NCBI GenBank assembly: GCA_030765235.1
Contig: JAVCCW010000025.1
Coordinates: 240 to 64,239, forward strand
Length of the DNA: 64,000 bases
Reading direction: 5' to 3'
Source of the DNA: Candidatus Gorgyraea atricola
Lineage (GTDB): Bacteria; Omnitrophota; Gorgyraeia; Gorgyraeales; Gorgyraeaceae
The first letter of the stretch is position 1, and each line of letters begins with the position of its first letter. Shown piece by piece: positions 1 through 64,000 of this stretch. Under the pieces are notes generated by a model, which saw nothing but the letters and a program-made list of their open reading frames with translations, had not been told where the DNA came from and made no database searches. A program made the position numbers and the translations under genes.

Positions 1-111
1 GGTCGCATTAACAGGAAAATATTACCGGCAGATTGTTTTAGCTGTGCGCGTTGTTTGAATGTTTGTCCAGTTGATGCTATCCAATATACGTTTTTCTTAA
101 AAAAAGGGTAA
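1..111 (+). CDS. C-terminal end of a 4Fe-4S ferredoxin-domain protein (partial; upstream part lies outside the window)
   Basis: In-frame translation ...ADCFSCARCLNVCPVDAIQYTFFLKKG* shows a CxxCxxCxxxCP cluster motif; stop at 109-111. Confidence 0.45.
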   Translation, partial: GRINRKILPADCFSCARCLNVCPVDAIQYTFFLKKG

Positions 112-116
112 TCTAA

Positions 117-413
117 ATGATTGCACCAAGAAGCAATTATTTTAAGAGCGTACTGTTCTCCATAGTTATAATTTTTATATTTCTGTCTGTGGCAGCAGGG
201 TTTCTGCATAATCACAGCGATTCAGAATTTCATAATGATTGTCCTGTGTGTATTTTAGCTATAACCGCATATATAATTATATTTTTCACAATCCTTCTTT
301 TTGTAGATTTTCCATATATTGGTTTTACTTATATTACGTTCCAAAAGTTTATATATATAGATTTTTACTCCTCAAATTTTTCTCGAGCTCCTCCATTTCT
401 CTTTAAAGTCTAA
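117..413 (+). CDS. Small hypothetical membrane protein with a CPVC motif
   Basis: ORF of 98 aa with two hydrophobic segments; no recognisable family; AT-rich. Confidence 0.3.
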   Translation: MIAPRSNYFKSVLFSIVIIFIFLSVAAGFLHNHSDSEFHNDCPVCILAITAYIIIFFTILLFVDFPYIGFTYITFQKFIYIDFYSSNFSRAPPFLFKV

Positions 414-468
414 TTTCGTCACTTAAAATTCACTTATACTACATAAAATAGAGGAGTGTTGCCTTTAT

Positions 469-1197
469 ATGAAGAAAATTTTATATCTAACCTTATTTTT
501 AATGGGTATTGCATCTTTTGCGTATGCAGCAAGGCCATTATCTACCGATGATGCAGGAACAGTAGAAAAAGGATTTTTTGAGATAGAGAACGGTTTTGAA
601 TATGTTAAACAAGATGATGAAGAATATAATTTGAGCTTTGCTTTGAAATACGGTATTAGTGAAAGTTTTCATATAGGAGTAGAGCTTCCATATAAGTTTA
701 TTAACTTTAAGGAAAGCGAGGATATGGATGGTATAGGAGATCTCGTAGTTAGTTCTAAATATAATTTCTTGGAGGATGAAGGGAATTTGCCCAGCATGTC
801 TTTAGGTGTCAGTATCAAGACAGAAACAGGAGATGCAGATAAAGGCTTAGGCACAAGTGAAGTAGATTATGGTGTTAATGGAATAATGAGTAAGGAAATA
901 GGAAGATTAATCTCGCATTTAAATGTAGGTTATACATTTGTTGGAGGGCCAGGAAAGGATACATCTTCCTATGGGCTTGCTATGGAATATCCAATAAATG
1001 AAAATTTGAATGTATTAGGAGAGATTACTGGTGAGACAGCTTTTGATGGAGATTTTGATGACAATCCTTTTAGCGGACTGGTGGGGGTAAATTATGCTAT
1101 AAATGCGATGGTAATGTTCGATCTTGGAATAGGCTTTGAGATTTCAGATGCAAGCCCTGATTATACTATTGTTACAGGTTTGACATTAGGATTTTGA
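469..1197 (+). CDS. Secreted outer-membrane beta-barrel-like protein
   Basis: Signal peptide MKKILYLTLFLMGIASFAYA; alternating beta-strand-like composition; C-terminal ...LTLGF (terminal Phe is typical of OMPs); RBS ggagtg upstream. Confidence 0.55.
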   Translation: MKKILYLTLFLMGIASFAYAARPLSTDDAGTVEKGFFEIENGFEYVKQDDEEYNLSFALKYGISESFHIGVELPYKFINFKESEDMDGIGDLVVSSKYNFLEDEGNLPSMSLGVSIKTETGDADKGLGTSEVDYGVNGIMSKEIGRLISHLNVGYTFVGGPGKDTSSYGLAMEYPINENLNVLGEITGETAFDGDFDDNPFSGLVGVNYAINAMVMFDLGIGFEISDASPDYTIVTGLTLGF

Positions 1198-1215
1198 TAT
1201 TTTCATTAAGGATTG

Positions 1216-1393
1216 TACTAGTCACTATTTGGTCACTAGCAATAATCCTCAAAATCACCAATTCTCATAACTTATTGTGAGATAATAGGTTACAACCATA
1301 CAATCCATCTAGGACATCAGATTTTCGATCTGACGACACCGGTTCGAATCCGGTTGGGGACGCCATTTTATCATAACTAATTGTAAAATAATA
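1216..1393 (+). repeat. Composite repeat unit, copy 1 (actagtcactatttggtcactagc / ccaattc / tRNA-like fragment / ttgtaaaataataag); related to 3281-3391
   Basis: Same sub-blocks recur at 3281-3391 in a slightly different order, flanking the 1622-3244 gene on both sides. Confidence 0.7.
1317..1365 (+). other. tRNA-derived 3' fragment A: anticodon arm tcaga-TTTTCGA-tctga (anticodon UUC, Glu-like), T-arm accgg-TTCGAAT-ccggt, acceptor 3' strand tggggac, G, CCA; no 5' half present
   Basis: Canonical T-loop TTCGAAT and encoded CCA; the matching 5' acceptor strand gtcccca is absent upstream. Confidence 0.6.
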
Positions 1394-1535
1394 AGATAGG
1401 AAAGTACTTAATAAGCTACTCTTGAAGTGTCGTCAGATTGTATCTCTGATGACATAGCGGGGAGGGTCGAATTTAGCAAGTTTGTAGTTTTTTCAATAAT
1501 GCACCCACTGTAGCCATCTTTGTCTCGAAATCGCA

Positions 1536-1621
1536 CCCCTTCCCAATAAGCTATATTTGTGATATACTTATAATTGAATAAGTAGCTCAACTTAGCCCCT
1601 GAGAAAGGGCGATTTTTTGCC
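1536..1621 (+). promoter_or_regulatory. Conserved promoter/leader module of paralog family member P1 (extended -10 TGaTATACT at 1560-1568; motif gagaaaggg-N-tttttt before the ATG)
   Basis: About 80 nt are conserved with 9170-9261 and more weakly with 62836-62922 (ccccttcccaataagcYatatttgtgRtata ... gcccYtgagaaagggYgRttttttg ... gattATG). Confidence 0.55.
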
Positions 1622-3244
1622 ATGATTATGACGAGATTTAGAAAACTGTTAATCACAAAAACAATAGGATTGGTTATAATAGTTACGTTCTCTGTAACTA
1701 CTACAGTCTACGGCATAGATTTGTCAGACTTCGAGCATCTTAGAAAGCCCCTTGATTTTAGCGATGTTTCTTTGGATGCGGACAAGAGACACAGCGATGC
1801 AAGAAAAGACTTGGTAGCTACAGAAGAAAATCTAAGACTTATAGATGAAAATGAAAGAAATGATATTTTGCAAGCGATTAAAATTTCCATAGAGGGAGTA
1901 AGAATAGCAAAGCGTCTAAAATTAATTTCTCGAAAACAAAAAAATGAAAATATTTCTTTGTTGCGAGAATTAAAAAGAAAAAATTCAATCTTTATTCGTT
2001 CGAATCCTGAAAAAATATTAAACATAGATTATTTTTTGGGGCCAATTCGTTCCAACGAAAGATTTATTTTTGCCCAAGAATTATTTAATAGGTCCTGGTT
2101 TAAAGGGCGTGGCCTGGAATACCTATCCGACCTTATTCTCTTTCGCACCCTATCTACCGATGACCTAAGAAATAAAATCATAGGCGAGGAGAAAGTTATC
2201 AAGTTAAAGCAAACAGTAGAATTTTACCTAGAAAACTATAGGAAGTCTCCCCAAGAAAGAAACCTAACATTGCTCTATTTTGAAGAATCGTTAGAAGATA
2301 TTAGGCCCAGAGTAACAGAAGCAATAAAAGAAGTGATTGACCAATTGTTTTATCAGGAATCTGAAGAACGCAATAAATTAATACAAAGCTTAGAAACGTT
2401 AAATATTTTTAGATCTAGGAAGGGGAATTGGTTATCTACTAGCCATTATTATTGGGTACTTTTTAAAGCCTTGTTTCTTGGGCATTCTGTTAAGAAAGAT
2501 GTTGTTCATCATGAGATGGGGCATCATAGTAGATACCTTTTTAATTTAGAAGACCCTTTCAGTGTATTTGGAAATATAGTAAGAGGACTTTTGGGTAAGG
2601 AAGACGAAAACGTACAAAAGGGGAAAGATTATGCCCGTTCTTATTTGGAGCAAAAAGTAACTCAAGGGGAACTCAAGAAAACAATAAGCGAAAAATGGTT
2701 AGAGGGTAGGACTAAAAAATATAGAGATCCTAAAGATTTTTTCTCTGACGAGGATTATAAGGCAGGATATTTTTTAGCAGGTCTTTTCTTGGGATTACAT
2801 GGGAACGATAAAAAACGGGCAATGAAATTTGCATTGGATTTAACTTTTGCCGAATGGTTTAATTGGACAAGAAAATTTTTGAAAAAATATTATTTTTTAA
2901 ATAACCTTTATCTTGCTTTAGGGCTGGTAGGTGATATTTTATTTGTAATATCCGGTGGATGGGGTATTTATATATTAACAGAATCAGCATGGGCAGTAGT
3001 TGGTGGCGTTATCGCCATTATTGTTCTCGGAGCATTTTTAATGACAGGGCATGAATCTTACCGTGAGAAATTATTCAATGAAAGAGTCGAAAGAGGAGAT
3101 GTTAAAGATTTTGGTGCACCAATTGCAGATATAGACCTTATAGATGAAGAAGCTCCTCAACATAAGACTGATGATGCAGATGCAGCAAATAATTTGACTT
3201 CCGAACTAATTAAGTTTAGAAAACTTCAAGCAGACGATTTATAA
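1622..3244 (+). CDS. Paralog family member P1: signal-anchored protein with an HExxH (HEMGHH) motif and C-terminal transmembrane segments; putative secreted or membrane metallopeptidase-like protein
   Basis: 540-aa ORF; N-terminus ...TTTVYGIDLSDFEHLRKPL is shared with the ORF at 62923 and loosely with the ORF at 9262; HEMGHH at about aa 297; hydrophobic C-terminal region. Confidence 0.6.
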   Translation: MIMTRFRKLLITKTIGLVIIVTFSVTTTVYGIDLSDFEHLRKPLDFSDVSLDADKRHSDARKDLVATEENLRLIDENERNDILQAIKISIEGVRIAKRLKLISRKQKNENISLLRELKRKNSIFIRSNPEKILNIDYFLGPIRSNERFIFAQELFNRSWFKGRGLEYLSDLILFRTLSTDDLRNKIIGEEKVIKLKQTVEFYLENYRKSPQERNLTLLYFEESLEDIRPRVTEAIKEVIDQLFYQESEERNKLIQSLETLNIFRSRKGNWLSTSHYYWVLFKALFLGHSVKKDVVHHEMGHHSRYLFNLEDPFSVFGNIVRGLLGKEDENVQKGKDYARSYLEQKVTQGELKKTISEKWLEGRTKKYRDPKDFFSDEDYKAGYFLAGLFLGLHGNDKKRAMKFALDLTFAEWFNWTRKFLKKYYFLNNLYLALGLVGDILFVISGGWGIYILTESAWAVVGGVIAIIVLGAFLMTGHESYREKLFNERVERGDVKDFGAPIADIDLIDEEAPQHKTDDADAANNLTSELIKFRKLQADDL

Positions 3245-3280
3245 AAAATTATTCTATTAAAAAGATGCTTGAACTAGTCA

Positions 3281-3391
3281 CTATTTGGTCACTAGCGATA
3301 AACTGAAAACTTACCAATTCGCCCAACCTGTTGTAAAATAATAAGTTGTAAGTATAATATTTTACTAGGACATCAGATTTTCGATCTGACG
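3281..3391 (+). repeat. Composite repeat unit, copy 2, including tRNA-derived fragment B (ctaggacatcagattttcgatctgacg, 3365-3391)
   Basis: 27-nt identity with 1309-1335; shares actagtcactatttggtcactagc and ttgtaaaataataag with copy 1. Confidence 0.7.
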
Positions 3392-3404
3392 CCGATAAAA
3401 CCCC

Positions 3405-3433
3405 TTGACATTGTATATACCATATGGTATATT
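3405..3433 (+). promoter_or_regulatory. Sigma70-like promoter of the Fic gene (TTGACA-17-TATATT) carrying a perfect 18-bp palindrome ATATACCATATGGTATAT (3415-3432); candidate autoregulatory operator
   Basis: Read directly from the sequence; the downstream gene encodes an N-terminal HTH. Confidence 0.5.
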
Positions 3434-3437
3434 TTAA

Positions 3438-4346
3438 ATGGTGATAAATATGAAAAATGGTATATTTTCCGTACAAGAGCAGATTAGTTATATTATGAAA
3501 ATGTCTGGTATGAACCAGGCAGATATAGCTAGGGCTTTAGAGGTGGATTACAAGACTGTAAACAGGTGGATTAACGAAGAAAGGGCACCGCATACTGCAC
3601 ATAGGCAAAAGCTTTATAAGTTATTTATCGAAAAAGTTGATTTGCCTTTATTGGCCGCTAGATTAAAAAAAAGATACAAGAATCCTCTGAAAACAATAAA
3701 AGAAAACCCCAGCATATATAATAAGTTCCTGGTAAGTTTGACCTATAATTCAGATGCGATCGAAGGCAGCACTTTAACAGAGAGTGATACGGAAAGGATC
3801 ATTATACAAGGAGATGTCTTGGCCAATAAAAGCCAGAAGGCACAACAAGAGGCAATAAACCATAAGACAGCGCTGGAGTTTGTATTTTCAAAAGCAACCA
3901 GGGATTTTAAAATAGACGAAGGTTTTATATTGTCGTTGCACAGAATGGTTATGCACGGGTTAAGCAAAGACGCGGGTCAATTAAGAAGGGTAAACGTAAA
4001 CATAAGAGGGCTTCAGAAAAAATTGTCCCACTACCAGTTTGTTCCGCAGCTATTTAAGGAGTTTACCTCAGATGTAAATACGTACGGGGGTAATGTGATA
4101 AAAAAGACAGCCATTAATCATTATGAATTTGAAGAGATGCACCCATTTAGTGATGGGAATGGCAGGGTGGGTAGGCTCATTTCCATAACTCAGCTATTAT
4201 CAAAAAACTTCCCTCCTTGTGTAATACAAAATAAAGACAGAGAGCGTTACTATGGTGTTCTGCAGATGGGAGACATACATAGGTTTGACCCTATAGCGAA
4301 TTTTTTCGCTGAAAGCATTTTGCAAGGATATGCTTTGTTGGAATAA
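3438..4346 (+). CDS. HTH (XRE-like) plus Fic domain protein (adenylyltransferase family), class II architecture with an N-terminal inhibitory motif
   Basis: Fic motif HPFSDGNGRVGR; N-terminal HTH ...MNQADIARALEVDYKTVNRWI; SDAIEG matches the (S/T)xxxE(G/N) inhibitory motif; the true start may be the ATG at 3450. Confidence 0.8.
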   Translation: MVINMKNGIFSVQEQISYIMKMSGMNQADIARALEVDYKTVNRWINEERAPHTAHRQKLYKLFIEKVDLPLLAARLKKRYKNPLKTIKENPSIYNKFLVSLTYNSDAIEGSTLTESDTERIIIQGDVLANKSQKAQQEAINHKTALEFVFSKATRDFKIDEGFILSLHRMVMHGLSKDAGQLRRVNVNIRGLQKKLSHYQFVPQLFKEFTSDVNTYGGNVIKKTAINHYEFEEMHPFSDGNGRVGRLISITQLLSKNFPPCVIQNKDRERYYGVLQMGDIHRFDPIANFFAESILQGYALLE

Positions 4347-4391
4347 CTTTCCTCCTTGACCATCCTGATTTTTCTTCTATAATATAACGAC

Positions 4392-6224
4392 ATGCGTTAT
4401 ACCAGAGATCAAATATTATCCGCGCTCAAACAATATTGGGGTTATACTTCTTTCCGGCCTTTACAGGAAGAGATAATTTTTTCTATTCTCGAGGACAAAG
4501 AGAGCCTTACAGTCCTGCCCACTGGCGGGGGAAAGTCACTCTGCTTCCAATTGCCGGCGCTTCTTAGGGATGGCATGGCAGTTGTCATTTCTCCGCTTAT
4601 ATCTCTCATGAAAGACCAGGTGGACGCGTTAAAAGATATAGGAATAGCCGCGGTATATTTAAATTCCAGCTTATCTATTAAGGAACAAAGAAAAATAATA
4701 GCGCTTATCCAGGAGCAAAAAATAAAACTTCTCTATATCTCGCCTGAGCGTTTGCAGAACGAAGAGACAGTTGATCTCTTGCGCTCGGTACAGGTCTCCT
4801 TTTTTGTAATAGATGAGGCGCATTGTATAAGCCACTGGGGGCATGATTTCAGGGCTGACTATCGTAATCTCAGGATTATAAAGGAGATGTTCCCGTCGAT
4901 GAGTGTCCACGCGTTTACAGCCACTGCTACAAAAGCAGTGCAGGATGATATTGTGGCCCAGCTAAAATTTGACGACGCGAAAGTACACATTGCTTCTGTA
5001 GACCGGTCTAATCTGACATACAGGGTGGTGCCCCGCACGATCATTATACAGCAGATAACTGATGTGCTGAAAAAACACGTTAACGAACCAGGCATTATAT
5101 ATTGTCTGCGCAGGGATGATGTTGACACGATATCTGATAAATTAAATAAACTTGGTTTCGAGAACCTGCCTTATCACGCGGGCCTTACAGATGAAGTGCG
5201 CCACGTGAACCAGGATAAGTTCGTGCGTGAACAGGTCAATATAATAGTGGCAACAGTTGCCTTTGGCATGGGTATTGACCGTTCAAATATCCGTTTTATC
5301 ATACACGCTGCTATGCCCAAAAGCCTGGAATATTATCACCAGGAAACAGGACGCTCTGGCCGCGATGGACTCCCGTCATATTGTTACATGTTTTTTGGCG
5401 GCAGGGATTATCGCACCTGGAAGTTTCTGTCGGAAAAATCCTCTAATCAGGATACTCTCGTTGCTAAACTAAATACAATATATCATTTTTGCTCAAAGCC
5501 TCAGTGCAGGCACAAGGCTATCGCAGCTTATTTTGACCAGGTGTATGATAAAAATTCCTGCGCGGCCTGCGATTATTGCCTGGATGAATTTGACATGGTC
5601 GTGAATCCTTTAAAGATAGGGCAGGACATATTGTTCTGTATATACGAGGTCACACAGGATATCTCTTACGGATTTGGCGCAGGCCATATAGCCAATATAT
5701 TAAAGGGGCATCTGACCGATAATGTTGAAAGAAGAGGACATCATAAGTTAGCCAAGTTTGGTATGATGACCGGCACTTCGCTGGAATTCATAAGATACAT
5801 GATAGAGCAGATGATAGGCCAGGATTTTCTTGTAAGGGAGGGAGCGTATTCTACACTTTCGCTTACGCCTTCCGCGATAAAGGTGCTAAAAGGCGAGATC
5901 ACTCCGACGCTGGTCAAGCCGCTACTGGCCAAAAAGAAAAAAGAGATCGCGAAGAAAAGAAAAGAGATAAAAGAAAAAGAATGGCAGGGCATAGATCAGG
6001 AATTATTTCAGATGCTTCGCAGGAAACGAGCAGAGCTTGCGTTTAACCATCGTGTCCCAGCCTTCATAATCTTTGGAGACAAATCCTTAAAAGACATGGC
6101 CATCATAAAACCTACCACAAAAGAAACCTTTGCCACAGTATTTGGAGTAGGCGCCAAAAAAGCAGAGACCTACGCAGACACCTTTACTTCAATAATCAGC
6201 GAATACCTGAAGTCATATGACTGA
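4392..6224 (+). CDS. recQ: ATP-dependent DNA helicase RecQ
   Basis: Q-motif FRPLQ, Walker A PTGGGKS, DEAH box, zinc-binding cysteines, HRDC-like C-terminus; promoter TTGACC-16-TATAAT at 4356-4383. Confidence 0.9.
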   Translation: MRYTRDQILSALKQYWGYTSFRPLQEEIIFSILEDKESLTVLPTGGGKSLCFQLPALLRDGMAVVISPLISLMKDQVDALKDIGIAAVYLNSSLSIKEQRKIIALIQEQKIKLLYISPERLQNEETVDLLRSVQVSFFVIDEAHCISHWGHDFRADYRNLRIIKEMFPSMSVHAFTATATKAVQDDIVAQLKFDDAKVHIASVDRSNLTYRVVPRTIIIQQITDVLKKHVNEPGIIYCLRRDDVDTISDKLNKLGFENLPYHAGLTDEVRHVNQDKFVREQVNIIVATVAFGMGIDRSNIRFIIHAAMPKSLEYYHQETGRSGRDGLPSYCYMFFGGRDYRTWKFLSEKSSNQDTLVAKLNTIYHFCSKPQCRHKAIAAYFDQVYDKNSCAACDYCLDEFDMVVNPLKIGQDILFCIYEVTQDISYGFGAGHIANILKGHLTDNVERRGHHKLAKFGMMTGTSLEFIRYMIEQMIGQDFLVREGAYSTLSLTPSAIKVLKGEITPTLVKPLLAKKKKEIAKKRKEIKEKEWQGIDQELFQMLRRKRAELAFNHRVPAFIIFGDKSLKDMAIIKPTTKETFATVFGVGAKKAETYADTFTSIISEYLKSYD

Positions 6225-6411
6225 ATATATTTGCCCTCACTGCAAGCAGCCTGTTTATGATGACGATGCAATAAGGTGTCTTTATTGCGGGGAAAGTCTG
6301 AACCGTAGCATAGGCTTTATGGCACGCATAAAATATCCACCGTATAAAACAATAATCATCGCTGCCGTAATATTGGTCTTAGTAAGTTTTATCGCATTAA
6401 TAATTAGATAA
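6217..6411 (+). CDS. Small zinc-ribbon (CPHC...CLYC) protein with a C-terminal transmembrane helix
   Basis: 64-aa ORF overlapping the recQ stop; CxxC-N14-CxxC followed by a hydrophobic helix. Confidence 0.45.
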   Translation: MTEYICPHCKQPVYDDDAIRCLYCGESLNRSIGFMARIKYPPYKTIIIAAVILVLVSFIALIIR

Positions 6412-6422
6412 GAGGTGAAAAA

Positions 6423-7208
6423 ATGAAATTACCGAGTTCTTTAGTGGTGTTTGATCTTGAGACGACCGGTACTTGGATTGAGAAGGACAGGATAGTCGAG
6501 ATCGGTATGATCAAGTTATTGCCGGATGGTTCAAGAGAGGCTTATGTAAAACGCGTTAATCCTGGCATACCAATTCCACCTAATGTCAGTCGTATTATTA
6601 ATATCGTGGACGGTGATGTTAAAGACGCGCCGCGATTTAAGGATATAGCCAAGGAGGTGCAGGAGTTTATAGGCGATTCTGATCTTGGCGGATTCAATAT
6701 CCTGAGATTTGACCTGCCTGTATTGGAGCGCGAGTTTTTTGACGCGGGCTTCAGTTTTTATTGGCGCGAGCGTAATATATACGACGCGCAAAAAGTTTAT
6801 CACATACACGAAAAAAGGGACCTGACAGCCGCTTACCGGTTATACTGCGGAAAAAATCTTGATAACGCGCATTCCGCCCTGGGTGACGCTGAAGCAACGG
6901 TCGAGATATTTGACGCGCAGATCAAAAAGTACGGGGCCGTGGAGCAGGGCATAGAGTCTCTGAAAGATTTTGATTATGAACGCTCCAGCGCTTATTTTGA
7001 TAAAGGCCGAAAGTTTTGCTGGTGGAATGGCGAACTGTATCCAATGTTCGGTAAATATGGAAAGAAAAAACACATAAAGGACATCCTCAAGAATGACCGT
7101 CGATATTTAGAATGGGTGATTACCAAGGATTTTAGCGAGGAAATCAAGGTGATGATAAAAAAAGCCCTGGCCGGAGAATTGCCGCAGGCCCCGTCATTTG
7201 ATAATTAA
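6423..7208 (+). CDS. DEDDh 3'-5' exonuclease (DnaQ / DNA polymerase III epsilon-like) with a C-terminal extension
   Basis: Exo I motif VVFDLETTG; Exo III ...HSALGDAEAT; RBS agaggtg. Confidence 0.8.
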   Translation: MKLPSSLVVFDLETTGTWIEKDRIVEIGMIKLLPDGSREAYVKRVNPGIPIPPNVSRIINIVDGDVKDAPRFKDIAKEVQEFIGDSDLGGFNILRFDLPVLEREFFDAGFSFYWRERNIYDAQKVYHIHEKRDLTAAYRLYCGKNLDNAHSALGDAEATVEIFDAQIKKYGAVEQGIESLKDFDYERSSAYFDKGRKFCWWNGELYPMFGKYGKKKHIKDILKNDRRYLEWVITKDFSEEIKVMIKKALAGELPQAPSFDN

Positions 7209-7223
7209 AAGGAGGTTTAGCGT

Positions 7224-7877
7224 ATGACTTATCTAAGGATAATTTTAATATTAATATTCCTTTCAATCGTTTCTTGGGTAGGGGAGTCCAATGTTTTTGC
7301 TGAAAAATTAAAACCCATTGAGCTTTTAAAACCTCAGCTCGAAAGAGGCGTATTGTTAATGCAGGCGCTCAAGGAAAGAAAATCAGAACGTGAGTTCAGC
7401 ACCAAGGAGCTTTCCCTGGAACTTATTTCAAATCTTTTATGGGCTGCTTCTGGCGTAAACAGGCCTGATTCTGGAAAACTTACATCTCCCACTGCAAAAA
7501 ACTGGCAAGAAATCGAGATATATGTGGCTATGGAAAAAGGATTATATTTATACAATGCCCAAAAGCATACCTTAGAACCGATCATGGCTAAGGATGTGCG
7601 GGAGTTTGTCGGGCTTCAGTCTTTTACGCAAATAGCTCCTCTTGATCTTATATATGTAGCTGATTTTGCAAAAATGGGTGGACATAATGAAGGGACAATT
7701 TTTTATTCAGCGACCGATACAGGGTTTATCAGTCAGAATGTATATCTTTTCTGTGCATCAGAAGGGCTGGCAACTGTTGTCCTGGGCTGGGTTGATAAAC
7801 CAGCCTTGTCAAAAATCATGAACCTTAGAGACGATCAAAGTATAATACTTACACAGCCAGTAGGTTATCCAGAGTAA
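7224..7877 (+). CDS. Secreted nitroreductase-superfamily (SagB-type dehydrogenase-like) protein
   Basis: Signal peptide; RxSPTAKNWQEIEIYV resembles the SagB-type RxSPSAGxxYPxExY region. Confidence 0.55.
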   Translation: MTYLRIILILIFLSIVSWVGESNVFAEKLKPIELLKPQLERGVLLMQALKERKSEREFSTKELSLELISNLLWAASGVNRPDSGKLTSPTAKNWQEIEIYVAMEKGLYLYNAQKHTLEPIMAKDVREFVGLQSFTQIAPLDLIYVADFAKMGGHNEGTIFYSATDTGFISQNVYLFCASEGLATVVLGWVDKPALSKIMNLRDDQSIILTQPVGYPE

Positions 7878-7887
7878 GGGAAATTTT

Positions 7888-9111
7888 ATGAAACGTAAAA
7901 AAGTTGAACTCGTGGCTCCAGCAGGATCCTGGGCTGGGCTACAGACTGCTATAAAATATGGGGCAGATAGTGTGTATTTTGGCGTAAGAGATTTGAACAT
8001 GCGCCACAGCGCAGAGAATTTTGATTTACTCGAGCTGGACAAGGCAATGAAGTTATTGCATAAAAACAATAGAAAAGGTTACCTGACTTTAAATACTATC
8101 ATCTACAATAACGAACTTAGCAAGATCAGGAAGATCCTGAAAAAGGCTAAAAAAGCAGGCGTGGACGCGGTTATTGCTTGGGACATGGCTGTTCTTAAGA
8201 TAGCTAAAGAATTAAAACTCAAGGTTCATCTTTCAACTCAGGCAAGTGTTTCAAATTTTTCTGCAGTGAAATTCTATAGTTTATTAGGGGTTAAAAGGAT
8301 TGTGCTGGCAAGGGAGTGTAGTTTCGAAGCAATAAAGGATATCATTAAATCCATCAGAAAAGAGAAGATAGGCTGCGAGATAGAGACATTTATCCACGGC
8401 GCCATGTGCGTGAGCCTATCAGGAAGATGCTTTTTATCGTCGTATGCATTTGCAAAATCAGCAAATAGAGGCAAGTGTATCCAGCCCTGCAGGAGGCGAT
8501 ATCTTATCACTGACCTGGAAGAAAAGGGCAATAAGTATATTTTGGGCAAGGATTATATATTGAGTCCCAAGGATCTATGCACAATAGATTTTATTGACAG
8601 ACTTATAGAAATAGGCGTAACTTCTTTTAAAATAGAAGGCAGGATGCGTAACCCTGAGTATGTGAAGGAGGTAACTTCTGTATACAGGACTGCGATAGAC
8701 GCGTTCTTTAAAGATAGCCTGAGCGCGCAGTTGAAAAAAAATCTCAAGCGCAGACTGAATTCGGTCTACAATAAAGGCTTTACGAACGGATTTTTCTGGG
8801 AGACACCTAATGATACAGGTGCTGGCCCTGTAGACAGTAAACACGAAAAGATCTTTTTAGGAGAGGTGGTTAATTTTTACAATAAAAATAACGTCGCGGC
8901 CATCCATATAAGGAACCAAGGTGTTAAGATAGGAGACAGGATCGCAATCTACGGAAAAAGCACACCCTTATCCATCGCAGAAGTAAAAGAGATGCAGATA
9001 GCCGGCAAGGCAGTAACCTTTACAGAAAAAGGCAAACAAGTAGGCATAAAACTACCCTTCAAAGTAAGACGCAACGACAAGGTCTTCTTTTACAAGCAAA
9101 AACATGCTTAA
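7888..9111 (+). CDS. Peptidase U32 family protein (collagenase-like; YhbU/RlhA family)
   Basis: N-terminus KKVELVAPAGSWAGLQTAIKYGADSVYFG and a central cysteine-rich region typical of U32. Confidence 0.8.
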   Translation: MKRKKVELVAPAGSWAGLQTAIKYGADSVYFGVRDLNMRHSAENFDLLELDKAMKLLHKNNRKGYLTLNTIIYNNELSKIRKILKKAKKAGVDAVIAWDMAVLKIAKELKLKVHLSTQASVSNFSAVKFYSLLGVKRIVLARECSFEAIKDIIKSIRKEKIGCEIETFIHGAMCVSLSGRCFLSSYAFAKSANRGKCIQPCRRRYLITDLEEKGNKYILGKDYILSPKDLCTIDFIDRLIEIGVTSFKIEGRMRNPEYVKEVTSVYRTAIDAFFKDSLSAQLKKNLKRRLNSVYNKGFTNGFFWETPNDTGAGPVDSKHEKIFLGEVVNFYNKNNVAAIHIRNQGVKIGDRIAIYGKSTPLSIAEVKEMQIAGKAVTFTEKGKQVGIKLPFKVRRNDKVFFYKQKHA

Positions 9112-9149
9112 CTTTACATTTAAGGTCTTGCTTTAAATGTAAAGTTAAG
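9107..9149 (+). repeat. REP-B palindromic element copy 1 (cttaactttacatttaa-ggtcttgc-tttaaatgtaaagttaag); hairpin terminator candidate containing the U32 stop codon
   Basis: Near-perfect 17-bp inverted arms; the same element is found inverted at 49817-49856. Confidence 0.7.
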
Positions 9150-9169
9150 TACAATTCGCCATACCGCTA

Positions 9170-9261
9170 CCCCCTTCCCAATAAGCCATATTTGTGGTAT
9201 AATATACTTGTATGAGCATCTCAACCAGGCCCTTGAGAAAGGGTGGTTTTTTGGGTGGATT
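9170..9261 (+). promoter_or_regulatory. Conserved promoter/leader module of paralog P2 (extended -10 TGgTATAAT at 9195-9203)
   Basis: Aligns with 1536-1621. Confidence 0.55.
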
Positions 9262-10170
9262 ATGGAGAGAATTAAAAAACAGTTAACTGTGATAACGTTA
9301 TTTGTGTTTGTATTTACAGCCACAGCTTATAGCGCAGATGGGCATCTAAGGATACCGCTTTTATCAAAAGAGAAAGAGGCCCTGCAGAAATTAAGAGATT
9401 TATTTTATAATGACGACATGAACTTGCGAGAACGCTTGCATCTGCAGGGCATAACAGAAAAAGAAATTGACATTATCGGAAAAGAGACTAAAGAGCCTCA
9501 AGACTACAGATATTTTTATGAATACGAATTAGGGATTGTGCAAATCAAATCTTTGATGCAATATCTTAAAGGGCCAGTAATTTTAGTTATAGAAGGAGAG
9601 ATGGGTAGCGGCAAATCTACGTTAATACATAGGCTGGCAACAGGACGCGATTTTGGTATAAACCCTTCAGCTATCACTGTATTTGACGAAGATATTTTAG
9701 ACATGGAGCATGACGAAGACGAAATGAGAGATATAATAGAATTATTTATCGAAACGATAGAAACTGATAAGAATTTTATAATTTATGATGGGCATTTTTT
9801 TATACAGCATGTTCGCACGTTGCCTAGTGTATACGACAGAACGAAAGAGTTACTGAAAAAGTTTTATATTATTAAAGTTAGCATAGAAGCTATCTGGGAT
9901 AGAGAAGGGCGTATACTGACAAAAAACGAAGATTTTGTTACTATACCCACAATTGGTGACCTAGACTTTGATGATAAGTTGCAAAGCCAGAAAAGATATA
10001 TTATGATTAAGCCCGATGCGATACTACAAAAGGCAAAAGGGGATTCTTCAAAGGACTTATCCCGAGATGCTGTCCAACTCGGCAATAAGAAAAAAATCAT
10101 AAAAGAACTAAATCGTCTAAAAGTTAAGACGCTGCATTTTCTTAGGAAAATTGGTTTTAGATTTTTGTGA
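9262..10170 (+). CDS. Paralog family member P2: secreted or signal-anchored P-loop NTPase (nucleoside/nucleotide-kinase-like Walker A)
   Basis: Start at the conserved gattATG (the ORF track starts at TTG 9208 inside the leader); signal peptide MERIKKQLTVITLFVFVFTATAYSA; Walker A VIEGEMGSGKST; N-terminus ...LRIPL shared with P1 and P3. Confidence 0.6.
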   Translation: MERIKKQLTVITLFVFVFTATAYSADGHLRIPLLSKEKEALQKLRDLFYNDDMNLRERLHLQGITEKEIDIIGKETKEPQDYRYFYEYELGIVQIKSLMQYLKGPVILVIEGEMGSGKSTLIHRLATGRDFGINPSAITVFDEDILDMEHDEDEMRDIIELFIETIETDKNFIIYDGHFFIQHVRTLPSVYDRTKELLKKFYIIKVSIEAIWDREGRILTKNEDFVTIPTIGDLDFDDKLQSQKRYIMIKPDAILQKAKGDSSKDLSRDAVQLGNKKKIIKELNRLKVKTLHFLRKIGFRFL

Positions 10171-10214
10171 TGTAGAAGAGAGTAAGCAGTCTTCCTAATA
10201 ATCCCATCCAAATA

Positions 10215-10250
10215 TCAGATTTTCGATCTGACTCCGACTGGTTCGAATCC
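10215..10250 (+). other. tRNA-derived fragment C (anticodon arm tcaga-TTTTCGA-tctga followed by ggTTCGAATCC)
   Basis: Same anticodon arm as fragments A and B; T-loop-like TTCGAATCC; the acceptor region is not canonical. Confidence 0.5.
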
Positions 10251-10295
10251 ACCGGGCGGAGGGGCCCACGAACAGAATACCCCACGCACCATAAT
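10247..10295 (+). repeat. Repeat R2, copy a (atccaccgggcggaggggcccacgaacagaataccccacgcaccataata)
   Basis: About 90% identical to 34633-34684. Confidence 0.65.
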
Positions 10296-10307
10296 ATGGG
10301 ATAAAGA

Positions 10308-10346
10308 GATTGCTTCGGCCCCGGTAAATCGGGACCTCGCAATGAC
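10308..10346 (-). repeat. Palindromic repeat family GTCATTGCGAGG-[stem-loop]-CCGAAGCAATC, copy i (reverse orientation)
   Basis: The terminal inverted repeat ATTGC...GCAAT encloses a GC hairpin. Confidence 0.65.
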
Positions 10347-10659
10347 ATACATATTTCCCTGTTAACTTACCGATTATCCTAAAACCTATTAATCGCTTAT
10401 AACTTTCCTCTTTACAAAACCTTACCCACCTTGTATAATAATTCAGCTGCATGCCCCGTTCCAAATTTTATAGGATGTGGAATTGTTTAGGGGTATGTAT
10501 GTTTTTAGAGTCACTAAATCAATATGACAGCCAAATCAAAGATTTGGAACGGGGTGAAGAAAAAGGCTAAGCGTATAAAGGTACGTAGGTCTTGGACCAT
10601 TAATCCCAAAACTCGCGTAAAAAAGAGTGAGAAGCGCTATTCCAGAAAAGATAAAATGA

Positions 10660-10709
10660 GATTGCTTCGCGGAGTTTACCCCGAGCGAAGTCGAGGGGCC
10701 CGCAATGAC
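10660..10709 (-). repeat. Palindromic repeat family GTCATTGCG...CGAAGCAATC, long copy ii (reverse orientation); about 85% identical to 62706-62754
   Basis: gtcattgcgggcccctcgacttcgctcggggtaaactccgcgaagcaatc on the minus strand. Confidence 0.65.
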
Positions 10710-10729
10710 GTATTGGAGGGTGATAAGAT

Positions 10730-11602
10730 ATGAAGTTAAAACTTGGACTTCCTAAGGGTAGCCTGCAAGAGGCTACTATCCGGATGTTTAAAAAAGCAGG
10801 CTTTAATATATCTATAGGTTCTAGAAGTTATTTCCCATCTATAGATGATATAGAGATAGAGCCGTTTTTATTAAGGGCGCAGGAGATGGCGAGATATGTT
10901 GCTGATGGCGCGCTTGACTGCGGCATTACAGGCAATGACTGGACCATAGAGAGCGGCAAACAGGTCGTAAAGGTGTGCGATCTTATATATGGCAAGCAGG
11001 GCCTCAGGCCAGTGCGCTGGGTTCTGGCAGTACCGAAAGATTCAAAGATAAGAAGCGCAAAGGATCTTAAGGGAAAACGTATAGCCACTGAACTCGTCAA
11101 TGCTACAAAGGCATATTTTAAGAAGAAAAAGGTGAGCGTGGATGTAGAATTCAGCTGGGGTGCGACAGAGGCAAAGGTGGGCGCAGGCCTGGTAGACGCA
11201 ATAGTCGAACTTACTGAAACAGGCATGAGCCTCAAGGCTAATAACCTTCGCATCATCGATACGATCTGCGAATCCACGACTCTTGTAGTAGCAAATAAGG
11301 CCTCGTGGAAGAATCCATGGAAAAGGCAGAAGATAGAATCCATAGCGCTTCTTCTAAAAGGCGCGTTGGCAGCTGAGGAAAAGGTAGGGCTTAAGATGAA
11401 CGTGGAAGAAAAGAATCTCAAGAAAGTGATCTCCATTCTTCCTGCCATGAAAAAACCCACCATCTCAAAACTTTCTCAAAAAGGATGGTGCGCGATAGAG
11501 ACTATAGTTGAAGAAACAATCGTTCGTAATATTATTCCAAAGCTGAAAAAGCAGGGCGCTCAAGGAATCATCGAATATCCATTGAATAAAGTGATACAAT
11601 AA
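10730..11602 (+). CDS. hisG: ATP phosphoribosyltransferase, long form (HisG-L)
   Basis: [25 protein letters not shown]...; about 290 aa including the C-terminal regulatory domain. Confidence 0.88.
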
Positions 11603-11615
11603 CAGGAGGTCGTAC

Positions 11616-11705
11616 ATGCCTTGTGGCAGAAAACGAAAACGCAGAAAGATCTCGACTCATAAGAGGAAAAAAAGACGCAGAAGAGATAGACACAAGAAGA
11701 AGTAA
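11616..11705 (+). CDS. 29-aa extremely basic peptide (MPCGRKRKRRKISTHKRKKRRRRDRHKKK)
   Basis: Strong RBS aggagg 7 nt upstream; below the ORF-track size cut-off; K/R-rich throughout. Confidence 0.4.
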   Translation: MPCGRKRKRRKISTHKRKKRRRRDRHKKK

Positions 11706-11720
11706 CCGCGGTTTACAACA

Positions 11721-13280
11721 TTGATAATGACTTCGAGACATTTATTAATCTTAGCGATTGCAGGGATAGTGGCTTTGCATGGCGTGGGCTGCGTGTCTAC
11801 AGAGAAGGCAAAGAAACGCGTAACATTCAGCCCTGCCCAGGAGATTTTGAGGATAGCAGAGAAAAAGACTGCTCCGTCCATAGCACCCCGTTCATACGCC
11901 CATTATTCTATGGGCATGATCTATGACAATGAAGGCAATGTCTCCCAAGCAATAGAAGAATACCTTAAGGCCATTGAGATCGATCCTGGCGCAGCGCCTG
12001 TGTATTATAAATTAGGCGCAGCTTACGTAAAACTGGGCAGGGCTAACGAGGCCATTGTAAATCTCAAAAAGGCATCAGAGCTCGACAAAGAAAATAGTCA
12101 CGCCAGATTTTTGCTCGCTCTTATTTATACCTCTCAGCAAAATTATGACGAGGCAGCAAAGGAATACGAAGAGATCTTGAAAAGCGACCCAAAGGATCTC
12201 GCGATCCTTACGTCCCTGGCAGATATGTATATACTTGGCCAGGATTTGGACAGGGCCATAAAGATCTATGAAAAACTTGCTGGAGAAAAAAGGGATTCAC
12301 CGCTGATCCATTTTAATCTCGGAGTCGTATACACAAAGGCAGCGCGGATCGAGGCCGCGGTGAAAGAATTTAAAAAGGCAATAAAGTTAAGGCCAGATTA
12401 TCTGGAGGCCCATTTAGCCCTGGCAGTGCTCTTTGAAATAAATAATAATCTGGATGGGGCAATAACGCATTACGAGAAGTCGATAAAACTCGACCCTGTA
12501 AATACAAAATTATATCGCCAGTTGGGTCAGCTCTATTTTCAGATGGAGAATGCCACTGAGGCGATACGCCAGTATAAGCTTTTGTTGAAGTTTGACCCTG
12601 AGGATGTTATTGCGCATATAGAGCTCAGTTATATCTATGTCGCAGATTCCAGGATCGATGATGCGATAGAACTTTTAAAAGAGGCGCTTCTTCTGGAGGA
12701 AAGAACAGAGGATATCTATCTTGCCTTGGGTTTTTGTTACAGTGAAAAAGGCGACAAAAACTCCGCGGTAGAGTCGTACAAAAAAAGCATAGAAGTAGAC
12801 CCCTTTAATCCAAAATCTCATTTTTATCTGGGGGCAATGCTTGAAGATATGGGCCAGCGGAAAGACGCGTTCCTGCAGCTGGAGAGATCCCTAGAGTTAA
12901 ATGCTGATGATCCTGAGGTATTGAATTATCTTGGTTATATATACGCTGAGGAAGGCATAAATCTTGAAGAGGCAGATCGTCTAGTAAGAAAGGCGCTCTC
13001 TATGAGCCCGAATAACGGCGCGTATATAGATAGCCTTGGGTGGGTTTATTATAAAAGGGGCATGTTTGAAGAGGCGAAGCTGGAACTTGAAAGGGCGATA
13101 GGGCTGATAGGTGACGATCCTGTAGTATATGATCATCTGGGAGACGCGTATTTTAAGACAGGCGCGCTTGATCAGGCAAAAGGGGCCTGGCAAAAATCAC
13201 TCCAACTTAACGAAAACAAGGAAGTTCAAAAGAAACTGGATGAGCTATGTCAAAAAGAAGAGCTGATATCAAAGAATTAG
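11721..13280 (+). CDS. TPR-repeat protein, probable lipoprotein or secreted
   Basis: N-terminal hydrophobic segment ending ...GVGC; many 34-aa TPR-like repeats (AxxYxxAI / LGxxY patterns). Confidence 0.8.
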   Translation: MIMTSRHLLILAIAGIVALHGVGCVSTEKAKKRVTFSPAQEILRIAEKKTAPSIAPRSYAHYSMGMIYDNEGNVSQAIEEYLKAIEIDPGAAPVYYKLGAAYVKLGRANEAIVNLKKASELDKENSHARFLLALIYTSQQNYDEAAKEYEEILKSDPKDLAILTSLADMYILGQDLDRAIKIYEKLAGEKRDSPLIHFNLGVVYTKAARIEAAVKEFKKAIKLRPDYLEAHLALAVLFEINNNLDGAITHYEKSIKLDPVNTKLYRQLGQLYFQMENATEAIRQYKLLLKFDPEDVIAHIELSYIYVADSRIDDAIELLKEALLLEERTEDIYLALGFCYSEKGDKNSAVESYKKSIEVDPFNPKSHFYLGAMLEDMGQRKDAFLQLERSLELNADDPEVLNYLGYIYAEEGINLEEADRLVRKALSMSPNNGAYIDSLGWVYYKRGMFEEAKLELERAIGLIGDDPVVYDHLGDAYFKTGALDQAKGAWQKSLQLNENKEVQKKLDELCQKEELISKN

Positions 13281-14071
13281 AAAAAATAGCAAAAGAGATC
13301 CGGATTGAAATAGTGAAGATGCTTACTTGCGCTGGCTCAGGCCATACAGGTGGGTCGTTATCCATGGTGGAGCTTGTCGTGGGGCTTTATTTTTATAAGT
13401 TTAGATGCGAATCTGACAAGCCACTCTGCGATACGCGTGACATATTTGTGCTTTCAAAGGGCCATGCCTGTCCTGCGCTATACGCAGTGCTCGCGCACAT
13501 GAATTTTTTCGATAAGAAAGAACTATGCACATTGAGAAAGACAGGCACGCGGCTTCAAGGCCATCCTCAGGTCGGACTGCCAGGCATAGAGGCATCAACT
13601 GGTTCTTTGGGTCAGGGCCTTTCGATCGCGAATGGATACGCGCTTGCCGCAAGATTAAACAAAGACCCTAAGCGCATCTATTGTCTTATGGGCGATGGTG
13701 AGCTCGATGAAGGACAGATCTGGGAAGCAGCCCTTACATCAGCGCATTATAAGTTAGATAATGTGTGCGGCATAGTGGATAATAATAAATTTCAGATAGA
13801 TGGAAGAATAGAAGATGTAAAAGGCCTTGAACCACTTAAGGAAAAATGGCGCGCGTTTAACTGGGAAGTGCTGGAGGTAGACGGGCATAGCATAAAAGAA
13901 GTGGTAGATGCTTATGACAAGGCAGAAACCATAAAAGGAAAGCCTACTTTAATAATAGCGCACACAGTGAAGGGAAAAGGCGTTTCATTTTTTGAAAACC
14001 AGAATCAATATCACGGCGTAGCCCCTAGTAAAGAAGAATTAGAAAGAGCGTTAAAGGAATTAGGATCGTAG
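13247..14071 (+). CDS. tktA: Transketolase, N-terminal (thiamine diphosphate-binding) subunit
   Basis: GHTGGSLSMVE, ...GDGELDEGQIWEA motifs; split-gene arrangement with the next ORF. Confidence 0.88.
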   Translation: MSKRRADIKELEKIAKEIRIEIVKMLTCAGSGHTGGSLSMVELVVGLYFYKFRCESDKPLCDTRDIFVLSKGHACPALYAVLAHMNFFDKKELCTLRKTGTRLQGHPQVGLPGIEASTGSLGQGLSIANGYALAARLNKDPKRIYCLMGDGELDEGQIWEAALTSAHYKLDNVCGIVDNNKFQIDGRIEDVKGLEPLKEKWRAFNWEVLEVDGHSIKEVVDAYDKAETIKGKPTLIIAHTVKGKGVSFFENQNQYHGVAPSKEELERALKELGS

Positions 14072-14080
14072 AAAGGCAAT

Positions 14081-15019
14081 ATGGACAGAAAACCAACAAG
14101 AGATGGATTTGGCGAAGGACTTTTGGAGCTGGGCAGTAACCGGCAGGACATAGTGGTACTTTCAGCAGACCTGACAGATTCTACGCGCGCAGGATGGTTT
14201 AAAAAGAAATTTCCTGAGAGATTTTTTTCAATGGGCGTGAGCGAACAGGACATGATCTCTACTGCAGCAGGCATGGCGCTTTCAGGCAAAATAGCCTTTG
14301 CCTGCACATTCGGAGTATTTGCCGCAGGCAGGGCATGGGATCAGGTACGGGTCTCAGTCGCATACATGGATCTGGACGTAAAGATAGCTGGGACGCATGG
14401 AGGCGTATCAGTAGGACCAGATGGCCCAACGCACCAGGCAATAGAAGAGATAGTGCTCATGCGCATCCTGCCAAACATGAGAGTAGTTGTGCCGTGTGAT
14501 GCTATAGAAGCGAAAAAAGCGACCATTGCCAGCGCTTCTTGTAAGGGCCCTGTGTATCTGAGGCTGGGCAGGTTAAAAGAACCCATTATTACAAAAGAGG
14601 AAGATAGTTTTGAAATAGGTAAAGCAAAGGTTTTAAGGAATGGCAAGGATGTTACGATCATAGCATGCGGCCATGAAGTGAGTGAAGGACTTATCGCATG
14701 CGAGATTTTAAAAAAGCAAGGCATTGACGCGCGTCTTATTAATCTACACACAGTAAAACCGATTGATAAAGCCACGATTTTAAAAGCAGCCAGAGAAACA
14801 GGCGCGATAGTAACAGCTGAAGAACATACTATAGCAGGCGGCATGGGCAGTGCTGTATGCGAGGTCTTGATGCAGGAGAACCCAGTGCCAGTGGAGTTCA
14901 TAGGCGTAAAAGATAGATTTGGCGAATCAGGCGATCCTAACGAGCTTTTTAAGATATTTGAATTAACCGCGGAAGACATTGCTAAGGCGGCGAAAAAGGT
15001 TATCGCAAGAAAGAAATAA
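14081..15019 (+). CDS. tktB: Transketolase, C-terminal (pyrimidine-binding) subunit
   Basis: Conserved FSMGVSEQDMISTAAGMAL... and ...GPDGPTHQ motifs. Confidence 0.88.
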   Translation: MDRKPTRDGFGEGLLELGSNRQDIVVLSADLTDSTRAGWFKKKFPERFFSMGVSEQDMISTAAGMALSGKIAFACTFGVFAAGRAWDQVRVSVAYMDLDVKIAGTHGGVSVGPDGPTHQAIEEIVLMRILPNMRVVVPCDAIEAKKATIASASCKGPVYLRLGRLKEPIITKEEDSFEIGKAKVLRNGKDVTIIACGHEVSEGLIACEILKKQGIDARLINLHTVKPIDKATILKAARETGAIVTAEEHTIAGGMGSAVCEVLMQENPVPVEFIGVKDRFGESGDPNELFKIFELTAEDIAKAAKKVIARKK

Positions 15020-15035
15020 ATGTAGGTCACGCAAT

Positions 15036-15074
15036 AGCTGCTTATAGCAGCTGTAGGGCACACTTTAGTGTGCC
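15036..15074 (+). repeat. REP-A element copy 1 (agctgcttatagcagct + gtagggcacactttagtgtgcc double hairpin)
   Basis: Identical 39-mer at 20508-20546; second hairpin also at 27315-27336. Confidence 0.7.
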
Positions 15075-15085
15075 AAAAGAGTTTC

Positions 15086-15973
15086 ATGCATGAATTCATT
15101 GTCTACGCCCCAGCAAAGTTGAATTTGTATTTAGATGTAGTTGGAAAGCGGCCTGACGGTTACCACGATATAGAAACGATCTTTGAAAAAATAGATTTAA
15201 AAGACGAGATCCTCATAAGAAAGAAAGGCAGAACCCTTGAGGTAAAAGTAGAACCTCATGACGTATGTCCTTCAGGCGATGACAACATTGTTTATAAGGC
15301 TGTTCAGGCCCTTTTAAAAGAGGCCAATGCTGATCTGGGCTTGGAGATAGTCGTCAAAAAAAATATACCTGTCTCTGCTGGGCTGGGAGGAGGCTCGAGC
15401 GATGCAGCATCAGCGCTTCGCTCTATAAATGAACGATTCGAACTGGCTGTGCCTTTCGAACGACTTTTATCCATTGCCTCGGCTACAGGCGCAGACGTTG
15501 GATTTTTTATGCAGGATGATCCTTTTGCAATAGGCACTGGCAGAGGAGACACTATAGAACCAATAAATACAGATTGTTCTTTGTCGCACGTGGTCATAAA
15601 GTTTGAGCTATCTATCTCAACATCCGAGATGTACAAAAGGCTTGATAGCCACAAGAGAAAATCCAAACGCTCAAACATCAAAGACATCGCCTCGAACATT
15701 AAAAATAAAGATATATCTTTAGTAGGCGCGAATTGTTACAATATCTTTGAGGAGGTCCTGGATGGTTATGGCCAGGATATAAAGAGAATCAAGGTTTTAT
15801 TGTCACAGGCAGCTGGAATGCCTGTGTTTTTATCTGGGAGCGGACCTTCGATCTTCTGCACAGTTAAAAGCAGGGGGGAGGCGATGAAAATAGCAGAGAA
15901 GGTGCCGAAGGGAAACAGGTTGAAATCGTTTGTTGTAACAACGAACACTGGAGGCATCTATGGAGATAACTGA
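15086..15973 (+). CDS. ispE: 4-diphosphocytidyl-2-C-methyl-D-erythritol kinase
   Basis: MHEFIVYAPAKLNLYLDV..., GHMP kinase motif PVSAGLGGGSSDAA; the ORF-track start at 15068 lies inside the REP element, so the ATG at 15086 is preferred. Confidence 0.85.
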   Translation: MHEFIVYAPAKLNLYLDVVGKRPDGYHDIETIFEKIDLKDEILIRKKGRTLEVKVEPHDVCPSGDDNIVYKAVQALLKEANADLGLEIVVKKNIPVSAGLGGGSSDAASALRSINERFELAVPFERLLSIASATGADVGFFMQDDPFAIGTGRGDTIEPINTDCSLSHVVIKFELSISTSEMYKRLDSHKRKSKRSNIKDIASNIKNKDISLVGANCYNIFEEVLDGYGQDIKRIKVLLSQAAGMPVFLSGSGPSIFCTVKSRGEAMKIAEKVPKGNRLKSFVVTTNTGGIYGDN

Positions 15974-16358
15974 GGTTAGGATATTTCCAAAAGAGGGATT
16001 GAACAATAAGCTGCGCGCATACGCTACCATAACTATTGAGAATGCATTCGTGGTCAGAAATATAAAGGTCATAGAGGGGAAGAACGGGCTTTTTGTAGCA
16101 ATGCCGTCGCGAAGAATGAAAGATTCGTGCCCGAAATGCGGGCATAAGAACGAGGTCAGAAGTAAATTTTGCAATGAATGTAGCGCTAGTATCCCTGCAA
16201 AGGCACCTGTAGCTGCTACCCCAGAGGCCCAACACGATGCGCGGCAGTCAGAGCATAAAGACATTGCGCATCCCATAACTGTGGAGTGCAGGGAGCGTAT
16301 CCAGAGAAAGGTCCTGGATGCGTACGAGGCAGAAAAGGGTAAGCCCAAGAGTATATAG
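15960..16358 (+). CDS. spoVG: SpoVG-family protein with an inserted CxxC...CxxC zinc-ribbon segment
   Basis: MEITEVRIFP...AYATITIENAFVVRNIKVIEGKNGLFVAMPSRR...DIAHPIT...; insertion CPKCGHKNEVRSKFCNEC between the conserved AMPSRR and DIAHPI blocks. Confidence 0.8.
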   Translation: MEITEVRIFPKEGLNNKLRAYATITIENAFVVRNIKVIEGKNGLFVAMPSRRMKDSCPKCGHKNEVRSKFCNECSASIPAKAPVAATPEAQHDARQSEHKDIAHPITVECRERIQRKVLDAYEAEKGKPKSI

Positions 16359-16368
16359 CGGAAGATAG

Positions 16369-16442
16369 TGGGACGTCGTCCAAAGGTAGGACGCGAGGTT
16401 TTGGATCTCGTTATTGTGGTTCGAATCCACACGTCCCAGCCA
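16369..16442 (+). tRNA. tRNA-Gln (anticodon TTG), U1:A72 pair, CCA encoded
   Basis: Manual fold: acceptor tgggacg/cgtccca, anticodon stem cgagg/tctcg with loop ttTTGga, T-arm tgtgg-TTCGAAT-ccaca. Confidence 0.8.
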
Positions 16443-16492
16443 TCCTGCGCTCAAATGGGACGAATCTTCGAAGCATGCTTCGGATGGCAAAC
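16443..16492 (+). other. Conserved tRNA 3'-trailer element, copy 1 (tcctgcgctcaaatgggacgaatcttcgaagcatgcttcggatggcaaacc)
   Basis: About 85% identical to 56824-56873 immediately after tRNA-Lys; the tRNA CCA plus tcc can pair with the downstream ggatgg; inner palindrome cgaagcatgcttcg. Confidence 0.55.
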
Positions 16493-16518
16493 CATTGACT
16501 TACGGAAGGTAGAAGACC

Positions 16519-17787
16519 ATGAAAAATATAGCTGCTGTAATTTTAGCTGCGGGCGAGGGTACGAGGATGCGTTCCTCGATCCCCAAAGTGCTTCATACTA
16601 TTTGCGGGAGGTCGATGATAGACTATCCGCTGCTTACCCTAAAATCTATCGGCATACAGAATATAGTAGTTGTGGTCGGCCACAGGTCTGGCCTGGTACA
16701 AGAAAATCTAACAGGAGTAAAATGCATTAAGCAGGATAAACTTCTTGGCACTGGAGACGCGGTCTTAAAGACGAAAAATGTTCTTTTAAAAGATAATAAA
16801 ATAGACATGGTTCTTATAACATGCGGGGACGTGCCTTTATTAAAGGCCGAGACATTGCGGAGGCTTATCTCAAGACACCTCTCTACGCGTTCTGGCTGTA
16901 CCCTTCTTACTTCTCATCTGAAGAACCCTACCGGTTATGGCAGAATTTTACGTTCTGGCAATGATAAGATCGTGAAGATAGTCGAAGAAGTGGATGCCTC
17001 GATCTATGAGAAGGTCACAGAAGAGATAAATGTAGGCGTGTATTGTTTTGATAAAGATGCGCTTTTTGACGCGCTCCAAGAAATAAAGCCAAACAATAGA
17101 AAAAAGGAATATTACCTGACAGATACAATAGAGATCCTGGCCAAATCAGGCATAGTAGTAGATTCTATATCCACTGATGAGACTGAAGAATTTTTGGGTG
17201 TTAATACGCGGAGTGACCTGATGCAGGCAGAGGAGGTTGTGAGGCGCAGGGTCCTGGCTGATATCATGCAGAAGGGCGTGAGCATCATTGACCCGAACAA
17301 TACCTATATACAGGAGGGCGTTGAGATAAAAAGGGACACGGTAATATATCCCTATACATTTATAGATAACGGTGTTAAAATAGGCCAGAAATGCAGCATC
17401 GGCCCGTTCGCGCGATTGCGGCAAGGTACTGTACTGGATGAGGAAGTCTCCATTGGAAACTTTGTGGAGATAGTGCGCTCTAAAGTAGGCAAGGCCACAA
17501 AGATCCGCCATCAGTGCTATATAGGCGATACTGTAATAGGCAAGCGCGTCAATATTGGCGCGGGCACAATAGTCGCAAATTACGACGGAAAGCATAAGCA
17601 TAAGACTGTCATTGATGACAATGCTTTTATAGGTACAGGCACTGTATTAATAGCGCCTGTCAAGATAGGCAAGGGTAGTGTGACTGGCGCTGGCAGCGTT
17701 GTCACCAAGAACCATAACGTACCTGCGGGCAGGACGGTGATCGGCGTGCCTGCGAAGATACTAAAAAGGACCAAACACTCTGTGTAA
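16519..17787 (+). CDS. glmU: Bifunctional UDP-N-acetylglucosamine pyrophosphorylase / glucosamine-1-phosphate N-acetyltransferase
   Basis: AAVILAAGEGTRMRS N-terminus; C-terminal left-handed beta-helix hexapeptide repeats. Confidence 0.88.
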   Translation: MKNIAAVILAAGEGTRMRSSIPKVLHTICGRSMIDYPLLTLKSIGIQNIVVVVGHRSGLVQENLTGVKCIKQDKLLGTGDAVLKTKNVLLKDNKIDMVLITCGDVPLLKAETLRRLISRHLSTRSGCTLLTSHLKNPTGYGRILRSGNDKIVKIVEEVDASIYEKVTEEINVGVYCFDKDALFDALQEIKPNNRKKEYYLTDTIEILAKSGIVVDSISTDETEEFLGVNTRSDLMQAEEVVRRRVLADIMQKGVSIIDPNNTYIQEGVEIKRDTVIYPYTFIDNGVKIGQKCSIGPFARLRQGTVLDEEVSIGNFVEIVRSKVGKATKIRHQCYIGDTVIGKRVNIGAGTIVANYDGKHKHKTVIDDNAFIGTGTVLIAPVKIGKGSVTGAGSVVTKNHNVPAGRTVIGVPAKILKRTKHSV

Positions 17788-17858
17788 TGTTTAATGTGTA
17801 ATGTGTAATGTACCAAGCTGCCCCAATTACATTACACCTTACACCTTACACATTACAC
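17782..17858 (+). repeat. Inverted pair of tandem 7-mer arrays: (gtgtaatgt / ttaatgt / gtaatgt x2) ... (acattac / accttac x2 / acattacac), forming a long hairpin between glmU and prs
   Basis: Read directly; arms 17782-17812 and 17828-17858 are reverse complements; the left arm overlaps the glmU stop codon. Confidence 0.7.
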
Positions 17859-17876
17859 AAGCAAAGTGAGGTAACC

Positions 17877-18821
17877 ATGAACAAGACCGCTTCTATTGTT
17901 ACAGGTAATTCCAATACGGCTCTGGCAAAAGAGATCGTAAAATACCTAAAGATGCCCCTTTCAAAGGCCATTGTAACTGTGTTTAGCGAGGGCGAGGTAT
18001 TCGTAAAAATAGAAGAGAATGTGCGCGGCAAGGACGTATTTATAGTACAGTCAACATGTCCTCCTGTAAATGATAATCTTATGGAACTATTGATATTGCT
18101 GGATGCATTAAAGAGGGCCTCTGCAAAGAGGATTACAGCGGTACTCCCTTATTTTGGATATGCTAGGCAGGACCGCAAGGACCAGCCGCGCGTTCCAATA
18201 ACCGCGAAGCTTGTGGCAAATCTTTTGACCACTGCAGGCGCGGACAGGGTACTTACAGTGGATCTGCACGCAGGCCAGATACAGGGTTTCTTTGATATAC
18301 CTGTGGATCATCTTTTTGCAGTTAATATATTCGTCAAATATTTTAAGCAGCTAAAGATCAAAGACATCACAGTCGCATCTCCAGATGTAGGCGGTATAAA
18401 AATGGCGCGGGGATATGCAAAGAGATTAGGCGCGCCATTGGCCATAGTGGATAAAAGAAGGGTTTCAGGAGAAGACACAGAGGTTATGAATATCCTGGGC
18501 GAGGAAGAGGTAAAGGGAAGACATGTATTGCTGGTAGATGATTTAGTGGCAACTGCTGGATCTCTTGTTGAGGCAGCAGGTGCGCTAAAGCGCGCAGGCG
18601 CAAAAGATGTCTATGCCGCGATCACACACCCTGTTTTGTCAGGCCCAGCAATACAACGCATAGAAAAATCAGCCATAAAGAAGCTGGTAGTAACAAACAC
18701 CATTCCTGTGGAGGATGGAAAAAAGCACAAAAAAATAAAAGTGCTATCCATAGCACCTCTTTTAGCAGAGGCAATAAAGAGGATACACAACGAGGAGTCA
18801 GTAAGCTGTTTATTCGACTGA
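17877..18821 (+). CDS. prs: Ribose-phosphate pyrophosphokinase (PRPP synthetase)
   Basis: ...IVTGNSNTALAKEI..., PRPP-binding VLLVDDLVATAGS; the ORF-track upstream extension (17808) runs through the repeat, so the ATG at 17877 with RBS gaggt is preferred. Confidence 0.88.
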   Translation: MNKTASIVTGNSNTALAKEIVKYLKMPLSKAIVTVFSEGEVFVKIEENVRGKDVFIVQSTCPPVNDNLMELLILLDALKRASAKRITAVLPYFGYARQDRKDQPRVPITAKLVANLLTTAGADRVLTVDLHAGQIQGFFDIPVDHLFAVNIFVKYFKQLKIKDITVASPDVGGIKMARGYAKRLGAPLAIVDKRRVSGEDTEVMNILGEEEVKGRHVLLVDDLVATAGSLVEAAGALKRAGAKDVYAAITHPVLSGPAIQRIEKSAIKKLVVTNTIPVEDGKKHKKIKVLSIAPLLAEAIKRIHNEESVSCLFD

Positions 18822-18825
18822 AAAT

Positions 18826-18879
18826 CGCGGAACCTACGCGGAAGCCGGCCTTCGGCCGGACGCGGAACTTACGCGGAAG
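18826..18879 (+). promoter_or_regulatory. 19-bp direct repeats (cgcggaacYtacgcggaag) flanking a GC hairpin ccggccttcggccgg, in the leader of rplY
   Basis: Direct repeats at 18826-18844 and 18861-18879; hairpin at 18845-18859. Confidence 0.5.
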
Positions 18880-18898
18880 ATTAACGGGGAGGAATTAA

Positions 18899-19630
18899 AT
18901 GGATTTCGTAGAATTACACGCGAGTTTGAGAGAAGGAACAGGTAAGGAGATCAACAAGAAATTAAGGAGCGGTGGCCTTGTGCCAGCGGTTGTCTATAAA
19001 AAAGGCGAGGATACCCAGTCCCTGAAGATAGACAAAAAAGAACTTTTTACAACCCTTCATACAGAGGCAGGAGAAAATGTTATAGTAAAGCTCTGTATAG
19101 ATGGCGCAAAAAAGAAAAAAGAACGCACTGTGATATTTAAAGATATACAAAGGGATCCCATAAAGGATATATTGTTGCACGTGGATTTCCAGGAGATATC
19201 TTTGACCGACACGCTCAAGGTAAAAGTGGCAATAGCAGCAAAAGGCGAGGCTATGGGAGTCAAGCAGGACGGCGGCGTACTGCAGCATGTGTTATGGGAA
19301 TTGGAGCTGGAGTGTCTGCCTACCAATATTCCTGAAAAGATCGAAGTGGATATAACTAACCTGAAGTTAGGCGAATCAATACATGTGAAAGACATCACCA
19401 TACCTGAAGACGTAAAGGTATTGGATGATCCTGAAGGCGTTGTCTTTAGCGTGGAACATCCTAAGAGCGTAGAGGATCTTGTGGCAGCGCCTGCTGAAGG
19501 AGAGTTGCTGGAGCCAGAGGTAATAAAGGAGAAGAAAGAGGTACCTGAGGAAGGCGAGGCAGCTGAAGGCGCAGAAAAACCAGCCCCAGCTAAGGAAGAG
19601 AAAAAGGCGGAAAAAAAAGAGGGAAAATAA
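18899..19630 (+). CDS. rplY: Ribosomal protein L25 / general stress protein Ctc, with an acidic KE-rich C-terminal tail
   Basis: Conserved position after prs and before pth; L25 beta-barrel N-terminus; long E/K-rich tail. Confidence 0.8.
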   Translation: MDFVELHASLREGTGKEINKKLRSGGLVPAVVYKKGEDTQSLKIDKKELFTTLHTEAGENVIVKLCIDGAKKKKERTVIFKDIQRDPIKDILLHVDFQEISLTDTLKVKVAIAAKGEAMGVKQDGGVLQHVLWELELECLPTNIPEKIEVDITNLKLGESIHVKDITIPEDVKVLDDPEGVVFSVEHPKSVEDLVAAPAEGELLEPEVIKEKKEVPEEGEAAEGAEKPAPAKEEKKAEKKEGK

Positions 19631-19647
19631 AGGAACGTTAGCTATAC

Positions 19648-20220
19648 ATGAAACTAATAGTCGGCCTTGGAAACCCCGGGGATAAATACGCTCTTACTCG
19701 ACACAACATAGGGTTTTTGATTTTAGAGGAATTCGCAGGCCAGAATGATATACGATTTAAATCCAATAGGCGCTTCAAGGCGCTTACAGGAGAAGGCGCT
19801 GTGGGTAAGGAAAATGTAATTCTTGCCATGCCCCAGACCTTCATGAATCTTTCAGGCCATTCTGTGCGTTCCATGGCGAACTGGCTCAAGATAAACTTGA
19901 GCGATATATTATTGGTAGTAGATGACATAGCGCTTGAATTTGGCGCGTTAAGAATAAGACCCAAGGGTTCCAGCGGTGGGCACAAGGGTCTGGGCTCAAC
20001 AATAGATGTTTTAGGCACGAATGAGTTTTCCAGGATGAGAATAGGCATCATGGGAAGAAAGGGCATAAAGGATTGTTCAAAATATGTCCTCAGTATGTTT
20101 ACAAAAAAAGAACGAACACTCTTACCAGATATCTTAAAACGCTCCTCTAGAGCGTGCGAGTGCTGGGCGAGACAGGGCGTTGATACAGCAATGAACAAAT
20201 ACAACGGAGGTCAAGGATGA
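19648..20220 (+). CDS. pth: Peptidyl-tRNA hydrolase
   Basis: MKLIVGLGNPG...HNIGF... motifs. Confidence 0.9.
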   Translation: MKLIVGLGNPGDKYALTRHNIGFLILEEFAGQNDIRFKSNRRFKALTGEGAVGKENVILAMPQTFMNLSGHSVRSMANWLKINLSDILLVVDDIALEFGALRIRPKGSSGGHKGLGSTIDVLGTNEFSRMRIGIMGRKGIKDCSKYVLSMFTKKERTLLPDILKRSSRACECWARQGVDTAMNKYNGGQG

Positions 20221-20501
20221 AGAGTTACGAGGCTATACTTATTGTTAAACCAGATCTTAGTCAGGACGGACTTGACAAGACGCTAAAACAGATCAAGGAT
20301 ATCTTTGCAAAGAATAAAGTATCTTCAGAAGATTTCAAAGAAATGGGCAAGCAAAGAATGGCTTTCCCTATAAAAAAATTCAAAGAGGGCGTGTATTATC
20401 TTGTGAATTTTGATATGGATCCTGCTGCGATAACCACGATCAAGCGCTCTTTTAATCTGAACGAGACGATATTAAGGACATTGATCATTAGCAAGGGGTG
20501 A
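20217..20501 (+). CDS. rpsF: 30S ribosomal protein S6
   Basis: MKSYEAILIVKPDL...; operon rpsF-ssb-rpsR-rplI. Confidence 0.88.
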   Translation: MKSYEAILIVKPDLSQDGLDKTLKQIKDIFAKNKVSSEDFKEMGKQRMAFPIKKFKEGVYYLVNFDMDPAAITTIKRSFNLNETILRTLIISKG

Positions 20502-20507
20502 TTACAC

Positions 20508-20546
20508 AGCAGCTTATAGCAGCTGTAGGGCACACTTTAGTGTGCC
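20508..20546 (+). repeat. REP-A element copy 2
   Basis: Identical to 15036-15074. Confidence 0.7.
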
Positions 20547-20574
20547 GAACAAGAGCAAGCAAGGGAGGATAAGG

Positions 20575-21009
20575 ATGGCCAGTTTTAATAAGGTATTTTT
20601 GATGGGGAATCTTACAAGGGATCCTGAACTGCGTTATGTACCTAGCGGAGCGCCTGTTGCCACATTTGGCCTGGCAGTGAATCGCAGATACGTGACACAG
20701 CAGGGAGAGAAAAAAGACGAAGTGTGTTTTGTCAGGATCGTAGTCTTTGGAAAACAGGCAGAAAGTTGTAGCCAATACTTGAATAAAGGCCGACTTGTTT
20801 TTATAGAAGGTCGCCTGCAGTATCGGTCATGGGAGCAGGAAGGTCAGAAGAGAAATTCGCTGGATGTTGTCGCAGACAGGGTCCAGTTTTTGGGCGCGCC
20901 ACGCTCGCAGGGTACCGGCGCGGATGTAGACTCTGCCAGCGAGATTCCAAAAGGCGGCGAGGTAACAGAGAGCGCGGGACTAAAAACGGATGAAGAGGCA
21001 CCATTCTAA
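20575..21009 (+). CDS. ssb: Single-stranded DNA-binding protein
   Basis: MASFNKVFLMGNLTRDPELRY...; RBS ggaggataagg; acidic C-terminal tail ...DEEAPF; the ORF-track start at 20542 lies inside the REP element. Confidence 0.88.
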   Translation: MASFNKVFLMGNLTRDPELRYVPSGAPVATFGLAVNRRYVTQQGEKKDEVCFVRIVVFGKQAESCSQYLNKGRLVFIEGRLQYRSWEQEGQKRNSLDVVADRVQFLGAPRSQGTGADVDSASEIPKGGEVTESAGLKTDEEAPF

Positions 21010-21026
21010 TTGAATAAGGAGGAGAA

Positions 21027-21323
21027 ATGCCAGGAGAGAGACGAGGTAGTTTTCAGAAGCAAAAGGGTAGATTCCAAAAGGGCAAAAAGAAGGGCCCAAA
21101 ACGAAAACTTTTTTTTAAGAAGAAGTTTTGCAAGTTTTGCGCGGATAAGGTAGATAGCGTAGATTACAAGGATGTGATGAAACTGAAAAGGTTTATCACT
21201 GAGAAAGGAAAGATCCTGCCGAACCGCATAACAGGGAATTGCGCCAAACACCAAAGGGTTGTAGCGCGTGCCATAAAACAGGCAAGATATGTCGCGCTTT
21301 TGCCATACGTGAGTGAAGGATAG
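21027..21323 (+). CDS. rpsR: 30S ribosomal protein S18
   Basis: ...[44 protein letters not shown]... Confidence 0.88.
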
Positions 21324-21360
21324 ATTCCGAGGTAAGCGAAGCTCGAGGGGGATTTAAAAC

Positions 21361-21804
21361 ATGAAAGTAATACTGATAGAAGATGTCCAGAAGCTAGGGG
21401 TAATGGGTGAGGTGATCCAAGTCAAAGAAGGCTATGCCAGGAATTTTCTTTTTCCAAAGGATCTGGCAAAGCCGGCAACAGGCTCAAATATGAAGATAAT
21501 AGATGAGATAAAGAAAAAGAAGATACAGGCCCTTACGAAAGAGAAAAAAGAAGCAGAGGAACTCAAAGAAAAACTTTCACATGTCTCTTGCACTGTCTCT
21601 GTTGAGGCAGGGGATGATGATAGGCTTTTTGGAAGCGTGACCACGCAAGATATCTCAAAGGCCTTTGAGGAGGCAGGACTTTCTCTGGACAAGCGAAAGA
21701 TAATCCTTGAAGAACCAATAAAGAAACTCGGCGTCTATCACATTACTGTAAAGATCCATCCCGAAGTCACGGGAGCGGTGAAGGTGTGGGTGGTGAAAAA
21801 ATAA
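21361..21804 (+). CDS. rplI: 50S ribosomal protein L9
   Basis: MKVILIEDVQKLG...GYARNFLFP... Confidence 0.9.
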   Translation: MKVILIEDVQKLGVMGEVIQVKEGYARNFLFPKDLAKPATGSNMKIIDEIKKKKIQALTKEKKEAEELKEKLSHVSCTVSVEAGDDDRLFGSVTTQDISKAFEEAGLSLDKRKIILEEPIKKLGVYHITVKIHPEVTGAVKVWVVKK

Positions 21805-21805
21805 T

Positions 21806-23161
21806 ATGGACAAGATAGATATGCAATTAGAAAAAATGCCGCCGCAGAATTTAGAGGCGGAAATGGCAGCGTTGGGTTCTATGCTCATAGAAGAAAACGC
21901 CATTGCTGACGCCATAGATATCCTGGATGCGAGCTGCTTTTACAATGATGCGAATCGTAAGATCTTCGAATGCATGTTGCAGCTATACAGTAGCGGCAAG
22001 GCAGTTGACATAGTCACATTAATAGAGGAATTAAAAAAGACAGAAGACCTTGAGAGAATAGGCGGCGCTACTTATATAACAGGCCTTACTACAGTAGTGC
22101 CGACAGCCGCGAATGTGAAGCACTATGGCAGCATTGTAAGAGAAAAGAGCATACTGCGCAATCTGATATCTGTTTCTACGAATATTATCTCTGAAAGCTA
22201 TGACGCGCAGGGCGATGTGCGAAAGATCCTGGACAGGGCAGAGCGTACCATATTCGAGATCTCTTCCAGGAAGATGGATACGCATTTTTCTCCGATAAAA
22301 GAGGTAATAAAAGATAGCATCGAGACAATAGACAGGCTCTATCAGCAAAAGGCGCATGTAACTGGAGTCGCGACTGGCTTCAGTGATCTTGATGGTCTGA
22401 CAGCAGGACTGCATCCTTCAGACCTGATCATCTTTGCAGGCCGCCCGTCAATGGGTAAGAGCGCGCTCGTTACTTCTATGGCAGAACACATTGGCCTGGT
22501 TGAGAAAAAGCCGATCGCGATCTTTAGCCTTGAGATGTCCAAGGAACAGCTGGCACAAAGGATGCTCTGTGCTCACGCGCGCGTAAACGCACATAGCGTG
22601 AGGACAGGATTCCTGTCCCAGTCTGACTGGCCGCGTCTTACAAGCGCTGCAGGTAAGCTTTCAGACGCGCCTATTTTTATAGACGATACTGCTGGACTTT
22701 CCGTACTTGAATTAAGGGCAAAGGCAAGGCGATTAAAATCCCAGCAAGACATACAGATAATAATAGTGGACTATCTTCAGCTAATGCAGGGGCTGCCAGG
22801 TTCTGAGAATAGACAGCAGGAGATCTCAGAGATCTCCAGATCTTTAAAGGCGCTTGCAAGAGAATTAAACGTACCACTAATAGCAGTGAGTCAGCTCTCA
22901 AGGGCAGTGGAGTCGCGACAGGACCACAGGCCCCAGCTTTCAGATCTGCGGGAATCAGGCGCCATAGAGCAGGATGCGGATCTGGTAGGACTTTTATTAA
23001 GAGAAGAATACTATAGCCCTACACCGGAGAACAGAGGCATAGCAGAGCTTATTATTGCAAAGCAGCGCAATGGCCCTGTGGGCACAGTAAAGCTCACTTT
23101 TATCAAGGATTATGCGAGATTTGAAAACCTCACCATGGTGGCTGAGGAAGTAGTGGAGTAG
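21806..23161 (+). CDS. dnaB: Replicative DNA helicase DnaB
   Basis: PPQNLEAEMAALGSML..., Walker A AGRPSMGKSA, ...LIAKQRNGP... Confidence 0.9.
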   Translation: MDKIDMQLEKMPPQNLEAEMAALGSMLIEENAIADAIDILDASCFYNDANRKIFECMLQLYSSGKAVDIVTLIEELKKTEDLERIGGATYITGLTTVVPTAANVKHYGSIVREKSILRNLISVSTNIISESYDAQGDVRKILDRAERTIFEISSRKMDTHFSPIKEVIKDSIETIDRLYQQKAHVTGVATGFSDLDGLTAGLHPSDLIIFAGRPSMGKSALVTSMAEHIGLVEKKPIAIFSLEMSKEQLAQRMLCAHARVNAHSVRTGFLSQSDWPRLTSAAGKLSDAPIFIDDTAGLSVLELRAKARRLKSQQDIQIIIVDYLQLMQGLPGSENRQQEISEISRSLKALARELNVPLIAVSQLSRAVESRQDHRPQLSDLRESGAIEQDADLVGLLLREEYYSPTPENRGIAELIIAKQRNGPVGTVKLTFIKDYARFENLTMVAEEVVE

Positions 23162-23174
23162 TAGAAATACTATG

Positions 23175-23304
23175 AAAAAATCCCAATACTACCAATACTA
23201 CCAAATCCCCAATAAATCCCAATTTCAAAATCCCAAACATGGTTTTGGATTTGGGATTTTGGATTTATTTGGTAGTATTGGTATTTATTGGGATTTGGGA
23301 TTTT
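23175..23304 (+). repeat. About 130-bp imperfect palindrome built from aatccca / tgggatt units (arms roughly 23175-23237 and 23243-23304), between dnaB and bamA
   Basis: Read directly; the two arms are near reverse complements around a central atgg. Confidence 0.7.
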
Positions 23305-23315
23305 CTCAAGGTAGA

Positions 23316-23344
23316 TTGACATGTTAGTAGATATATGCTATATT
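23316..23344 (+). promoter_or_regulatory. Sigma70-like promoter for bamA (TTGACA-17-TATATT)
   Basis: Consensus -35 and good -10 with 17-bp spacing, about 14 nt upstream of the bamA start. Confidence 0.55.
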
Positions 23345-23357
23345 CGTTAATAATATA

Positions 23358-25679
23358 ATGATTAAAAAGACTTCTATAATACTCTTCGCGGTTTTATTTC
23401 TATTAGGGACATGTTTTTCTGTCTCTCTACTGGCCCAGGAAGAATCCTCTAAAAAAATTATTAAATATGTGGACGTAAAAAACAATAAAACTGTCTCAAG
23501 CGCAAAGATATTGGCTAAGCTAAAGACAAAAAGGGGAGATATATTTTTAGAAAAGGTGGTCAATGAAGACGTCAAGAGACTTTATCTCATGGGATATTTC
23601 AGTGATGTCAGCATTTCGATCGAAGAGGTCCAGGACGGCGTAGGCGTTATATTTACAGTCAAAGAAAAGCCGCCGCTCACATCCCTCAGGTTCATCGGCA
23701 ATAAGAGATTCAAGGAAGAAAAGTTAAAGACAGTTATTAAGTCAAAATTGAATGAATTTGCAGATGAAAGAAAACTTAAGCAGGACGCGGACGCCATAGA
23801 AGACCTCTATAAGCGCGCAGGCTACCCGTGGGTTAAGGTTACATACGAGGTGGAGACTGCTGAGGATGTAAACGAAGGCATAGCTATTTTCAGGATAGAT
23901 GAAAGTGTAAAGGCAGTTGTGAGAAAGATGAGCGTAATCGGGAATACCGCATTTAGCGATAAGCGTATATTAAAGGTCGTGAAGAGTCGGACATCCGGCA
24001 TGTTCCGCTCAGGTGTTTATAAAAAAGATGTAGTGGATGATGACATGGAGCGGATCAAGAATTTTTATAGAAGTGAAGGGTTTTTGGATGTCGATACTAG
24101 CTACGAAGTGGTATCCAGGGAAAAGGGAAAGAAGAAATGGATCGAGCTGGTGATACGACTTGAAGAGGGAAGAAGGTACATTGCTGGCGATGTCAAGATA
24201 GTCGGCAATTCTATTTTTTCAGATGAACAGCTAAAGGCCCTTTTAAAAGTAAGACCAGCAGATGTATTTACAGAGATGGCCCTGCACGGTGAGGTAGCAG
24301 CTATCCAGGAATATTATTTTGATAAAGGCTATATAATGGCTAAGGTAAAGCCGGATACACTCTTGAATCTAAGTACAGACAGGGTGGATGTCGTCTACAA
24401 TATCGTTGAGGGCGAGATCTGTTATGTAAATAAAGTCAATGTAAGAGGAAACACCAAGACAAAGGACATTGTGATCAGGAGAGAGTTAAGGCTTAATCCA
24501 GGCGATCAGTATGACGGTAAAAAGTTGCAGCGCAGTAAAGAACGTCTTTATAATCTTGGGTTTTTCGAGGACATAACATTTGACACAGAGGATACCGAAG
24601 TAGAAAACAAAAAAGACATGGTGGTAGAGGTAAAAGAGTCTAAGACAGGCGAGTTCAGTTTTGGAGGAGGCTTTTCTTCTGTAGATAAACTCATAGGCTT
24701 TATAGAAGTAGAGCAGAGGAATTTTGATATCTTGAATTTTCCGACATTTACAGGAGATGGCCAGGATCTTAAATTAAGGGCAGAGTTTGGCAGTGTGCGT
24801 AAAAATTATCTCCTGAGCTGGACTGAGCCGTGGATCTTTGATCGCCCTCTTAGTTTTGGATTTGATTTGTACGCCTCTGAGCGGAACAGAAGCGGATCTA
24901 CAGGCTATGCCTATGATGAGGAAAAACAAGGAGGCGCTTTAAGGCTGGGCAAGGAATTCAACGAATACCTGAGGGGTGATTTTGTATACAGGCTCGAGAC
25001 CGTTGATATATCTGATATATCTGCCACGGCGTCTCAGGAATTAAAAGATGAGCTGGGCGAAAAGACAGTCTCCAGTGTCTTGTTTCAGCTCACAAGAAAT
25101 ACCACGGATAATGCTTTTAATCCTACACAAGGCTATGTATTGACAGGCTATGTTGAAGTAGCTGGCGGCCTTATAGGAGGAGACAGGGACTTTGCAAAGT
25201 TTTTTGATTCTGGTAGCCACTATTCTAAAATAGGGCCTTTTGTCTTGGAGCTGAAGGCAAGAAGCGGTGTTGTCAGTTCATTTGGTGATTCAGGCAAGGT
25301 ACCTATATATGAGCGCTTTTTTGCTGGCGGTACTTATAGTATACGCGGGTATAAAGAGCGTGACGTCGGGCCAAAAGATATTTCAGGAGATGCAATAGGA
25401 GGCGGGAGCATGTTTGTAGCCAATGCAGAGATGACACTCCCCATAGTGACCAATATAAAAGGCGCGTTGTTTGTTGATGCAGGCAATGTGTGGGCAAGAC
25501 CTGACAGTAAACCGAAAAGCGGCACAGCTACAAGAGGACTAAAAGCAGGCGCAGGTGTTGGTGTTAGGATAAAGACTCCGATAGGGCCTGTTAAATTGGA
25601 TTTCGGATATCCTTTAAATCCAGAAACATGGCAGGAAGATCAGCCTAGATTTCATTTTAGTATGAGTAGGGGGTTTTAA
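23358..25679 (+). CDS. bamA: Outer membrane protein assembly factor BamA (Omp85)
   Basis: Signal peptide, POTRA-like repeats, C-terminal beta-barrel ending ...FHFSMSRGF. Confidence 0.88.
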   Translation: MIKKTSIILFAVLFLLGTCFSVSLLAQEESSKKIIKYVDVKNNKTVSSAKILAKLKTKRGDIFLEKVVNEDVKRLYLMGYFSDVSISIEEVQDGVGVIFTVKEKPPLTSLRFIGNKRFKEEKLKTVIKSKLNEFADERKLKQDADAIEDLYKRAGYPWVKVTYEVETAEDVNEGIAIFRIDESVKAVVRKMSVIGNTAFSDKRILKVVKSRTSGMFRSGVYKKDVVDDDMERIKNFYRSEGFLDVDTSYEVVSREKGKKKWIELVIRLEEGRRYIAGDVKIVGNSIFSDEQLKALLKVRPADVFTEMALHGEVAAIQEYYFDKGYIMAKVKPDTLLNLSTDRVDVVYNIVEGEICYVNKVNVRGNTKTKDIVIRRELRLNPGDQYDGKKLQRSKERLYNLGFFEDITFDTEDTEVENKKDMVVEVKESKTGEFSFGGGFSSVDKLIGFIEVEQRNFDILNFPTFTGDGQDLKLRAEFGSVRKNYLLSWTEPWIFDRPLSFGFDLYASERNRSGSTGYAYDEEKQGGALRLGKEFNEYLRGDFVYRLETVDISDISATASQELKDELGEKTVSSVLFQLTRNTTDNAFNPTQGYVLTGYVEVAGGLIGGDRDFAKFFDSGSHYSKIGPFVLELKARSGVVSSFGDSGKVPIYERFFAGGTYSIRGYKERDVGPKDISGDAIGGGSMFVANAEMTLPIVTNIKGALFVDAGNVWARPDSKPKSGTATRGLKAGAGVGVRIKTPIGPVKLDFGYPLNPETWQEDQPRFHFSMSRGF

Positions 25680-25689
25680 TTAAGGAGGT

Positions 25690-25738
25690 TACGTAATGTT
25701 ACGTAATGTTATGGAAGGTTATGGAAGGTTACTGGTTC
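25690..25738 (+). repeat. Run of consecutive 10-mers starting with gtta (gttacgtaat x2, gttatggaag x2, gttactggtt) spanning the skp RBS and start codon
   Basis: Read directly; encodes the N-terminus [12 protein letters not shown]. Confidence 0.65.
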
Positions 25739-26223
25739 TAAGTTTAGTCGCAGTGTTTCTGTTTGCAGGGCATGTGTTTGCGCAGGACGGCAAAATAGGC
25801 TTCGTAGATCTCTCTCGGTCATTTGATGAGTATCAGAAGACAAAAGATTTTGATAGGAATCTGGAAAAGACAGGGGATATCAAGCAGCAGCAGAGAGAGA
25901 AGCTGGTTAAAGATATAAGAAAGATGAGGGATGAGATCGAGCTCATGAATGAAAAGGCCAGACAGAAGAAAGAGGATGATATAGAGGCGAAGATAAAATC
26001 TCTTCAGGAGTTTGACCAGGATGCCAAGATGGAGCTTACAAAGGAAAGAGACGATATGGTGCGAGAGATCCTGAAAGAGATAAATACAGTGATAGAAGAA
26101 TACGGAAAGACCCATGCGTATTCGATTATCTTAAACGACAGAGTTCTTTTATACGGACAAAAGACCCATGATGTGACAGACGAGATCATTGATTTGTTAA
26201 ACAAAAATTACGAGCAGCAATAA
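25696..26223 (+). CDS. skp: Periplasmic chaperone Skp (OmpH)
   Basis: Signal peptide, coiled-coil, K/E-rich; conserved bamA-skp-lpxD order; the start may instead be the ATG at 25711. Confidence 0.82.
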
Positions 26224-26233
26224 GGACAGAGAG

Positions 26234-27268
26234 ATGAAGAAGACATTGACCGAAATAGCCGCTATAGTCGACGGAGAGATCGTAGGCGACGAGAAAACAG
26301 TTGTGACTGGCATATGCGGCATAAAAGAGGCGCAGAAGGGTGACCTCACATTTATCGCAAATTCCAGGTATCTTTCGCTTATGAATCAGACAAAGGCATC
26401 CGCGATTATTACGTCCCGAGATGTGAAGTCAGCGCCCAAGCCTATCGTACGCACTGAAAATCCTTCTATAGCATTTGCCAAGATGGTCTCTCTTATGGCG
26501 CCCAATGAGGTAAAAAAGCCAAAAGGCATACACCCTACTGCTGTTATAGGAGAAAAGGTAAGAATCGGCAGGAACGTAGCTATACAGGCCTATGTTGTTA
26601 TCGAAGATAATGTTGAAATAAAAGATAGTACTATTCTTTATGCAGGGGCATACGTGGGGCATCACGCAAAGATAGGGAAGAACTGCAAGATATATCCGTA
26701 TGTTATAATCAGGGAACGCGTTGAGATAAACGATAGAGTAATCATACATGGAGGTACTGTTATAGGCAGTGATGGTTTTGGTTTTTCTACAGTCAAAGGC
26801 GTGCATCAGAGGATCCCCCAGATCGGTACTGTGGTGATAGAGGATGACGTAGAGATCGGGGCCAATGTCACGATAGACAGGGCGCGTTTCGAAAAAACTA
26901 TTATAAAAAAAGGCACTAAGATAGATAATCTTGTCCAGATAGCTCATAATGTAATCGTCGGAGAACATTCTATAATAGTTTCCCAGAGTGGGATATCAGG
27001 GAGCGCAGTTATCGGGAACAATGTTACACTGGCAGGTCAGGCCGGGGTCATAGGGCATGTTACTGTTGGAGACAATGTAGTAATTGCCGCAAGAGCTGGC
27101 GTGACAAAGTCTATCCCTTCTAATGCCTGTGTTTCAGGCTATCCTGCGAAGCCACACACAGTTGCTAAGAGAATTAATGCATGTGTCCAGAACCTTCCGG
27201 ATTTATACAAAAAGGTACGAGCATTAGAAGAAGAAATAGAAAAGTTTAAAGGCAAAGGCCGAGAATAG
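26234..27268 (+). CDS. lpxD: UDP-3-O-acylglucosamine N-acyltransferase
   Basis: Hexapeptide-repeat left-handed beta-helix; [20 protein letters not shown]-terminus. Confidence 0.88.
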
Positions 27269-27314
27269 GCAGATTTCAATCTGCCTGTTTATGAAGGCTT
27301 TTGCGACCACTTTT

Positions 27315-27336
27315 GTAGGTCACACTTCAGTGTGAC
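27315..27336 (+). repeat. REP-A element, partial copy 3 (gtaggtcacacttcagtgtgac), preceded by hairpin ggcagatttcaatctgcc (27268-27285)
   Basis: Matches the second hairpin of REP-A with a few substitutions. Confidence 0.55.
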
Positions 27337-27355
27337 AATCCCTAACAGAGGATAT

Positions 27356-28669
27356 ATGGAACAGAAAACAATAAAAAAACCAATAGAGCTTAGTGGCGTC
27401 GGTCTTCATACAGGTGCTGAGGTACATCTTAAATTTAAACCTGCGCCTACGAATACAGGCATAAACTTCATAAGAGTAGACGTGAAAGATTCTCCTATGA
27501 TAGGGGCGAATATCCACCATATGCTGGATCAGGATAAAAGCCCCAGGCGCACGTCCATTGGCAGAGGTTCAGTAGAGGTGCACACAATAGAACATCTAAT
27601 GGCAGCATTATGGGCCATGGGCATAGATAATCTTCTTATTGAGATAGATGGTCCAGAGCTTCCAGGCCTGGATGGCAGCGCAATCGGTTTTATCGAGACA
27701 CTGAAAAAGGTTGGCATAGAAAATCAGGACCTGCCAAAAAAGGTGTATCAGGTGCGTTCCCCTATCTGGATAGAGCAGGATGACGCCATAATCATGGTCT
27801 TGCCTGATAATCAATTCAGGGTATCCTATACATTGAATTACGAACACCCTCTTCTAAAGTCGCAGTATCTTTCTTTTGTGTTGGATGAAAATACTTTTGA
27901 AAAAGAACTGGCTTCTTCAAGGACCTTTTGTCTTGAGAGGGAGGTCAGTGATTTGAGGAAACAGGGGCTTGGCAAGGGCGCAAACTACGAGAATACCGTC
28001 GTGGTGGGCAAGAAAGGTGTTATAGATAATGATTTGAGGTTTGACGATGAATTCGCAAGGCATAAGATACTGGATTTATTGGGGGATTTATATCTATTGG
28101 GGTATGTGATAAAAGGTCATATAATAGCAATACGCAGTGGCCACCCTTTAAATATAAAGCTTGTTGATAAGATAAGCGCGCAGAGAGAAAAAATACAGGC
28201 TGGCGGCATAAAGGGCGTGTATGTTGAGACAGAAGGTAATGTTCTGGACTCCAGTGATATCCAAAAGATCCTGCCGCATCGCTATCCATTCTTGCTTGTC
28301 GATAAGATCATAGAGCTTGTGCCGGATAAAAAGGCAGTCGGGATCAAGAATGTCACAATGAACGAGCAATTCTTTACAGGGCATTTTCCAGGGACACCTG
28401 TTATGCCAGGCGTGTTGATTGTTGAGGCAATGGCGCAGGTGGCAGGCGTATTGATGTTGAATAAAAAAGAGAATGTTGGGAAAATGGCCTATTTTATGAG
28501 TTTGGATAAGGCAAAGTTCAGAAAGACAGTAGTGCCTGGAGACCAATTACGGCTCGAGGTAAACGTAGTTAAGCTAAAGTCAAAAATAGGCCATGTGCAT
28601 ACGCGCGCGCTTGTAGATGGCCAGGTCGTAAGCGAGGCAAATCTGATGTTTGCGCTCGTGGATGCGTAA
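27356..28669 (+). CDS. lpxC-fabZ: Bifunctional LpxC (UDP-3-O-acyl-GlcNAc deacetylase) / FabZ (3-hydroxyacyl-ACP dehydratase) fusion
   Basis: N-terminal LpxC (...SGVGLHTGAEV..., HKILDLLGDL) followed by the FabZ hot-dog domain (...LPHRYPFLLVDKI...GHFPG.PVMPGVL..E); ATG at 27356 with RBS gagga. Confidence 0.85.
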   Translation: MEQKTIKKPIELSGVGLHTGAEVHLKFKPAPTNTGINFIRVDVKDSPMIGANIHHMLDQDKSPRRTSIGRGSVEVHTIEHLMAALWAMGIDNLLIEIDGPELPGLDGSAIGFIETLKKVGIENQDLPKKVYQVRSPIWIEQDDAIIMVLPDNQFRVSYTLNYEHPLLKSQYLSFVLDENTFEKELASSRTFCLEREVSDLRKQGLGKGANYENTVVVGKKGVIDNDLRFDDEFARHKILDLLGDLYLLGYVIKGHIIAIRSGHPLNIKLVDKISAQREKIQAGGIKGVYVETEGNVLDSSDIQKILPHRYPFLLVDKIIELVPDKKAVGIKNVTMNEQFFTGHFPGTPVMPGVLIVEAMAQVAGVLMLNKKENVGKMAYFMSLDKAKFRKTVVPGDQLRLEVNVVKLKSKIGHVHTRALVDGQVVSEANLMFALVDA

Positions 28670-28690
28670 GTTTCAGAAGACAGAGGTCAG

Positions 28691-29488
28691 ATGACAATTC
28701 ATCCGACAGCAATTATAGATAAAAAGGCGAAATTGGCCGACGATGTAGAAGTCGGCCCTTATGCTATTGTAGGTCCTTCAGTGGAAATAGGGAGTAAGAC
28801 CACTATAGGAGGCCATGCGGTAGTTGATGGCAATACTACTATTGGCAAGGGCTGCTCTATTTTCACAGGCGCAGTAATAGGGAGCCCTCCTCAGGATCTT
28901 AAATATAAAGGCGCAAAGAGCTTTTTGAAGATAGGGGAGAATAATATTATCAGAGAATATGTAACTATGAATCCAAGCACAGATGAGGGAGGAGTTACAT
29001 CTATAGGAGACGGAAATCTTTTCATGGCCTATTCTCATGTGGCGCATGATTGCAAGATCGGCAGCGACTGTGTTATCGCGAATTCAGGAACACTCGCAGG
29101 ACACGTGACGCTGGAAGATAAAGTAGTGATAGGCGGACTCACTGCCATACATCAGTTTGTGCGCATAGGTAAGATGGCGATTATAGGCGGATGTTCAAAG
29201 GTAGTGCAGGATATTCCGCCTTTTTCTACTTGTGACGGGCATCCAGCAAGGGTGTATGCCTTGAACCTGGTGGGACTGAGGCGTTCAGGTGTGTCAAAGG
29301 ATGCTCAAGCCTCGCTCAAAAAGGCCTTTAAGATCTTATTTCATTCCGGGCTTACATTTAAAACCGGCGCAGAGAAAGTAAAGCAGGAAATACCGAGCTG
29401 TGGAGAAGTGCAGTATCTATTGGATTTTATAAAAGGATCAAAGAGGGGCATGTGCAGGGGTGAAGAGAATAGGTCTAATAGCAGGTAA
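28691..29488 (+). CDS. lpxA: Acyl-ACP--UDP-GlcNAc O-acyltransferase
   Basis: MTIHPTAIIDKKAKL...; hexapeptide repeats. Confidence 0.88.
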   Translation: MTIHPTAIIDKKAKLADDVEVGPYAIVGPSVEIGSKTTIGGHAVVDGNTTIGKGCSIFTGAVIGSPPQDLKYKGAKSFLKIGENNIIREYVTMNPSTDEGGVTSIGDGNLFMAYSHVAHDCKIGSDCVIANSGTLAGHVTLEDKVVIGGLTAIHQFVRIGKMAIIGGCSKVVQDIPPFSTCDGHPARVYALNLVGLRRSGVSKDAQASLKKAFKILFHSGLTFKTGAEKVKQEIPSCGEVQYLLDFIKGSKRGMCRGEENRSNSR

Positions 29489-30260
29489 TGGTGGTTTTCC
29501 AATACTTTTTGCGCAAGAGGCAAAGAAAAAAGGCGTAGAGGTAATTGCGATAGGCATAAATGAAGAGACAGCAAAAGAATTAGAAGGTCATGTCAGCAAG
29601 ATATACTGGTTAGGCGTAGGAGAATTAGAAAAATTATTTCAGGTGTTGCTTACAGAGAAATTAAAAGAAGTTGTGATGGCAGGCCAGGTAAAGCATAAAA
29701 GGCTTTTTGAGAACATAAAGCTGGATACTGGCATGCAGAAGCTCCTGGCTGGCACAAAAGATAAAAAGACAGATTCGCTTATAGGGTCGATCGCAAAGAA
29801 ATTAGAGCAGGCCGGGGTAAAGGTCTTGGACTCTACGACTTTTTTATCAGATTACCTTCCAAAAAAAGGTGTTCTAACAAAGAATAATCTCGATAAAAGG
29901 ATTTTAGATGACATTGAATTTGGCAGGGGCATTGCCAAGTCCATTGCTGGCCTGGATATAGGCCAGACAGTAGTTGTGAAGGATAAGGTAGTCCTTGCAG
30001 TTGAGTCTATTGAGGGCACAGACGAGACAATAAAAAGGGCTGCGAAATATGGCAAGGACGGCATAGTGGTTATAAAGGTATCCAAACCAAATCAGGACAT
30101 GAGATTCGACGTACCTATAATAGGGCCTGATACGATAAGCCTGTTAAAAGATGTAAAGGCAGCTTGCATATCAATAGAGGCGCAGAAGACACTCATCATA
30201 GATAAGGCTGAGACCATTAAACTTGCGGATCAATCAGACATAGGGATTGTGGCATCATGA
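29460..30260 (+). CDS. lpxI: UDP-2,3-diacylglucosamine hydrolase LpxI (DUF1009 family)
   Basis: MKRIGLIAGNGGFPILFAQEAKKKG...; position within the lpx cluster. Confidence 0.7.
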   Translation: MKRIGLIAGNGGFPILFAQEAKKKGVEVIAIGINEETAKELEGHVSKIYWLGVGELEKLFQVLLTEKLKEVVMAGQVKHKRLFENIKLDTGMQKLLAGTKDKKTDSLIGSIAKKLEQAGVKVLDSTTFLSDYLPKKGVLTKNNLDKRILDDIEFGRGIAKSIAGLDIGQTVVVKDKVVLAVESIEGTDETIKRAAKYGKDGIVVIKVSKPNQDMRFDVPIIGPDTISLLKDVKAACISIEAQKTLIIDKAETIKLADQSDIGIVAS

Positions 30261-30964
30261 GCTCTAAAAAATCTACAAAGAAATCAGACACAATAGGCGC
30301 GCTTTCAAAGATTAGCAAGGCCATATCCAGTGATTTATATTTAGAAGATATCTTAAAGCTTATCGTGACTGTAACAGCTGAGGTCATGAATTCCAGGATC
30401 TGTTCATTGATGCTTTTGGATGAGAAGGGACAAAATCTTGTCATAAGGGCCACGCAGACTATCAGCGAAGAATATATAAAAAAGCAGCCCCTGAAAAAAG
30501 GACAAGGCATTGCCTGGAAGGTGGTGCAGGAAAATAAACCAGTCACTGTACCTGATGTATTAAAGGAATCAGGTTATAAACATAAAGACATAGCAGAGAA
30601 AGAAGGCCTTGTATCACTATTGTGTGTACCAATGGCAGTTAAAAAAAGGGTTATAGGTGTCTTAAACTGTTACACCTCAAAGCCTCACAAGTTCTCAAAG
30701 ATAGAAGTTAATATACTCACCAGCGTGGCAAATCAGGCAGCTGTTGCTATAGAGAATACGGAACTCATGGTAAGGACAAAAGTTATACAGGAAGAATTAG
30801 AGACACGCAAGGTCGTTGAAAAGGCAAAGGGCATACTGATGAGGAGCGAGGGCCTGACAGAAGAAGACGCATTCAGGACGATCCAGAAATACAGCATGGA
30901 CCGCCGCAAGCCCATGAAAGAAGTCGCAGAAGCCATCATCATGATGCACGACTTAAGGAAATGA
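30257..30964 (+). CDS. GAF-ANTAR RNA-binding antitermination regulator
   Basis: N-terminal GAF fold region; C-terminal ANTAR ...VEKAKGILMRSEGLTEEDAFRTIQKYSMDRRKPMKEVAEAII... Confidence 0.8.
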   Translation: MSSKKSTKKSDTIGALSKISKAISSDLYLEDILKLIVTVTAEVMNSRICSLMLLDEKGQNLVIRATQTISEEYIKKQPLKKGQGIAWKVVQENKPVTVPDVLKESGYKHKDIAEKEGLVSLLCVPMAVKKRVIGVLNCYTSKPHKFSKIEVNILTSVANQAAVAIENTELMVRTKVIQEELETRKVVEKAKGILMRSEGLTEEDAFRTIQKYSMDRRKPMKEVAEAIIMMHDLRK

Positions 30965-31347
30965 CAAAATACGAAGGCTTACAGACAAAGGTTCGCAAGT
31001 TAAGAACACCTAAAATAGAGGTGTGGCGCAATCAGTATGCGGACAAGGATTATGTTGTGATGCTCGAGAATCCGGAATTTACATGTGTTTGCCCTAAGAC
31101 AGGTTTGCCTGATTTTGCAAATATCACGATTCAGTATAAGCCTGATAAATGGTGCGTGGAACTCAAGTCCTTTAAGCTATACATGATTTCTTACAGGGAT
31201 GTCGGCATATTCCACGAGCATGTAGTAAATAGGGTCATGGATGATCTTGTTGCATCATGCAAGCCAAGATGGCTGTATATTAAAGGTGAGTTCAATGTGC
31301 GCGGAGGAATCAAGACCACAGTTACATCAGAATATAAAAGGAGTTAA
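30961..31347 (+). CDS. queF: NADPH-dependent 7-cyano-7-deazaguanine reductase (type I QueF)
   Basis: ...VCPKTGLPDFA...ELKSFKLYM... QueF motifs. Confidence 0.85.
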   Translation: MTKYEGLQTKVRKLRTPKIEVWRNQYADKDYVVMLENPEFTCVCPKTGLPDFANITIQYKPDKWCVELKSFKLYMISYRDVGIFHEHVVNRVMDDLVASCKPRWLYIKGEFNVRGGIKTTVTSEYKRS

Positions 31348-31349
31348 TC

Positions 31350-32681
31350 ATGACAATAAAAACCAAAAAAGACGTCTTAGCTGCAGTAAAAAAACACAAT
31401 ATTAAATTTATTAAACTCTGGTTCACTGATGTCCTGGGTTTCCAGAAGGGCATTGCTATAACTAAGAGAGAGCTTGCCAAGGCCATGGAAGATGGTATGG
31501 GATTTGACGGCTCATCCATCGAAGGATTTGCCCGTATAGAAGAAAGCGACATGGTGGCAATGCCTGACGCTTCTACATTCCAGCTGATCCCGTGGCGCAC
31601 AGAAAAAGATGGTCTTTCTGCGCGGATGTTCTGTGACATTGTAAAGCCAAATGGCAAACCTTTTGAAGGAGATCCGCGATATATCTTGAAGAAAAATCTA
31701 AAAAAGGCCAAGGATATGGGTTTTACCTATTATATAGGGCCAGAGCTGGAATATTTTTATTTTGAAAATCCTAAAAACACGATTATTCTTGATAGGGGCG
31801 GATATTTTGACCTGACGCCTCTTGATGTGGCGCAGGATCTGAGGCGTGAAACAGTAGTCATGCTCGAGAAGATGGGTGTAAAGGTAGAATACTCTCATCA
31901 CGAGGTTGCTACGTCCCAGCACGAGATAGACCTGAGGTATTGTGACGCGCTTACCATGGCAGACAATGTCATGACCTATCGCATGGTAGTAAAAGAAGTG
32001 GCGCGTCAGCACGGTAAATACGCTACTTTTATGCCAAAACCGATTTACGGCATAAACGGAAGCGGCATGCACGTGCATCAATCTCTTTTTAAGGGCTCAA
32101 AGAACGCGTTTTTCAGTAAAACCGATAAATCGCATCTTTCAGACACAGCAAAATATTTTATAGCCGGAATATTAAAACACGTTCCTGAGATGACAGCAGT
32201 GACGAATCAATGGGTGAACTCTTACAAAAGGCTTATACCTGGCTATGAGGCGCCTGTGTACATATGCTGGGCACAGATGAATCGCTCTGCGCTTGTGAGG
32301 GTGCCGATGTACAAGCCTGGTAAAGAAAAAGCAACCAGGGTAGAATTCCGTTCTCCTGACCCGGCAGCAAATCCATACCTTGCCCTTTCTGTTATGCTGG
32401 CAGCTGGTTTAGAAGGCATGAAAAAGAAGTACAAGCTTCCCAAGGCAGCAGAGGATAATATCTATCGGATGACAGAAAAAGAAAGAGAAAGATCTGGGAT
32501 AGAGTCTTTGCCAGAAGACCTTTACGAGGCAATTAAGCTTACAGAAAAAAGTAAGCTCGTAAAAGAAGCCCTTGGCGAAAAATTATTCGAATACTTTATC
32601 CGCAATAAATATATGGAGTGGGACGAATACAAGGCCCAGGTGTCAAAGTACGAGATTGACAAGTACCTGCCAATACTCTAA
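31350..32681 (+). CDS. glnA: Glutamine synthetase
   Basis: 443 aa; beta-grasp N-domain; catalytic-domain motifs ...NGSGMHVHQS..., ...SRSALVRVP... Confidence 0.88.
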   Translation: MTIKTKKDVLAAVKKHNIKFIKLWFTDVLGFQKGIAITKRELAKAMEDGMGFDGSSIEGFARIEESDMVAMPDASTFQLIPWRTEKDGLSARMFCDIVKPNGKPFEGDPRYILKKNLKKAKDMGFTYYIGPELEYFYFENPKNTIILDRGGYFDLTPLDVAQDLRRETVVMLEKMGVKVEYSHHEVATSQHEIDLRYCDALTMADNVMTYRMVVKEVARQHGKYATFMPKPIYGINGSGMHVHQSLFKGSKNAFFSKTDKSHLSDTAKYFIAGILKHVPEMTAVTNQWVNSYKRLIPGYEAPVYICWAQMNRSALVRVPMYKPGKEKATRVEFRSPDPAANPYLALSVMLAAGLEGMKKKYKLPKAAEDNIYRMTEKERERSGIESLPEDLYEAIKLTEKSKLVKEALGEKLFEYFIRNKYMEWDEYKAQVSKYEIDKYLPIL

Positions 32682-32690
32682 CAATACATT

Positions 32691-33371
32691 ATGCGTAAAA
32701 TAAGCATTGTAGTTATTCTGATAGTCTATTGCTGCGGGCTGGCCCATGCTGCGCCGCCTTTTGCCAAGGGTGAGAAGTTGACGTATAATGTGAAGTATAA
32801 GGCCTTGAAAGTAGGCACCTCTGTCCTTACTTTTCATGGTGAAAAAGATCTAGGCAATAAAAAGGCCTATCATATTACATTTTCTACAAAGATCCCCTCA
32901 CTTAAGGACACCGAAGAGCTATACGCGGACAAGGAAACTTTCCTTCCGATAGAGGTGCACAGGACGATCAAGAAGAGGTTAGGATTTGGCGACAGGATAA
33001 AAGAGGTGTATGACCAGGAGAATTTCAGGGTGGATATTTCTTCAAAGAGCAAGCTGCGCAAAAAGAATTTTTCAATACAAAAGGATTCACCTATCCATAA
33101 TGCGATACTCCTGGCGTATTACTATAGGACGCAGGATTCCTTTAATAAAGGCGATAAATTTAAGATTGCGCTACCCACGTTTGATTTTGAGGTCTCATTT
33201 ACCGGCATAGAAGAGATAAAGACCCCTCTTGGAAAATTCCAGGCATATGCCTTTACAAGCGAACCACCCAGGTTCAGACTCTGGTTAAGCGCAGACGAAA
33301 AACGCATCCCCCTAAAAATCCACAACCCCTCTACCCTAGGCTATTCCCTAATAATAAAATCCATAGACTAA
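32691..33371 (+). CDS. Secreted DUF3108-like protein
   Basis: Signal peptide; about 226 aa; beta-rich; tentative family assignment. Confidence 0.5.
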   Translation: MRKISIVVILIVYCCGLAHAAPPFAKGEKLTYNVKYKALKVGTSVLTFHGEKDLGNKKAYHITFSTKIPSLKDTEELYADKETFLPIEVHRTIKKRLGFGDRIKEVYDQENFRVDISSKSKLRKKNFSIQKDSPIHNAILLAYYYRTQDSFNKGDKFKIALPTFDFEVSFTGIEEIKTPLGKFQAYAFTSEPPRFRLWLSADEKRIPLKIHNPSTLGYSLIIKSID

Positions 33372-33398
33372 CCCCCATTATCATTCCCGCCCCTTCAT

Positions 33399-33459
33399 GT
33401 CATTCCCGCGAAAGCGGGAATCCAAATCGCTCTATCATTGCGAACGCAGTGAAGCAATC
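33399..33459 (+). repeat. Two adjacent palindromic repeat units (gtcattcccgcgaaagcgggaatc at 33399-33422; tcattgcgaacgcagtgaagcaatc at 33435-33459), followed by further GC-rich hairpins up to the perfect palindrome gtcccgcccttttgactttgtcaaaagggcgggac (33549-33584)
   Basis: Read directly; source of the spurious ORF 33397-33657 (MSFPRKRES...). Confidence 0.65.
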
Positions 33460-33659
33460 TCACTCCTGCCCCGCCAGGCTGGCAGGCCTTCAAAAAGACG
33501 CTCGGCCGCCCCAGCGAGGCGGCCTTCGCTCATTGTAATTTTTTGCTCGTCCCGCCCTTTTGACTTTGTCAAAAGGGCGGGACACCATGCCCGCAAAAAA
33601 TTACGATGCTTTTTTCAGACCTACCAGCCCGCCGGGGCAGGAGCGAGATCCAGTTGAGA

Positions 33660-33745
33660 TTAGTTGGGCAGGGGAGTATAATGATAAAAGACAACCTTGG
33701 ACATTCCGACATAAGGACAACGCAGATATATTTACAGGCTGTTCC
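33660..33745 (+). pseudogene. C-terminal remnant of a tyrosine recombinase / phage-type integrase (...IMIKDNLGHSDIRTTQIYLQAV...)
   Basis: LGHSxIxTTQIY with the catalytic Tyr is the signature tail of tyrosine integrases; no N-terminal or catalytic core is found upstream, only a repeat cluster. Confidence 0.6.
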
Positions 33746-33818
33746 AAGGATAAAGAGTAAAGAGATAAAGAAGATTTTTGATAGGTGGAAGCAAAGGAAG
33801 GATAGGCGAAAAGTAGTT

Positions 33819-34364
33819 ATGATAGAAGTACCCGAGTATCTAAAAAAATTATTAGAAATAGAAGAAAAGGTAAAGTTGAAAAGATACTGCAATGATATAA
33901 TCGTAACACAGGAAGATTTTGTAAAATTAATAACCAATTGTTATAAAATTGGTTATCTTCACCAAATCAAACATCACGACTTTGTGTCTTCTCATCTTCA
34001 TCCTTCAGAAAAAGAGAAAGACGCATTAGCTTCAGTTACAGTTGGAGAAAGAATTACAGGAGATGCTAAAAAGTTTATGAATAAAATTTCTCAAATCTTC
34101 AAAGAACGCAGATATCTTGTTGCCCATATATTTTTTAACGAAAAGAAATGGCATATGTTCTACTTTGACCAAAGAGACGCAGAAAGTCAAAGGAAAAACC
34201 ATTGGAAAAAAGGGGCTCACATTCATTTCGTGAATTATTTATGGCCGCAGTATGATTTGAATAAATTATGGGAAATATTTGATATGGCTAATGCATCTGC
34301 CGGGGGTAAATTACATATCAAGTTTGAAGGGCAAGATTATGATAGAATTAATTCAACTATTTAA
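33819..34364 (+). CDS. Hypothetical protein, candidate cargo of a degraded integrative element
   Basis: ORF in frame with, and fused to, the integrase remnant; internal ATG at 33819 (MIEVPEYLKK...); no recognisable domain. Confidence 0.4.
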   Translation: MIEVPEYLKKLLEIEEKVKLKRYCNDIIVTQEDFVKLITNCYKIGYLHQIKHHDFVSSHLHPSEKEKDALASVTVGERITGDAKKFMNKISQIFKERRYLVAHIFFNEKKWHMFYFDQRDAESQRKNHWKKGAHIHFVNYLWPQYDLNKLWEIFDMANASAGGKLHIKFEGQDYDRINSTI

Positions 34365-34632
34365 GAGGTTTGATGTATATAACCCTTGTATAACCCTTGT
34401 ACCGTTTGCGAATTCTCCTACCAATGTGTCCCCAAGTTTATAACAGCTAAAAAGAAGGTCTGCGGAGCCCCATTCCAAATTCTAATCGATAAGCTATTTA
34501 TTATTTGTAACTAATTGCGGACAATTCTAATGGATTGTTTGGTGATATTCAAGAATTTGGAACGGGGCAGGCGAATTGAAAATTTAGCCTGCGATGGATA
34601 AGTGGGGCGTGGGGTGTTCTGTGAGTGGGAGG

Positions 34633-34684
34633 ATCCACACCGGGCGGAGGGGCCCGCGAACAGAATACCCCGCGCCCCACGATA
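34633..34684 (+). repeat. Repeat R2, copy b
   Basis: About 90% identical to 10247-10295; an 11-mer tandem duplication tataacccttg x2 lies nearby at 34376-34397. Confidence 0.65.
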
Positions 34685-34842
34685 CGTGATAAAAGGTTAC
34701 CCTTGAGCGAAGCCCCATACCAAAATCTTCGATTTGATACGGGGCAGGCAGACCTTCTTTTTAGCTGCTCCTGTAGCGTGAATTTCAGTTGCGATTTGTC
34801 TGGGTTATGGTAGCATAATGACAAGAGAGAAGGAGGAGTGAA

Positions 34843-35241
34843 ATGGTAAAAAGATTAGGGGTGTTTGTTTTTATAGTTTTAGTAGCTAGTATGTTAAGCA
34901 TGTTATGTTATGCTGAAGATCCTGGTATCTATGTGGCGGAACATTATAGGTACTTGACGGAGATCATCGAATGGAATATGGGTGATCCCAACAAGTGTGT
35001 TGAAAAGGCTAAGCGCTTCTTTGAAAGTATTGACAAAGAAGAATATGCGCGTAATTGGGAAGCGTCAATGAACAAGTTTCTTGGTGAAGAGCCATCTGAA
35101 GAATCCATGGAAAGCGAACCAGATAAATCTATGATGGAATATAATAATGCAATAGCACGTTTTATGCAGAAATATCCAGATCATGGCAGAAAGATACTGG
35201 AATTATCAATAGACATTATGGGCGAATCAAAAGCGAACTGA
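34843..35241 (+). CDS. Small secreted hypothetical protein
   Basis: Signal peptide MVKRLGVFVFIVLVASMLSMLCYA; RBS aaggaggag. Confidence 0.5.
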   Translation: MVKRLGVFVFIVLVASMLSMLCYAEDPGIYVAEHYRYLTEIIEWNMGDPNKCVEKAKRFFESIDKEEYARNWEASMNKFLGEEPSEESMESEPDKSMMEYNNAIARFMQKYPDHGRKILELSIDIMGESKAN

Positions 35242-35250
35242 CTGCTTTAG

Positions 35251-36951
35251 TTGGAGCAAGAGATGTTAGAATATATTAGTCATATTTTAGACAAGATTTC
35301 TTTTTATCACATTAATGTGCTGTTTCTTTTGGGCCTGGCGCTATTTGGGGGTACCATAGGCGGCCGTATTTTCCAGAAGATGCGAATTCCCCAGGTCGTA
35401 GGATACATAATAATCGGTATTTTAATAGGCCAGTCAGGATTAAAGATCGTTGGAGCGGATATCATAGAAGCACTGAGGCCATTTAATTATTTCGCGCTGG
35501 GGCTTATAGGTTTTATGGTAGGAGGCGAATTAAAGAAAGAGATATTTTCTAAATATGGAAAGCAGTTCAGCTATATCCTTCTCAGCGAAGGCATTGCGCC
35601 GTTTTTATTGGTAAGCATCGCTACAGGTATTATGGGGAGTTTTTTATTTGGGCCTTCGCCTTTTGTATGGGGGCTTGCGCTTCTTTTGGGAGCTATCTCA
35701 TCCGCGACAGATCCAGCCACAACCACATCTGTACTTAAGGAATATAAAACACGAGGCCCTCTGACCACCACTATCTTAGGAATCGTTGCCCTGGACGATG
35801 GCCTGGCCCTATTATTGTTCGCGATCGCATCCAGCATAGCAGGTACTTTAATAGGCCATGGCGATGCAAGTACATGGATTTCAATCATCCACCCGTTTTA
35901 TGAAATAGGCGGCGCTATTATTATAGGTATCTTATCAGGATTGGTTTTAGTAAAGATGCTCAGGAGATATTCAGAGAAAGAAAGGGTGCTTGCCTTTTGT
36001 ATCTCTACAGTGCTTTTGGTAACTGGATTGTCAGTAGCGGCAAATGTAAGCATGCTTTTAGCTGTTATGACATTAGGCGTCATGGTTGTGAATCTCGCGC
36101 CTCGTAAGAGCAAAGAGGCCTTTAGCCTGGTAGAGAGTTTTACGCCGCCGATCTATGTCTTATTCTTTGTGCTTGTAGGCGCAAAACTGACGCTTGGCCA
36201 TCTTACACCGTCTATTTTTCTCCTGGTCTTTGTATATCTTTTCTGCGGGATGTTCGGCAAGATGATAGGCGCTAGTATTGGCGCGCGTCTATCAAAGGCG
36301 CCAAAGACAGTTATAAAGTACCTTCCTTTTTCTCTTTTTAGCCAGGCAGGGGTTGCCATCGGGTTATCCATACTGGCTGCGCAGCATTTTCCAGGCCATA
36401 TTGGCAATACCCTCGTAATTATCATAACGACCACTACTTTTGTGACACAGATCATAGGCCCTCCTTTTACTAAATTCGCAGCCATAAAATCAGGAGAGGC
36501 AGGGTTGAATATTACAGAAGAGGATATAATAAAGAGCTCAAAGGCAGAGGATTTTATGGATAAAAACCCGCCCATTATATATGAGAATATGCACCTGCAG
36601 GATATACTGCAGATCTTTAGCGAAAATGACAGTCTGTACTATCCCATGGTGGACAAAGAGAAAAGACTCCAGGGCATAATAACTGTTGAGGGCATAAAAC
36701 AAACATTTTTGGAAACAGCTATGAGCGGCCTCATTCTAGCGCTGGATTTAATGGAGCCAGTAGTCGCGAAGACAACATGTGATACCCCCATGTCTGATAT
36801 AATAGACCTCTTAAATAGATACAACCTCGAATATCTCCCTGTGGTGGATAAAGCAAACAAGATACAAGGCTTTATAGAACGCAAAAAGCTAAATAAATTC
36901 ATATCTACTAAGATCATAGAACTGCAAAAACAAACTGATTCTCTTGGATAG
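35251..36951 (+). CDS. Monovalent cation:proton antiporter (CPA family) with a C-terminal CBS-domain pair
   Basis: About 11 TM helices followed by tandem CBS-like domains. Confidence 0.75.
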   Translation: MEQEMLEYISHILDKISFYHINVLFLLGLALFGGTIGGRIFQKMRIPQVVGYIIIGILIGQSGLKIVGADIIEALRPFNYFALGLIGFMVGGELKKEIFSKYGKQFSYILLSEGIAPFLLVSIATGIMGSFLFGPSPFVWGLALLLGAISSATDPATTTSVLKEYKTRGPLTTTILGIVALDDGLALLLFAIASSIAGTLIGHGDASTWISIIHPFYEIGGAIIIGILSGLVLVKMLRRYSEKERVLAFCISTVLLVTGLSVAANVSMLLAVMTLGVMVVNLAPRKSKEAFSLVESFTPPIYVLFFVLVGAKLTLGHLTPSIFLLVFVYLFCGMFGKMIGASIGARLSKAPKTVIKYLPFSLFSQAGVAIGLSILAAQHFPGHIGNTLVIIITTTTFVTQIIGPPFTKFAAIKSGEAGLNITEEDIIKSSKAEDFMDKNPPIIYENMHLQDILQIFSENDSLYYPMVDKEKRLQGIITVEGIKQTFLETAMSGLILALDLMEPVVAKTTCDTPMSDIIDLLNRYNLEYLPVVDKANKIQGFIERKKLNKFISTKIIELQKQTDSLG

Positions 36952-36965
36952 ATAGAAAGAACGAG

Positions 36966-37325
36966 ATGAAAAGGTTTTTGTTGTATTTAATAAGATGGCA
37001 GCTTAGCACGCCTATACTTTGGCTGGTTGTAAGGCAGCTGGGCGCGGGCCTGTGGCAGACTATGGTGGCCAATCTGATTGGTGCTAGTATATTTTTCTGG
37101 GTTGATAAGTTTATATTTACCTCCAAAGCAGTAGAGATGTGGCATTTTAAGGAATTAGGCACCTGCGATGCCTGCGGCAAAGAGACTTCTCTATGGAGAC
37201 TGGTATTAGCGCCCAAGTACGATAAAAGAGACTCTGAACCCAGATTCTTCTGCCTCGAATGTTCCAAAAAAAGAACAGACGAACTCAGGCAAAGGGGCAT
37301 AAATATTAGGGGCAGAAGTAGATAA
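36966..37325 (+). CDS. Small membrane protein with a C-terminal zinc-ribbon (CDACGK...CLECSKK)
   Basis: Two TM helices followed by CxxC-N24-CxxC. Confidence 0.45.
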   Translation: MKRFLLYLIRWQLSTPILWLVVRQLGAGLWQTMVANLIGASIFFWVDKFIFTSKAVEMWHFKELGTCDACGKETSLWRLVLAPKYDKRDSEPRFFCLECSKKRTDELRQRGINIRGRSR

Positions 37326-37349
37326 GGCTGCCAAATCCTCCCTTATTCT

Positions 37350-37395
37350 CCTAACTTTACACTTTTCTGACATACAGAAAAGTGTAAAGTTAGGT
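37350..37395 (+). terminator. REP-C palindrome (cctaactttacacttttctg-acata-cagaaaagtgtaaagttagg); hairpin terminator candidate, related in its arm motif aactttaca to REP-B
   Basis: 20-bp perfect inverted arms. Confidence 0.6.
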
Positions 37396-37426
37396 CTAGA
37401 TTCAAAAGAAAAAGGAAATTTTTTCC

Positions 37427-37455
37427 TTGACTAAATACTCTATTTCGTAGATAAT
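37427..37455 (+). promoter_or_regulatory. Sigma70-like promoter of gdhA (TTGACT-17-GATAAT)
   Basis: Read directly. Confidence 0.5.
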
Positions 37456-37467
37456 ATATTATACAAT

Positions 37468-37553
37468 TTGATACAAAGGTGTATCAAGCATGGATAGAAT
37501 TAGGTCAGGACAAAGGTGTTCTAGGTAAAGAATAGGAACACCTTTTTTATTTT
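37468..37553 (+). promoter_or_regulatory. ANTAR-type dual-hexaloop RNA motif overlapping an intrinsic terminator in the gdhA leader. Hairpin 1 ttgatac-AAAGGT-gtatcaa (37468-37487). Hairpin 2 aggac-AAAGGT-gttct (37507-37522). Terminator aaaggtgttc...gaacaccttt + T-tract (37512-37553).
   Basis: Both hexaloops are AAAGGU (A1, G4); hairpin 2 is the 5' arm of a 10-bp terminator stem followed by ttttttatttt; the SD aaggagg and ATG follow. Confidence 0.6.
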
Positions 37554-37566
37554 AAGGAGGATTATT

Positions 37567-38904
37567 ATGCAGAAGAAAATTAAAGACTTTATGGAGCTGG
37601 TTGTAAAGAAGAATCCTGGCGAGATAGAATTTCACCAGGCAGTGCAGGAAGTTGTAGAGTCAGTAATGCCATTTATTGAAAAAAATCCCAAGTATCGGGA
37701 TGCAAAGATACTCGAGAGGATCATTGAGCCAGAGAGAGTACTGATGTTCCGGGTACCATGGCAGGATGATAAGGGCGAGGTCCAGGTAAATAGAGGATTT
37801 CGCATAGAGATGAATAGTGCACTCGGCCCTTATAAAGGAGGCTTGAGGCTTCATCCGAGCGTATATATTGGGATCTTGAAGTTCCTGGCATTTGAGCAGG
37901 TGTTTAAGAACAGTTTGACCACGCTTCCTATGGGCGGCGGCAAAGGCGGTTCTGACTTTGACCCAAAGGGTAAGTCAGATAACGAGGTAATGAGATTCTG
38001 CCAGAGTTTTATGACAGAGCTGCAGCGCCATATCGGCCCAAACACAGATGTGCCAGCAGGAGATATAGGTGTAGGTGGTCGTGAGATAGGATTTATGTTC
38101 GGGCAGTACAAAAGGCTTCGCAATGAGTTTACAGGCATACTTACAGGCAAGGCCTTAAACTGGGGTGGAAGCTTGATAAGGCCAGAGGCAACGGGTTATG
38201 GCTGCGTATATTTTGCTGAAGAGATGTTAAAGACCAGGGGTGAATCTTTTAAAGGAAAGATCTGCGCTATTTCTGGTGCAGGCAATGTCGCGCAGTACAC
38301 TGTTGAAAAACTTCTCCAGCTAGGCGCAAAGTCAGTCACGCTCTCAGACTCCGGCGGGTACATCTATGATCCAGATGGAATAAGCGAGCAGAAGTTAGAG
38401 TTTGTGATGAAGCTAAAGAATGTACGTCGTGGCAGGATCAAGGAATACGCCGCGAAGTACAATTGTAAATATGTTGAAGGCAAGCGGCCGTGGGAAGTGA
38501 AGTGCGATTGCGCATTTCCGTCTGCTACGCAGAATGAAATACACGAGTCCGATGCTAAGCACCTTGTTAAAAATGGTTGCATGCTGGTTGCAGAGGGCGC
38601 GAACATGCCTACTGCGCCAGAAGCAATAAAGGTATTCCAGAAGGCAAAGATCCTGTATGGACCTGGCAAGGCATCAAATGCAGGAGGCGTTGCCACGAGT
38701 GGTTTAGAGATGTCGCAGAATAGCTTGAGGCTATCCTGGACAAGGGAAGAAGTGGACGGTAGACTGCATGATATAATGATCAAGATCCACGAAACTTGTG
38801 TTAAATACGGAAAACAAGGAAATGTTGTTGACTATGTAAAAGGCGCAAACCTTGGGGGTTTTGTAAAAGTAGCTGATGCAATGCTGGATCAGGGTTTGGT
38901 CTAA
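37567..38904 (+). CDS. gdhA: NADP-specific glutamate dehydrogenase
   Basis: ...KGGLRLHPSV..., GGGKGGSDFDPKGKSD, ...GAGNVAQY... motifs. Confidence 0.9.
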   Translation: MQKKIKDFMELVVKKNPGEIEFHQAVQEVVESVMPFIEKNPKYRDAKILERIIEPERVLMFRVPWQDDKGEVQVNRGFRIEMNSALGPYKGGLRLHPSVYIGILKFLAFEQVFKNSLTTLPMGGGKGGSDFDPKGKSDNEVMRFCQSFMTELQRHIGPNTDVPAGDIGVGGREIGFMFGQYKRLRNEFTGILTGKALNWGGSLIRPEATGYGCVYFAEEMLKTRGESFKGKICAISGAGNVAQYTVEKLLQLGAKSVTLSDSGGYIYDPDGISEQKLEFVMKLKNVRRGRIKEYAAKYNCKYVEGKRPWEVKCDCAFPSATQNEIHESDAKHLVKNGCMLVAEGANMPTAPEAIKVFQKAKILYGPGKASNAGGVATSGLEMSQNSLRLSWTREEVDGRLHDIMIKIHETCVKYGKQGNVVDYVKGANLGGFVKVADAMLDQGLV

Positions 38905-38944
38905 AACATTACACTAAAGTATAATGTATGTGCTTAATATGCGA

Positions 38945-38990
38945 TTTGCAATGGGGCGTTCTGAATAAGGGCGCCCCTTTCGCTTTTTTA
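38945..38990 (+). terminator. Intrinsic terminator after gdhA (gggcg...cgccc hairpin followed by a T-tract)
   Basis: ggggcgttctgaataagggcgcccctttcgctttttta. Confidence 0.5.
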
Positions 38991-39047
38991 GGCATTTACT
39001 CGGAACGTGCTTCGTGCTATAATGGGCCGTTAAAAAGGGGGTAAGTT

Positions 39048-42000
39048 GTGCCAAAGATCCAAGACATCAACAAGGTGCTGATTATAGGTTCTGGCCCGAT
39101 CGTGATAGGCCAGGCGTGCGAGTTTGACTATTCAGGGACACAGGCGTGCAAAGCATTGCGCGCTGCAGGATATAAGATCGTGCTTGTAAACTCTAACCCA
39201 GCTACAATTATGACAGATCCTGGAATGGCTGATGTCACCTATATAGAGCCGCTTAACGTTGAAAGAATTACCAGTATTATTGAAAAGGAAAGGCCAGACG
39301 CGCTTTTACCAAATCTTGGCGGGCAGACCGGGCTGAACCTATCCAGCGAGCTATCAAAAAAAGGCATTCTTAAGAAATTCGGCTGTAGGATCATAGGCGT
39401 GCAGCCAGATGCTATTGAGAGGGGCGAGGATAGGCTAGCATTTAAAGAGACAATGAAAAAGCTGGGCATCCCCATGCCAAAGAGTGAGCTTGCATATTCT
39501 GTTACAGAGGCTAAAAAAATTGCTCATAGTCTAGGTTATCCTATTATTATCAGGCCTGCATATACCATGGGCGGGACAGGTGGTGGAGCAGTATTTAATG
39601 ACGAAGAACTTGAGGTAATAGCTGCAAGAGGCATATCAGTGAGTCTCATTGGTCAGATCCTTGTTGAGGAGTCTGTTCTTGGCTGGGAAGAGTTAGAGCT
39701 TGAGGTAGTAAGGGATAGAGAGTCGAATAAGATCACAGTTTGTTTTATAGAAAATATTGACCCAATGGGCGTTCATACAGGAGATTCTTTTTGCTCTGCC
39801 CCTATGCTCACAGTGGAAAAAGAGATACAAAAGAAGCTTCAGGATTATTCCTATAAGATAGTTGATGCGATCGGCGTTATTGGCGGCACAAATGTTCAGT
39901 TTGCGCGAAAACCTAAAGACGATAGAGTGGTTGTAATAGAGATCAACCCAAGAACATCGCGTTCATCAGCCTTGGCAAGTAAGGCAACAGGTTTTCCGAT
40001 CGCGCTTGTATCATCCATGCTCGCAGGCGGGGATCTTTTAAGAGATATCCCTTACTGGCGCGACGGCACACTGGATAAATATACTCCTTCAGGAGATTAT
40101 GTGGTAATAAAATTTGCGCGCTGGGCGTTTGAAAAATTCAAGGGCATAAAAGACCAGCTTGGCACGCAGATGAGGGCTGTGGGCGAGGTAATGAGTATTG
40201 GCAAGACGTATAAAGAGGCATTTCAAAAGGCAATAAGGAGTCTTGAGAGAAAACGCTATGGTCTTGGTTTTGCTAAAAATTTCAACGAGCTTTCCCTGGA
40301 TGAATTAAGAAAGCTTCTTGCGTATCCCACGTCTGAAAGACAGTTTATTATGTATGAGGCGCTTAGAAAAGGCGCGAGCGTGGATGAGCTATATGATAAG
40401 ACATGCATACATAGATATTTTATCACGCAGATGAAAGAGCTTGTGGAGTTAGAAGAAGAGATTCTGAAATATAAAAGTAAGAAGCTCCCGGATGATATGC
40501 TCATAAAGGCAAAGGAAGATGGTTTTTCAGATAAATACCTGAGCCAGATTTTAGGTGTTAGTGAGAAAGAGATTCGCGAGAGACGTCTTAAGCTTGGCAA
40601 GACAGAGGCATGGCATGCGGTTCCTGTGAGCGGCGCAGAAAATGCAGCTTATTATTATTCGACTTACAGGGCGCCGGATAAGGTCAGTGTATCGTCTAAT
40701 AAAAAGATAATGATACTCGGTGGCGGGCCAAATAGGATCGGCCAGGGGATAGAGTTTGATTATTGCTGCTGTCATGCTGCATTTGCGCTCAGGGATCTGG
40801 GCTACGAGAGCATAATGGTCAATTGTAACCCTGAGACAGTTTCAACAGACTATGATACATCCGATAAACTTTATTTTGAGCCTTTGACTGTCGAAGATGT
40901 ATTGAGTATTTACAATAAAGAGAAGCCAGAAGGTGTGATCGTGCAGTTCGGCGGACAGACACCTCTTAATATTGCAAAAGAATTAGAGGATGCAGGTGTA
41001 AAAATACTTGGCACCTCTGTTGAAAGCATTGATCTTGCAGAGGATAGAGAGAATTTTGCTAAGGTAATGAAGAAGATGGATATTCCACAGCCAGAGAGTG
41101 GCATGGCGAGTACGCTCGAGCAGGCTTTGAAGATTGCAGAGAGAATTGGATACCCGCTTGTTGTAAGGCCTTCATATGTCTTGGGTGGAAGAGGCATGGA
41201 GATTGTCTATGATGAGGAGATGCTAAGAGATTATGTAAAGGCAGCAGTTGATGTATCTCCTGACAGGCCGATTCTCATAGATAAGTTCTTAGAAGATGCT
41301 GTAGAGGTAGAGGCAGATGCTATTTCAGACGGAGAGGATGTGTATATTCCGTCGATTATGGAGCACATAGAAGAGGCAGGCATACATTCTGGAGACTCAG
41401 CCTGCGTTATTCCTCCAAAGACAATACCTAAAAAACACATAGATACTATCTCTAGCTACACGCAAAAGATCGCGCAAAAGTTAAAGGTCGTGGGCCTTAT
41501 GAATATACAATATGCGATTGCAAAGGATAAGGTCTATGTCCTGGAGGCAAATCCCAGGGCGTCAAGGACTGTTCCTATAGTATCAAAAGTAGCTGGTATT
41601 TCCATGGCGAGGATAGCGACAGAGGTTATGCTTGGCAAGAAAATAAAGGACATGAATCTTAAGCCAAAGAAATACAAGCACTATGGCGTAAAAGAGGCTG
41701 TGTTCCCATTTTACATGTTTCAGGAAGTGGATCCCGTACTGGGTCCTGAGATGCGTTCTACAGGAGAGGTCATGGGCCTTGCTGATTCAGCAGGACTGGC
41801 GTATTTCAAAGCGCAAGAGGCAGCTGGCTTAAGACTTCCTACAGAAGGCACAGTACTTGTGACAGTCGCTGATAAGGATAAGAAGAAAAACATTGCTACG
41901 GCAGTAAAAAAACTAAAGGAACTTGGCCTTAAAGTAGTGACAACAGAAGGCACAAAGAAATTTTTGGCCAAACACGGTATTGAAGCAGAACTTATTAAAA

Positions 42001-42251
42001 AGACACATGAGGGAAGACCGAATATCATAGATGCTATTAACAATAAAGAGATAAAGCTTATTATCAATACGCCTGCTGGAAAGACCGCGGCATATGATGA
42101 TTCGTATATTCGTAAGAATGCGATCAAGCATAAGATCCCGTATATCACGACACCAGCGGCAGCTGTTGCAGTAGCGGATGGCATAAAGTCTTATCTTGAG
42201 AACAAGGGCGATGTAAAATCGCTGCAGCAATATCATTCGGAAATAACATAA
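39048..42251 (+). CDS. carB: Carbamoyl-phosphate synthase large subunit (GTG start)
   Basis: Two ATP-grasp halves and an MGS-like C-terminal domain; 1067 aa; promoter tgcTATAAT about 25 nt upstream. Confidence 0.9.
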   Translation: MPKIQDINKVLIIGSGPIVIGQACEFDYSGTQACKALRAAGYKIVLVNSNPATIMTDPGMADVTYIEPLNVERITSIIEKERPDALLPNLGGQTGLNLSSELSKKGILKKFGCRIIGVQPDAIERGEDRLAFKETMKKLGIPMPKSELAYSVTEAKKIAHSLGYPIIIRPAYTMGGTGGGAVFNDEELEVIAARGISVSLIGQILVEESVLGWEELELEVVRDRESNKITVCFIENIDPMGVHTGDSFCSAPMLTVEKEIQKKLQDYSYKIVDAIGVIGGTNVQFARKPKDDRVVVIEINPRTSRSSALASKATGFPIALVSSMLAGGDLLRDIPYWRDGTLDKYTPSGDYVVIKFARWAFEKFKGIKDQLGTQMRAVGEVMSIGKTYKEAFQKAIRSLERKRYGLGFAKNFNELSLDELRKLLAYPTSERQFIMYEALRKGASVDELYDKTCIHRYFITQMKELVELEEEILKYKSKKLPDDMLIKAKEDGFSDKYLSQILGVSEKEIRERRLKLGKTEAWHAVPVSGAENAAYYYSTYRAPDKVSVSSNKKIMILGGGPNRIGQGIEFDYCCCHAAFALRDLGYESIMVNCNPETVSTDYDTSDKLYFEPLTVEDVLSIYNKEKPEGVIVQFGGQTPLNIAKELEDAGVKILGTSVESIDLAEDRENFAKVMKKMDIPQPESGMASTLEQALKIAERIGYPLVVRPSYVLGGRGMEIVYDEEMLRDYVKAAVDVSPDRPILIDKFLEDAVEVEADAISDGEDVYIPSIMEHIEEAGIHSGDSACVIPPKTIPKKHIDTISSYTQKIAQKLKVVGLMNIQYAIAKDKVYVLEANPRASRTVPIVSKVAGISMARIATEVMLGKKIKDMNLKPKKYKHYGVKEAVFPFYMFQEVDPVLGPEMRSTGEVMGLADSAGLAYFKAQEAAGLRLPTEGTVLVTVADKDKKKNIATAVKKLKELGLKVVTTEGTKKFLAKHGIEAELIKKTHEGRPNIIDAINNKEIKLIINTPAGKTAAYDDSYIRKNAIKHKIPYITTPAAAVAVADGIKSYLENKGDVKSLQQYHSEIT

Positions 42252-42252
42252 T

Positions 42253-43788
42253 ATGTTCAAACGCGTCGTTACAAAAAAAATAAGTTTTGACAACGAAAAA
42301 TACCTCTCAGAGCAGACCAAGGAGATCCTCTCCAGGGTCAAAAAATTCGACAACAAGCTCTATCTGGAATTCGGAGGTAAGATATGTTTTGATTACCATG
42401 CCGCAAGGGTGTTGCCGGGCTATGACCCGAATGTCAAGATGCGACTTCTTGAAAAGCTTAAAGATTATACTGAGATAATTGTAAGCGTGTATGCAAAAGA
42501 TATTGAACAGGGTCGAGTGAGAGGAGATTACGGCATAACATATGACCTTGCTACATTAAAGTTAATAGATGATCTGAGGGCGTGGAACCTTAATGTTACA
42601 TCTGTTATACTCACGAGGTTTAATAACGAGCCAGCCGCAGTTAAGTTTAAACGCAGACTTGAAAAGTTAGGGCTTAAGGTCTATAAGCATGTAGAGATAA
42701 AAGGCTATCCGCATGACATTGAAACAATAGTAAGCGCTGGCGGTTATGGGAAAAATGATTATATCGAGACAAAAAAACCTATAGTTGTCATGACTGCGCC
42801 TGGTCCAGGAAGCGGGAAGCTCGCCACATGTCTTTCTCAGCTTTATCATGATCACGTAAAGGGAATAAATTCAGGCTACGCAAAGTTCGAGACATTCCCC
42901 ATATGGAACCTGACGCTTAATCATCCTGTGAACATTGCTTATGAAGCCGCAACAGTTGATCTGGCTGATTTTAATCTGATCGACCCATTTCATCTCGAAA
43001 GATACAAAGAGGAAACAATAAATTATAACCGCGATGTCGACGCATTCCCCATATTAAGGAATATTATCCATAAGATCACAGGCTCCAGCGACAGTTATTA
43101 TAATTCACCGACAGATATGGGTGTTAATAGGGCTGGTTTTGGCATAATAGATGATGAAGGCACTCGTGTGGCTGCAAAAGAAGAGATAATCCGAAGATAC
43201 TTTCGCCATAATCTGGAATTTGCAATTGGTACCGGCACCAAAGAAGAGGTTGAGCGCTCAGTTGCGATCATGGATAAGGCAGGTGTTAAAGTTGAAGATA
43301 GATCTGTAGTTCTTCCTGCCAGAAAATCAGCAGAGGATTGCAGAAAAAAGGGCAAGGGCAATAAAGGCTATTACTGCGGCGCTGCGATCGAGCTCAGCGA
43401 CGGTAAGATCGTGACGGGTAAGAATTCTCCTGTTATGCATGCGGCATCCGCAGCTATTATAAATGCGATAAAACATCTTGCAGGTATTGGCGATAAAGTA
43501 CATATACTCAAGCCAGAGGTCATGAGCGATCTATCTAAATTGAAAAAAGATATATTAAGAATGAGTTCAGAAAGTTTAACCCTGGATGAAATATTAGTAG
43601 CGTTATCTATAAGCGCACATACAGATAAAAACGCAAAAAAAGCCCTGTCCATGCTCAAAGACTTGAGTGGATGCGAACTTCACAATACGCACCTTCCTAC
43701 GCCCGGAGATGAAGCAGGACTCAGGAGACTTGGCATAAATTTCACAACAGACGCAATTCCATCGTCGAGCTTGTTTTTTAATTACTAA
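42253..43788 (+). CDS. UPF0371 / DUF1846-family protein
   Basis: ...LYLEFGGKICFDYHAARVLPGYDPN... matches the conserved N-terminal block of UPF0371 proteins as recalled; not verified. Confidence 0.55.
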   Translation: MFKRVVTKKISFDNEKYLSEQTKEILSRVKKFDNKLYLEFGGKICFDYHAARVLPGYDPNVKMRLLEKLKDYTEIIVSVYAKDIEQGRVRGDYGITYDLATLKLIDDLRAWNLNVTSVILTRFNNEPAAVKFKRRLEKLGLKVYKHVEIKGYPHDIETIVSAGGYGKNDYIETKKPIVVMTAPGPGSGKLATCLSQLYHDHVKGINSGYAKFETFPIWNLTLNHPVNIAYEAATVDLADFNLIDPFHLERYKEETINYNRDVDAFPILRNIIHKITGSSDSYYNSPTDMGVNRAGFGIIDDEGTRVAAKEEIIRRYFRHNLEFAIGTGTKEEVERSVAIMDKAGVKVEDRSVVLPARKSAEDCRKKGKGNKGYYCGAAIELSDGKIVTGKNSPVMHAASAAIINAIKHLAGIGDKVHILKPEVMSDLSKLKKDILRMSSESLTLDEILVALSISAHTDKNAKKALSMLKDLSGCELHNTHLPTPGDEAGLRRLGINFTTDAIPSSSLFFNY

Positions 43789-43803
43789 CCAGGAGGCTTA
43801 CAC

Positions 43804-45222
43804 ATGAGTGGCATATTTGGAGTAGCAGCAGAGAAGAATTGTACATTGGATCTATTTTATGGGGTTGACTATCATACTCACCTGGGCACAGAGTACGGCG
43901 GAATAGCTGTATCGACAGACAAGAGGATCTACAGGCAGATCCATGACATATCTCAGAGCCAGTTTAAATCCAAGTTTTACGAAGACTATAAAAAATTCGG
44001 AGGAAAGTATGGCATTGGCGTAATAAGCGATTCTGACGCGCAGCCCATGTTTTTAAATGCCAAATTCGGATCGTTTGCAATATGCATGACAGGTCTTATA
44101 GAAAATACAGGACAGCTTATAAAGGAGCTGCACAAAAGAGGCCATTCTTTTAGCGAGACAGAAGGCGGGTCTTCAAATAGCGTCGAGGTGGTGGCAAAAC
44201 TCATAAGCGAGGGAGAAGATTTTGTAAGTGGTATTGAGAATATGTCTAGCAAGATCATAGGTTCTGCCAGCGTACTTTTACTTTGTAAAGACGGTATATA
44301 TGCGGCAAGAGACAGATTTGGGTATACGCCACTTGTTGTAGGAAAAAGAGGAAATGATTTTGCTGTTTGTTCAGAGTCATGCGCTTTTCCTAACACGGAT
44401 TTCAAGATCCAGAAATTTCTTTCACCTGGCGAGATAGTTTTAGTGAATGATAAGGGCGTGAAACAGGTAAGAGGCCCGAAAGACGTAAATCAGATATGCT
44501 CATTTTTATGGATATATACGGGATTTCCAGCCTCTACTTATGAAGGCGTAGGTGTTGAGACAGTAAGGGAAAGATGTGGCAGGACTTTAGCAAAGCGTGA
44601 CAAGGATATAGAAGTGGATGTTATTTCCGGCATTCCAGATTCAGGCGTTGCGCATGCGATCGGCTATAGCATGGAGTCGAAAAAACCATATAGGCGGCCA
44701 CTTGTAAAATACACGCCTGGGTACGGTAGAAGCTATACCCCGCCTGTCCAGGAGATAAGGGACCGTGTGGCAAAGATGAAGCTTATACCTGTAAAGGATG
44801 TCATAAATGGGAATAGAATCATTGTGTGCGACGATTCTATTGTAAGAGGGACACAACTTAAGAACTTTGCTATTAATAAGCTCTGGGACAATGGCGCAAA
44901 AGAGATACACGCAAGGCCAGCATGTCCGCCACTGATGTTTCCGTGCAAATTCTGTTTATCCACAAGATCTATCAGTGAGCTCGCAGCGCGCCGAGCAATA
45001 AGGAATATAGAGGGTAAAGATATCGACGATGTCTCGAAATATACAGACGACACCACCCCAGAATACAAGAAGATGATCAAGTGGATTGAAAAAGATATTG
45101 GCGTTACCACACTCCGCTATCAGAGGCTTGATGATATGATAAAAGCAATAGGCCTTCCTCGCGAAAAACTTTGCACCTATTGCTGGAATGGCGAGTGCCG
45201 AGCCAAAGGCAATCTCATTTGA
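43804..45222 (+). CDS. Amidophosphoribosyltransferase (PurF)-like protein with Ser in place of the N-terminal Cys nucleophile
   Basis: N-terminus MSGIFGV... (PurF has MCGIVGI...); PRPP-binding motif IIVCDDSIVRGTQL; C-terminal Cys cluster CPPLMFPCKFC. Confidence 0.7.
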   Translation: MSGIFGVAAEKNCTLDLFYGVDYHTHLGTEYGGIAVSTDKRIYRQIHDISQSQFKSKFYEDYKKFGGKYGIGVISDSDAQPMFLNAKFGSFAICMTGLIENTGQLIKELHKRGHSFSETEGGSSNSVEVVAKLISEGEDFVSGIENMSSKIIGSASVLLLCKDGIYAARDRFGYTPLVVGKRGNDFAVCSESCAFPNTDFKIQKFLSPGEIVLVNDKGVKQVRGPKDVNQICSFLWIYTGFPASTYEGVGVETVRERCGRTLAKRDKDIEVDVISGIPDSGVAHAIGYSMESKKPYRRPLVKYTPGYGRSYTPPVQEIRDRVAKMKLIPVKDVINGNRIIVCDDSIVRGTQLKNFAINKLWDNGAKEIHARPACPPLMFPCKFCLSTRSISELAARRAIRNIEGKDIDDVSKYTDDTTPEYKKMIKWIEKDIGVTTLRYQRLDDMIKAIGLPREKLCTYCWNGECRAKGNLI

Positions 45223-45248
45223 GATCCTTCAGCCCTTTGGGCTTCAGG

Positions 45249-46505
45249 ATGAGCTCTCGGATAAGAATAGAGAAAAAGACTTCCCGAGAGCTCAGTAAAA
45301 TCGTTGTTGTTGGCGGTGGGCCCAGCGCTATGATGGCTGCGATACGCTCTAGCCAGCTAGGCCAGTCCGTAACCCTCCTGGAAAAAAATCCTACTTTAGG
45401 TAAAAAACTTCTCTTAAGCGGCAAAGGCCGTTGTAATCTTACCAATGCGTGTAGTCTGGAAGAATTTCTTGAGAGATTCTCAAAAAGCGGGCCATTCTTA
45501 AGAGATGCTTTTAAGATTTTCTTTAATCAAGAGCTAATGGATTTTTTTGAGGTGAGAGGATTAAAGCTCAAGATAGAGCGGCAAAAAAGGGTCTTTCCTG
45601 TAACTGATGAAGCGGACAGTATCCTTCGAGTGTTAAAGAAAGAACTCTTAGAGAATAAAATTAAGATTATTTATAATACCGCTGTTAATGATATTGTGAT
45701 AAAGAGTGACAAATTTTTGGTTAATTCGATCCTGGCTGATAAGGTAATCCTGGCAACAGGCGGTATCTCTTATGGTTTTACTGGCTCAACAGGCCAAGGC
45801 ATGAAAATAGCTAAAGCGCTAGGCCATCGCATAACTCCTTTAAGGCCAGGTCTTGTGGCATTAGATATAAAAAAGAATTATTCTAAATTCTTGGAGGGTC
45901 TGACATTAAAAAATATACGCCTTCGATTTACCGACGGGAAAAAAGAGATTCTCTCGGATATAGGAGAATTACTTTTTACTAAGACCGGGATCTCAGGTCC
46001 GCTTGTTTTGTCTTTGAGCGGGAAAATAGTGGATTGGCTGGACAAAAAGGGCAGGGTCTATCTCGAAATAGATCTTAAACCTGCGCTATCCCTCGAAAAA
46101 TTAGAAACCAGGCTATTAAGGGAATTCAAGGAGAGCCCCAAAAAGGCTCTCAAAAATACACTTAAAAGTCTTTTGCCTATGAGATTAATCGATGTGTTTT
46201 TGGATATTGCTGGGCTCTTGCCTGATAAAAAAGTTAACCAGGTTACGCAGGATGAGCGAAAAAGAATCGCCATGTTATTAAAGGCCCTGCGCTTTGAGAT
46301 CAAAGGGTCACGCCCCATAAAAGAGGCAATGGTCACACGTGGAGGCGTATCTTTAAAGGACATTGACCCGCGCACTATGCAGTCCCGCATCATTAAGGGC
46401 CTATACTTTGCCGGTGAGATCATAGACATAGACGCAGACACAGGCGGCTTTAACCTACAAGCAGCATTCTCCACAGGCTACCTAGCTGGTCAAACCCTTC
46501 CTTGA
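45249..46505 (+). CDS. FAD-dependent oxidoreductase, HI0933-like (BaiN / aminoacetone-oxidase family)
   Basis: Dinucleotide-binding [16 protein letters not shown]; ...GKGRCNLTN...; C-terminal [16 protein letters not shown]. Confidence 0.8.
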
Positions 46506-46539
46506 AAACAAGAAGCATATCTGTTATCATATTATTCCT

Positions 46540-48291
46540 ATGAAAAATACGTACGATGTTATAGTTATAGGTGCAGGGCATGCTGGGGTGGAGGCGGCTC
46601 TTGTAGCTAACAGGATGAAGGTTAAGACTCTGCTTATTACTATGGATGTGGATAAGATAGGGTATATGTCTTGCAATCCTGCTATTGGTGGCATTGGTAA
46701 GGGCCAGCTGGTAAAGGAGCTGGATGCGTTGGGTGGGGAGATGGCTAAGGCAACGGATTTTAGCGCTATACAGTTTCGTATGCTGAATAAGAAAAAAGGA
46801 CCTGCTGTTTGGTCATCAAGGGCACAGGTGGATCGATCTCTTTATTTAAAGTACATGAAAGATGCAGTAAAAAATATAGATGTTTTAGAAGGCTGCGTGA
46901 CAACTCTTATTATAAAGAATAAAATCGCATGCGGGGTAAAACTTAAAGACGGAAGTTTTATAAAAACCAAGGCAGTTATTCTTACGCCAGGTACATTCTT
47001 AAACGGCGTTATTCACATTGGCCTTGAGCATTTTTCAGGCGGTAGGTTAGGCGATCCAGCGTCTCTGAGCCTTTCAGATAATCTAAGGTCATTAGGTTTT
47101 GATGTATTGCGGCTTAAAACAGGAACCACTGCTCGCTTAGATACAAAGACCATAAAATTTTCTAAAATGAAGAAGCAGCTTGGCGATAATCCTCCAGTCC
47201 CGTTTTCATTCTCAACAAAGAAGATCTCCAGAAAACAACTCCCGTGCTACATTACATATACAAATAAAAAAACGCATGAGATCATCCGCAAAGGCTTGGA
47301 TCGCTCGCCGCTTTATACCGGGAAGATTAAATCCACTGGCGCTAGATATTGTCCGTCAATAGAAGATAAGATAGTACGGTTTAGCGATAGAGATAGACAC
47401 CAGGTATTCCTGGAGCCAGAAGGATTAAAAAAAGATCAGTATTATCCTAATGGAATATCTACGAGCCTGCCACAGGATATACAGCTAAAGATGATTCGGT
47501 CTATCCCTGGGCTTGAAAAGGCAGAAATAAATATACCTGGCTATGGCATAGAATATGATTTTGTAAATCCTACACAGCTAAAGTCAACGCTTGAGACAAA
47601 ACTCATTGAAAATCTTTATCACGCAGGCCAGATCAATGGCACTACTGGTTATGAAGAGGCAGCGGCGCAGGGTTTTATGGCAGGTGTAAACGCGGTGCTT
47701 AAAATAAGAAAAAAAGCACCTTTTATCTTAGATCGTTCACAGGCATATATAGGTGTCCTTATAGATGACCTTGTGACAAGAGGCACGCAGGAACCTTACA
47801 GGATGTTTACATCGCGCGTTGAGCATCGACTTGTCTTAAGGGAAGACAATGCTGATCTAAGGCTGAGTGGAATAGGGCATAATCTAGGCCTTGTGAGTAA
47901 AAAGGACTACGAAAAAGTAGTCTCCAAGAAGATAAATATATCCAATGAGCTTAAAAGGATAAAAAACACAAGAGGTTACTTGCGTACTAGAGGCCTTTCT
48001 AATGAAGAAATGAAGCAAGTAGAGATAGAAGTAAAATATAAAGGTTTTATTGACAGGCAGGCAAAGGAGATCGAGAAGTTTAAGCAAATAGAAAAGATAA
48101 ACATACCAAATAGCTTTAAGTATAAAGGTATACCAGGCCTATCAAAAGAGATCATTGAAAAACTTACCATGGCCAGGCCAATAAATCTTGGCCAGGCCTC
48201 AAGGATCTCAGGCATAACTCCTGTTGCAATCTCAGTTCTAATGGTGTATCTTAAAAGATACAAAGAAACCCTATGCAAAAAGAAACAGTAG
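46540..48291 (+). CDS. mnmG: tRNA uridine 5-carboxymethylaminomethyl modification enzyme MnmG (GidA)
   Basis: [17 protein letters not shown]...; 583 aa. Confidence 0.9.
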
Positions 48292-49814
48292 TAGTCCTGG
48301 ATTTTGGCGCACAGTATAACCAGCTCATAGCCCGTCGTGTAAGAGAATGCAATATATACTGTGTACTTCTGCCTTACAATACTTCACTCGCAAAGATAAA
48401 ATCCCTGAAACCCAGCGCGATTATACTCACAGGTGGACCTTCCAGCGTTACAAGGAAAGGTTCTCCAAAGTGCGATTCAAGGATCTTTGGATTAAATGTC
48501 CCTATCTTGGGTATCTGTTATGGTATGCAGTTAATGGGATATTTGCTTGGTGGTAAAGTAGGAAAGAGTAAGCGCCGAGAATATGGCAATGCAGAGCTTA
48601 TTGTAGATAAAAAAGACAAATTCTATTCAGGCTGGAAAAGAAAAGAAAAGATATGGATGAGTCATGGTGATCAGGTGCTAAGGCTGCCAAAGGGTTTTGT
48701 AAGACTTGCTCATACGAAAAACAGTAAGATCGCCAGCATGTTTCATCCTGAGAAAAAGATTTACGGGGTCCAGTTTCATCCAGAGGTAGTGCATACACCA
48801 AAAGGCATGGTTATTTTTAAGAATTTCCTCTATAAGGTCGCTGGCCTTAAACCAACATGGACGATGAAGTCTTTTGTCAGAGAGGCTATCAAGGATATGC
48901 GGGCGAATGTCAAAAAAGAAAAGGTGGTGCTTGGTTTAAGCGGCGGGGTAGACTCTTCTGTGGCAGCAATTCTTTTGCACAAGGCCATTGGCAAGAAATT
49001 ACACTGCATCTTTGTTGATAATGGAGTATTAAGAAAAGATGAAAAGAGGAATGTTATCGAGATGTTTAGAAGGCATTTTCACATGAATCTTCATGTGATA
49101 GATGCAGAGGAGAGATTCCTGAAGGCCTTGAGGGGAGTAGAAGACCCGGAGAAAAAGCGCAAAACAATAGGAAGGGAATTTATCAGGGTCTTTGAAAAAG
49201 AGGCACATCGTCTTGGAAAGATAAAGTATTTAGCGCAGGGCACACTTTATCCTGATGTGATTGAGAGCGTCTCTGCAAAAGGCGGGCCGTCAGCTACAAT
49301 AAAGACGCACCATAATGTAGGGGGCTTGCCCAAAAAGATGGGGTTTAAGCTCATAGAGCCATTAAAGGATTTGTTCAAGGACGAGGTCAGAAGATTAGGA
49401 AAAGAGCTTAGCTTGAGTGATGAGATGGTGTGGAGACAACCTTTTCCAGGTCCTGGCCTTGCTGTAAGGATCATAGGAGATGTTACAAAGGATCGCTTAG
49501 ATATTCTTCGCGAGGCAGATGCGATCGTGCAGGAAGAGATGAAAAAATACCCTGGCTATAAAAACATCTGGCAGTCATTCGCGGTTTTATTGCCAGTAAA
49601 AAGCGTAGGTGTAATGGGCGATGAAAGGACTTACGAAAACGTCTGTGCCATACGAATAGTCACAAGCCTTGACGCAATGACAGCAGACTGGGCCAAGATC
49701 CCCTACGACATCCTAGGCAAGATCTCCAACCGCATCATAAACGAAGCCTCTGGCATAAATCGAGTAGTCTACGACATCTCCTCCAAACCCCCGTCAACAA
49801 TAGAGTGGGAATAA
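48273..49814 (+). CDS. guaA: GMP synthase (glutamine-hydrolysing)
   Basis: GATase ...ILGICYGMQ...; ATP-PPase LSGGVDSSV; C-terminal ...STIEWE. Confidence 0.9.
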
Positions 49815-49816
49815 AA

Positions 49817-49856
49817 ATAACTTTACATTTAAAGCAAGACCTTAAATGTAAAGTTA
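49817..49856 (-). repeat. REP-B palindromic element copy 2 (inverted relative to copy 1); bidirectional terminator candidate between the convergent guaA and lpxB genes, containing the lpxB stop codon
   Basis: taactttacatttaa-agcaagacc-ttaaatgtaaagttaa; the loop is the reverse complement of the loop at 9124-9131. Confidence 0.7.
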
Positions 49857-50981
49857 ACTCAGGAATTTTTGGATTAGGTGTGCGGTGCGGTCGGATGCGC
49901 CTGGTGAGCCTAGTTTTTGTTTGACCTGTTTTAGCTCGAGTTTGATTTCGTCCTGGTTTTGGAGTGTTTCTAGAGTTTCTCTTGCTATATTTTTCGCGTT
50001 TACCTGAAACTGTACCAGTTCTGGTACGATCCTTTTTCCTGCCACTACATTTACCAAACCTATATCTGGGATTTTTATCAAATTTCTTGCCAAAAACCAG
50101 GTGATCAGCGATGTCTTGTAGATAATCACCATTGGCTTTTGCATGATGGCTGTTTCGAGCGTGGCGCTTCCAGAAGAGAGGATTACCAAATCAGCTATAT
50201 CCATTATTTCATAGGGCCTGTTTTCGAGTGAATGCGGTTTTATCTTTGAGCGGGCAATAATATTGTTATAAATAGATCTATCCAATTCTTTCCTCCGAGA
50301 AAGTATAAATTCAACATCAGGTAATTTTTCTTTTATGAGCTCGCATGCCTTTAGCATAGAAGGGAGGTGTTTTTCAACCTCTTTTGCGCGAGAACCAGGA
50401 AGGAGCGCAATCTTTTTAGAGTGGTGATTAAGATGCAGGTGCTTTATGGTTTCTTCTTTTTTCCAGCCAGATCTTACTATGTCTAAGAAAGGATGCCCTA
50501 CGAAACTTACCTTTACGCCAGCCTGTTTATATAATTCCTCCTCAAACCCAAATATCACGATCATCTTATCAACGCATTTTTTTATTTCCGCGACTCTCTC
50601 TTTTCCCCACGCCCATATCTGAGGGCTGATGTAATATATTACAGGGATATTTTTTGCTTTCGCCTGTTTTGCGAAACGCATGTTAAATCCTGGGTAGTCT
50701 ACCAGAATAACCGCGTCAGGGCGTCTTGATTCAAGTAGATCGACCAGTTTTTTGAAGAGCTTCTTGAATACGCTGAGATGTTTTATCACCTCTATAAACC
50801 CCACGACTGCGAGCTCGACAATGTCATAGACAATATCGACGCCAGCTTCTTTCATCTTTTTCCCGCCAACGCCGAATATTTCTATGTGGGGATTGAGTGT
50901 TTTAAGGGATCGCGCGAGGTGTGCAGCCTGCAGGTCGCCAGATGCCTCGCCTGCGATGATCATAAGTCGCTTCTTCTTCAT
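49854..50981 (-). CDS. lpxB: Lipid-A-disaccharide synthase
   Basis: MKKKRLMIIAGEASGD... Confidence 0.88.
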   Translation of the reverse strand: MKKKRLMIIAGEASGDLQAAHLARSLKTLNPHIEIFGVGGKKMKEAGVDIVYDIVELAVVGFIEVIKHLSVFKKLFKKLVDLLESRRPDAVILVDYPGFNMRFAKQAKAKNIPVIYYISPQIWAWGKERVAEIKKCVDKMIVIFGFEEELYKQAGVKVSFVGHPFLDIVRSGWKKEETIKHLHLNHHSKKIALLPGSRAKEVEKHLPSMLKACELIKEKLPDVEFILSRRKELDRSIYNNIIARSKIKPHSLENRPYEIMDIADLVILSSGSATLETAIMQKPMVIIYKTSLITWFLARNLIKIPDIGLVNVVAGKRIVPELVQFQVNAKNIARETLETLQNQDEIKLELKQVKQKLGSPGASDRTAHLIQKFLS

Positions 50982-51895
50982 GTTTTTAGCTTTTTTAGGA
51001 TTTTGTGAGCCACTAGTAGAGCGTTATATCCTTCGATCCCTGAGACAGTGGGCCTTTTTTTATTAAGCACGCAGTCCACAAAGGATGAGATCTCTTTCTT
51101 CAAAGGCTGTTCTTTTTTGATATCGATTTTTTTAGAGGAGATCTTATTTTTTATCTTTTTAGAGATCACAGCTTCCTGGTTCATGTAGTCTAAAGAGATA
51201 TAACAGTCTTTTTGAAATATTCGAATCTTACGCAGACTGTCACTTGTCACGCGGCTTGCAGTAAGGTCGCATACAGTGCCGTTTTTAAATCTGAGCCTGG
51301 CATTTGCAATATCCTCATGTTTTGTTAGGATTTTTATGCCTATTGCCTCGATGCTTTCGATCTTTGATTTTATGAGACCTAACACTATATCGATGTCATG
51401 TATCATTAGATCAAGTACCACGCCCACGTCTTTTACGCGCGGACTAAAAGGCCCGAGCCTGTGCACCTCTATAAACTTTGGTTTTGAGGAAAGCCCTTCT
51501 ATCGCCTGTATGGCAGAGTTAAATCGCTCAACATGACCTACCTGCATTATCAGGCGTTTTTTCTTAGCGAGTTTTAATAGCTCTTTGGCCTCTTTAATCG
51601 TTTTTGTGATAGGTTTTTCTATAAGTACAGGTATGCCGCGGTTCAAAAACGACCGAGCGATTTTATAATGGAGGTATGTAGGCGTGACAATGCTTACAGC
51701 GTCCAGGTTTTTCTTAAAAAGCTCCCTATAATCTGAGCACCAAGGTTTTTTTAAGGCATGTGCAATGGATTTTGCCCTGTCTTTGTCATTGTCGCACAGA
51801 CAAACGAGCTCTACATCCTTTAATTCCGAGTATATCCGGGCATGAAGAGAGCCTAATCGCCCTATTCCAACCACTCCAACACGTAGTTTTTTCAT
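50978..51895 (-). CDS. Gfo/Idh/MocA-family NAD-dependent oxidoreductase, possibly a GnnA-like UDP-GlcNAc 3-dehydrogenase
   Basis: Rossmann fold KKLRVGVVGIGRLGSLHA, ...EKP... motif; co-operonic with lpxB; the ORF track extends to 51931 but the Met at 51895 is preferred. Confidence 0.75.
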   Translation of the reverse strand: MKKLRVGVVGIGRLGSLHARIYSELKDVELVCLCDNDKDRAKSIAHALKKPWCSDYRELFKKNLDAVSIVTPTYLHYKIARSFLNRGIPVLIEKPITKTIKEAKELLKLAKKKRLIMQVGHVERFNSAIQAIEGLSSKPKFIEVHRLGPFSPRVKDVGVVLDLMIHDIDIVLGLIKSKIESIEAIGIKILTKHEDIANARLRFKNGTVCDLTASRVTSDSLRKIRIFQKDCYISLDYMNQEAVISKKIKNKISSKKIDIKKEQPLKKEISSFVDCVLNKKRPTVSGIEGYNALLVAHKILKKLKT

Positions 51896-51996
51896 ATCTA
51901 CAATAATAACAAACCTCTCGACAAAAGTCAATGAGAGTGATATAATACCTCAAATCATGCCGAGGTCGAACCTCGGCATTTTTGGGCTATATCATT

Positions 51997-53817
51997 ATGA
52001 GAGAATACTTACGATTTCTAAAATTTCTGAAGCCGCATCTCTGGATTATGGCAGTCGCTTTAGTGTGCATGATTGTCTCATCTGGCATGGGAGGGGTGTC
52101 TCTGGGCATGATCATTCCGCTTGTTGACAATATCCTTGCTGGGAAGACGATATCTATGCCAGGCGTTCAGAGCCCGCCAGAATTTATCATCAGTCTTGTA
52201 GATAAGATCAATACTATACCAAAGGTTGCGCTTCTGAACTGGCTTGTATTGATCATAGCTTTAATATTTCTCATAAAAGAGATATTTTTATTTCTCCATA
52301 CATATCTTATGAGTAAGCTTGGCCAGTCTGTGTTAAGGGATGTAAGATTGACAGTCTATAAAAAGCTTCTTAGTCTTTCAGGAGATTTTTATTCAAGTAT
52401 GCAGACAGGCGAATTGGTCTCAAGGATCACTTTTGATGTAGGGATCATAGTGAATTCTATTACCGAGGGGCTCACAGATCTATTGCTCCAGCCAATACAG
52501 CTTTTGATATACCTTACCATGCTTATATGGATAAAGATATATTTTTCAATTCCAGTGACGCTGATCCTGGTCACCATAGTTGTATTCCCGCTTGTAGCAT
52601 ACCCTGTTATAAAGATAGGCAAAAAACTCAGAAAGATATCTGAGTCTACACAGGAGAGCATGGCGGATATAAACTCTTTATTATTTGAAACAATATACGG
52701 CATAGGCATTGTGAAATCATTTTCAGCAGAAAAATATCAGATAAATAAATTTGCCTCGTACAGTTACCGTTATTACAAAATGCTTCTCAAGTCTGTAAAG
52801 CGCATGGCTATCATAAGTCCCCTTGGCGAGTTCGTGGGTGTAGCGTGCATGGCCATTGTGCTGTATTTTGGCGGCAAAGAGGTGATAGCGGGCCGACTTT
52901 CAGGAGGCGCCTTTATAGCATTCTTAGCAGCGCTTCTTTCTCTTATAAAACCATTTAAGAGATTAAGCAGGCTTTATGGCGTAAATCTTCAGGCCCTTGC
53001 GGCAATAACAAGGGTGTTCAATGTACTCGACAGGGAGCCTACGATAAAAGACAGGCCTGGCGCTATTAAGCTAGTTGGATTTAAAGGTCGCATTGAATTA
53101 AAGGATGTAGATTTTTCGTATGGCGATGGCCCTGGGGTATTGAAAAACATTAATGTGAGTTTGACAAAGGGCAAGATCCTGGCAATAGTGGGACTGAGCG
53201 GCGCTGGAAAGAGCACATTAGTGAACTTACTACCCAGGTTTTATGATCCAAATAGCGGTGCAGTATTGATTGATGGCAAAGATATTAGGGACTTTAACAT
53301 TCCATCTGTTCGTGAACACATAGGCATTGTGTCGCAAGAGACAATACTTTTTAATGACTCGATTCGAAATAACATTGCGTTCGGTAAGCCTGATGCAAGC
53401 ATGGACGACATTATAAAGGCGGCAAAGGCAGCAAACGCCCATGATTTTATTGAAAAGACCTCAGATGGCTATGACACCTTTATAGGCGACAGGGGCATGA
53501 GGCTTTCAGGAGGCGAAAAGCAGCGTATTGCGATCGCAAGAGCACTTTTTAAGGACCCGCCTATACTTATACTTGATGAGGCAACGAGCCAGCTTGATAC
53601 TGAGTCAGAGAGACTTGTCCAGGAGGCAATAGATCGGCTCATGGCGCACAGGACAGTGTTTGTAATTGCGCATAGACTCTCTACTGTTGAACATGCGGAT
53701 AATATAGTGGTGCTTGAAGGCGGCAAGATCATAGAGATAGGCACACACAGGCAATTATTAGAGATCTCAGGCACGTATAAGCGGCTGTATGAGCTGCAGT
53801 TTAAATCCGTCCGATAG
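51997..53817 (+). CDS. msbA: Lipid A export ABC transporter MsbA-like (fused permease and ATPase)
   Basis: 6-TM domain; Walker A GLSGAGKST, signature LSGGEKQR, Walker B ILILDEAT; divergent from the lpxB operon; alternative start at 51982. Confidence 0.85.
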   Translation: MREYLRFLKFLKPHLWIMAVALVCMIVSSGMGGVSLGMIIPLVDNILAGKTISMPGVQSPPEFIISLVDKINTIPKVALLNWLVLIIALIFLIKEIFLFLHTYLMSKLGQSVLRDVRLTVYKKLLSLSGDFYSSMQTGELVSRITFDVGIIVNSITEGLTDLLLQPIQLLIYLTMLIWIKIYFSIPVTLILVTIVVFPLVAYPVIKIGKKLRKISESTQESMADINSLLFETIYGIGIVKSFSAEKYQINKFASYSYRYYKMLLKSVKRMAIISPLGEFVGVACMAIVLYFGGKEVIAGRLSGGAFIAFLAALLSLIKPFKRLSRLYGVNLQALAAITRVFNVLDREPTIKDRPGAIKLVGFKGRIELKDVDFSYGDGPGVLKNINVSLTKGKILAIVGLSGAGKSTLVNLLPRFYDPNSGAVLIDGKDIRDFNIPSVREHIGIVSQETILFNDSIRNNIAFGKPDASMDDIIKAAKAANAHDFIEKTSDGYDTFIGDRGMRLSGGEKQRIAIARALFKDPPILILDEATSQLDTESERLVQEAIDRLMAHRTVFVIAHRLSTVEHADNIVVLEGGKIIEIGTHRQLLEISGTYKRLYELQFKSVR

Positions 53818-53920
53818 CCCCAAAAATGGCTTGCAAAAGCAAAAGCTTGTGATATAATAAAACACCTATAATTTTGAGCATATTTTGTCAAAACTACCAT
53901 AATTAAGAGGAGGTAAGCAC

Positions 53921-54802
53921 GTGGACACAGAATTAATCAAGAAACTTTTGGAAGCAGGTTCCCATTTTGGCCATAACAGGAGCCGCTGGAACCCAAGAAT
54001 GAAGAAGTTTATCTTTGGGGAGCGTTCAAGGATCCATATAATAGATCTTGAAAAGACAGTAGAGTTTATCAATAAGGCCAGGGAGTTTTTAAAAGAGGTA
54101 GCTGCCAAGGGAGAGAAGATCCTTTTTGTCGGTACCAAGAAACAAGCCCAGGACGTCATAACTGAAGCTGCTCAGCGTTCAGGCATGTATTTTGTCAAGA
54201 ATAGATGGCTGGGTGGCACACTCACTAATTTTAAGACGATTCGCAACAGCATAAACCGCCTAAAGGACATCGAGACAATGGAAAAAGATGGAACGTTCGA
54301 AGCCATTACAAAGAAAGAGCGGGCTATTCTTACAAAGGAGATGGAGAAATTAAGAAAAAATCTCCAGGGCATAGTCGAGATGAAAAAGATGCCAGGTGCC
54401 ATGTTTATCGTGGATTCCAAGAAGGAAGACATAGCTGTAAAAGAGGCCAAGAAGCTCGGGATCCCTATAGCGGCTATAATAGATACAAATGCAGATCCTG
54501 ATTTTATTGATTATCCTATACCAGCTAATGACGATGCCATGCGTTCCATAAAGCTTATAACAGATATGATCACAGATGGTATTATGGAGGGTCAGGGCCA
54601 GTTTGATCAATCAGAGGTCGATAAGAAGGCTGTGCAAAAAGAACAGGAGTCGGGGGATAAAAGCGAGCTTATTGAAAAGCCTTCGGAGCTTGCAGAGACA
54701 ATAGAGGAAGAAAAACTGAAGGACAAGGAAAAGGAAGAGAAAAAGACAAAACCAGTTGTTAAAAAGAAACCATATAGACCAAGCAGACCAAAAAACAGAT
54801 GA
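53921..54802 (+). CDS. rpsB: 30S ribosomal protein S2 (GTG start) with a KE-rich C-terminal extension
   Basis: ...[25 protein letters not shown]...; promoter TTGCAA-16-TATAAT at about 53830-53858. Confidence 0.88.
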
Positions 54803-54835
54803 TCCAATTTCTTATAGAAAGGTAAGGTAAGCACG

Positions 54836-56145
<1,310 letters not shown>

Positions 56146-56176
56146 GCCAAACGTCCATATTGAAAAGGAGATAATT

Positions 56177-56740
56177 ATGCTACCCCTCCAAAAGCGCCTT
56201 CATGAAATAGAAGAAAAAATGAAAAAGTCTGTGGATGCGACAGTAAGGGAATTCGCAGAGATTAGGACTGGTCGAGCAAATCCAAGCCTTGTTGAAGGCA
56301 TAATGGTGGATTATTATGGTACAAATACGCCATTGAAACAATTGGCTGGTATATCTGTGCCAGAGCCGCGGCTTATCGCTATTCATCCATGGGATCCTTC
56401 CAGTGTACCTACAATAGAAAAGGCGATCTTAAAATCACAGCTGGGAATAAATCCTGTAAATGACGGAAAGCTCATAAGGATAGCCATACCTTCTCTCACC
56501 AAGGAAAGATGTGCAGAGCTCGGGAAAGTACTGCATAAGATCTCAGAACAAGGCAGGGTCTCTATCAGGACAGTACGCAGGGATGCCATAGACAGTATAA
56601 AGAAGATGGAAGATTCAAAAGAGATCCCGGAAGACGCGCGTTTCAAGGGCCAGGAAGAAGTCCAAAAATTAACAGAGAAATATACAAAGAAGATCGACGA
56701 GCTTTTAAAGAATAAAGAGAAAGAACTTGATACTATATAA
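56177..56740 (+). CDS. frr: Ribosome recycling factor
   Basis: ...FAEIRTGRANPSLVEGIMVDYYG... Confidence 0.9.
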   Translation: MLPLQKRLHEIEEKMKKSVDATVREFAEIRTGRANPSLVEGIMVDYYGTNTPLKQLAGISVPEPRLIAIHPWDPSSVPTIEKAILKSQLGINPVNDGKLIRIAIPSLTKERCAELGKVLHKISEQGRVSIRTVRRDAIDSIKKMEDSKEIPEDARFKGQEEVQKLTEKYTKKIDELLKNKEKELDTI

Positions 56741-56746
56741 TGGTGT

Positions 56747-56823
56747 GGGCCGCTAGCTCATATTGGTAGAGCATCGCCCTTTTAAGGCGGTGGCGCCGCG
56801 TTCGATTCGCGGGCGGCTCACCA
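56747..56823 (+). tRNA. tRNA-Lys (anticodon TTT), CCA encoded
   Basis: Manual fold: acceptor gggccgc/gcggctc (one G:U pair), D-arm gctc...gagc, anticodon stem tcgcc/ggcgg with loop ctTTTaa, T-arm ccgcg-TTCGATT-cgcgg. Confidence 0.8.
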
Positions 56824-56873
56824 TCCTACGCTCAAATAGAGCGAATCTTCGCAGCATGCTACGGATGGCAAGC
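56824..56873 (+). other. Conserved tRNA 3'-trailer element, copy 2
   Basis: About 85% identical to 16443-16492. Confidence 0.55.
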
Positions 56874-56884
56874 CAGAATCAAAG

Positions 56885-57331
56885 ATGACCAAACCTCCTT
56901 ATAAAATCATCGAACATACTGCTGATGTTAGGATAAAGGCGAATGGCCGAACTCTCAAGGAGTTATTCGAGAATGCAGCAAAAGGCATGTTCGGGATCAT
57001 CGGCGGCCCCAGTACCACTCGCTTCGCTCGGGTACGGGGTAAACAAGCACACAGAAAAATAGAGATACAAAAAGACGTTCAGAGTTTTGAAGAATTATTA
57101 GTATATTGGCTGAGCGAGTTATTGTATATTTTTAATAGAGATCAAATAATTTTTAGCAGTTTTAATATTCGAGAATTAGAAAAAAATCGATTAGTCGCTG
57201 AATCCTCAGGCGAGAAAATAGCCCCCGAAAACACCGACCTCCAGACAGAAATCAAGGCAGTCACCTTCCACGACCTTAAAATAGAAAAAAATAACGCAGG
57301 CTTTACCTGCAAAATCATTTTTGATGTATAA
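56885..57331 (+). CDS. Archease (RtcB activator / chaperone)
   Basis: ...YKIIEHTADVRIKA...; overlaps the start of rtcB. Confidence 0.8.
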   Translation: MTKPPYKIIEHTADVRIKANGRTLKELFENAAKGMFGIIGGPSTTRFARVRGKQAHRKIEIQKDVQSFEELLVYWLSELLYIFNRDQIIFSSFNIRELEKNRLVAESSGEKIAPENTDLQTEIKAVTFHDLKIEKNNAGFTCKIIFDV

Positions 57332-58772
57332 GATAGAAAAGATAGATAACTATCGCTGGAAAATACCTACCTCTTACAAGCAAGGCATGAAAGTTCCTGG
57401 CGTTATCTACGCAAGCGAATGTCTTCTTCCTGAAATCCTCAAAGACAAGGCACCTGAACAAGTAGCAAATGTTGCATTCCTGCCAGGCATAGTTAAATAT
57501 TCTCTTGCCATGCCTGATATCCATTGGGGCTATGGTTTTTCAATAGGCGGCGTAGCAGCTACAGATCCTAAAGAAAACGGTGTGATTTCACCAGGAGGAG
57601 TAGGCTATGACATAAATTGTGGAGTACGACTTCTGCGAAGTGACTTAACAGCTCAAGATATAAAACCAAAATTGCAAAATTTGATCAACAGTTTATTTAG
57701 CAATGTTCCATGCGGCGTTGGTTCAAGCGGTGATATTAGAGTAAGCGACAAAGAAGAGACCGAGATTTTTTTAAAAGGTGCTGGATGGGCTGTTAAAAAA
57801 GGTTATGGCGTAAAAGAGGATCTTGAATATACAGAAAATAAAGGCTGTATGGAGGGCGCAGATCCAGATAAGGTTTCTGACAGGGCATACGAAAGAGGAA
57901 GAAAACAATCAGGAACGCTTGGTTCAGGCAATCATTTCTTAGAAATCCAGGTAGTAGACGAGGTTTACGACGATAAAATCGCAAATATCTTTGGACTTTT
58001 TAAAGGCCAGGCTACAGTTATGATCCATTCTGGTTCACGCGGTCTTGGCTACCAGGTGTGTGATGATTATGTAAAAGGTATGGTGAGATGTTTAGGTAAA
58101 TATAATATAAATGTGCCTGACAGACAACTTGCATGTGCGCCCCTGGATTCTCCAGAAGGAAAGGCATATTTTTCTGCCATGAAATGCGCCGCGAATTATG
58201 CGTGGAGCAATAGACAATGCCTTATGTATCTTGCAAGAGAGATCTTTGAGAAGGTCTTTAGCAAAAGCTGGAGTGATCTGGGCCTACATCTTGTATATGA
58301 CGTAGCGCATAACATTGCAAAGATGGAGAGACACATTGTCGACGGCAAAGAAAAGACATTATGTGTTCACAGAAAGGGTGCTACACGAGCATTTCCGCCG
58401 CATCATCCAGATATTCCAGAAAGGTACAAAGAAACAGGCCAGCCAGTGATTATTCCAGGAGATATGGGTAGTTTTTCTTACATTCTTGCAGGTACTAAAG
58501 GCTCTATGCAAGAAACCTTTGGCTCGACCTGCCATGGCGCAGGAAGACGTATGTCTCGTTCTGCTGCAATAAGAAAATGCAGCGGCAGAAGAATAGATAA
58601 GGAATTATTTGACAGAAGTGGTATAATAGTTAGAGCTAAAGGCAGGTCTACTTTAGCCGAAGAAGCGCCAGAGGCATACAAAGATGTTGAGGCAGTAGTG
58701 GATGTAGTGCACCAGGCAGGCATCTCAAAAAAGATCGCCAGGATGAAACCACTTGGCGTAATCAAAGGATAA
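57321..58772 (+). CDS. rtcB: RNA-splicing ligase RtcB (3'-phosphate / 5'-hydroxyl RNA ligase)
   Basis: ...GYDINCG..., ...STCHGAGRRMSR...; 483 aa. Confidence 0.88.
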   Translation: MMYKIEKIDNYRWKIPTSYKQGMKVPGVIYASECLLPEILKDKAPEQVANVAFLPGIVKYSLAMPDIHWGYGFSIGGVAATDPKENGVISPGGVGYDINCGVRLLRSDLTAQDIKPKLQNLINSLFSNVPCGVGSSGDIRVSDKEETEIFLKGAGWAVKKGYGVKEDLEYTENKGCMEGADPDKVSDRAYERGRKQSGTLGSGNHFLEIQVVDEVYDDKIANIFGLFKGQATVMIHSGSRGLGYQVCDDYVKGMVRCLGKYNINVPDRQLACAPLDSPEGKAYFSAMKCAANYAWSNRQCLMYLAREIFEKVFSKSWSDLGLHLVYDVAHNIAKMERHIVDGKEKTLCVHRKGATRAFPPHHPDIPERYKETGQPVIIPGDMGSFSYILAGTKGSMQETFGSTCHGAGRRMSRSAAIRKCSGRRIDKELFDRSGIIVRAKGRSTLAEEAPEAYKDVEAVVDVVHQAGISKKIARMKPLGVIKG

Positions 58773-58782
58773 GGAAAGAGTC

Positions 58783-60036
58783 ATGTTAGACATAAAATTT
58801 ATCAGAGAAAACCCAGATATAGTAAAAAAGGCAATAAAGAATAGAGGTCTTAAGATAGACATAAAGGAACTCCTGGATCTAGATGCCGAACGCCGTAAAA
58901 TTCTGGCAGAGGTAGAGGTTCTAAAGTCAGACAAGAACAAGGTCTCTAAGGGTGGGAAGCCCAGCCCAGACGTCATAGCTAATATGAAGGCTATATCCCA
59001 AAAAGTAGCTGATTTAGATGGTAAGGTGGGGCAAATTAGCCAAAAAATAAGCACTTTAATGCTTAACATCCCAAATATACCCCATAAATCCATACCTGTG
59101 GGGAGGCCAGAAGCCAATAAGGTGGTTCGTAAGTGGGGAAACATCCCTAAATTTGACTTTAAACCTAAGAGCCACATAGAGTTAGGACAAAATCTCGACA
59201 TATTAGATTTCCCTCGCTCAGCCAAGATATCTGGTTCAGGGTTTTGCCTCTTTAAGGGAATGGGTGCCCAACTCGAAAGAGCGCTTATTAACTTTATGCT
59301 GGATCTCCACACAAAGGAGCATGGGTATAAGGAGGTATTTCCGCCATTCTTAGTTAACAGAGCCAGCATGACAGCTACAGGCCAGCTGCCTAATCTAGAG
59401 GAAGACATGTATCGCCTAAAGGATGATGACCTGTTTCTTATCCCTACAGCAGAGGTACCTGTGACAAATATGCACAGGGATGAAGTATTGGATGAGGGAA
59501 AACTACCTACCTACTATACTGCATATACAGCGTGTTTCAGGCGAGAGGCAGGCTCATACGGCAAAGATACAAAGGGCCTTATGAGGGTGCACCAGTTTGA
59601 CAAGATAGAAATGGTTAAGTTCGTAAAGCCAGACTCGTCTTATGACGAACTCGAGAGTTTATTGAAATGCGCGGAAGAAGTGCTTAAAAGATTGAAACTT
59701 TCTTATCGCGTAATAATGCTTTCAACAGGCGATATAAGCTTTGCTACCTCTAAATGCTATGATATCGAGGCATGGGCTCCAGGTATTGAGAAAAATCTTG
59801 AGGTCTCCAGCTGCAGTAATTTCACAGATTTTCAGGCGCGGAGAGCAAACATAAAATATAGACCAAAGGATAAGAAAAAGTTAGAATATGTCCATACGCT
59901 TAATGGTTCTGGTATTGCGCTAGCCAGGACAGTCATCGCAATAATAGAAAATTATCAAGAGAAAGACGGCAGCATCTTAATACCAGAGGTACTCAGGCCG
60001 TATATGAATGGCCGCGAGAAGATCACCAAAGAATAG
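58783..60036 (+). CDS. serS: Seryl-tRNA synthetase
   Basis: MLDIKFIRENPDIVKKAIKNRG...; class II motifs FRRE and GSGIALARTV. Confidence 0.9.
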   Translation: MLDIKFIRENPDIVKKAIKNRGLKIDIKELLDLDAERRKILAEVEVLKSDKNKVSKGGKPSPDVIANMKAISQKVADLDGKVGQISQKISTLMLNIPNIPHKSIPVGRPEANKVVRKWGNIPKFDFKPKSHIELGQNLDILDFPRSAKISGSGFCLFKGMGAQLERALINFMLDLHTKEHGYKEVFPPFLVNRASMTATGQLPNLEEDMYRLKDDDLFLIPTAEVPVTNMHRDEVLDEGKLPTYYTAYTACFRREAGSYGKDTKGLMRVHQFDKIEMVKFVKPDSSYDELESLLKCAEEVLKRLKLSYRVIMLSTGDISFATSKCYDIEAWAPGIEKNLEVSSCSNFTDFQARRANIKYRPKDKKKLEYVHTLNGSGIALARTVIAIIENYQEKDGSILIPEVLRPYMNGREKITKE

Positions 60037-60696
60037 ATGCTTATAAAGATACTGCGTTTTATAGGAAGCATCTTGCTTATCCCTGCATGCGTAGCGCTCA
60101 CCACGAGTTTCTACAAAGGGATAATATCAATAAAATACGTTTCAGAATCAGGGATTCTTTTTATATTAGGCGCATTAGCCTATTCTGTTCTGCACCTGGT
60201 CTTTGTCAAACTTGATTTTTTATATGTCCTTGGACACGAACTTACGCATGCGATAGCAACATTTTTTTCAGGCGGAAAAGTCAAAGGCATGAAAGTATCC
60301 AGTAGAGGCGGCAGTATAAGGACTACCACGCCCAATCTTTTTGTTGCCCTGGCGCCGTATCTTATTCCAGGGTATACAGTTTTTATAGCGCTTTTGTATT
60401 TTTTATTATCGTTCTTTACAGATGTAGACAGGTTTTCAGGCATTTTTATATTTCTAATAGGTTTTACTCTTATGTTCCATCTCTCTTACACTGCGCAGTC
60501 CATAAGAGAGAAGCAATCAGATTTGATTAAGTCAGGATATTTATTCTCTATATCCTTTTTGTACATAGTTAATCTTGTAATTGTATTTGCGATAGTAAGC
60601 TTTTTGTTCAATGTATCTTTTACGAATTTTTTGTCAGAGGCTTATGAGGGATCAAAACAGTTTTACTGTTATTCCTGGAAGCAGTTGTTTTTGTGA
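60037..60696 (+). CDS. Polytopic membrane protein with an HExxH motif (YVLGHELTHAIA); putative membrane-embedded zinc metallopeptidase-like protein
   Basis: Start abuts the serS stop codon; 5-6 TM helices; the HExxH lies after the first TM pair. Confidence 0.6.
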   Translation: MLIKILRFIGSILLIPACVALTTSFYKGIISIKYVSESGILFILGALAYSVLHLVFVKLDFLYVLGHELTHAIATFFSGGKVKGMKVSSRGGSIRTTTPNLFVALAPYLIPGYTVFIALLYFLLSFFTDVDRFSGIFIFLIGFTLMFHLSYTAQSIREKQSDLIKSGYLFSISFLYIVNLVIVFAIVSFLFNVSFTNFLSEAYEGSKQFYCYSWKQLFL

Positions 60697-60714
60697 AGAA
60701 GGTCCTTCGACGCG

Positions 60715-60739
60715 CCAAATAATGCTTCGCATTATTTGG
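60715..60739 (+). repeat. Hairpin ccaaataatg-cttcg-cattatttgg upstream of tRNA-Ser(GGA); shares its arm sequence with the hairpin at 60898-60929 downstream of the tRNA
   Basis: Read directly. Confidence 0.6.
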
Positions 60740-60771
60740 CTTGCTCAGGATCAATTTTGCTTCGCAAAATT

Positions 60772-60862
60772 GGAGAGATCGCATAGCCTGGCCTAGTGCG
60801 CGCGCTTGGAAAGCGCGTAGACGGGCAACCGTCTCCAGGGTTCGAATCCCTGTCTCTCCGCC
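60772..60862 (+). tRNA. tRNA-Ser (anticodon GGA), long variable arm, CC encoded
   Basis: Acceptor ggagaga/tctctcc, anticodon stem cgcgc/gcgcg with loop ttGGAaa, variable stem gacgg...ccgtc, T-arm caggg-TTCGAAT-ccctg. Confidence 0.8.
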
Positions 60863-60897
60863 GAATTTGCCGAAGGCAAATTCGATCCCGAGCAAGT

Positions 60898-60929
60898 CAA
60901 ATAATGTGACGAATAGGAACATTATTTGG
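60898..60929 (+). repeat. Hairpin caaataatg-tgacgaataggaa-cattatttgg downstream of tRNA-Ser(GGA)
   Basis: Same 9-10-bp arms as 60715-60739. Confidence 0.6.
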
Positions 60930-60982
60930 CGTGTCGAGGGACATCTTGCGACGTTTGTGTAATGTGGAAGGTGTAATGTGTA

Positions 60983-62434
60983 ATGAAAAAATTTAGTTTA
61001 ATCACAATTTTTATTCTTCTACTTGGTATCGTAGCCATATTCTATATACAATTTCTCACCCCCACACTATATGGGGCGGATGGGTATTTGCATATTAGGA
61101 TGGCTGAGTTTTTGCGGGATCTTGGGCCGAGGTATGATTTTCACTGGGCAAGGTACTCTACCTTTAGCGAGAATTTTTCAGACAAGGATTTTCTGTTTCA
61201 CACGCTTTTAGTTCCATTTACAGGTTTTGAAAATATATTCTATGGCGCCAAGCTCGCGGCAGCATTATTTGCAGCGCTTTTGTTCTTTGTATTTTACCTG
61301 ATACTTAGGAAATATTCTGATAGGATCGTCTTGCCGTTTTTCCTTATCTTATTTTTCTTCTCAGACATGTTCTTGCAGGCAATATCCAGACCCAGGCCTA
61401 TCTCTCTCGTAATTTTAATAAGTTTAGTTGCCATACATCTTGTTATAAAAAAGCGGCATGGCCTGCTATTTTTGGTGGCACTTCTCTATAGTCTCGGCCA
61501 TATTACAAGCCCTTTAATCATTATCTACGCGTTAATAGTCGAGATTGTAAGATATGCAGATAAAAAGGAATTTTGCGCAAAGACGCTTCTTGTCGCATTT
61601 TCAGGCGTAGCGTTGGGTTTTCTAATTCATCCAAATGTCCCGAATAATTTCCTTCAATTTTATTTAAACTCGATTCTTGTACCGCTTTATACGATGAAGA
61701 CAGGTATCCTTGAGCTGGGTGCTGAGTTTTTCCCGATTAATACGCGGCAGTTTCTTTTAGGTTACCCGGTTATAGTAATAGGTGTAATTACTTTAATATT
61801 CGTTGGTATTTCTAAAAGGCCAAAGATCAGATTTGAGACCAAGGTATTTCTGACGCTGGGCATGGTATTTTTCATACTTTCTTTTATCTGTAGGCGCTAT
61901 CTCTTGCATGGTTATCCGATAATGCTCGTAGCCCTTGCATCATATTGTTCAGATTCTGAAATAAAAAACATCAGCAAAAAGGCAACTGTCTTTATAGTCG
62001 CTGGAATGCTGCTCTTAGGTTTTAATTCCTTTAAAGCTGTCAGATATAACGGCCTTGTTACAAAGATCGTAAACACGCACTACGAGAGATTCGGCAAGTG
62101 GATGAAAGACTATATTCCAGATGAAAAACTCATATTCCACGCCAACTGGTCTGATTCGCAATATTTCATAGGACTAAATCCAGACAATGATTACTTCGTC
62201 ACACTCGACCCTGTTTACATGTATAAGTGGAATCCAGAGCTTTACAAGTTGTACAGGGATGTCTCATTTGGAAATACTGACAATCCTTATGCTATACTAA
62301 AGAATAAATTTAAGATAAAATACGGCTACGTAGGCAAAAACTATTTCAAGGGCCTGATCGAACAAATAAAAGCAGATTCCAGATTCACAATACTAACCGA
62401 AGACAACTTCGGCATAATTTTTACACTAACATAA
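60983..62434 (+). CDS. Polytopic integral membrane protein, GT-C-fold glycosyltransferase-like (speculative)
   Basis: 483 aa; more than 10 predicted TM helices; the start codon is embedded in gtgtaatgt repeats (60955-60990). Confidence 0.6.
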   Translation: MKKFSLITIFILLLGIVAIFYIQFLTPTLYGADGYLHIRMAEFLRDLGPRYDFHWARYSTFSENFSDKDFLFHTLLVPFTGFENIFYGAKLAAALFAALLFFVFYLILRKYSDRIVLPFFLILFFFSDMFLQAISRPRPISLVILISLVAIHLVIKKRHGLLFLVALLYSLGHITSPLIIIYALIVEIVRYADKKEFCAKTLLVAFSGVALGFLIHPNVPNNFLQFYLNSILVPLYTMKTGILELGAEFFPINTRQFLLGYPVIVIGVITLIFVGISKRPKIRFETKVFLTLGMVFFILSFICRRYLLHGYPIMLVALASYCSDSEIKNISKKATVFIVAGMLLLGFNSFKAVRYNGLVTKIVNTHYERFGKWMKDYIPDEKLIFHANWSDSQYFIGLNPDNDYFVTLDPVYMYKWNPELYKLYRDVSFGNTDNPYAILKNKFKIKYGYVGKNYFKGLIEQIKADSRFTILTEDNFGIIFTLT

Positions 62435-62444
62435 AGTTATTTTC

Positions 62445-62534
62445 GGAGAGGTGGCAGAGCGGCCGAATGCGGTGGTCTTGAAAACCATTATGGGCTTACG
62501 CTCATCGGGGGTTCGAATCCCTCCCTCTCCGCCA
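62445..62534 (+). tRNA. tRNA-Ser (anticodon TGA), long variable arm, CCA encoded
   Basis: Acceptor ggagagg/cctctcc, anticodon loop cTTGAaa, variable arm ttatgggcttacgctcat, T-arm ggggg-TTCGAAT-ccctc. Confidence 0.8.
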
Positions 62535-62537
62535 TGT

Positions 62538-62571
62538 GTCATTGCGAGGGCATGAAATGCCCGAAGCAATC
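62538..62571 (+). repeat. Palindromic repeat family GTCATTGCGAGG...CCGAAGCAATC, copy iv
   Basis: gtcattgcgagggcatgaaatgcccgaagcaatc. Confidence 0.65.
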
Positions 62572-62705
62572 CCACCAAATCATCATAACCCCTATATTTT
62601 CCAAGCACATATAACATCAGCTGACCTCAGCTAACATCAGTTTTCATCAGGCATACTTTGTCCATTTTTTGACATTTATGTGGTGGAAATGTGGTGGCCT
62701 TCTTC

Positions 62706-62754
62706 TGTCATTGCGAGTCCCTCGGCTTCACTCGGGATAAACTCCGCGAAGCAG
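62706..62754 (+). repeat. Palindromic repeat family, long copy v
   Basis: About 85% identical to the reverse complement of 10660-10709. Confidence 0.65.
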
Positions 62755-62835
62755 CCTCTATTAAAATATCTGAACATTACTGGGCTAATAAGATTTAATA
62801 GAGGCTTCATACGAATAATATTGCAAGAAACCGTT

Positions 62836-62922
62836 TTCTGTGGTATACTTATTATATAAGATGTTACCCTTAAAGCGAATGTAACTTTTACCAAAAATAA
62901 AGGCTATTTTTTTATCTGCATT
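62836..62922 (+). promoter_or_regulatory. Promoter/leader module of paralog P3 (tgtgGtatacttaTtatatAAG; aaaggctattttttt; gcattATG)
   Basis: Partial conservation with 1555-1621 and 9190-9261. Confidence 0.45.
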
Positions 62923-64000
62923 ATGATTAACTTTAAAAAAGCCTACTATTTGAAGATTATAGCTATAACAGTGACTGTGTTTTTGTTTTTTAACACTACA
63001 GTCTACGGTACAGATCTATCTGATATAAAACAGCTTAGAATTCCCCTTTCATCTTGCAGTAAGGGGAGACTTAGTAAAGCTTATGAAAGTTTCAGAAGGA
63101 CAAAGGAGAAATTAGGTACATTTTCTTATGTTGCAAACGGTAGAGACCAGGAACAAGAGCAGGGTAATAGAAATACTACCTCTTCTCAAAGACAACAATC
63201 TCAGCCTATTTTAAAGTCTTTTTCAAAATCCCTTTTTGGCCGCACGCCTTTTAGGTATAGAGCCTTTTTGTTTTTCATGCCAGGCCTCTTTACCTTTATG
63301 TCTATTTTAGATTTAAATGCCAATGCACTTTCATATACTCCAGCACCAGTTAGTTCTGTTGAAGTGGTAGAAGTTATTACTTATCAAGAGCAGCAAAGTC
63401 AAAAAGTAACACAGGAAAAGATAGATAGGTTAATAAAACAGTTAGACGAAGATACTACGCGAGATACTGCTATAGATAAGCTAGTCAAAATCGGAGAACC
63501 CGCAGTAAATCCTCTTATTGAATCATTGAGGAATATGGACAGCCCCGTAATTGGCGCCCGCATACCCACTATCATTGCCTTAGGTCTAATAGGCCATGAA
63601 AGAGCAGTAAAACGTCTCATTGAATTATTGGAAAGTCAGAGGTACCCTATTCGCGAAGCCGCAGACACTGCTTTAGTCAAGATAGGCGAACCCGCAGTTT
63701 CTGCTCTAACCAAGGAATTAAATTCAGATGATTGGTGGGTTCAGAAAACAATTGCCCGCATACTCGGCGATATAGGCGACTCTCGATCAGCCCCTGCATT
63801 AATAAAGGTATTGGGCGATAAAAATTCAGGTGTTCGAGAAAATGCCGCAAAAGCTCTTGGCAAGATAGCCGATACTCAAACACTTTCTGCCTTATTTAAC
63901 GAAATAACCAATGAGAGCTCTTCTATCAGAGAACATGCTAAGGAAGTCATTATTAATGTCAGCGGGAAATCCGCAGTTTACTTAACGAATGTCCTCTCCA
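62923..64000 (+). CDS. Paralog family member P3: signal-anchored HEAT-repeat (PBS-lyase-like) protein, partial (continues beyond the window)
   Basis: No stop codon through 64000 (translated by hand); N-terminus MINFKKAYYLKIIAITVTVFLFFNTTVYGTDLSDIKQLRIPL; repeated ...GEPAV..L...L.D.....R..A...LG.IGD... HEAT-like units. Confidence 0.65.
   Translation, partial: MINFKKAYYLKIIAITVTVFLFFNTTVYGTDLSDIKQLRIPLSSCSKGRLSKAYESFRRTKEKLGTFSYVANGRDQEQEQGNRNTTSSQRQQSQPILKSFSKSLFGRTPFRYRAFLFFMPGLFTFMSILDLNANALSYTPAPVSSVEVVEVITYQEQQSQKVTQEKIDRLIKQLDEDTTRDTAIDKLVKIGEPAVNPLIESLRNMDSPVIGARIPTIIALGLIGHERAVKRLIELLESQRYPIREAADTALVKIGEPAVSALTKELNSDDWWVQKTIARILGDIGDSRSAPALIKVLGDKNSGVRENAAKALGKIADTQTLSALFNEITNESSSIREHAKEVIINVSGKSAVYLTNVLS

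What the first reader, a model, noticed from the sequence alone, without database searches (positions are those of the whole stretch)
42253..46505. Cluster of a DUF1846/UPF0371 protein, a PurF-like amidotransferase with Cys1 replaced by Ser, and an HI0933-like flavoprotein
The PurF-like ORF begins MSGIFGV.... Authentic PurF and other class-II (Ntn) glutamine amidotransferases use Cys1 (MCGI...) as the nucleophile. Here the residue is Ser, while the PRPP-binding motif (IIVCDDSIVRGTQL) and a C-terminal Cys cluster are retained. It is flanked, with near-abutting or overlapping reading frames, by a UPF0371 protein of unknown function and a BaiN/HI0933-type FAD oxidoreductase. The overlap between 45171/45249 and the PurF-like stop suggests co-translation. 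Together they could form an uncharacterised phosphoribosyl-transfer or amination pathway. The canonical purF may lie elsewhere in the genome.
Basis: partly seen in the sequence, partly recalled or inferred. Interest (0 to 1): 0.55.

Follow-up and report, generated by a model that had tools for sequence, protein, structure and literature searches.

The report
Cysteine-less PurF paralogue beside PyrJ
A relative of the first purine-pathway enzyme that has lost its whole glutamine-splitting site sits in one operon with carB and with PyrJ, a CTP synthase reported to use only ammonia. This suggests the bacterium can make nucleotides directly from ammonia, and the neighbouring flavoprotein is a bystander.

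Summary
The three ORFs are real, and Ser2 aligns with the Cys1 nucleophile of PurF. The substitution is not isolated. The whole glutaminase site is gone (Arg26→Leu, 8-residue glutamine loop deleted, Asn102→Thr, Asp127→Ser). The PRPP site, flexible-loop Lys/Arg and all four [4Fe-4S] cysteines are kept.

The protein belongs to a large, well-conserved clade ('PurF-prime', motif DYHSHLGT) found in anaerobic bacteria and archaea. Position 2 in that clade is Gly (44/80), Ser (32/80) or Thr, so no nucleophile is conserved there.

Canonical Cys-PurF sits next to PurF-prime in 7 of 80 species. In two Omnitrophota, PurF-prime alone fills the purF slot of an otherwise conserved pur operon. The best reading is a glutamine-independent, ammonia-using PRPP amidotransferase. 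This was already proposed, untested, for archaeal PurF'.

DUF1846 is no longer of unknown function. A 2024 preprint reports it as PyrJ, an ammonia-only CTP synthase.

Recurrent neighbours of PurF-prime are carB (9/80), purF, purM and pyrJ (4/80). The HI0933-like flavoprotein is not linked to it: it is absent in a close syntenic relative, and the claimed frame overlap disappears with the correct start.

Whether this genome also has a Cys-PurF could not be determined.

The parts
38953..38977 (+). Terminator-like hairpin after gdhA; marks the upstream end of the operon
   Evidence: 10-bp stem with 7 GC pairs, followed by a T run
38995..39023 (+). Promoter-like site (TTTACT-17-TATAAT, with TG) upstream of carB
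   Evidence: a consensus match only
39048..42251 (+). carB, carbamoyl-phosphate synthase large subunit; first gene of the operon; no carA next to it
   Evidence: translation; 67-73% identity to the CarB adjacent to PurF-prime in 8 other species, plus a 55%-identical C-terminal CarB fragment in L056; CPSase_L Pfam domains on the orthologue in L081
42253..43788 (+). pyrJ (DUF1846/UPF0371), predicted ammonia-dependent CTP synthase
   Evidence: Pfam PF08903 and PF20921; NCBIfam NF010184 722 bits against 631; E 5.5e-150 to S. pneumoniae UPF0371 protein, PDB 7f00; function from bioRxiv 10.1101/2024.09.24.614635
43791..43796 (+). AGGAGG ribosome-binding site of the PurF-prime gene
   Evidence: read directly from the sequence
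43804..45222 (+). purF-prime: Cys-less PurF paralogue, 472 aa, with a degenerate Ntn domain and an intact PRTase domain
   Evidence: TIGR01134 217 bits against a cut-off of 350; 1ao0 E 3e-55; AF2 pLDDT 92.6; Foldseek 1ao0 TM 0.83/0.86
43807..43809 (+). Ser2 codon (AGT), at the position of the Cys1 nucleophile
   Evidence: in the family this position is Gly 44, Ser 32, Thr 1 of 80; all Ser codons are AGY
43867..43890 (+). DYHTHLGT (residues 22-29), the family signature that replaces LxxLQHRGQ of true PurF
   Evidence: D22, Y23 and H26 are at least 90% conserved in A1; Arg26 becomes Leu27
44497..44499 (+). Cys232, predicted [4Fe-4S] ligand (B. subtilis Cys236)
   Evidence: invariant in A1; mapping
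44818..44859 (+). PRPP-binding loop IIVCDDSIVRGTQL (residues 339-352)
   Evidence: D343/D344 correspond to B. subtilis D345/D346; [DE]DS[IL]VRGTQ is the most conserved stretch of the family
44944..44946 (+). Cys381, predicted [4Fe-4S] ligand (B. subtilis Cys382)
   Evidence: invariant in A1
45172..45183 (+). C457-x-x-C460, predicted [4Fe-4S] ligands
   Evidence: C460 invariant and C457 at least 90% conserved
45249..46505 (+). HI0933/aminoacetone-oxidase-family flavoprotein; transcribed with the operon but not functionally linked
   Evidence: TIGR00275 461 bits; absent between purF-prime and mnmG in L081/L082 and present in L085; start codon
46540..48291 (+). mnmG (gidA), a downstream operon member
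   Evidence: GIDA Pfam domains on the orthologue
48273..49814 (+). guaA, glutamine-dependent GMP synthase; last gene of the operon; overlaps mnmG by 19 nt
   Evidence: GATase, NAD_synthase and GMP_synt_C domains on the orthologue; GuaA is adjacent to PurF-prime in L071 and L079

Best explanation
ORF 43804-45222 encodes a member of an old, widespread PurF paralogue clade (PurF-prime). In this clade the N-terminal Ntn glutaminase domain is kept as a conserved fold but has lost every catalytic and glutamine-binding residue. The phosphoribosyltransferase site and the [4Fe-4S] cluster are intact.

The most likely function is the PurF reaction without glutamine: PRPP + NH3 gives 5-phosphoribosylamine + PPi. 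It would act as an ammonia-dependent isozyme that supplements or replaces Cys-PurF. In this Omnitrophota lineage the gene has left the pur operon. It is co-transcribed with carB (no adjacent carA) and pyrJ, an ammonia-only CTP synthase. These three gene products could all use free ammonia and so avoid the ATP cost of making glutamine.

Shown: loss of the glutaminase site; retention of the PRTase and Fe-S residues; clade structure; gene contexts. Inferred: the catalytic activity; the use of NH3; any physiological advantage.
For: (1) Active-site audit against B. subtilis PurF. C1 becomes S2, R26 becomes L27, R72-G79 is deleted, N102 becomes T96 and D127 becomes S126. K305, R311, D345/D346, the SIVRGT loop, the PDS loop and Cys236/382 are all retained. 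C232, C381 and C460 are invariant, and C457 is at least 90% conserved.
(2) Position 2 is Gly in 44, Ser in 32 and Thr in 1 of 80 species. All Ser codons are AGY, one step from GGY. The position needs a small residue, not a nucleophile.
(3) The fold is PurF over both domains: pLDDT 92.6, 1ao0 TM 0.83/0.86.
(4) It is a distinct clade. PurF-prime proteins are 50-82% identical across phyla and domains but only 27-33% identical to the Cys-PurF encoded next to them. A neighbour-joining bipartition has 25/30 bootstrap support and contains no Cys-type member.
(5) Synteny series in Omnitrophota. L086/L087/L088 have purB-purSL-LOG-purQ-purF(Cys)-purM-purD-purE. L011 has purQ-purF(Cys)-purF'-purM. L016/L017 have the same operon with purF' alone in the purF slot.
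(6) The only recurrent neighbours among 80 species are carB (9), Cys-purF (7), purM (6), pyrJ (4), an aspartate-aminotransferase-like gene (4, identified by reading the sequence only), purL, purB, glnA and guaA. No other Pfam family recurs more than twice.
(7) E. coli PurF with C1S or C1A loses glutamine-dependent activity but keeps NH3-dependent activity (Mei & Zalkin 1989, as cited in PMC3261824).
(8) PyrJ uses ammonia only.
Against: No biochemical data exist for any member of the clade. The N-domain is almost as conserved as the PRTase domain (mean column conservation 0.53 against 0.59). It includes new motifs (DYHSH, Cys13), which suggests a function beyond a passive scaffold. That function could be regulatory, or it could bind a different ligand. 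I could not show that any genome relies on PurF-prime alone, because only +/-10 kb around each gene was visible. glnA also recurs next to the gene, which does not fit a simple 'high-ammonium' regulon. guaA in the same operon keeps its glutaminase domain.
Confidence: 0.58

Rival explanations
1. PurF-prime is a non-catalytic or regulatory partner of canonical PurF. It would form mixed oligomers, with the dead glutaminase domain acting as a sensor (for example of glutamine or nitrogen status) that tunes entry into the purine pathway.
For: It lies in tandem with or near Cys-PurF in 7 of 80 species. The N-domain is strongly conserved, with a new DYHSH motif. glnA, gdhA and a sigma-54-type regulator (identified only by reading the sequence printed, no family search) occur nearby in Desulfobacterota loci.
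Against: All PRTase catalytic residues are invariant or nearly so, which is not expected of a pure regulator. PurF-prime alone occupies the purF slot in the L016/L017 pur operons. In this window it sits far from any purF.
Confidence: 0.17
2. PurF-prime is a catalytic PRTase whose nitrogen or nucleophile does not come from free ammonia. It might receive NH3 from a separate glutaminase subunit (such as PurQ or a CarA-like protein), or it might transfer the phosphoribosyl group to a different acceptor bound by the remodelled N-domain.
For: purQ lies immediately upstream in L011/L017. carB without carA is adjacent in 9 of 80 species and in the window. The remodelled pocket is conserved.
Against: No glutaminase subunit is a consistent neighbour; the Pfam census of flanking genes shows nothing recurring more than twice. 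purQ is explained by its usual role with purL. Replacement of purF within a conserved operon argues for the same product.
Confidence: 0.15
3. Ser2 is a working Ntn nucleophile (as in penicillin acylase), and the enzyme is an ordinary glutamine-dependent housekeeping PurF with a tolerated Ser.
For: Ser is strictly conserved in the closest subclade: 119 of 120 homologues at 66-86% identity. A small residue at position 2 allows removal of the initiator Met.
Against: Gly replaces Ser in most of the clade. The oxyanion Asn, Arg26, the Arg-containing glutamine loop and Asp127 are all lost. E. coli C1S PurF has no glutamine-dependent activity. Cys-PurF coexists with PurF-prime in relatives.
Confidence: 0.03
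4. DUF1846, PurF-like and HI0933-like together form one new three-enzyme phosphoribosyl-transfer or amination pathway.
For: The three genes are co-directional and closely spaced in the window. The same trio occurs in L085.
Against: The flavoprotein is absent from the syntenic operon in L081/L082. It is adjacent to PurF-prime in 0 of 80 species. DUF1846 already has a self-sufficient function. The claimed frame overlap is an artefact of the start-codon choice.
Confidence: 0.03

Closest known systems
Glutamine PRPP amidotransferase PurF, [4Fe-4S] type (B. subtilis; PDB 1ao0, 1gph)
   Same: Two-domain Ntn + type-I PRTase fold (TM 0.83/0.86). PRPP loop, flexible-loop Lys/Arg and four cluster cysteines are conserved. 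It occurs in pur operons in relatives.
   Different: About 28-30% identity and below the TIGR01134 cut-off. It has no Cys1, no Arg26, no glutamine loop, no oxyanion Asn and no Asp127, so it cannot be a glutamine amidotransferase.
Archaeal PurF' (Brown et al. 2011, Biol Direct 6:63, PMC3261824)
   Same: A PurF paralogue that lacks the N-terminal Cys and is encoded near purF and other pur genes. An ammonia-dependent role was proposed and never tested.
   Different: The crenarchaeal proteins were described with Ala or Val at position 1. By N-terminus alone they resemble the separate Cys-less FYQQHLGE group seen, but whether that group is the crenarchaeal PurF' was not tested. The window's protein belongs to the DYHSHLGT clade with Gly/Ser/Thr, which spans many bacterial phyla plus Asgard, Thermoplasmatota and Altiarchaeota.
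PyrJ (Spd_0310, DUF1846), the ammonia-only CTP synthase of S. pneumoniae
   Same: The window's upstream gene is a full-length orthologue. Conceptually, PyrJ is to PyrG as PurF-prime would be to PurF.
   Different: PyrJ is unrelated in fold to PyrG, whereas PurF-prime is a degenerate paralogue of PurF. PyrJ was reported mostly in Firmicutes and Actinobacteria. Here it is in Omnitrophota, with further adjacent copies in MAGs labelled Pirellulales and Vicinamibacterales.
E. coli PurF Cys1Ser / Cys1Ala mutants (Mei & Zalkin 1989, cited in PMC3261824)
   Same: The loss of Cys1 abolishes glutamine use but leaves NH3-dependent PRA synthesis. This is the direct precedent for the proposed activity.
   Different: Those are laboratory point mutants with the rest of the glutamine site intact. 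Here the site has been remodelled and conserved over long evolutionary time.

Membership tests
Canonical PurF (glutamine PRPP amidotransferase, TIGR01134 / EC 2.4.2.14) | N-terminal Cys nucleophile (Cys1 after Met or propeptide removal) | tested here: not met
   Ser2 aligns with Cys1 of 1ao0. No upstream extension is possible: an in-frame TAA lies 5 codons upstream.
Canonical PurF (glutamine PRPP amidotransferase, TIGR01134 / EC 2.4.2.14) | Glutamine-binding and oxyanion residues (Arg26, the Arg72/73 loop, Asn101/102-Gly, Asp127) | tested here: not met
   Leu27, an 8-residue deletion, Thr96-Gly97 and Ser126. The same losses occur across the clade.
Canonical PurF (glutamine PRPP amidotransferase, TIGR01134 / EC 2.4.2.14) | Score at or above the curated equivalog cut-off | tested here: not met
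   217.1 bits against a cut-off of 350
Canonical PurF (glutamine PRPP amidotransferase, TIGR01134 / EC 2.4.2.14) | Two-domain Ntn + PRTase fold with PRPP loop and catalytic flexible loop | tested here: met
   AF2 pLDDT 92.6; 1ao0 TM 0.83/0.86; K302, R309, D343/D344 and SIVRGT retained
Canonical PurF (glutamine PRPP amidotransferase, TIGR01134 / EC 2.4.2.14) | Four Cys ligands of the [4Fe-4S] cluster (B. subtilis type) | tested here: met
   C232, C381, C457 and C460 are conserved. Cluster binding itself was not tested.
PurF' / Cys-less PurF paralogues | PurF homologue that lacks the N-terminal Cys as a conserved family trait, not a one-off mutation | tested here: met
   119 of 120 close homologues start (M/V)SG. 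80 species have Gly, Ser or Thr. The clade bipartition has 25/30 bootstrap support.
PurF' / Cys-less PurF paralogues | Coexists with, and clusters near, a Cys-PurF and other pur genes | tested here: inconclusive
   Met in relatives: 7 of 80 species are adjacent to Cys-PurF, and L011/L016/L017 lie inside pur operons. Not determinable for this genome. The 64-kb window has no Cys-PurF, and accession-block matching failed.
PurF' / Cys-less PurF paralogues | Ammonia-dependent PRA synthesis | not testable with these tools
   A hypothesis only (Brown et al. 2011). No assay has been reported in the searched literature.
PyrJ / DUF1846 (UPF0371) ammonia-dependent CTP synthase | Both DUF1846 domains, full length, above the NCBIfam equivalog cut-off | tested here: met
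   PF08903 E 1.8e-159 and PF20921 E 7.3e-50; NF010184 722 bits against 631
PyrJ / DUF1846 (UPF0371) ammonia-dependent CTP synthase | Close similarity to the characterised S. pneumoniae protein | tested here: met
   E 5.5e-150 over residues 8-501 against PDB 7f00. That entry is the S. pneumoniae UPF0371 structure, which I take to be SPD_0310 of PMC9238395.
PyrJ / DUF1846 (UPF0371) ammonia-dependent CTP synthase | UTP to CTP conversion with NH3 and not with glutamine | not testable with these tools
   Shown only for Spd_0310 in a preprint
HI0933-like / aminoacetone-oxidase-family flavoprotein (TIGR00275) | Family HMM above cut-off, with the FAD Rossmann motif | tested here: met
   461.5 bits against 183.8; PF03486 and PF22780; PDB 2i0z and 4cnj at E about 1e-77
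HI0933-like / aminoacetone-oxidase-family flavoprotein (TIGR00275) | Conserved linkage to the PurF-like gene (needed for the proposed three-gene system) | tested here: not met
   Adjacent in 0 of 80 species; absent in syntenic L081/L082

The most novel reading that the evidence does not exclude
PurF-prime is the purine-pathway counterpart of PyrJ: a dedicated ammonia-dependent phosphoribosylamine synthase. Its former glutaminase pocket, now carrying the conserved Asp-Tyr-His-x-His motif, would have been rebuilt to capture and deprotonate NH4+ and feed the pre-existing interdomain channel. Together with CarB acting without CarA, and with PyrJ, it would form a glutamine-independent nucleotide-synthesis module. 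Energy-limited anaerobes (Omnitrophota, Planctomycetota, Desulfobacterota, Asgard archaea) would use it to bypass glutamine synthetase. In some lineages it would have fully replaced Cys-PurF.
Probability: 0.25. Interest if true: 0.7.

Novelty: new variant of a known kind. Interest (0 to 1): 0.5.

Why it matters
Every database name returned for these proteins was 'amidophosphoribosyltransferase', which implies a glutamine-dependent enzyme. Metabolic reconstructions would therefore treat them as ordinary PurF.

If the clade uses ammonia, three things follow. The first committed step of purine synthesis has a second, glutamine-independent form that is widespread in uncultured anaerobes. The recently reported PyrJ gains a purine-pathway partner. 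Nitrogen and energy budgets inferred for these organisms would need revising.

The in-operon replacement series found here (Cys-PurF only, then both, then PurF-prime only) points to specific genomes and proteins for a simple biochemical test. That test would settle a hypothesis left open since 2011.

Tried and rejected
(1) I tried to show that Cys-PurF and PurF-prime occur in the same MAG by comparing NCBI protein-accession blocks, using 13 PurF-prime and 13 Cys-PurF accessions. No blocks matched. This is uninformative, not negative.
(2) An exact look-up of the window's own protein found no record, so the source genome could not be retrieved.
(3) A homologue search seeded with a Bacteroidales PurF-prime, intended to find cultured or model organisms with fitness data, returned only MAGs.
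(4) Literature searches for an ammonia-dependent PurF, 'PurF-like', 'purF2' and Cys-less paralogues found only Brown et al. 2011.
(5) Rfam scans found no riboswitch or leader in the operon. The only hit was a sub-threshold P11 match upstream of gdhA.
(6) A Pfam census of 89 otherwise unassigned flanking genes found no further recurrent partner; the maximum was 2 members per family.
(7) I considered CarB as a physical partner that supplies or receives nitrogen. There is no evidence beyond adjacency.
(8) I considered conserved Cys13 as a relocated nucleophile. I rejected it as unsupported, because it is not universal (Ala, Val, Ser or Gly in some members) and the glutamine-binding residues are missing anyway.
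The proximity of the DYHSH motif to the N-terminus and the openness of the channel could not be examined.

Full report
**1. What is in the sequence**

The window comes from an organism related to Candidatus Omnitrophota. The closest homologues of the PurF-like protein (66-86% identity) are nearly all from Omnitrophota MAGs.

Genes on the + strand run in this order:
- gdhA, 37567-38904
- carB, 39048-42251
- a DUF1846 protein, 42253-43788
- the PurF-like ORF, 43804-45222
- an HI0933-like flavoprotein, 45249-46505
- mnmG, 46540-48291
- guaA, 48273-49814

A strong terminator-like hairpin follows gdhA, and a promoter-like site precedes carB. No comparable + strand terminator appears before the end of guaA. 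carB to guaA is therefore probably one transcription unit. Further upstream lie glnA and a GAF-ANTAR regulator. The window also carries prs and hisG. It has no carA, no pyrG and no canonical purF.

**2. The observation**

Family assignments are secure. The PurF-like protein aligns with B. subtilis PurF (1ao0) at E 3e-55, with S2-G3 opposite C1-G2.

The start codon cannot be moved upstream. The pyrJ stop codon is in the same frame five codons upstream. AGGAGG lies 7 nt before the ATG. 119 of the 120 nearest homologues begin (M/V)SG.

Two details are wrong. First, the 'overlap' with the flavoprotein depends on a TTG start. A 65%-identical homologue begins at residue 41 of that long ORF, so the real start is the ATG at 45249 and the genes do not overlap. 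Second, Cys-to-Ser is only one of several changes.

**3. The glutaminase site is gone and the transferase site is intact**

Mapping onto B. subtilis numbering gives these glutaminase-site changes:
- Cys1 becomes Ser2
- Arg26 becomes Leu27
- the Arg72-Gly79 loop, which carries the arginine that binds glutamine, is deleted
- Asn102 (oxyanion hole) becomes Thr96
- Asp127 becomes Ser126

On the transferase side, these are all retained: Lys305 and Arg311 of the flexible loop, Asp345/Asp346, the SIVRGT phosphate loop, the PDS loop and the cluster ligands. In a 22-sequence family alignment C232, C381 and C460 are invariant, and C457 is at least 90% conserved.

An AlphaFold model is confident (pLDDT 92.6, pTM 0.91). 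Its best structural matches are PurF over both domains (1ao0 TM 0.83/0.86).

**4. It is a family, not a mutant**

An exhaustive search of 1.84 billion representative proteins found 886 with E below 1e-30. Among the best 150, those sharing the signature DYHSHLGT (in place of LQHRGQE) with a complete N-terminus have Gly (32), Ser (21), Thr (5) or Ala (1) at position 2. Three others have atypical N-termini.

In 80 species-level genomes the counts are Gly 44, Ser 32 and Thr 1. Every Ser codon is AGY, one transition from GGY. The position therefore needs a small residue, which also permits removal of the initiator Met. It does not need a nucleophile. Ser is fixed only in the subclade that contains the window.

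The clade forms a single neighbour-joining bipartition (25/30 bootstraps) with no Cys-type member inside it. Its members are 50-82% identical across bacterial phyla and archaea, but only 27-33% identical to the canonical PurF encoded beside them.

The N-domain is almost as conserved as the PRTase domain (0.53 against 0.59). It is not a decaying remnant.

Hosts include Omnitrophota, Planctomycetota, Desulfobacterota, Elusimicrobiota, Acidobacteriota, Gemmatimonadota, Verrucomicrobiota, Bacteroidales, and Asgard, Thermoplasmatota and Altiarchaeota archaea.

**5. Gene context**

Among the 80 loci, the recurrent neighbours of PurF-prime are:
- carB, 9 loci
- canonical Cys-purF, 7 loci
- purM, 6 loci
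- pyrJ, 4 loci
- an aspartate-aminotransferase-like gene, 4 loci (identified by reading the sequence only)
- purL, purB and glnA, 3 loci each
- guaA, 2 loci

A Pfam census of the remaining 89 flanking proteins found nothing that recurs more than twice. For single-copy genes, chance adjacency in 80 genomes of a few thousand genes each would be about 0.1 or fewer events (my estimate). The links to carB, purF and pyrJ are therefore real. The pyrJ link occurs in three different arrangements, which argues for selection rather than inherited synteny.

The most informative result is a series within Omnitrophota:
- L086, L087 and L088 carry purB-(purC)-purSL-LOG-purQ-purF(Cys)-purM-purD-purE-sua5-rpiB-glyA.
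- L011 carries purQ-purF(Cys)-purF'-purM.
- L016 and L017 carry the same operon with purF' alone in the purF slot.

A paralogue that replaces purF in place, within a conserved biosynthetic operon, is most simply explained by the same reaction product.

**6. DUF1846 is PyrJ**

A 2024 preprint (bioRxiv 10.1101/2024.09.24.614635) reports that S. pneumoniae Spd_0310, a DUF1846 protein, is synthetically lethal with pyrG. The defect is rescued by cytidine. The purified protein converts UTP to CTP with ammonia but not with glutamine. The authors named it PyrJ.

The window's protein exceeds the NCBIfam equivalog cut-off. It matches the S. pneumoniae structure 7f00 at E 5.5e-150 over its full length.

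The preprint places PyrJ mostly in Firmicutes and Actinobacteria. Its presence here, and next to PurF-prime in MAGs labelled Pirellulales and Vicinamibacterales, extends that range. An earlier paper had called the same protein a hemin-binding protein.

**7. The flavoprotein**

The flavoprotein is a typical member of the TIGR00275 / aminoacetone-oxidase (HI0933, BaiN-type) family. A relative with a 79%-identical PurF-prime has the same operon, glnA-DUF3108-gdhA-carB-pyrJ-purF'-mnmG-guaA-lpxB, without it. An 81% relative has it. It is adjacent to PurF-prime in none of the 80 species. It is an insertion in one sublineage, not part of a system.

**8. Mechanism**

The best-supported reading (confidence about 0.58) is PRPP + NH3 giving phosphoribosylamine, without glutamine. 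There are three precedents. E. coli C1S and C1A PurF lose glutamine use but keep ammonia use (Mei & Zalkin 1989, cited in PMC3261824). Brown et al. proposed exactly this role for crenarchaeal PurF' in 2011 without testing it. PyrJ shows that ammonia-only isozymes of nucleotide amidotransferases exist.

The operon carB (no carA nearby in the window or in any of the 9 carB-linked loci, by reading the neighbouring sequences) - pyrJ - purF' fits the theme of using ammonia directly. This part is inference.

The strongly conserved N-domain and its new DYHSH motif are not explained by a passive scaffold. They leave room for a regulatory role, or for a rebuilt ammonium-capture site, which is speculative.

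Rival explanations are a regulatory pseudoenzyme partner of PurF, a transferase fed by another glutaminase or using another acceptor, and a working Ser nucleophile. The last is effectively excluded.

**9. Novelty and limits**

Cys-less PurF paralogues have been noticed before in archaea. This is therefore a variant of a known but uncharacterised kind, not a new category.

What this analysis adds:
- the size and coherence of the DYHSHLGT clade
- the Gly/Ser interchange at position 2
- the in-operon replacement series
- the recurrent links to carB and to PyrJ

What could not be done:
- establish whether this genome, or L016/L017, also has a Cys-PurF
- inspect the model's coordinates
- find any experimental data on the clade

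Noticed in passing
window 42253-45222: pyrJ and purF-prime are in the same reading frame, separated only by the pyrJ stop codon (TAA, 43786-43788) and five codons that contain the AGGAGG site. A single stop-codon loss would fuse them. One database homologue (P0345, 592 aa, Pfam PF24390 plus GATase_7) already carries an extra N-terminal domain.
   Followed up: no
PurF-prime residue 13 (window 43840-43842) and family alignment A1: A cysteine at position 13 (the '..K(D/N)C..' motif at the start of helix 1) is conserved in at least 85% of the clade. It has no counterpart in canonical PurF. A few members have Ala, Val, Ser or Gly instead. Its role is unknown.
   Followed up: partly
window 39048-42251 and loci L003, L037, L049, L055-L057, L059, L061, L073: carB lies next to PurF-prime in 9 of 80 species and in the window. 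By my reading of the neighbouring sequences, carA is not beside carB in any of these. In Desulfobacterota loci glnA, gdhA and a sigma-54 NifA-type regulator lie nearby. It was not possible to check whether carA is absent from these genomes.
   Followed up: partly
L016:9308-9922, L017:4785-5420, L086:8571-9227, L087:8409-9056: A LOG / 'lysine decarboxylase-like' family protein (PF03641, LDcluster4) is a conserved member of the Omnitrophota pur operon, between purL and purQ. This placement is unusual and may point to a nucleotide phosphoribohydrolase linked to purine synthesis.
   Followed up: no
window 27332-28669: One 445-aa ORF combines an LpxC domain and a FabA/FabZ-like dehydratase domain (an LpxC-FabZ fusion). 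It sits inside an lpxD-lpxC/fabZ-lpxA-lpxI cluster. lpxB lies on the opposite strand at 49854-50981.
   Followed up: no
window 1-4400: This stretch has low GC (0.34-0.35 against about 0.43 elsewhere). It contains a partial tRNA match (1302-1354, model positions 9-63), a 540-aa ORF with no Pfam match (1622-3244) and a Fic/DOC protein (3438-4346). This looks like the remnant of an integrated element.
   Followed up: no
window 30257-32681: A GAF-ANTAR antiterminator-type regulator lies immediately upstream of glnA, about 7 kb before the carB operon. Close relatives have queF in that position instead (L081).
   Followed up: no
window 37416-37542: There is a sub-threshold Rfam match to the Pseudomonas sRNA P11 (29 bits against a gathering score of 70, E 0.005) in the gdhA upstream region. 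It is probably a chance match.
   Followed up: no
P0179-P0263 among the, 22 representatives: Other Cys-less PurF-like groups exist outside the DYHSHLGT clade. One is a group starting MAG/MVG with the motif FYQQHLGE, which may correspond to the crenarchaeal PurF' of Brown et al. 2011. Loss of the PurF glutaminase may therefore have happened more than once.
   Followed up: partly
L034:7460-9856: In an Asgard (Hermodarchaeota) locus the gene upstream of PurF-prime looks like a HypF carbamoyltransferase (one HypF_C_2 match in the census, and my reading of the sequence). Canonical PurF lies convergently downstream.
   Followed up: no
window 9208-10170, 33606-34364, 60037-60696, 60983-62434: Four sizeable ORFs (320, 252, 219 and 483 aa) have no Pfam match at the thresholds used.
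   Followed up: no
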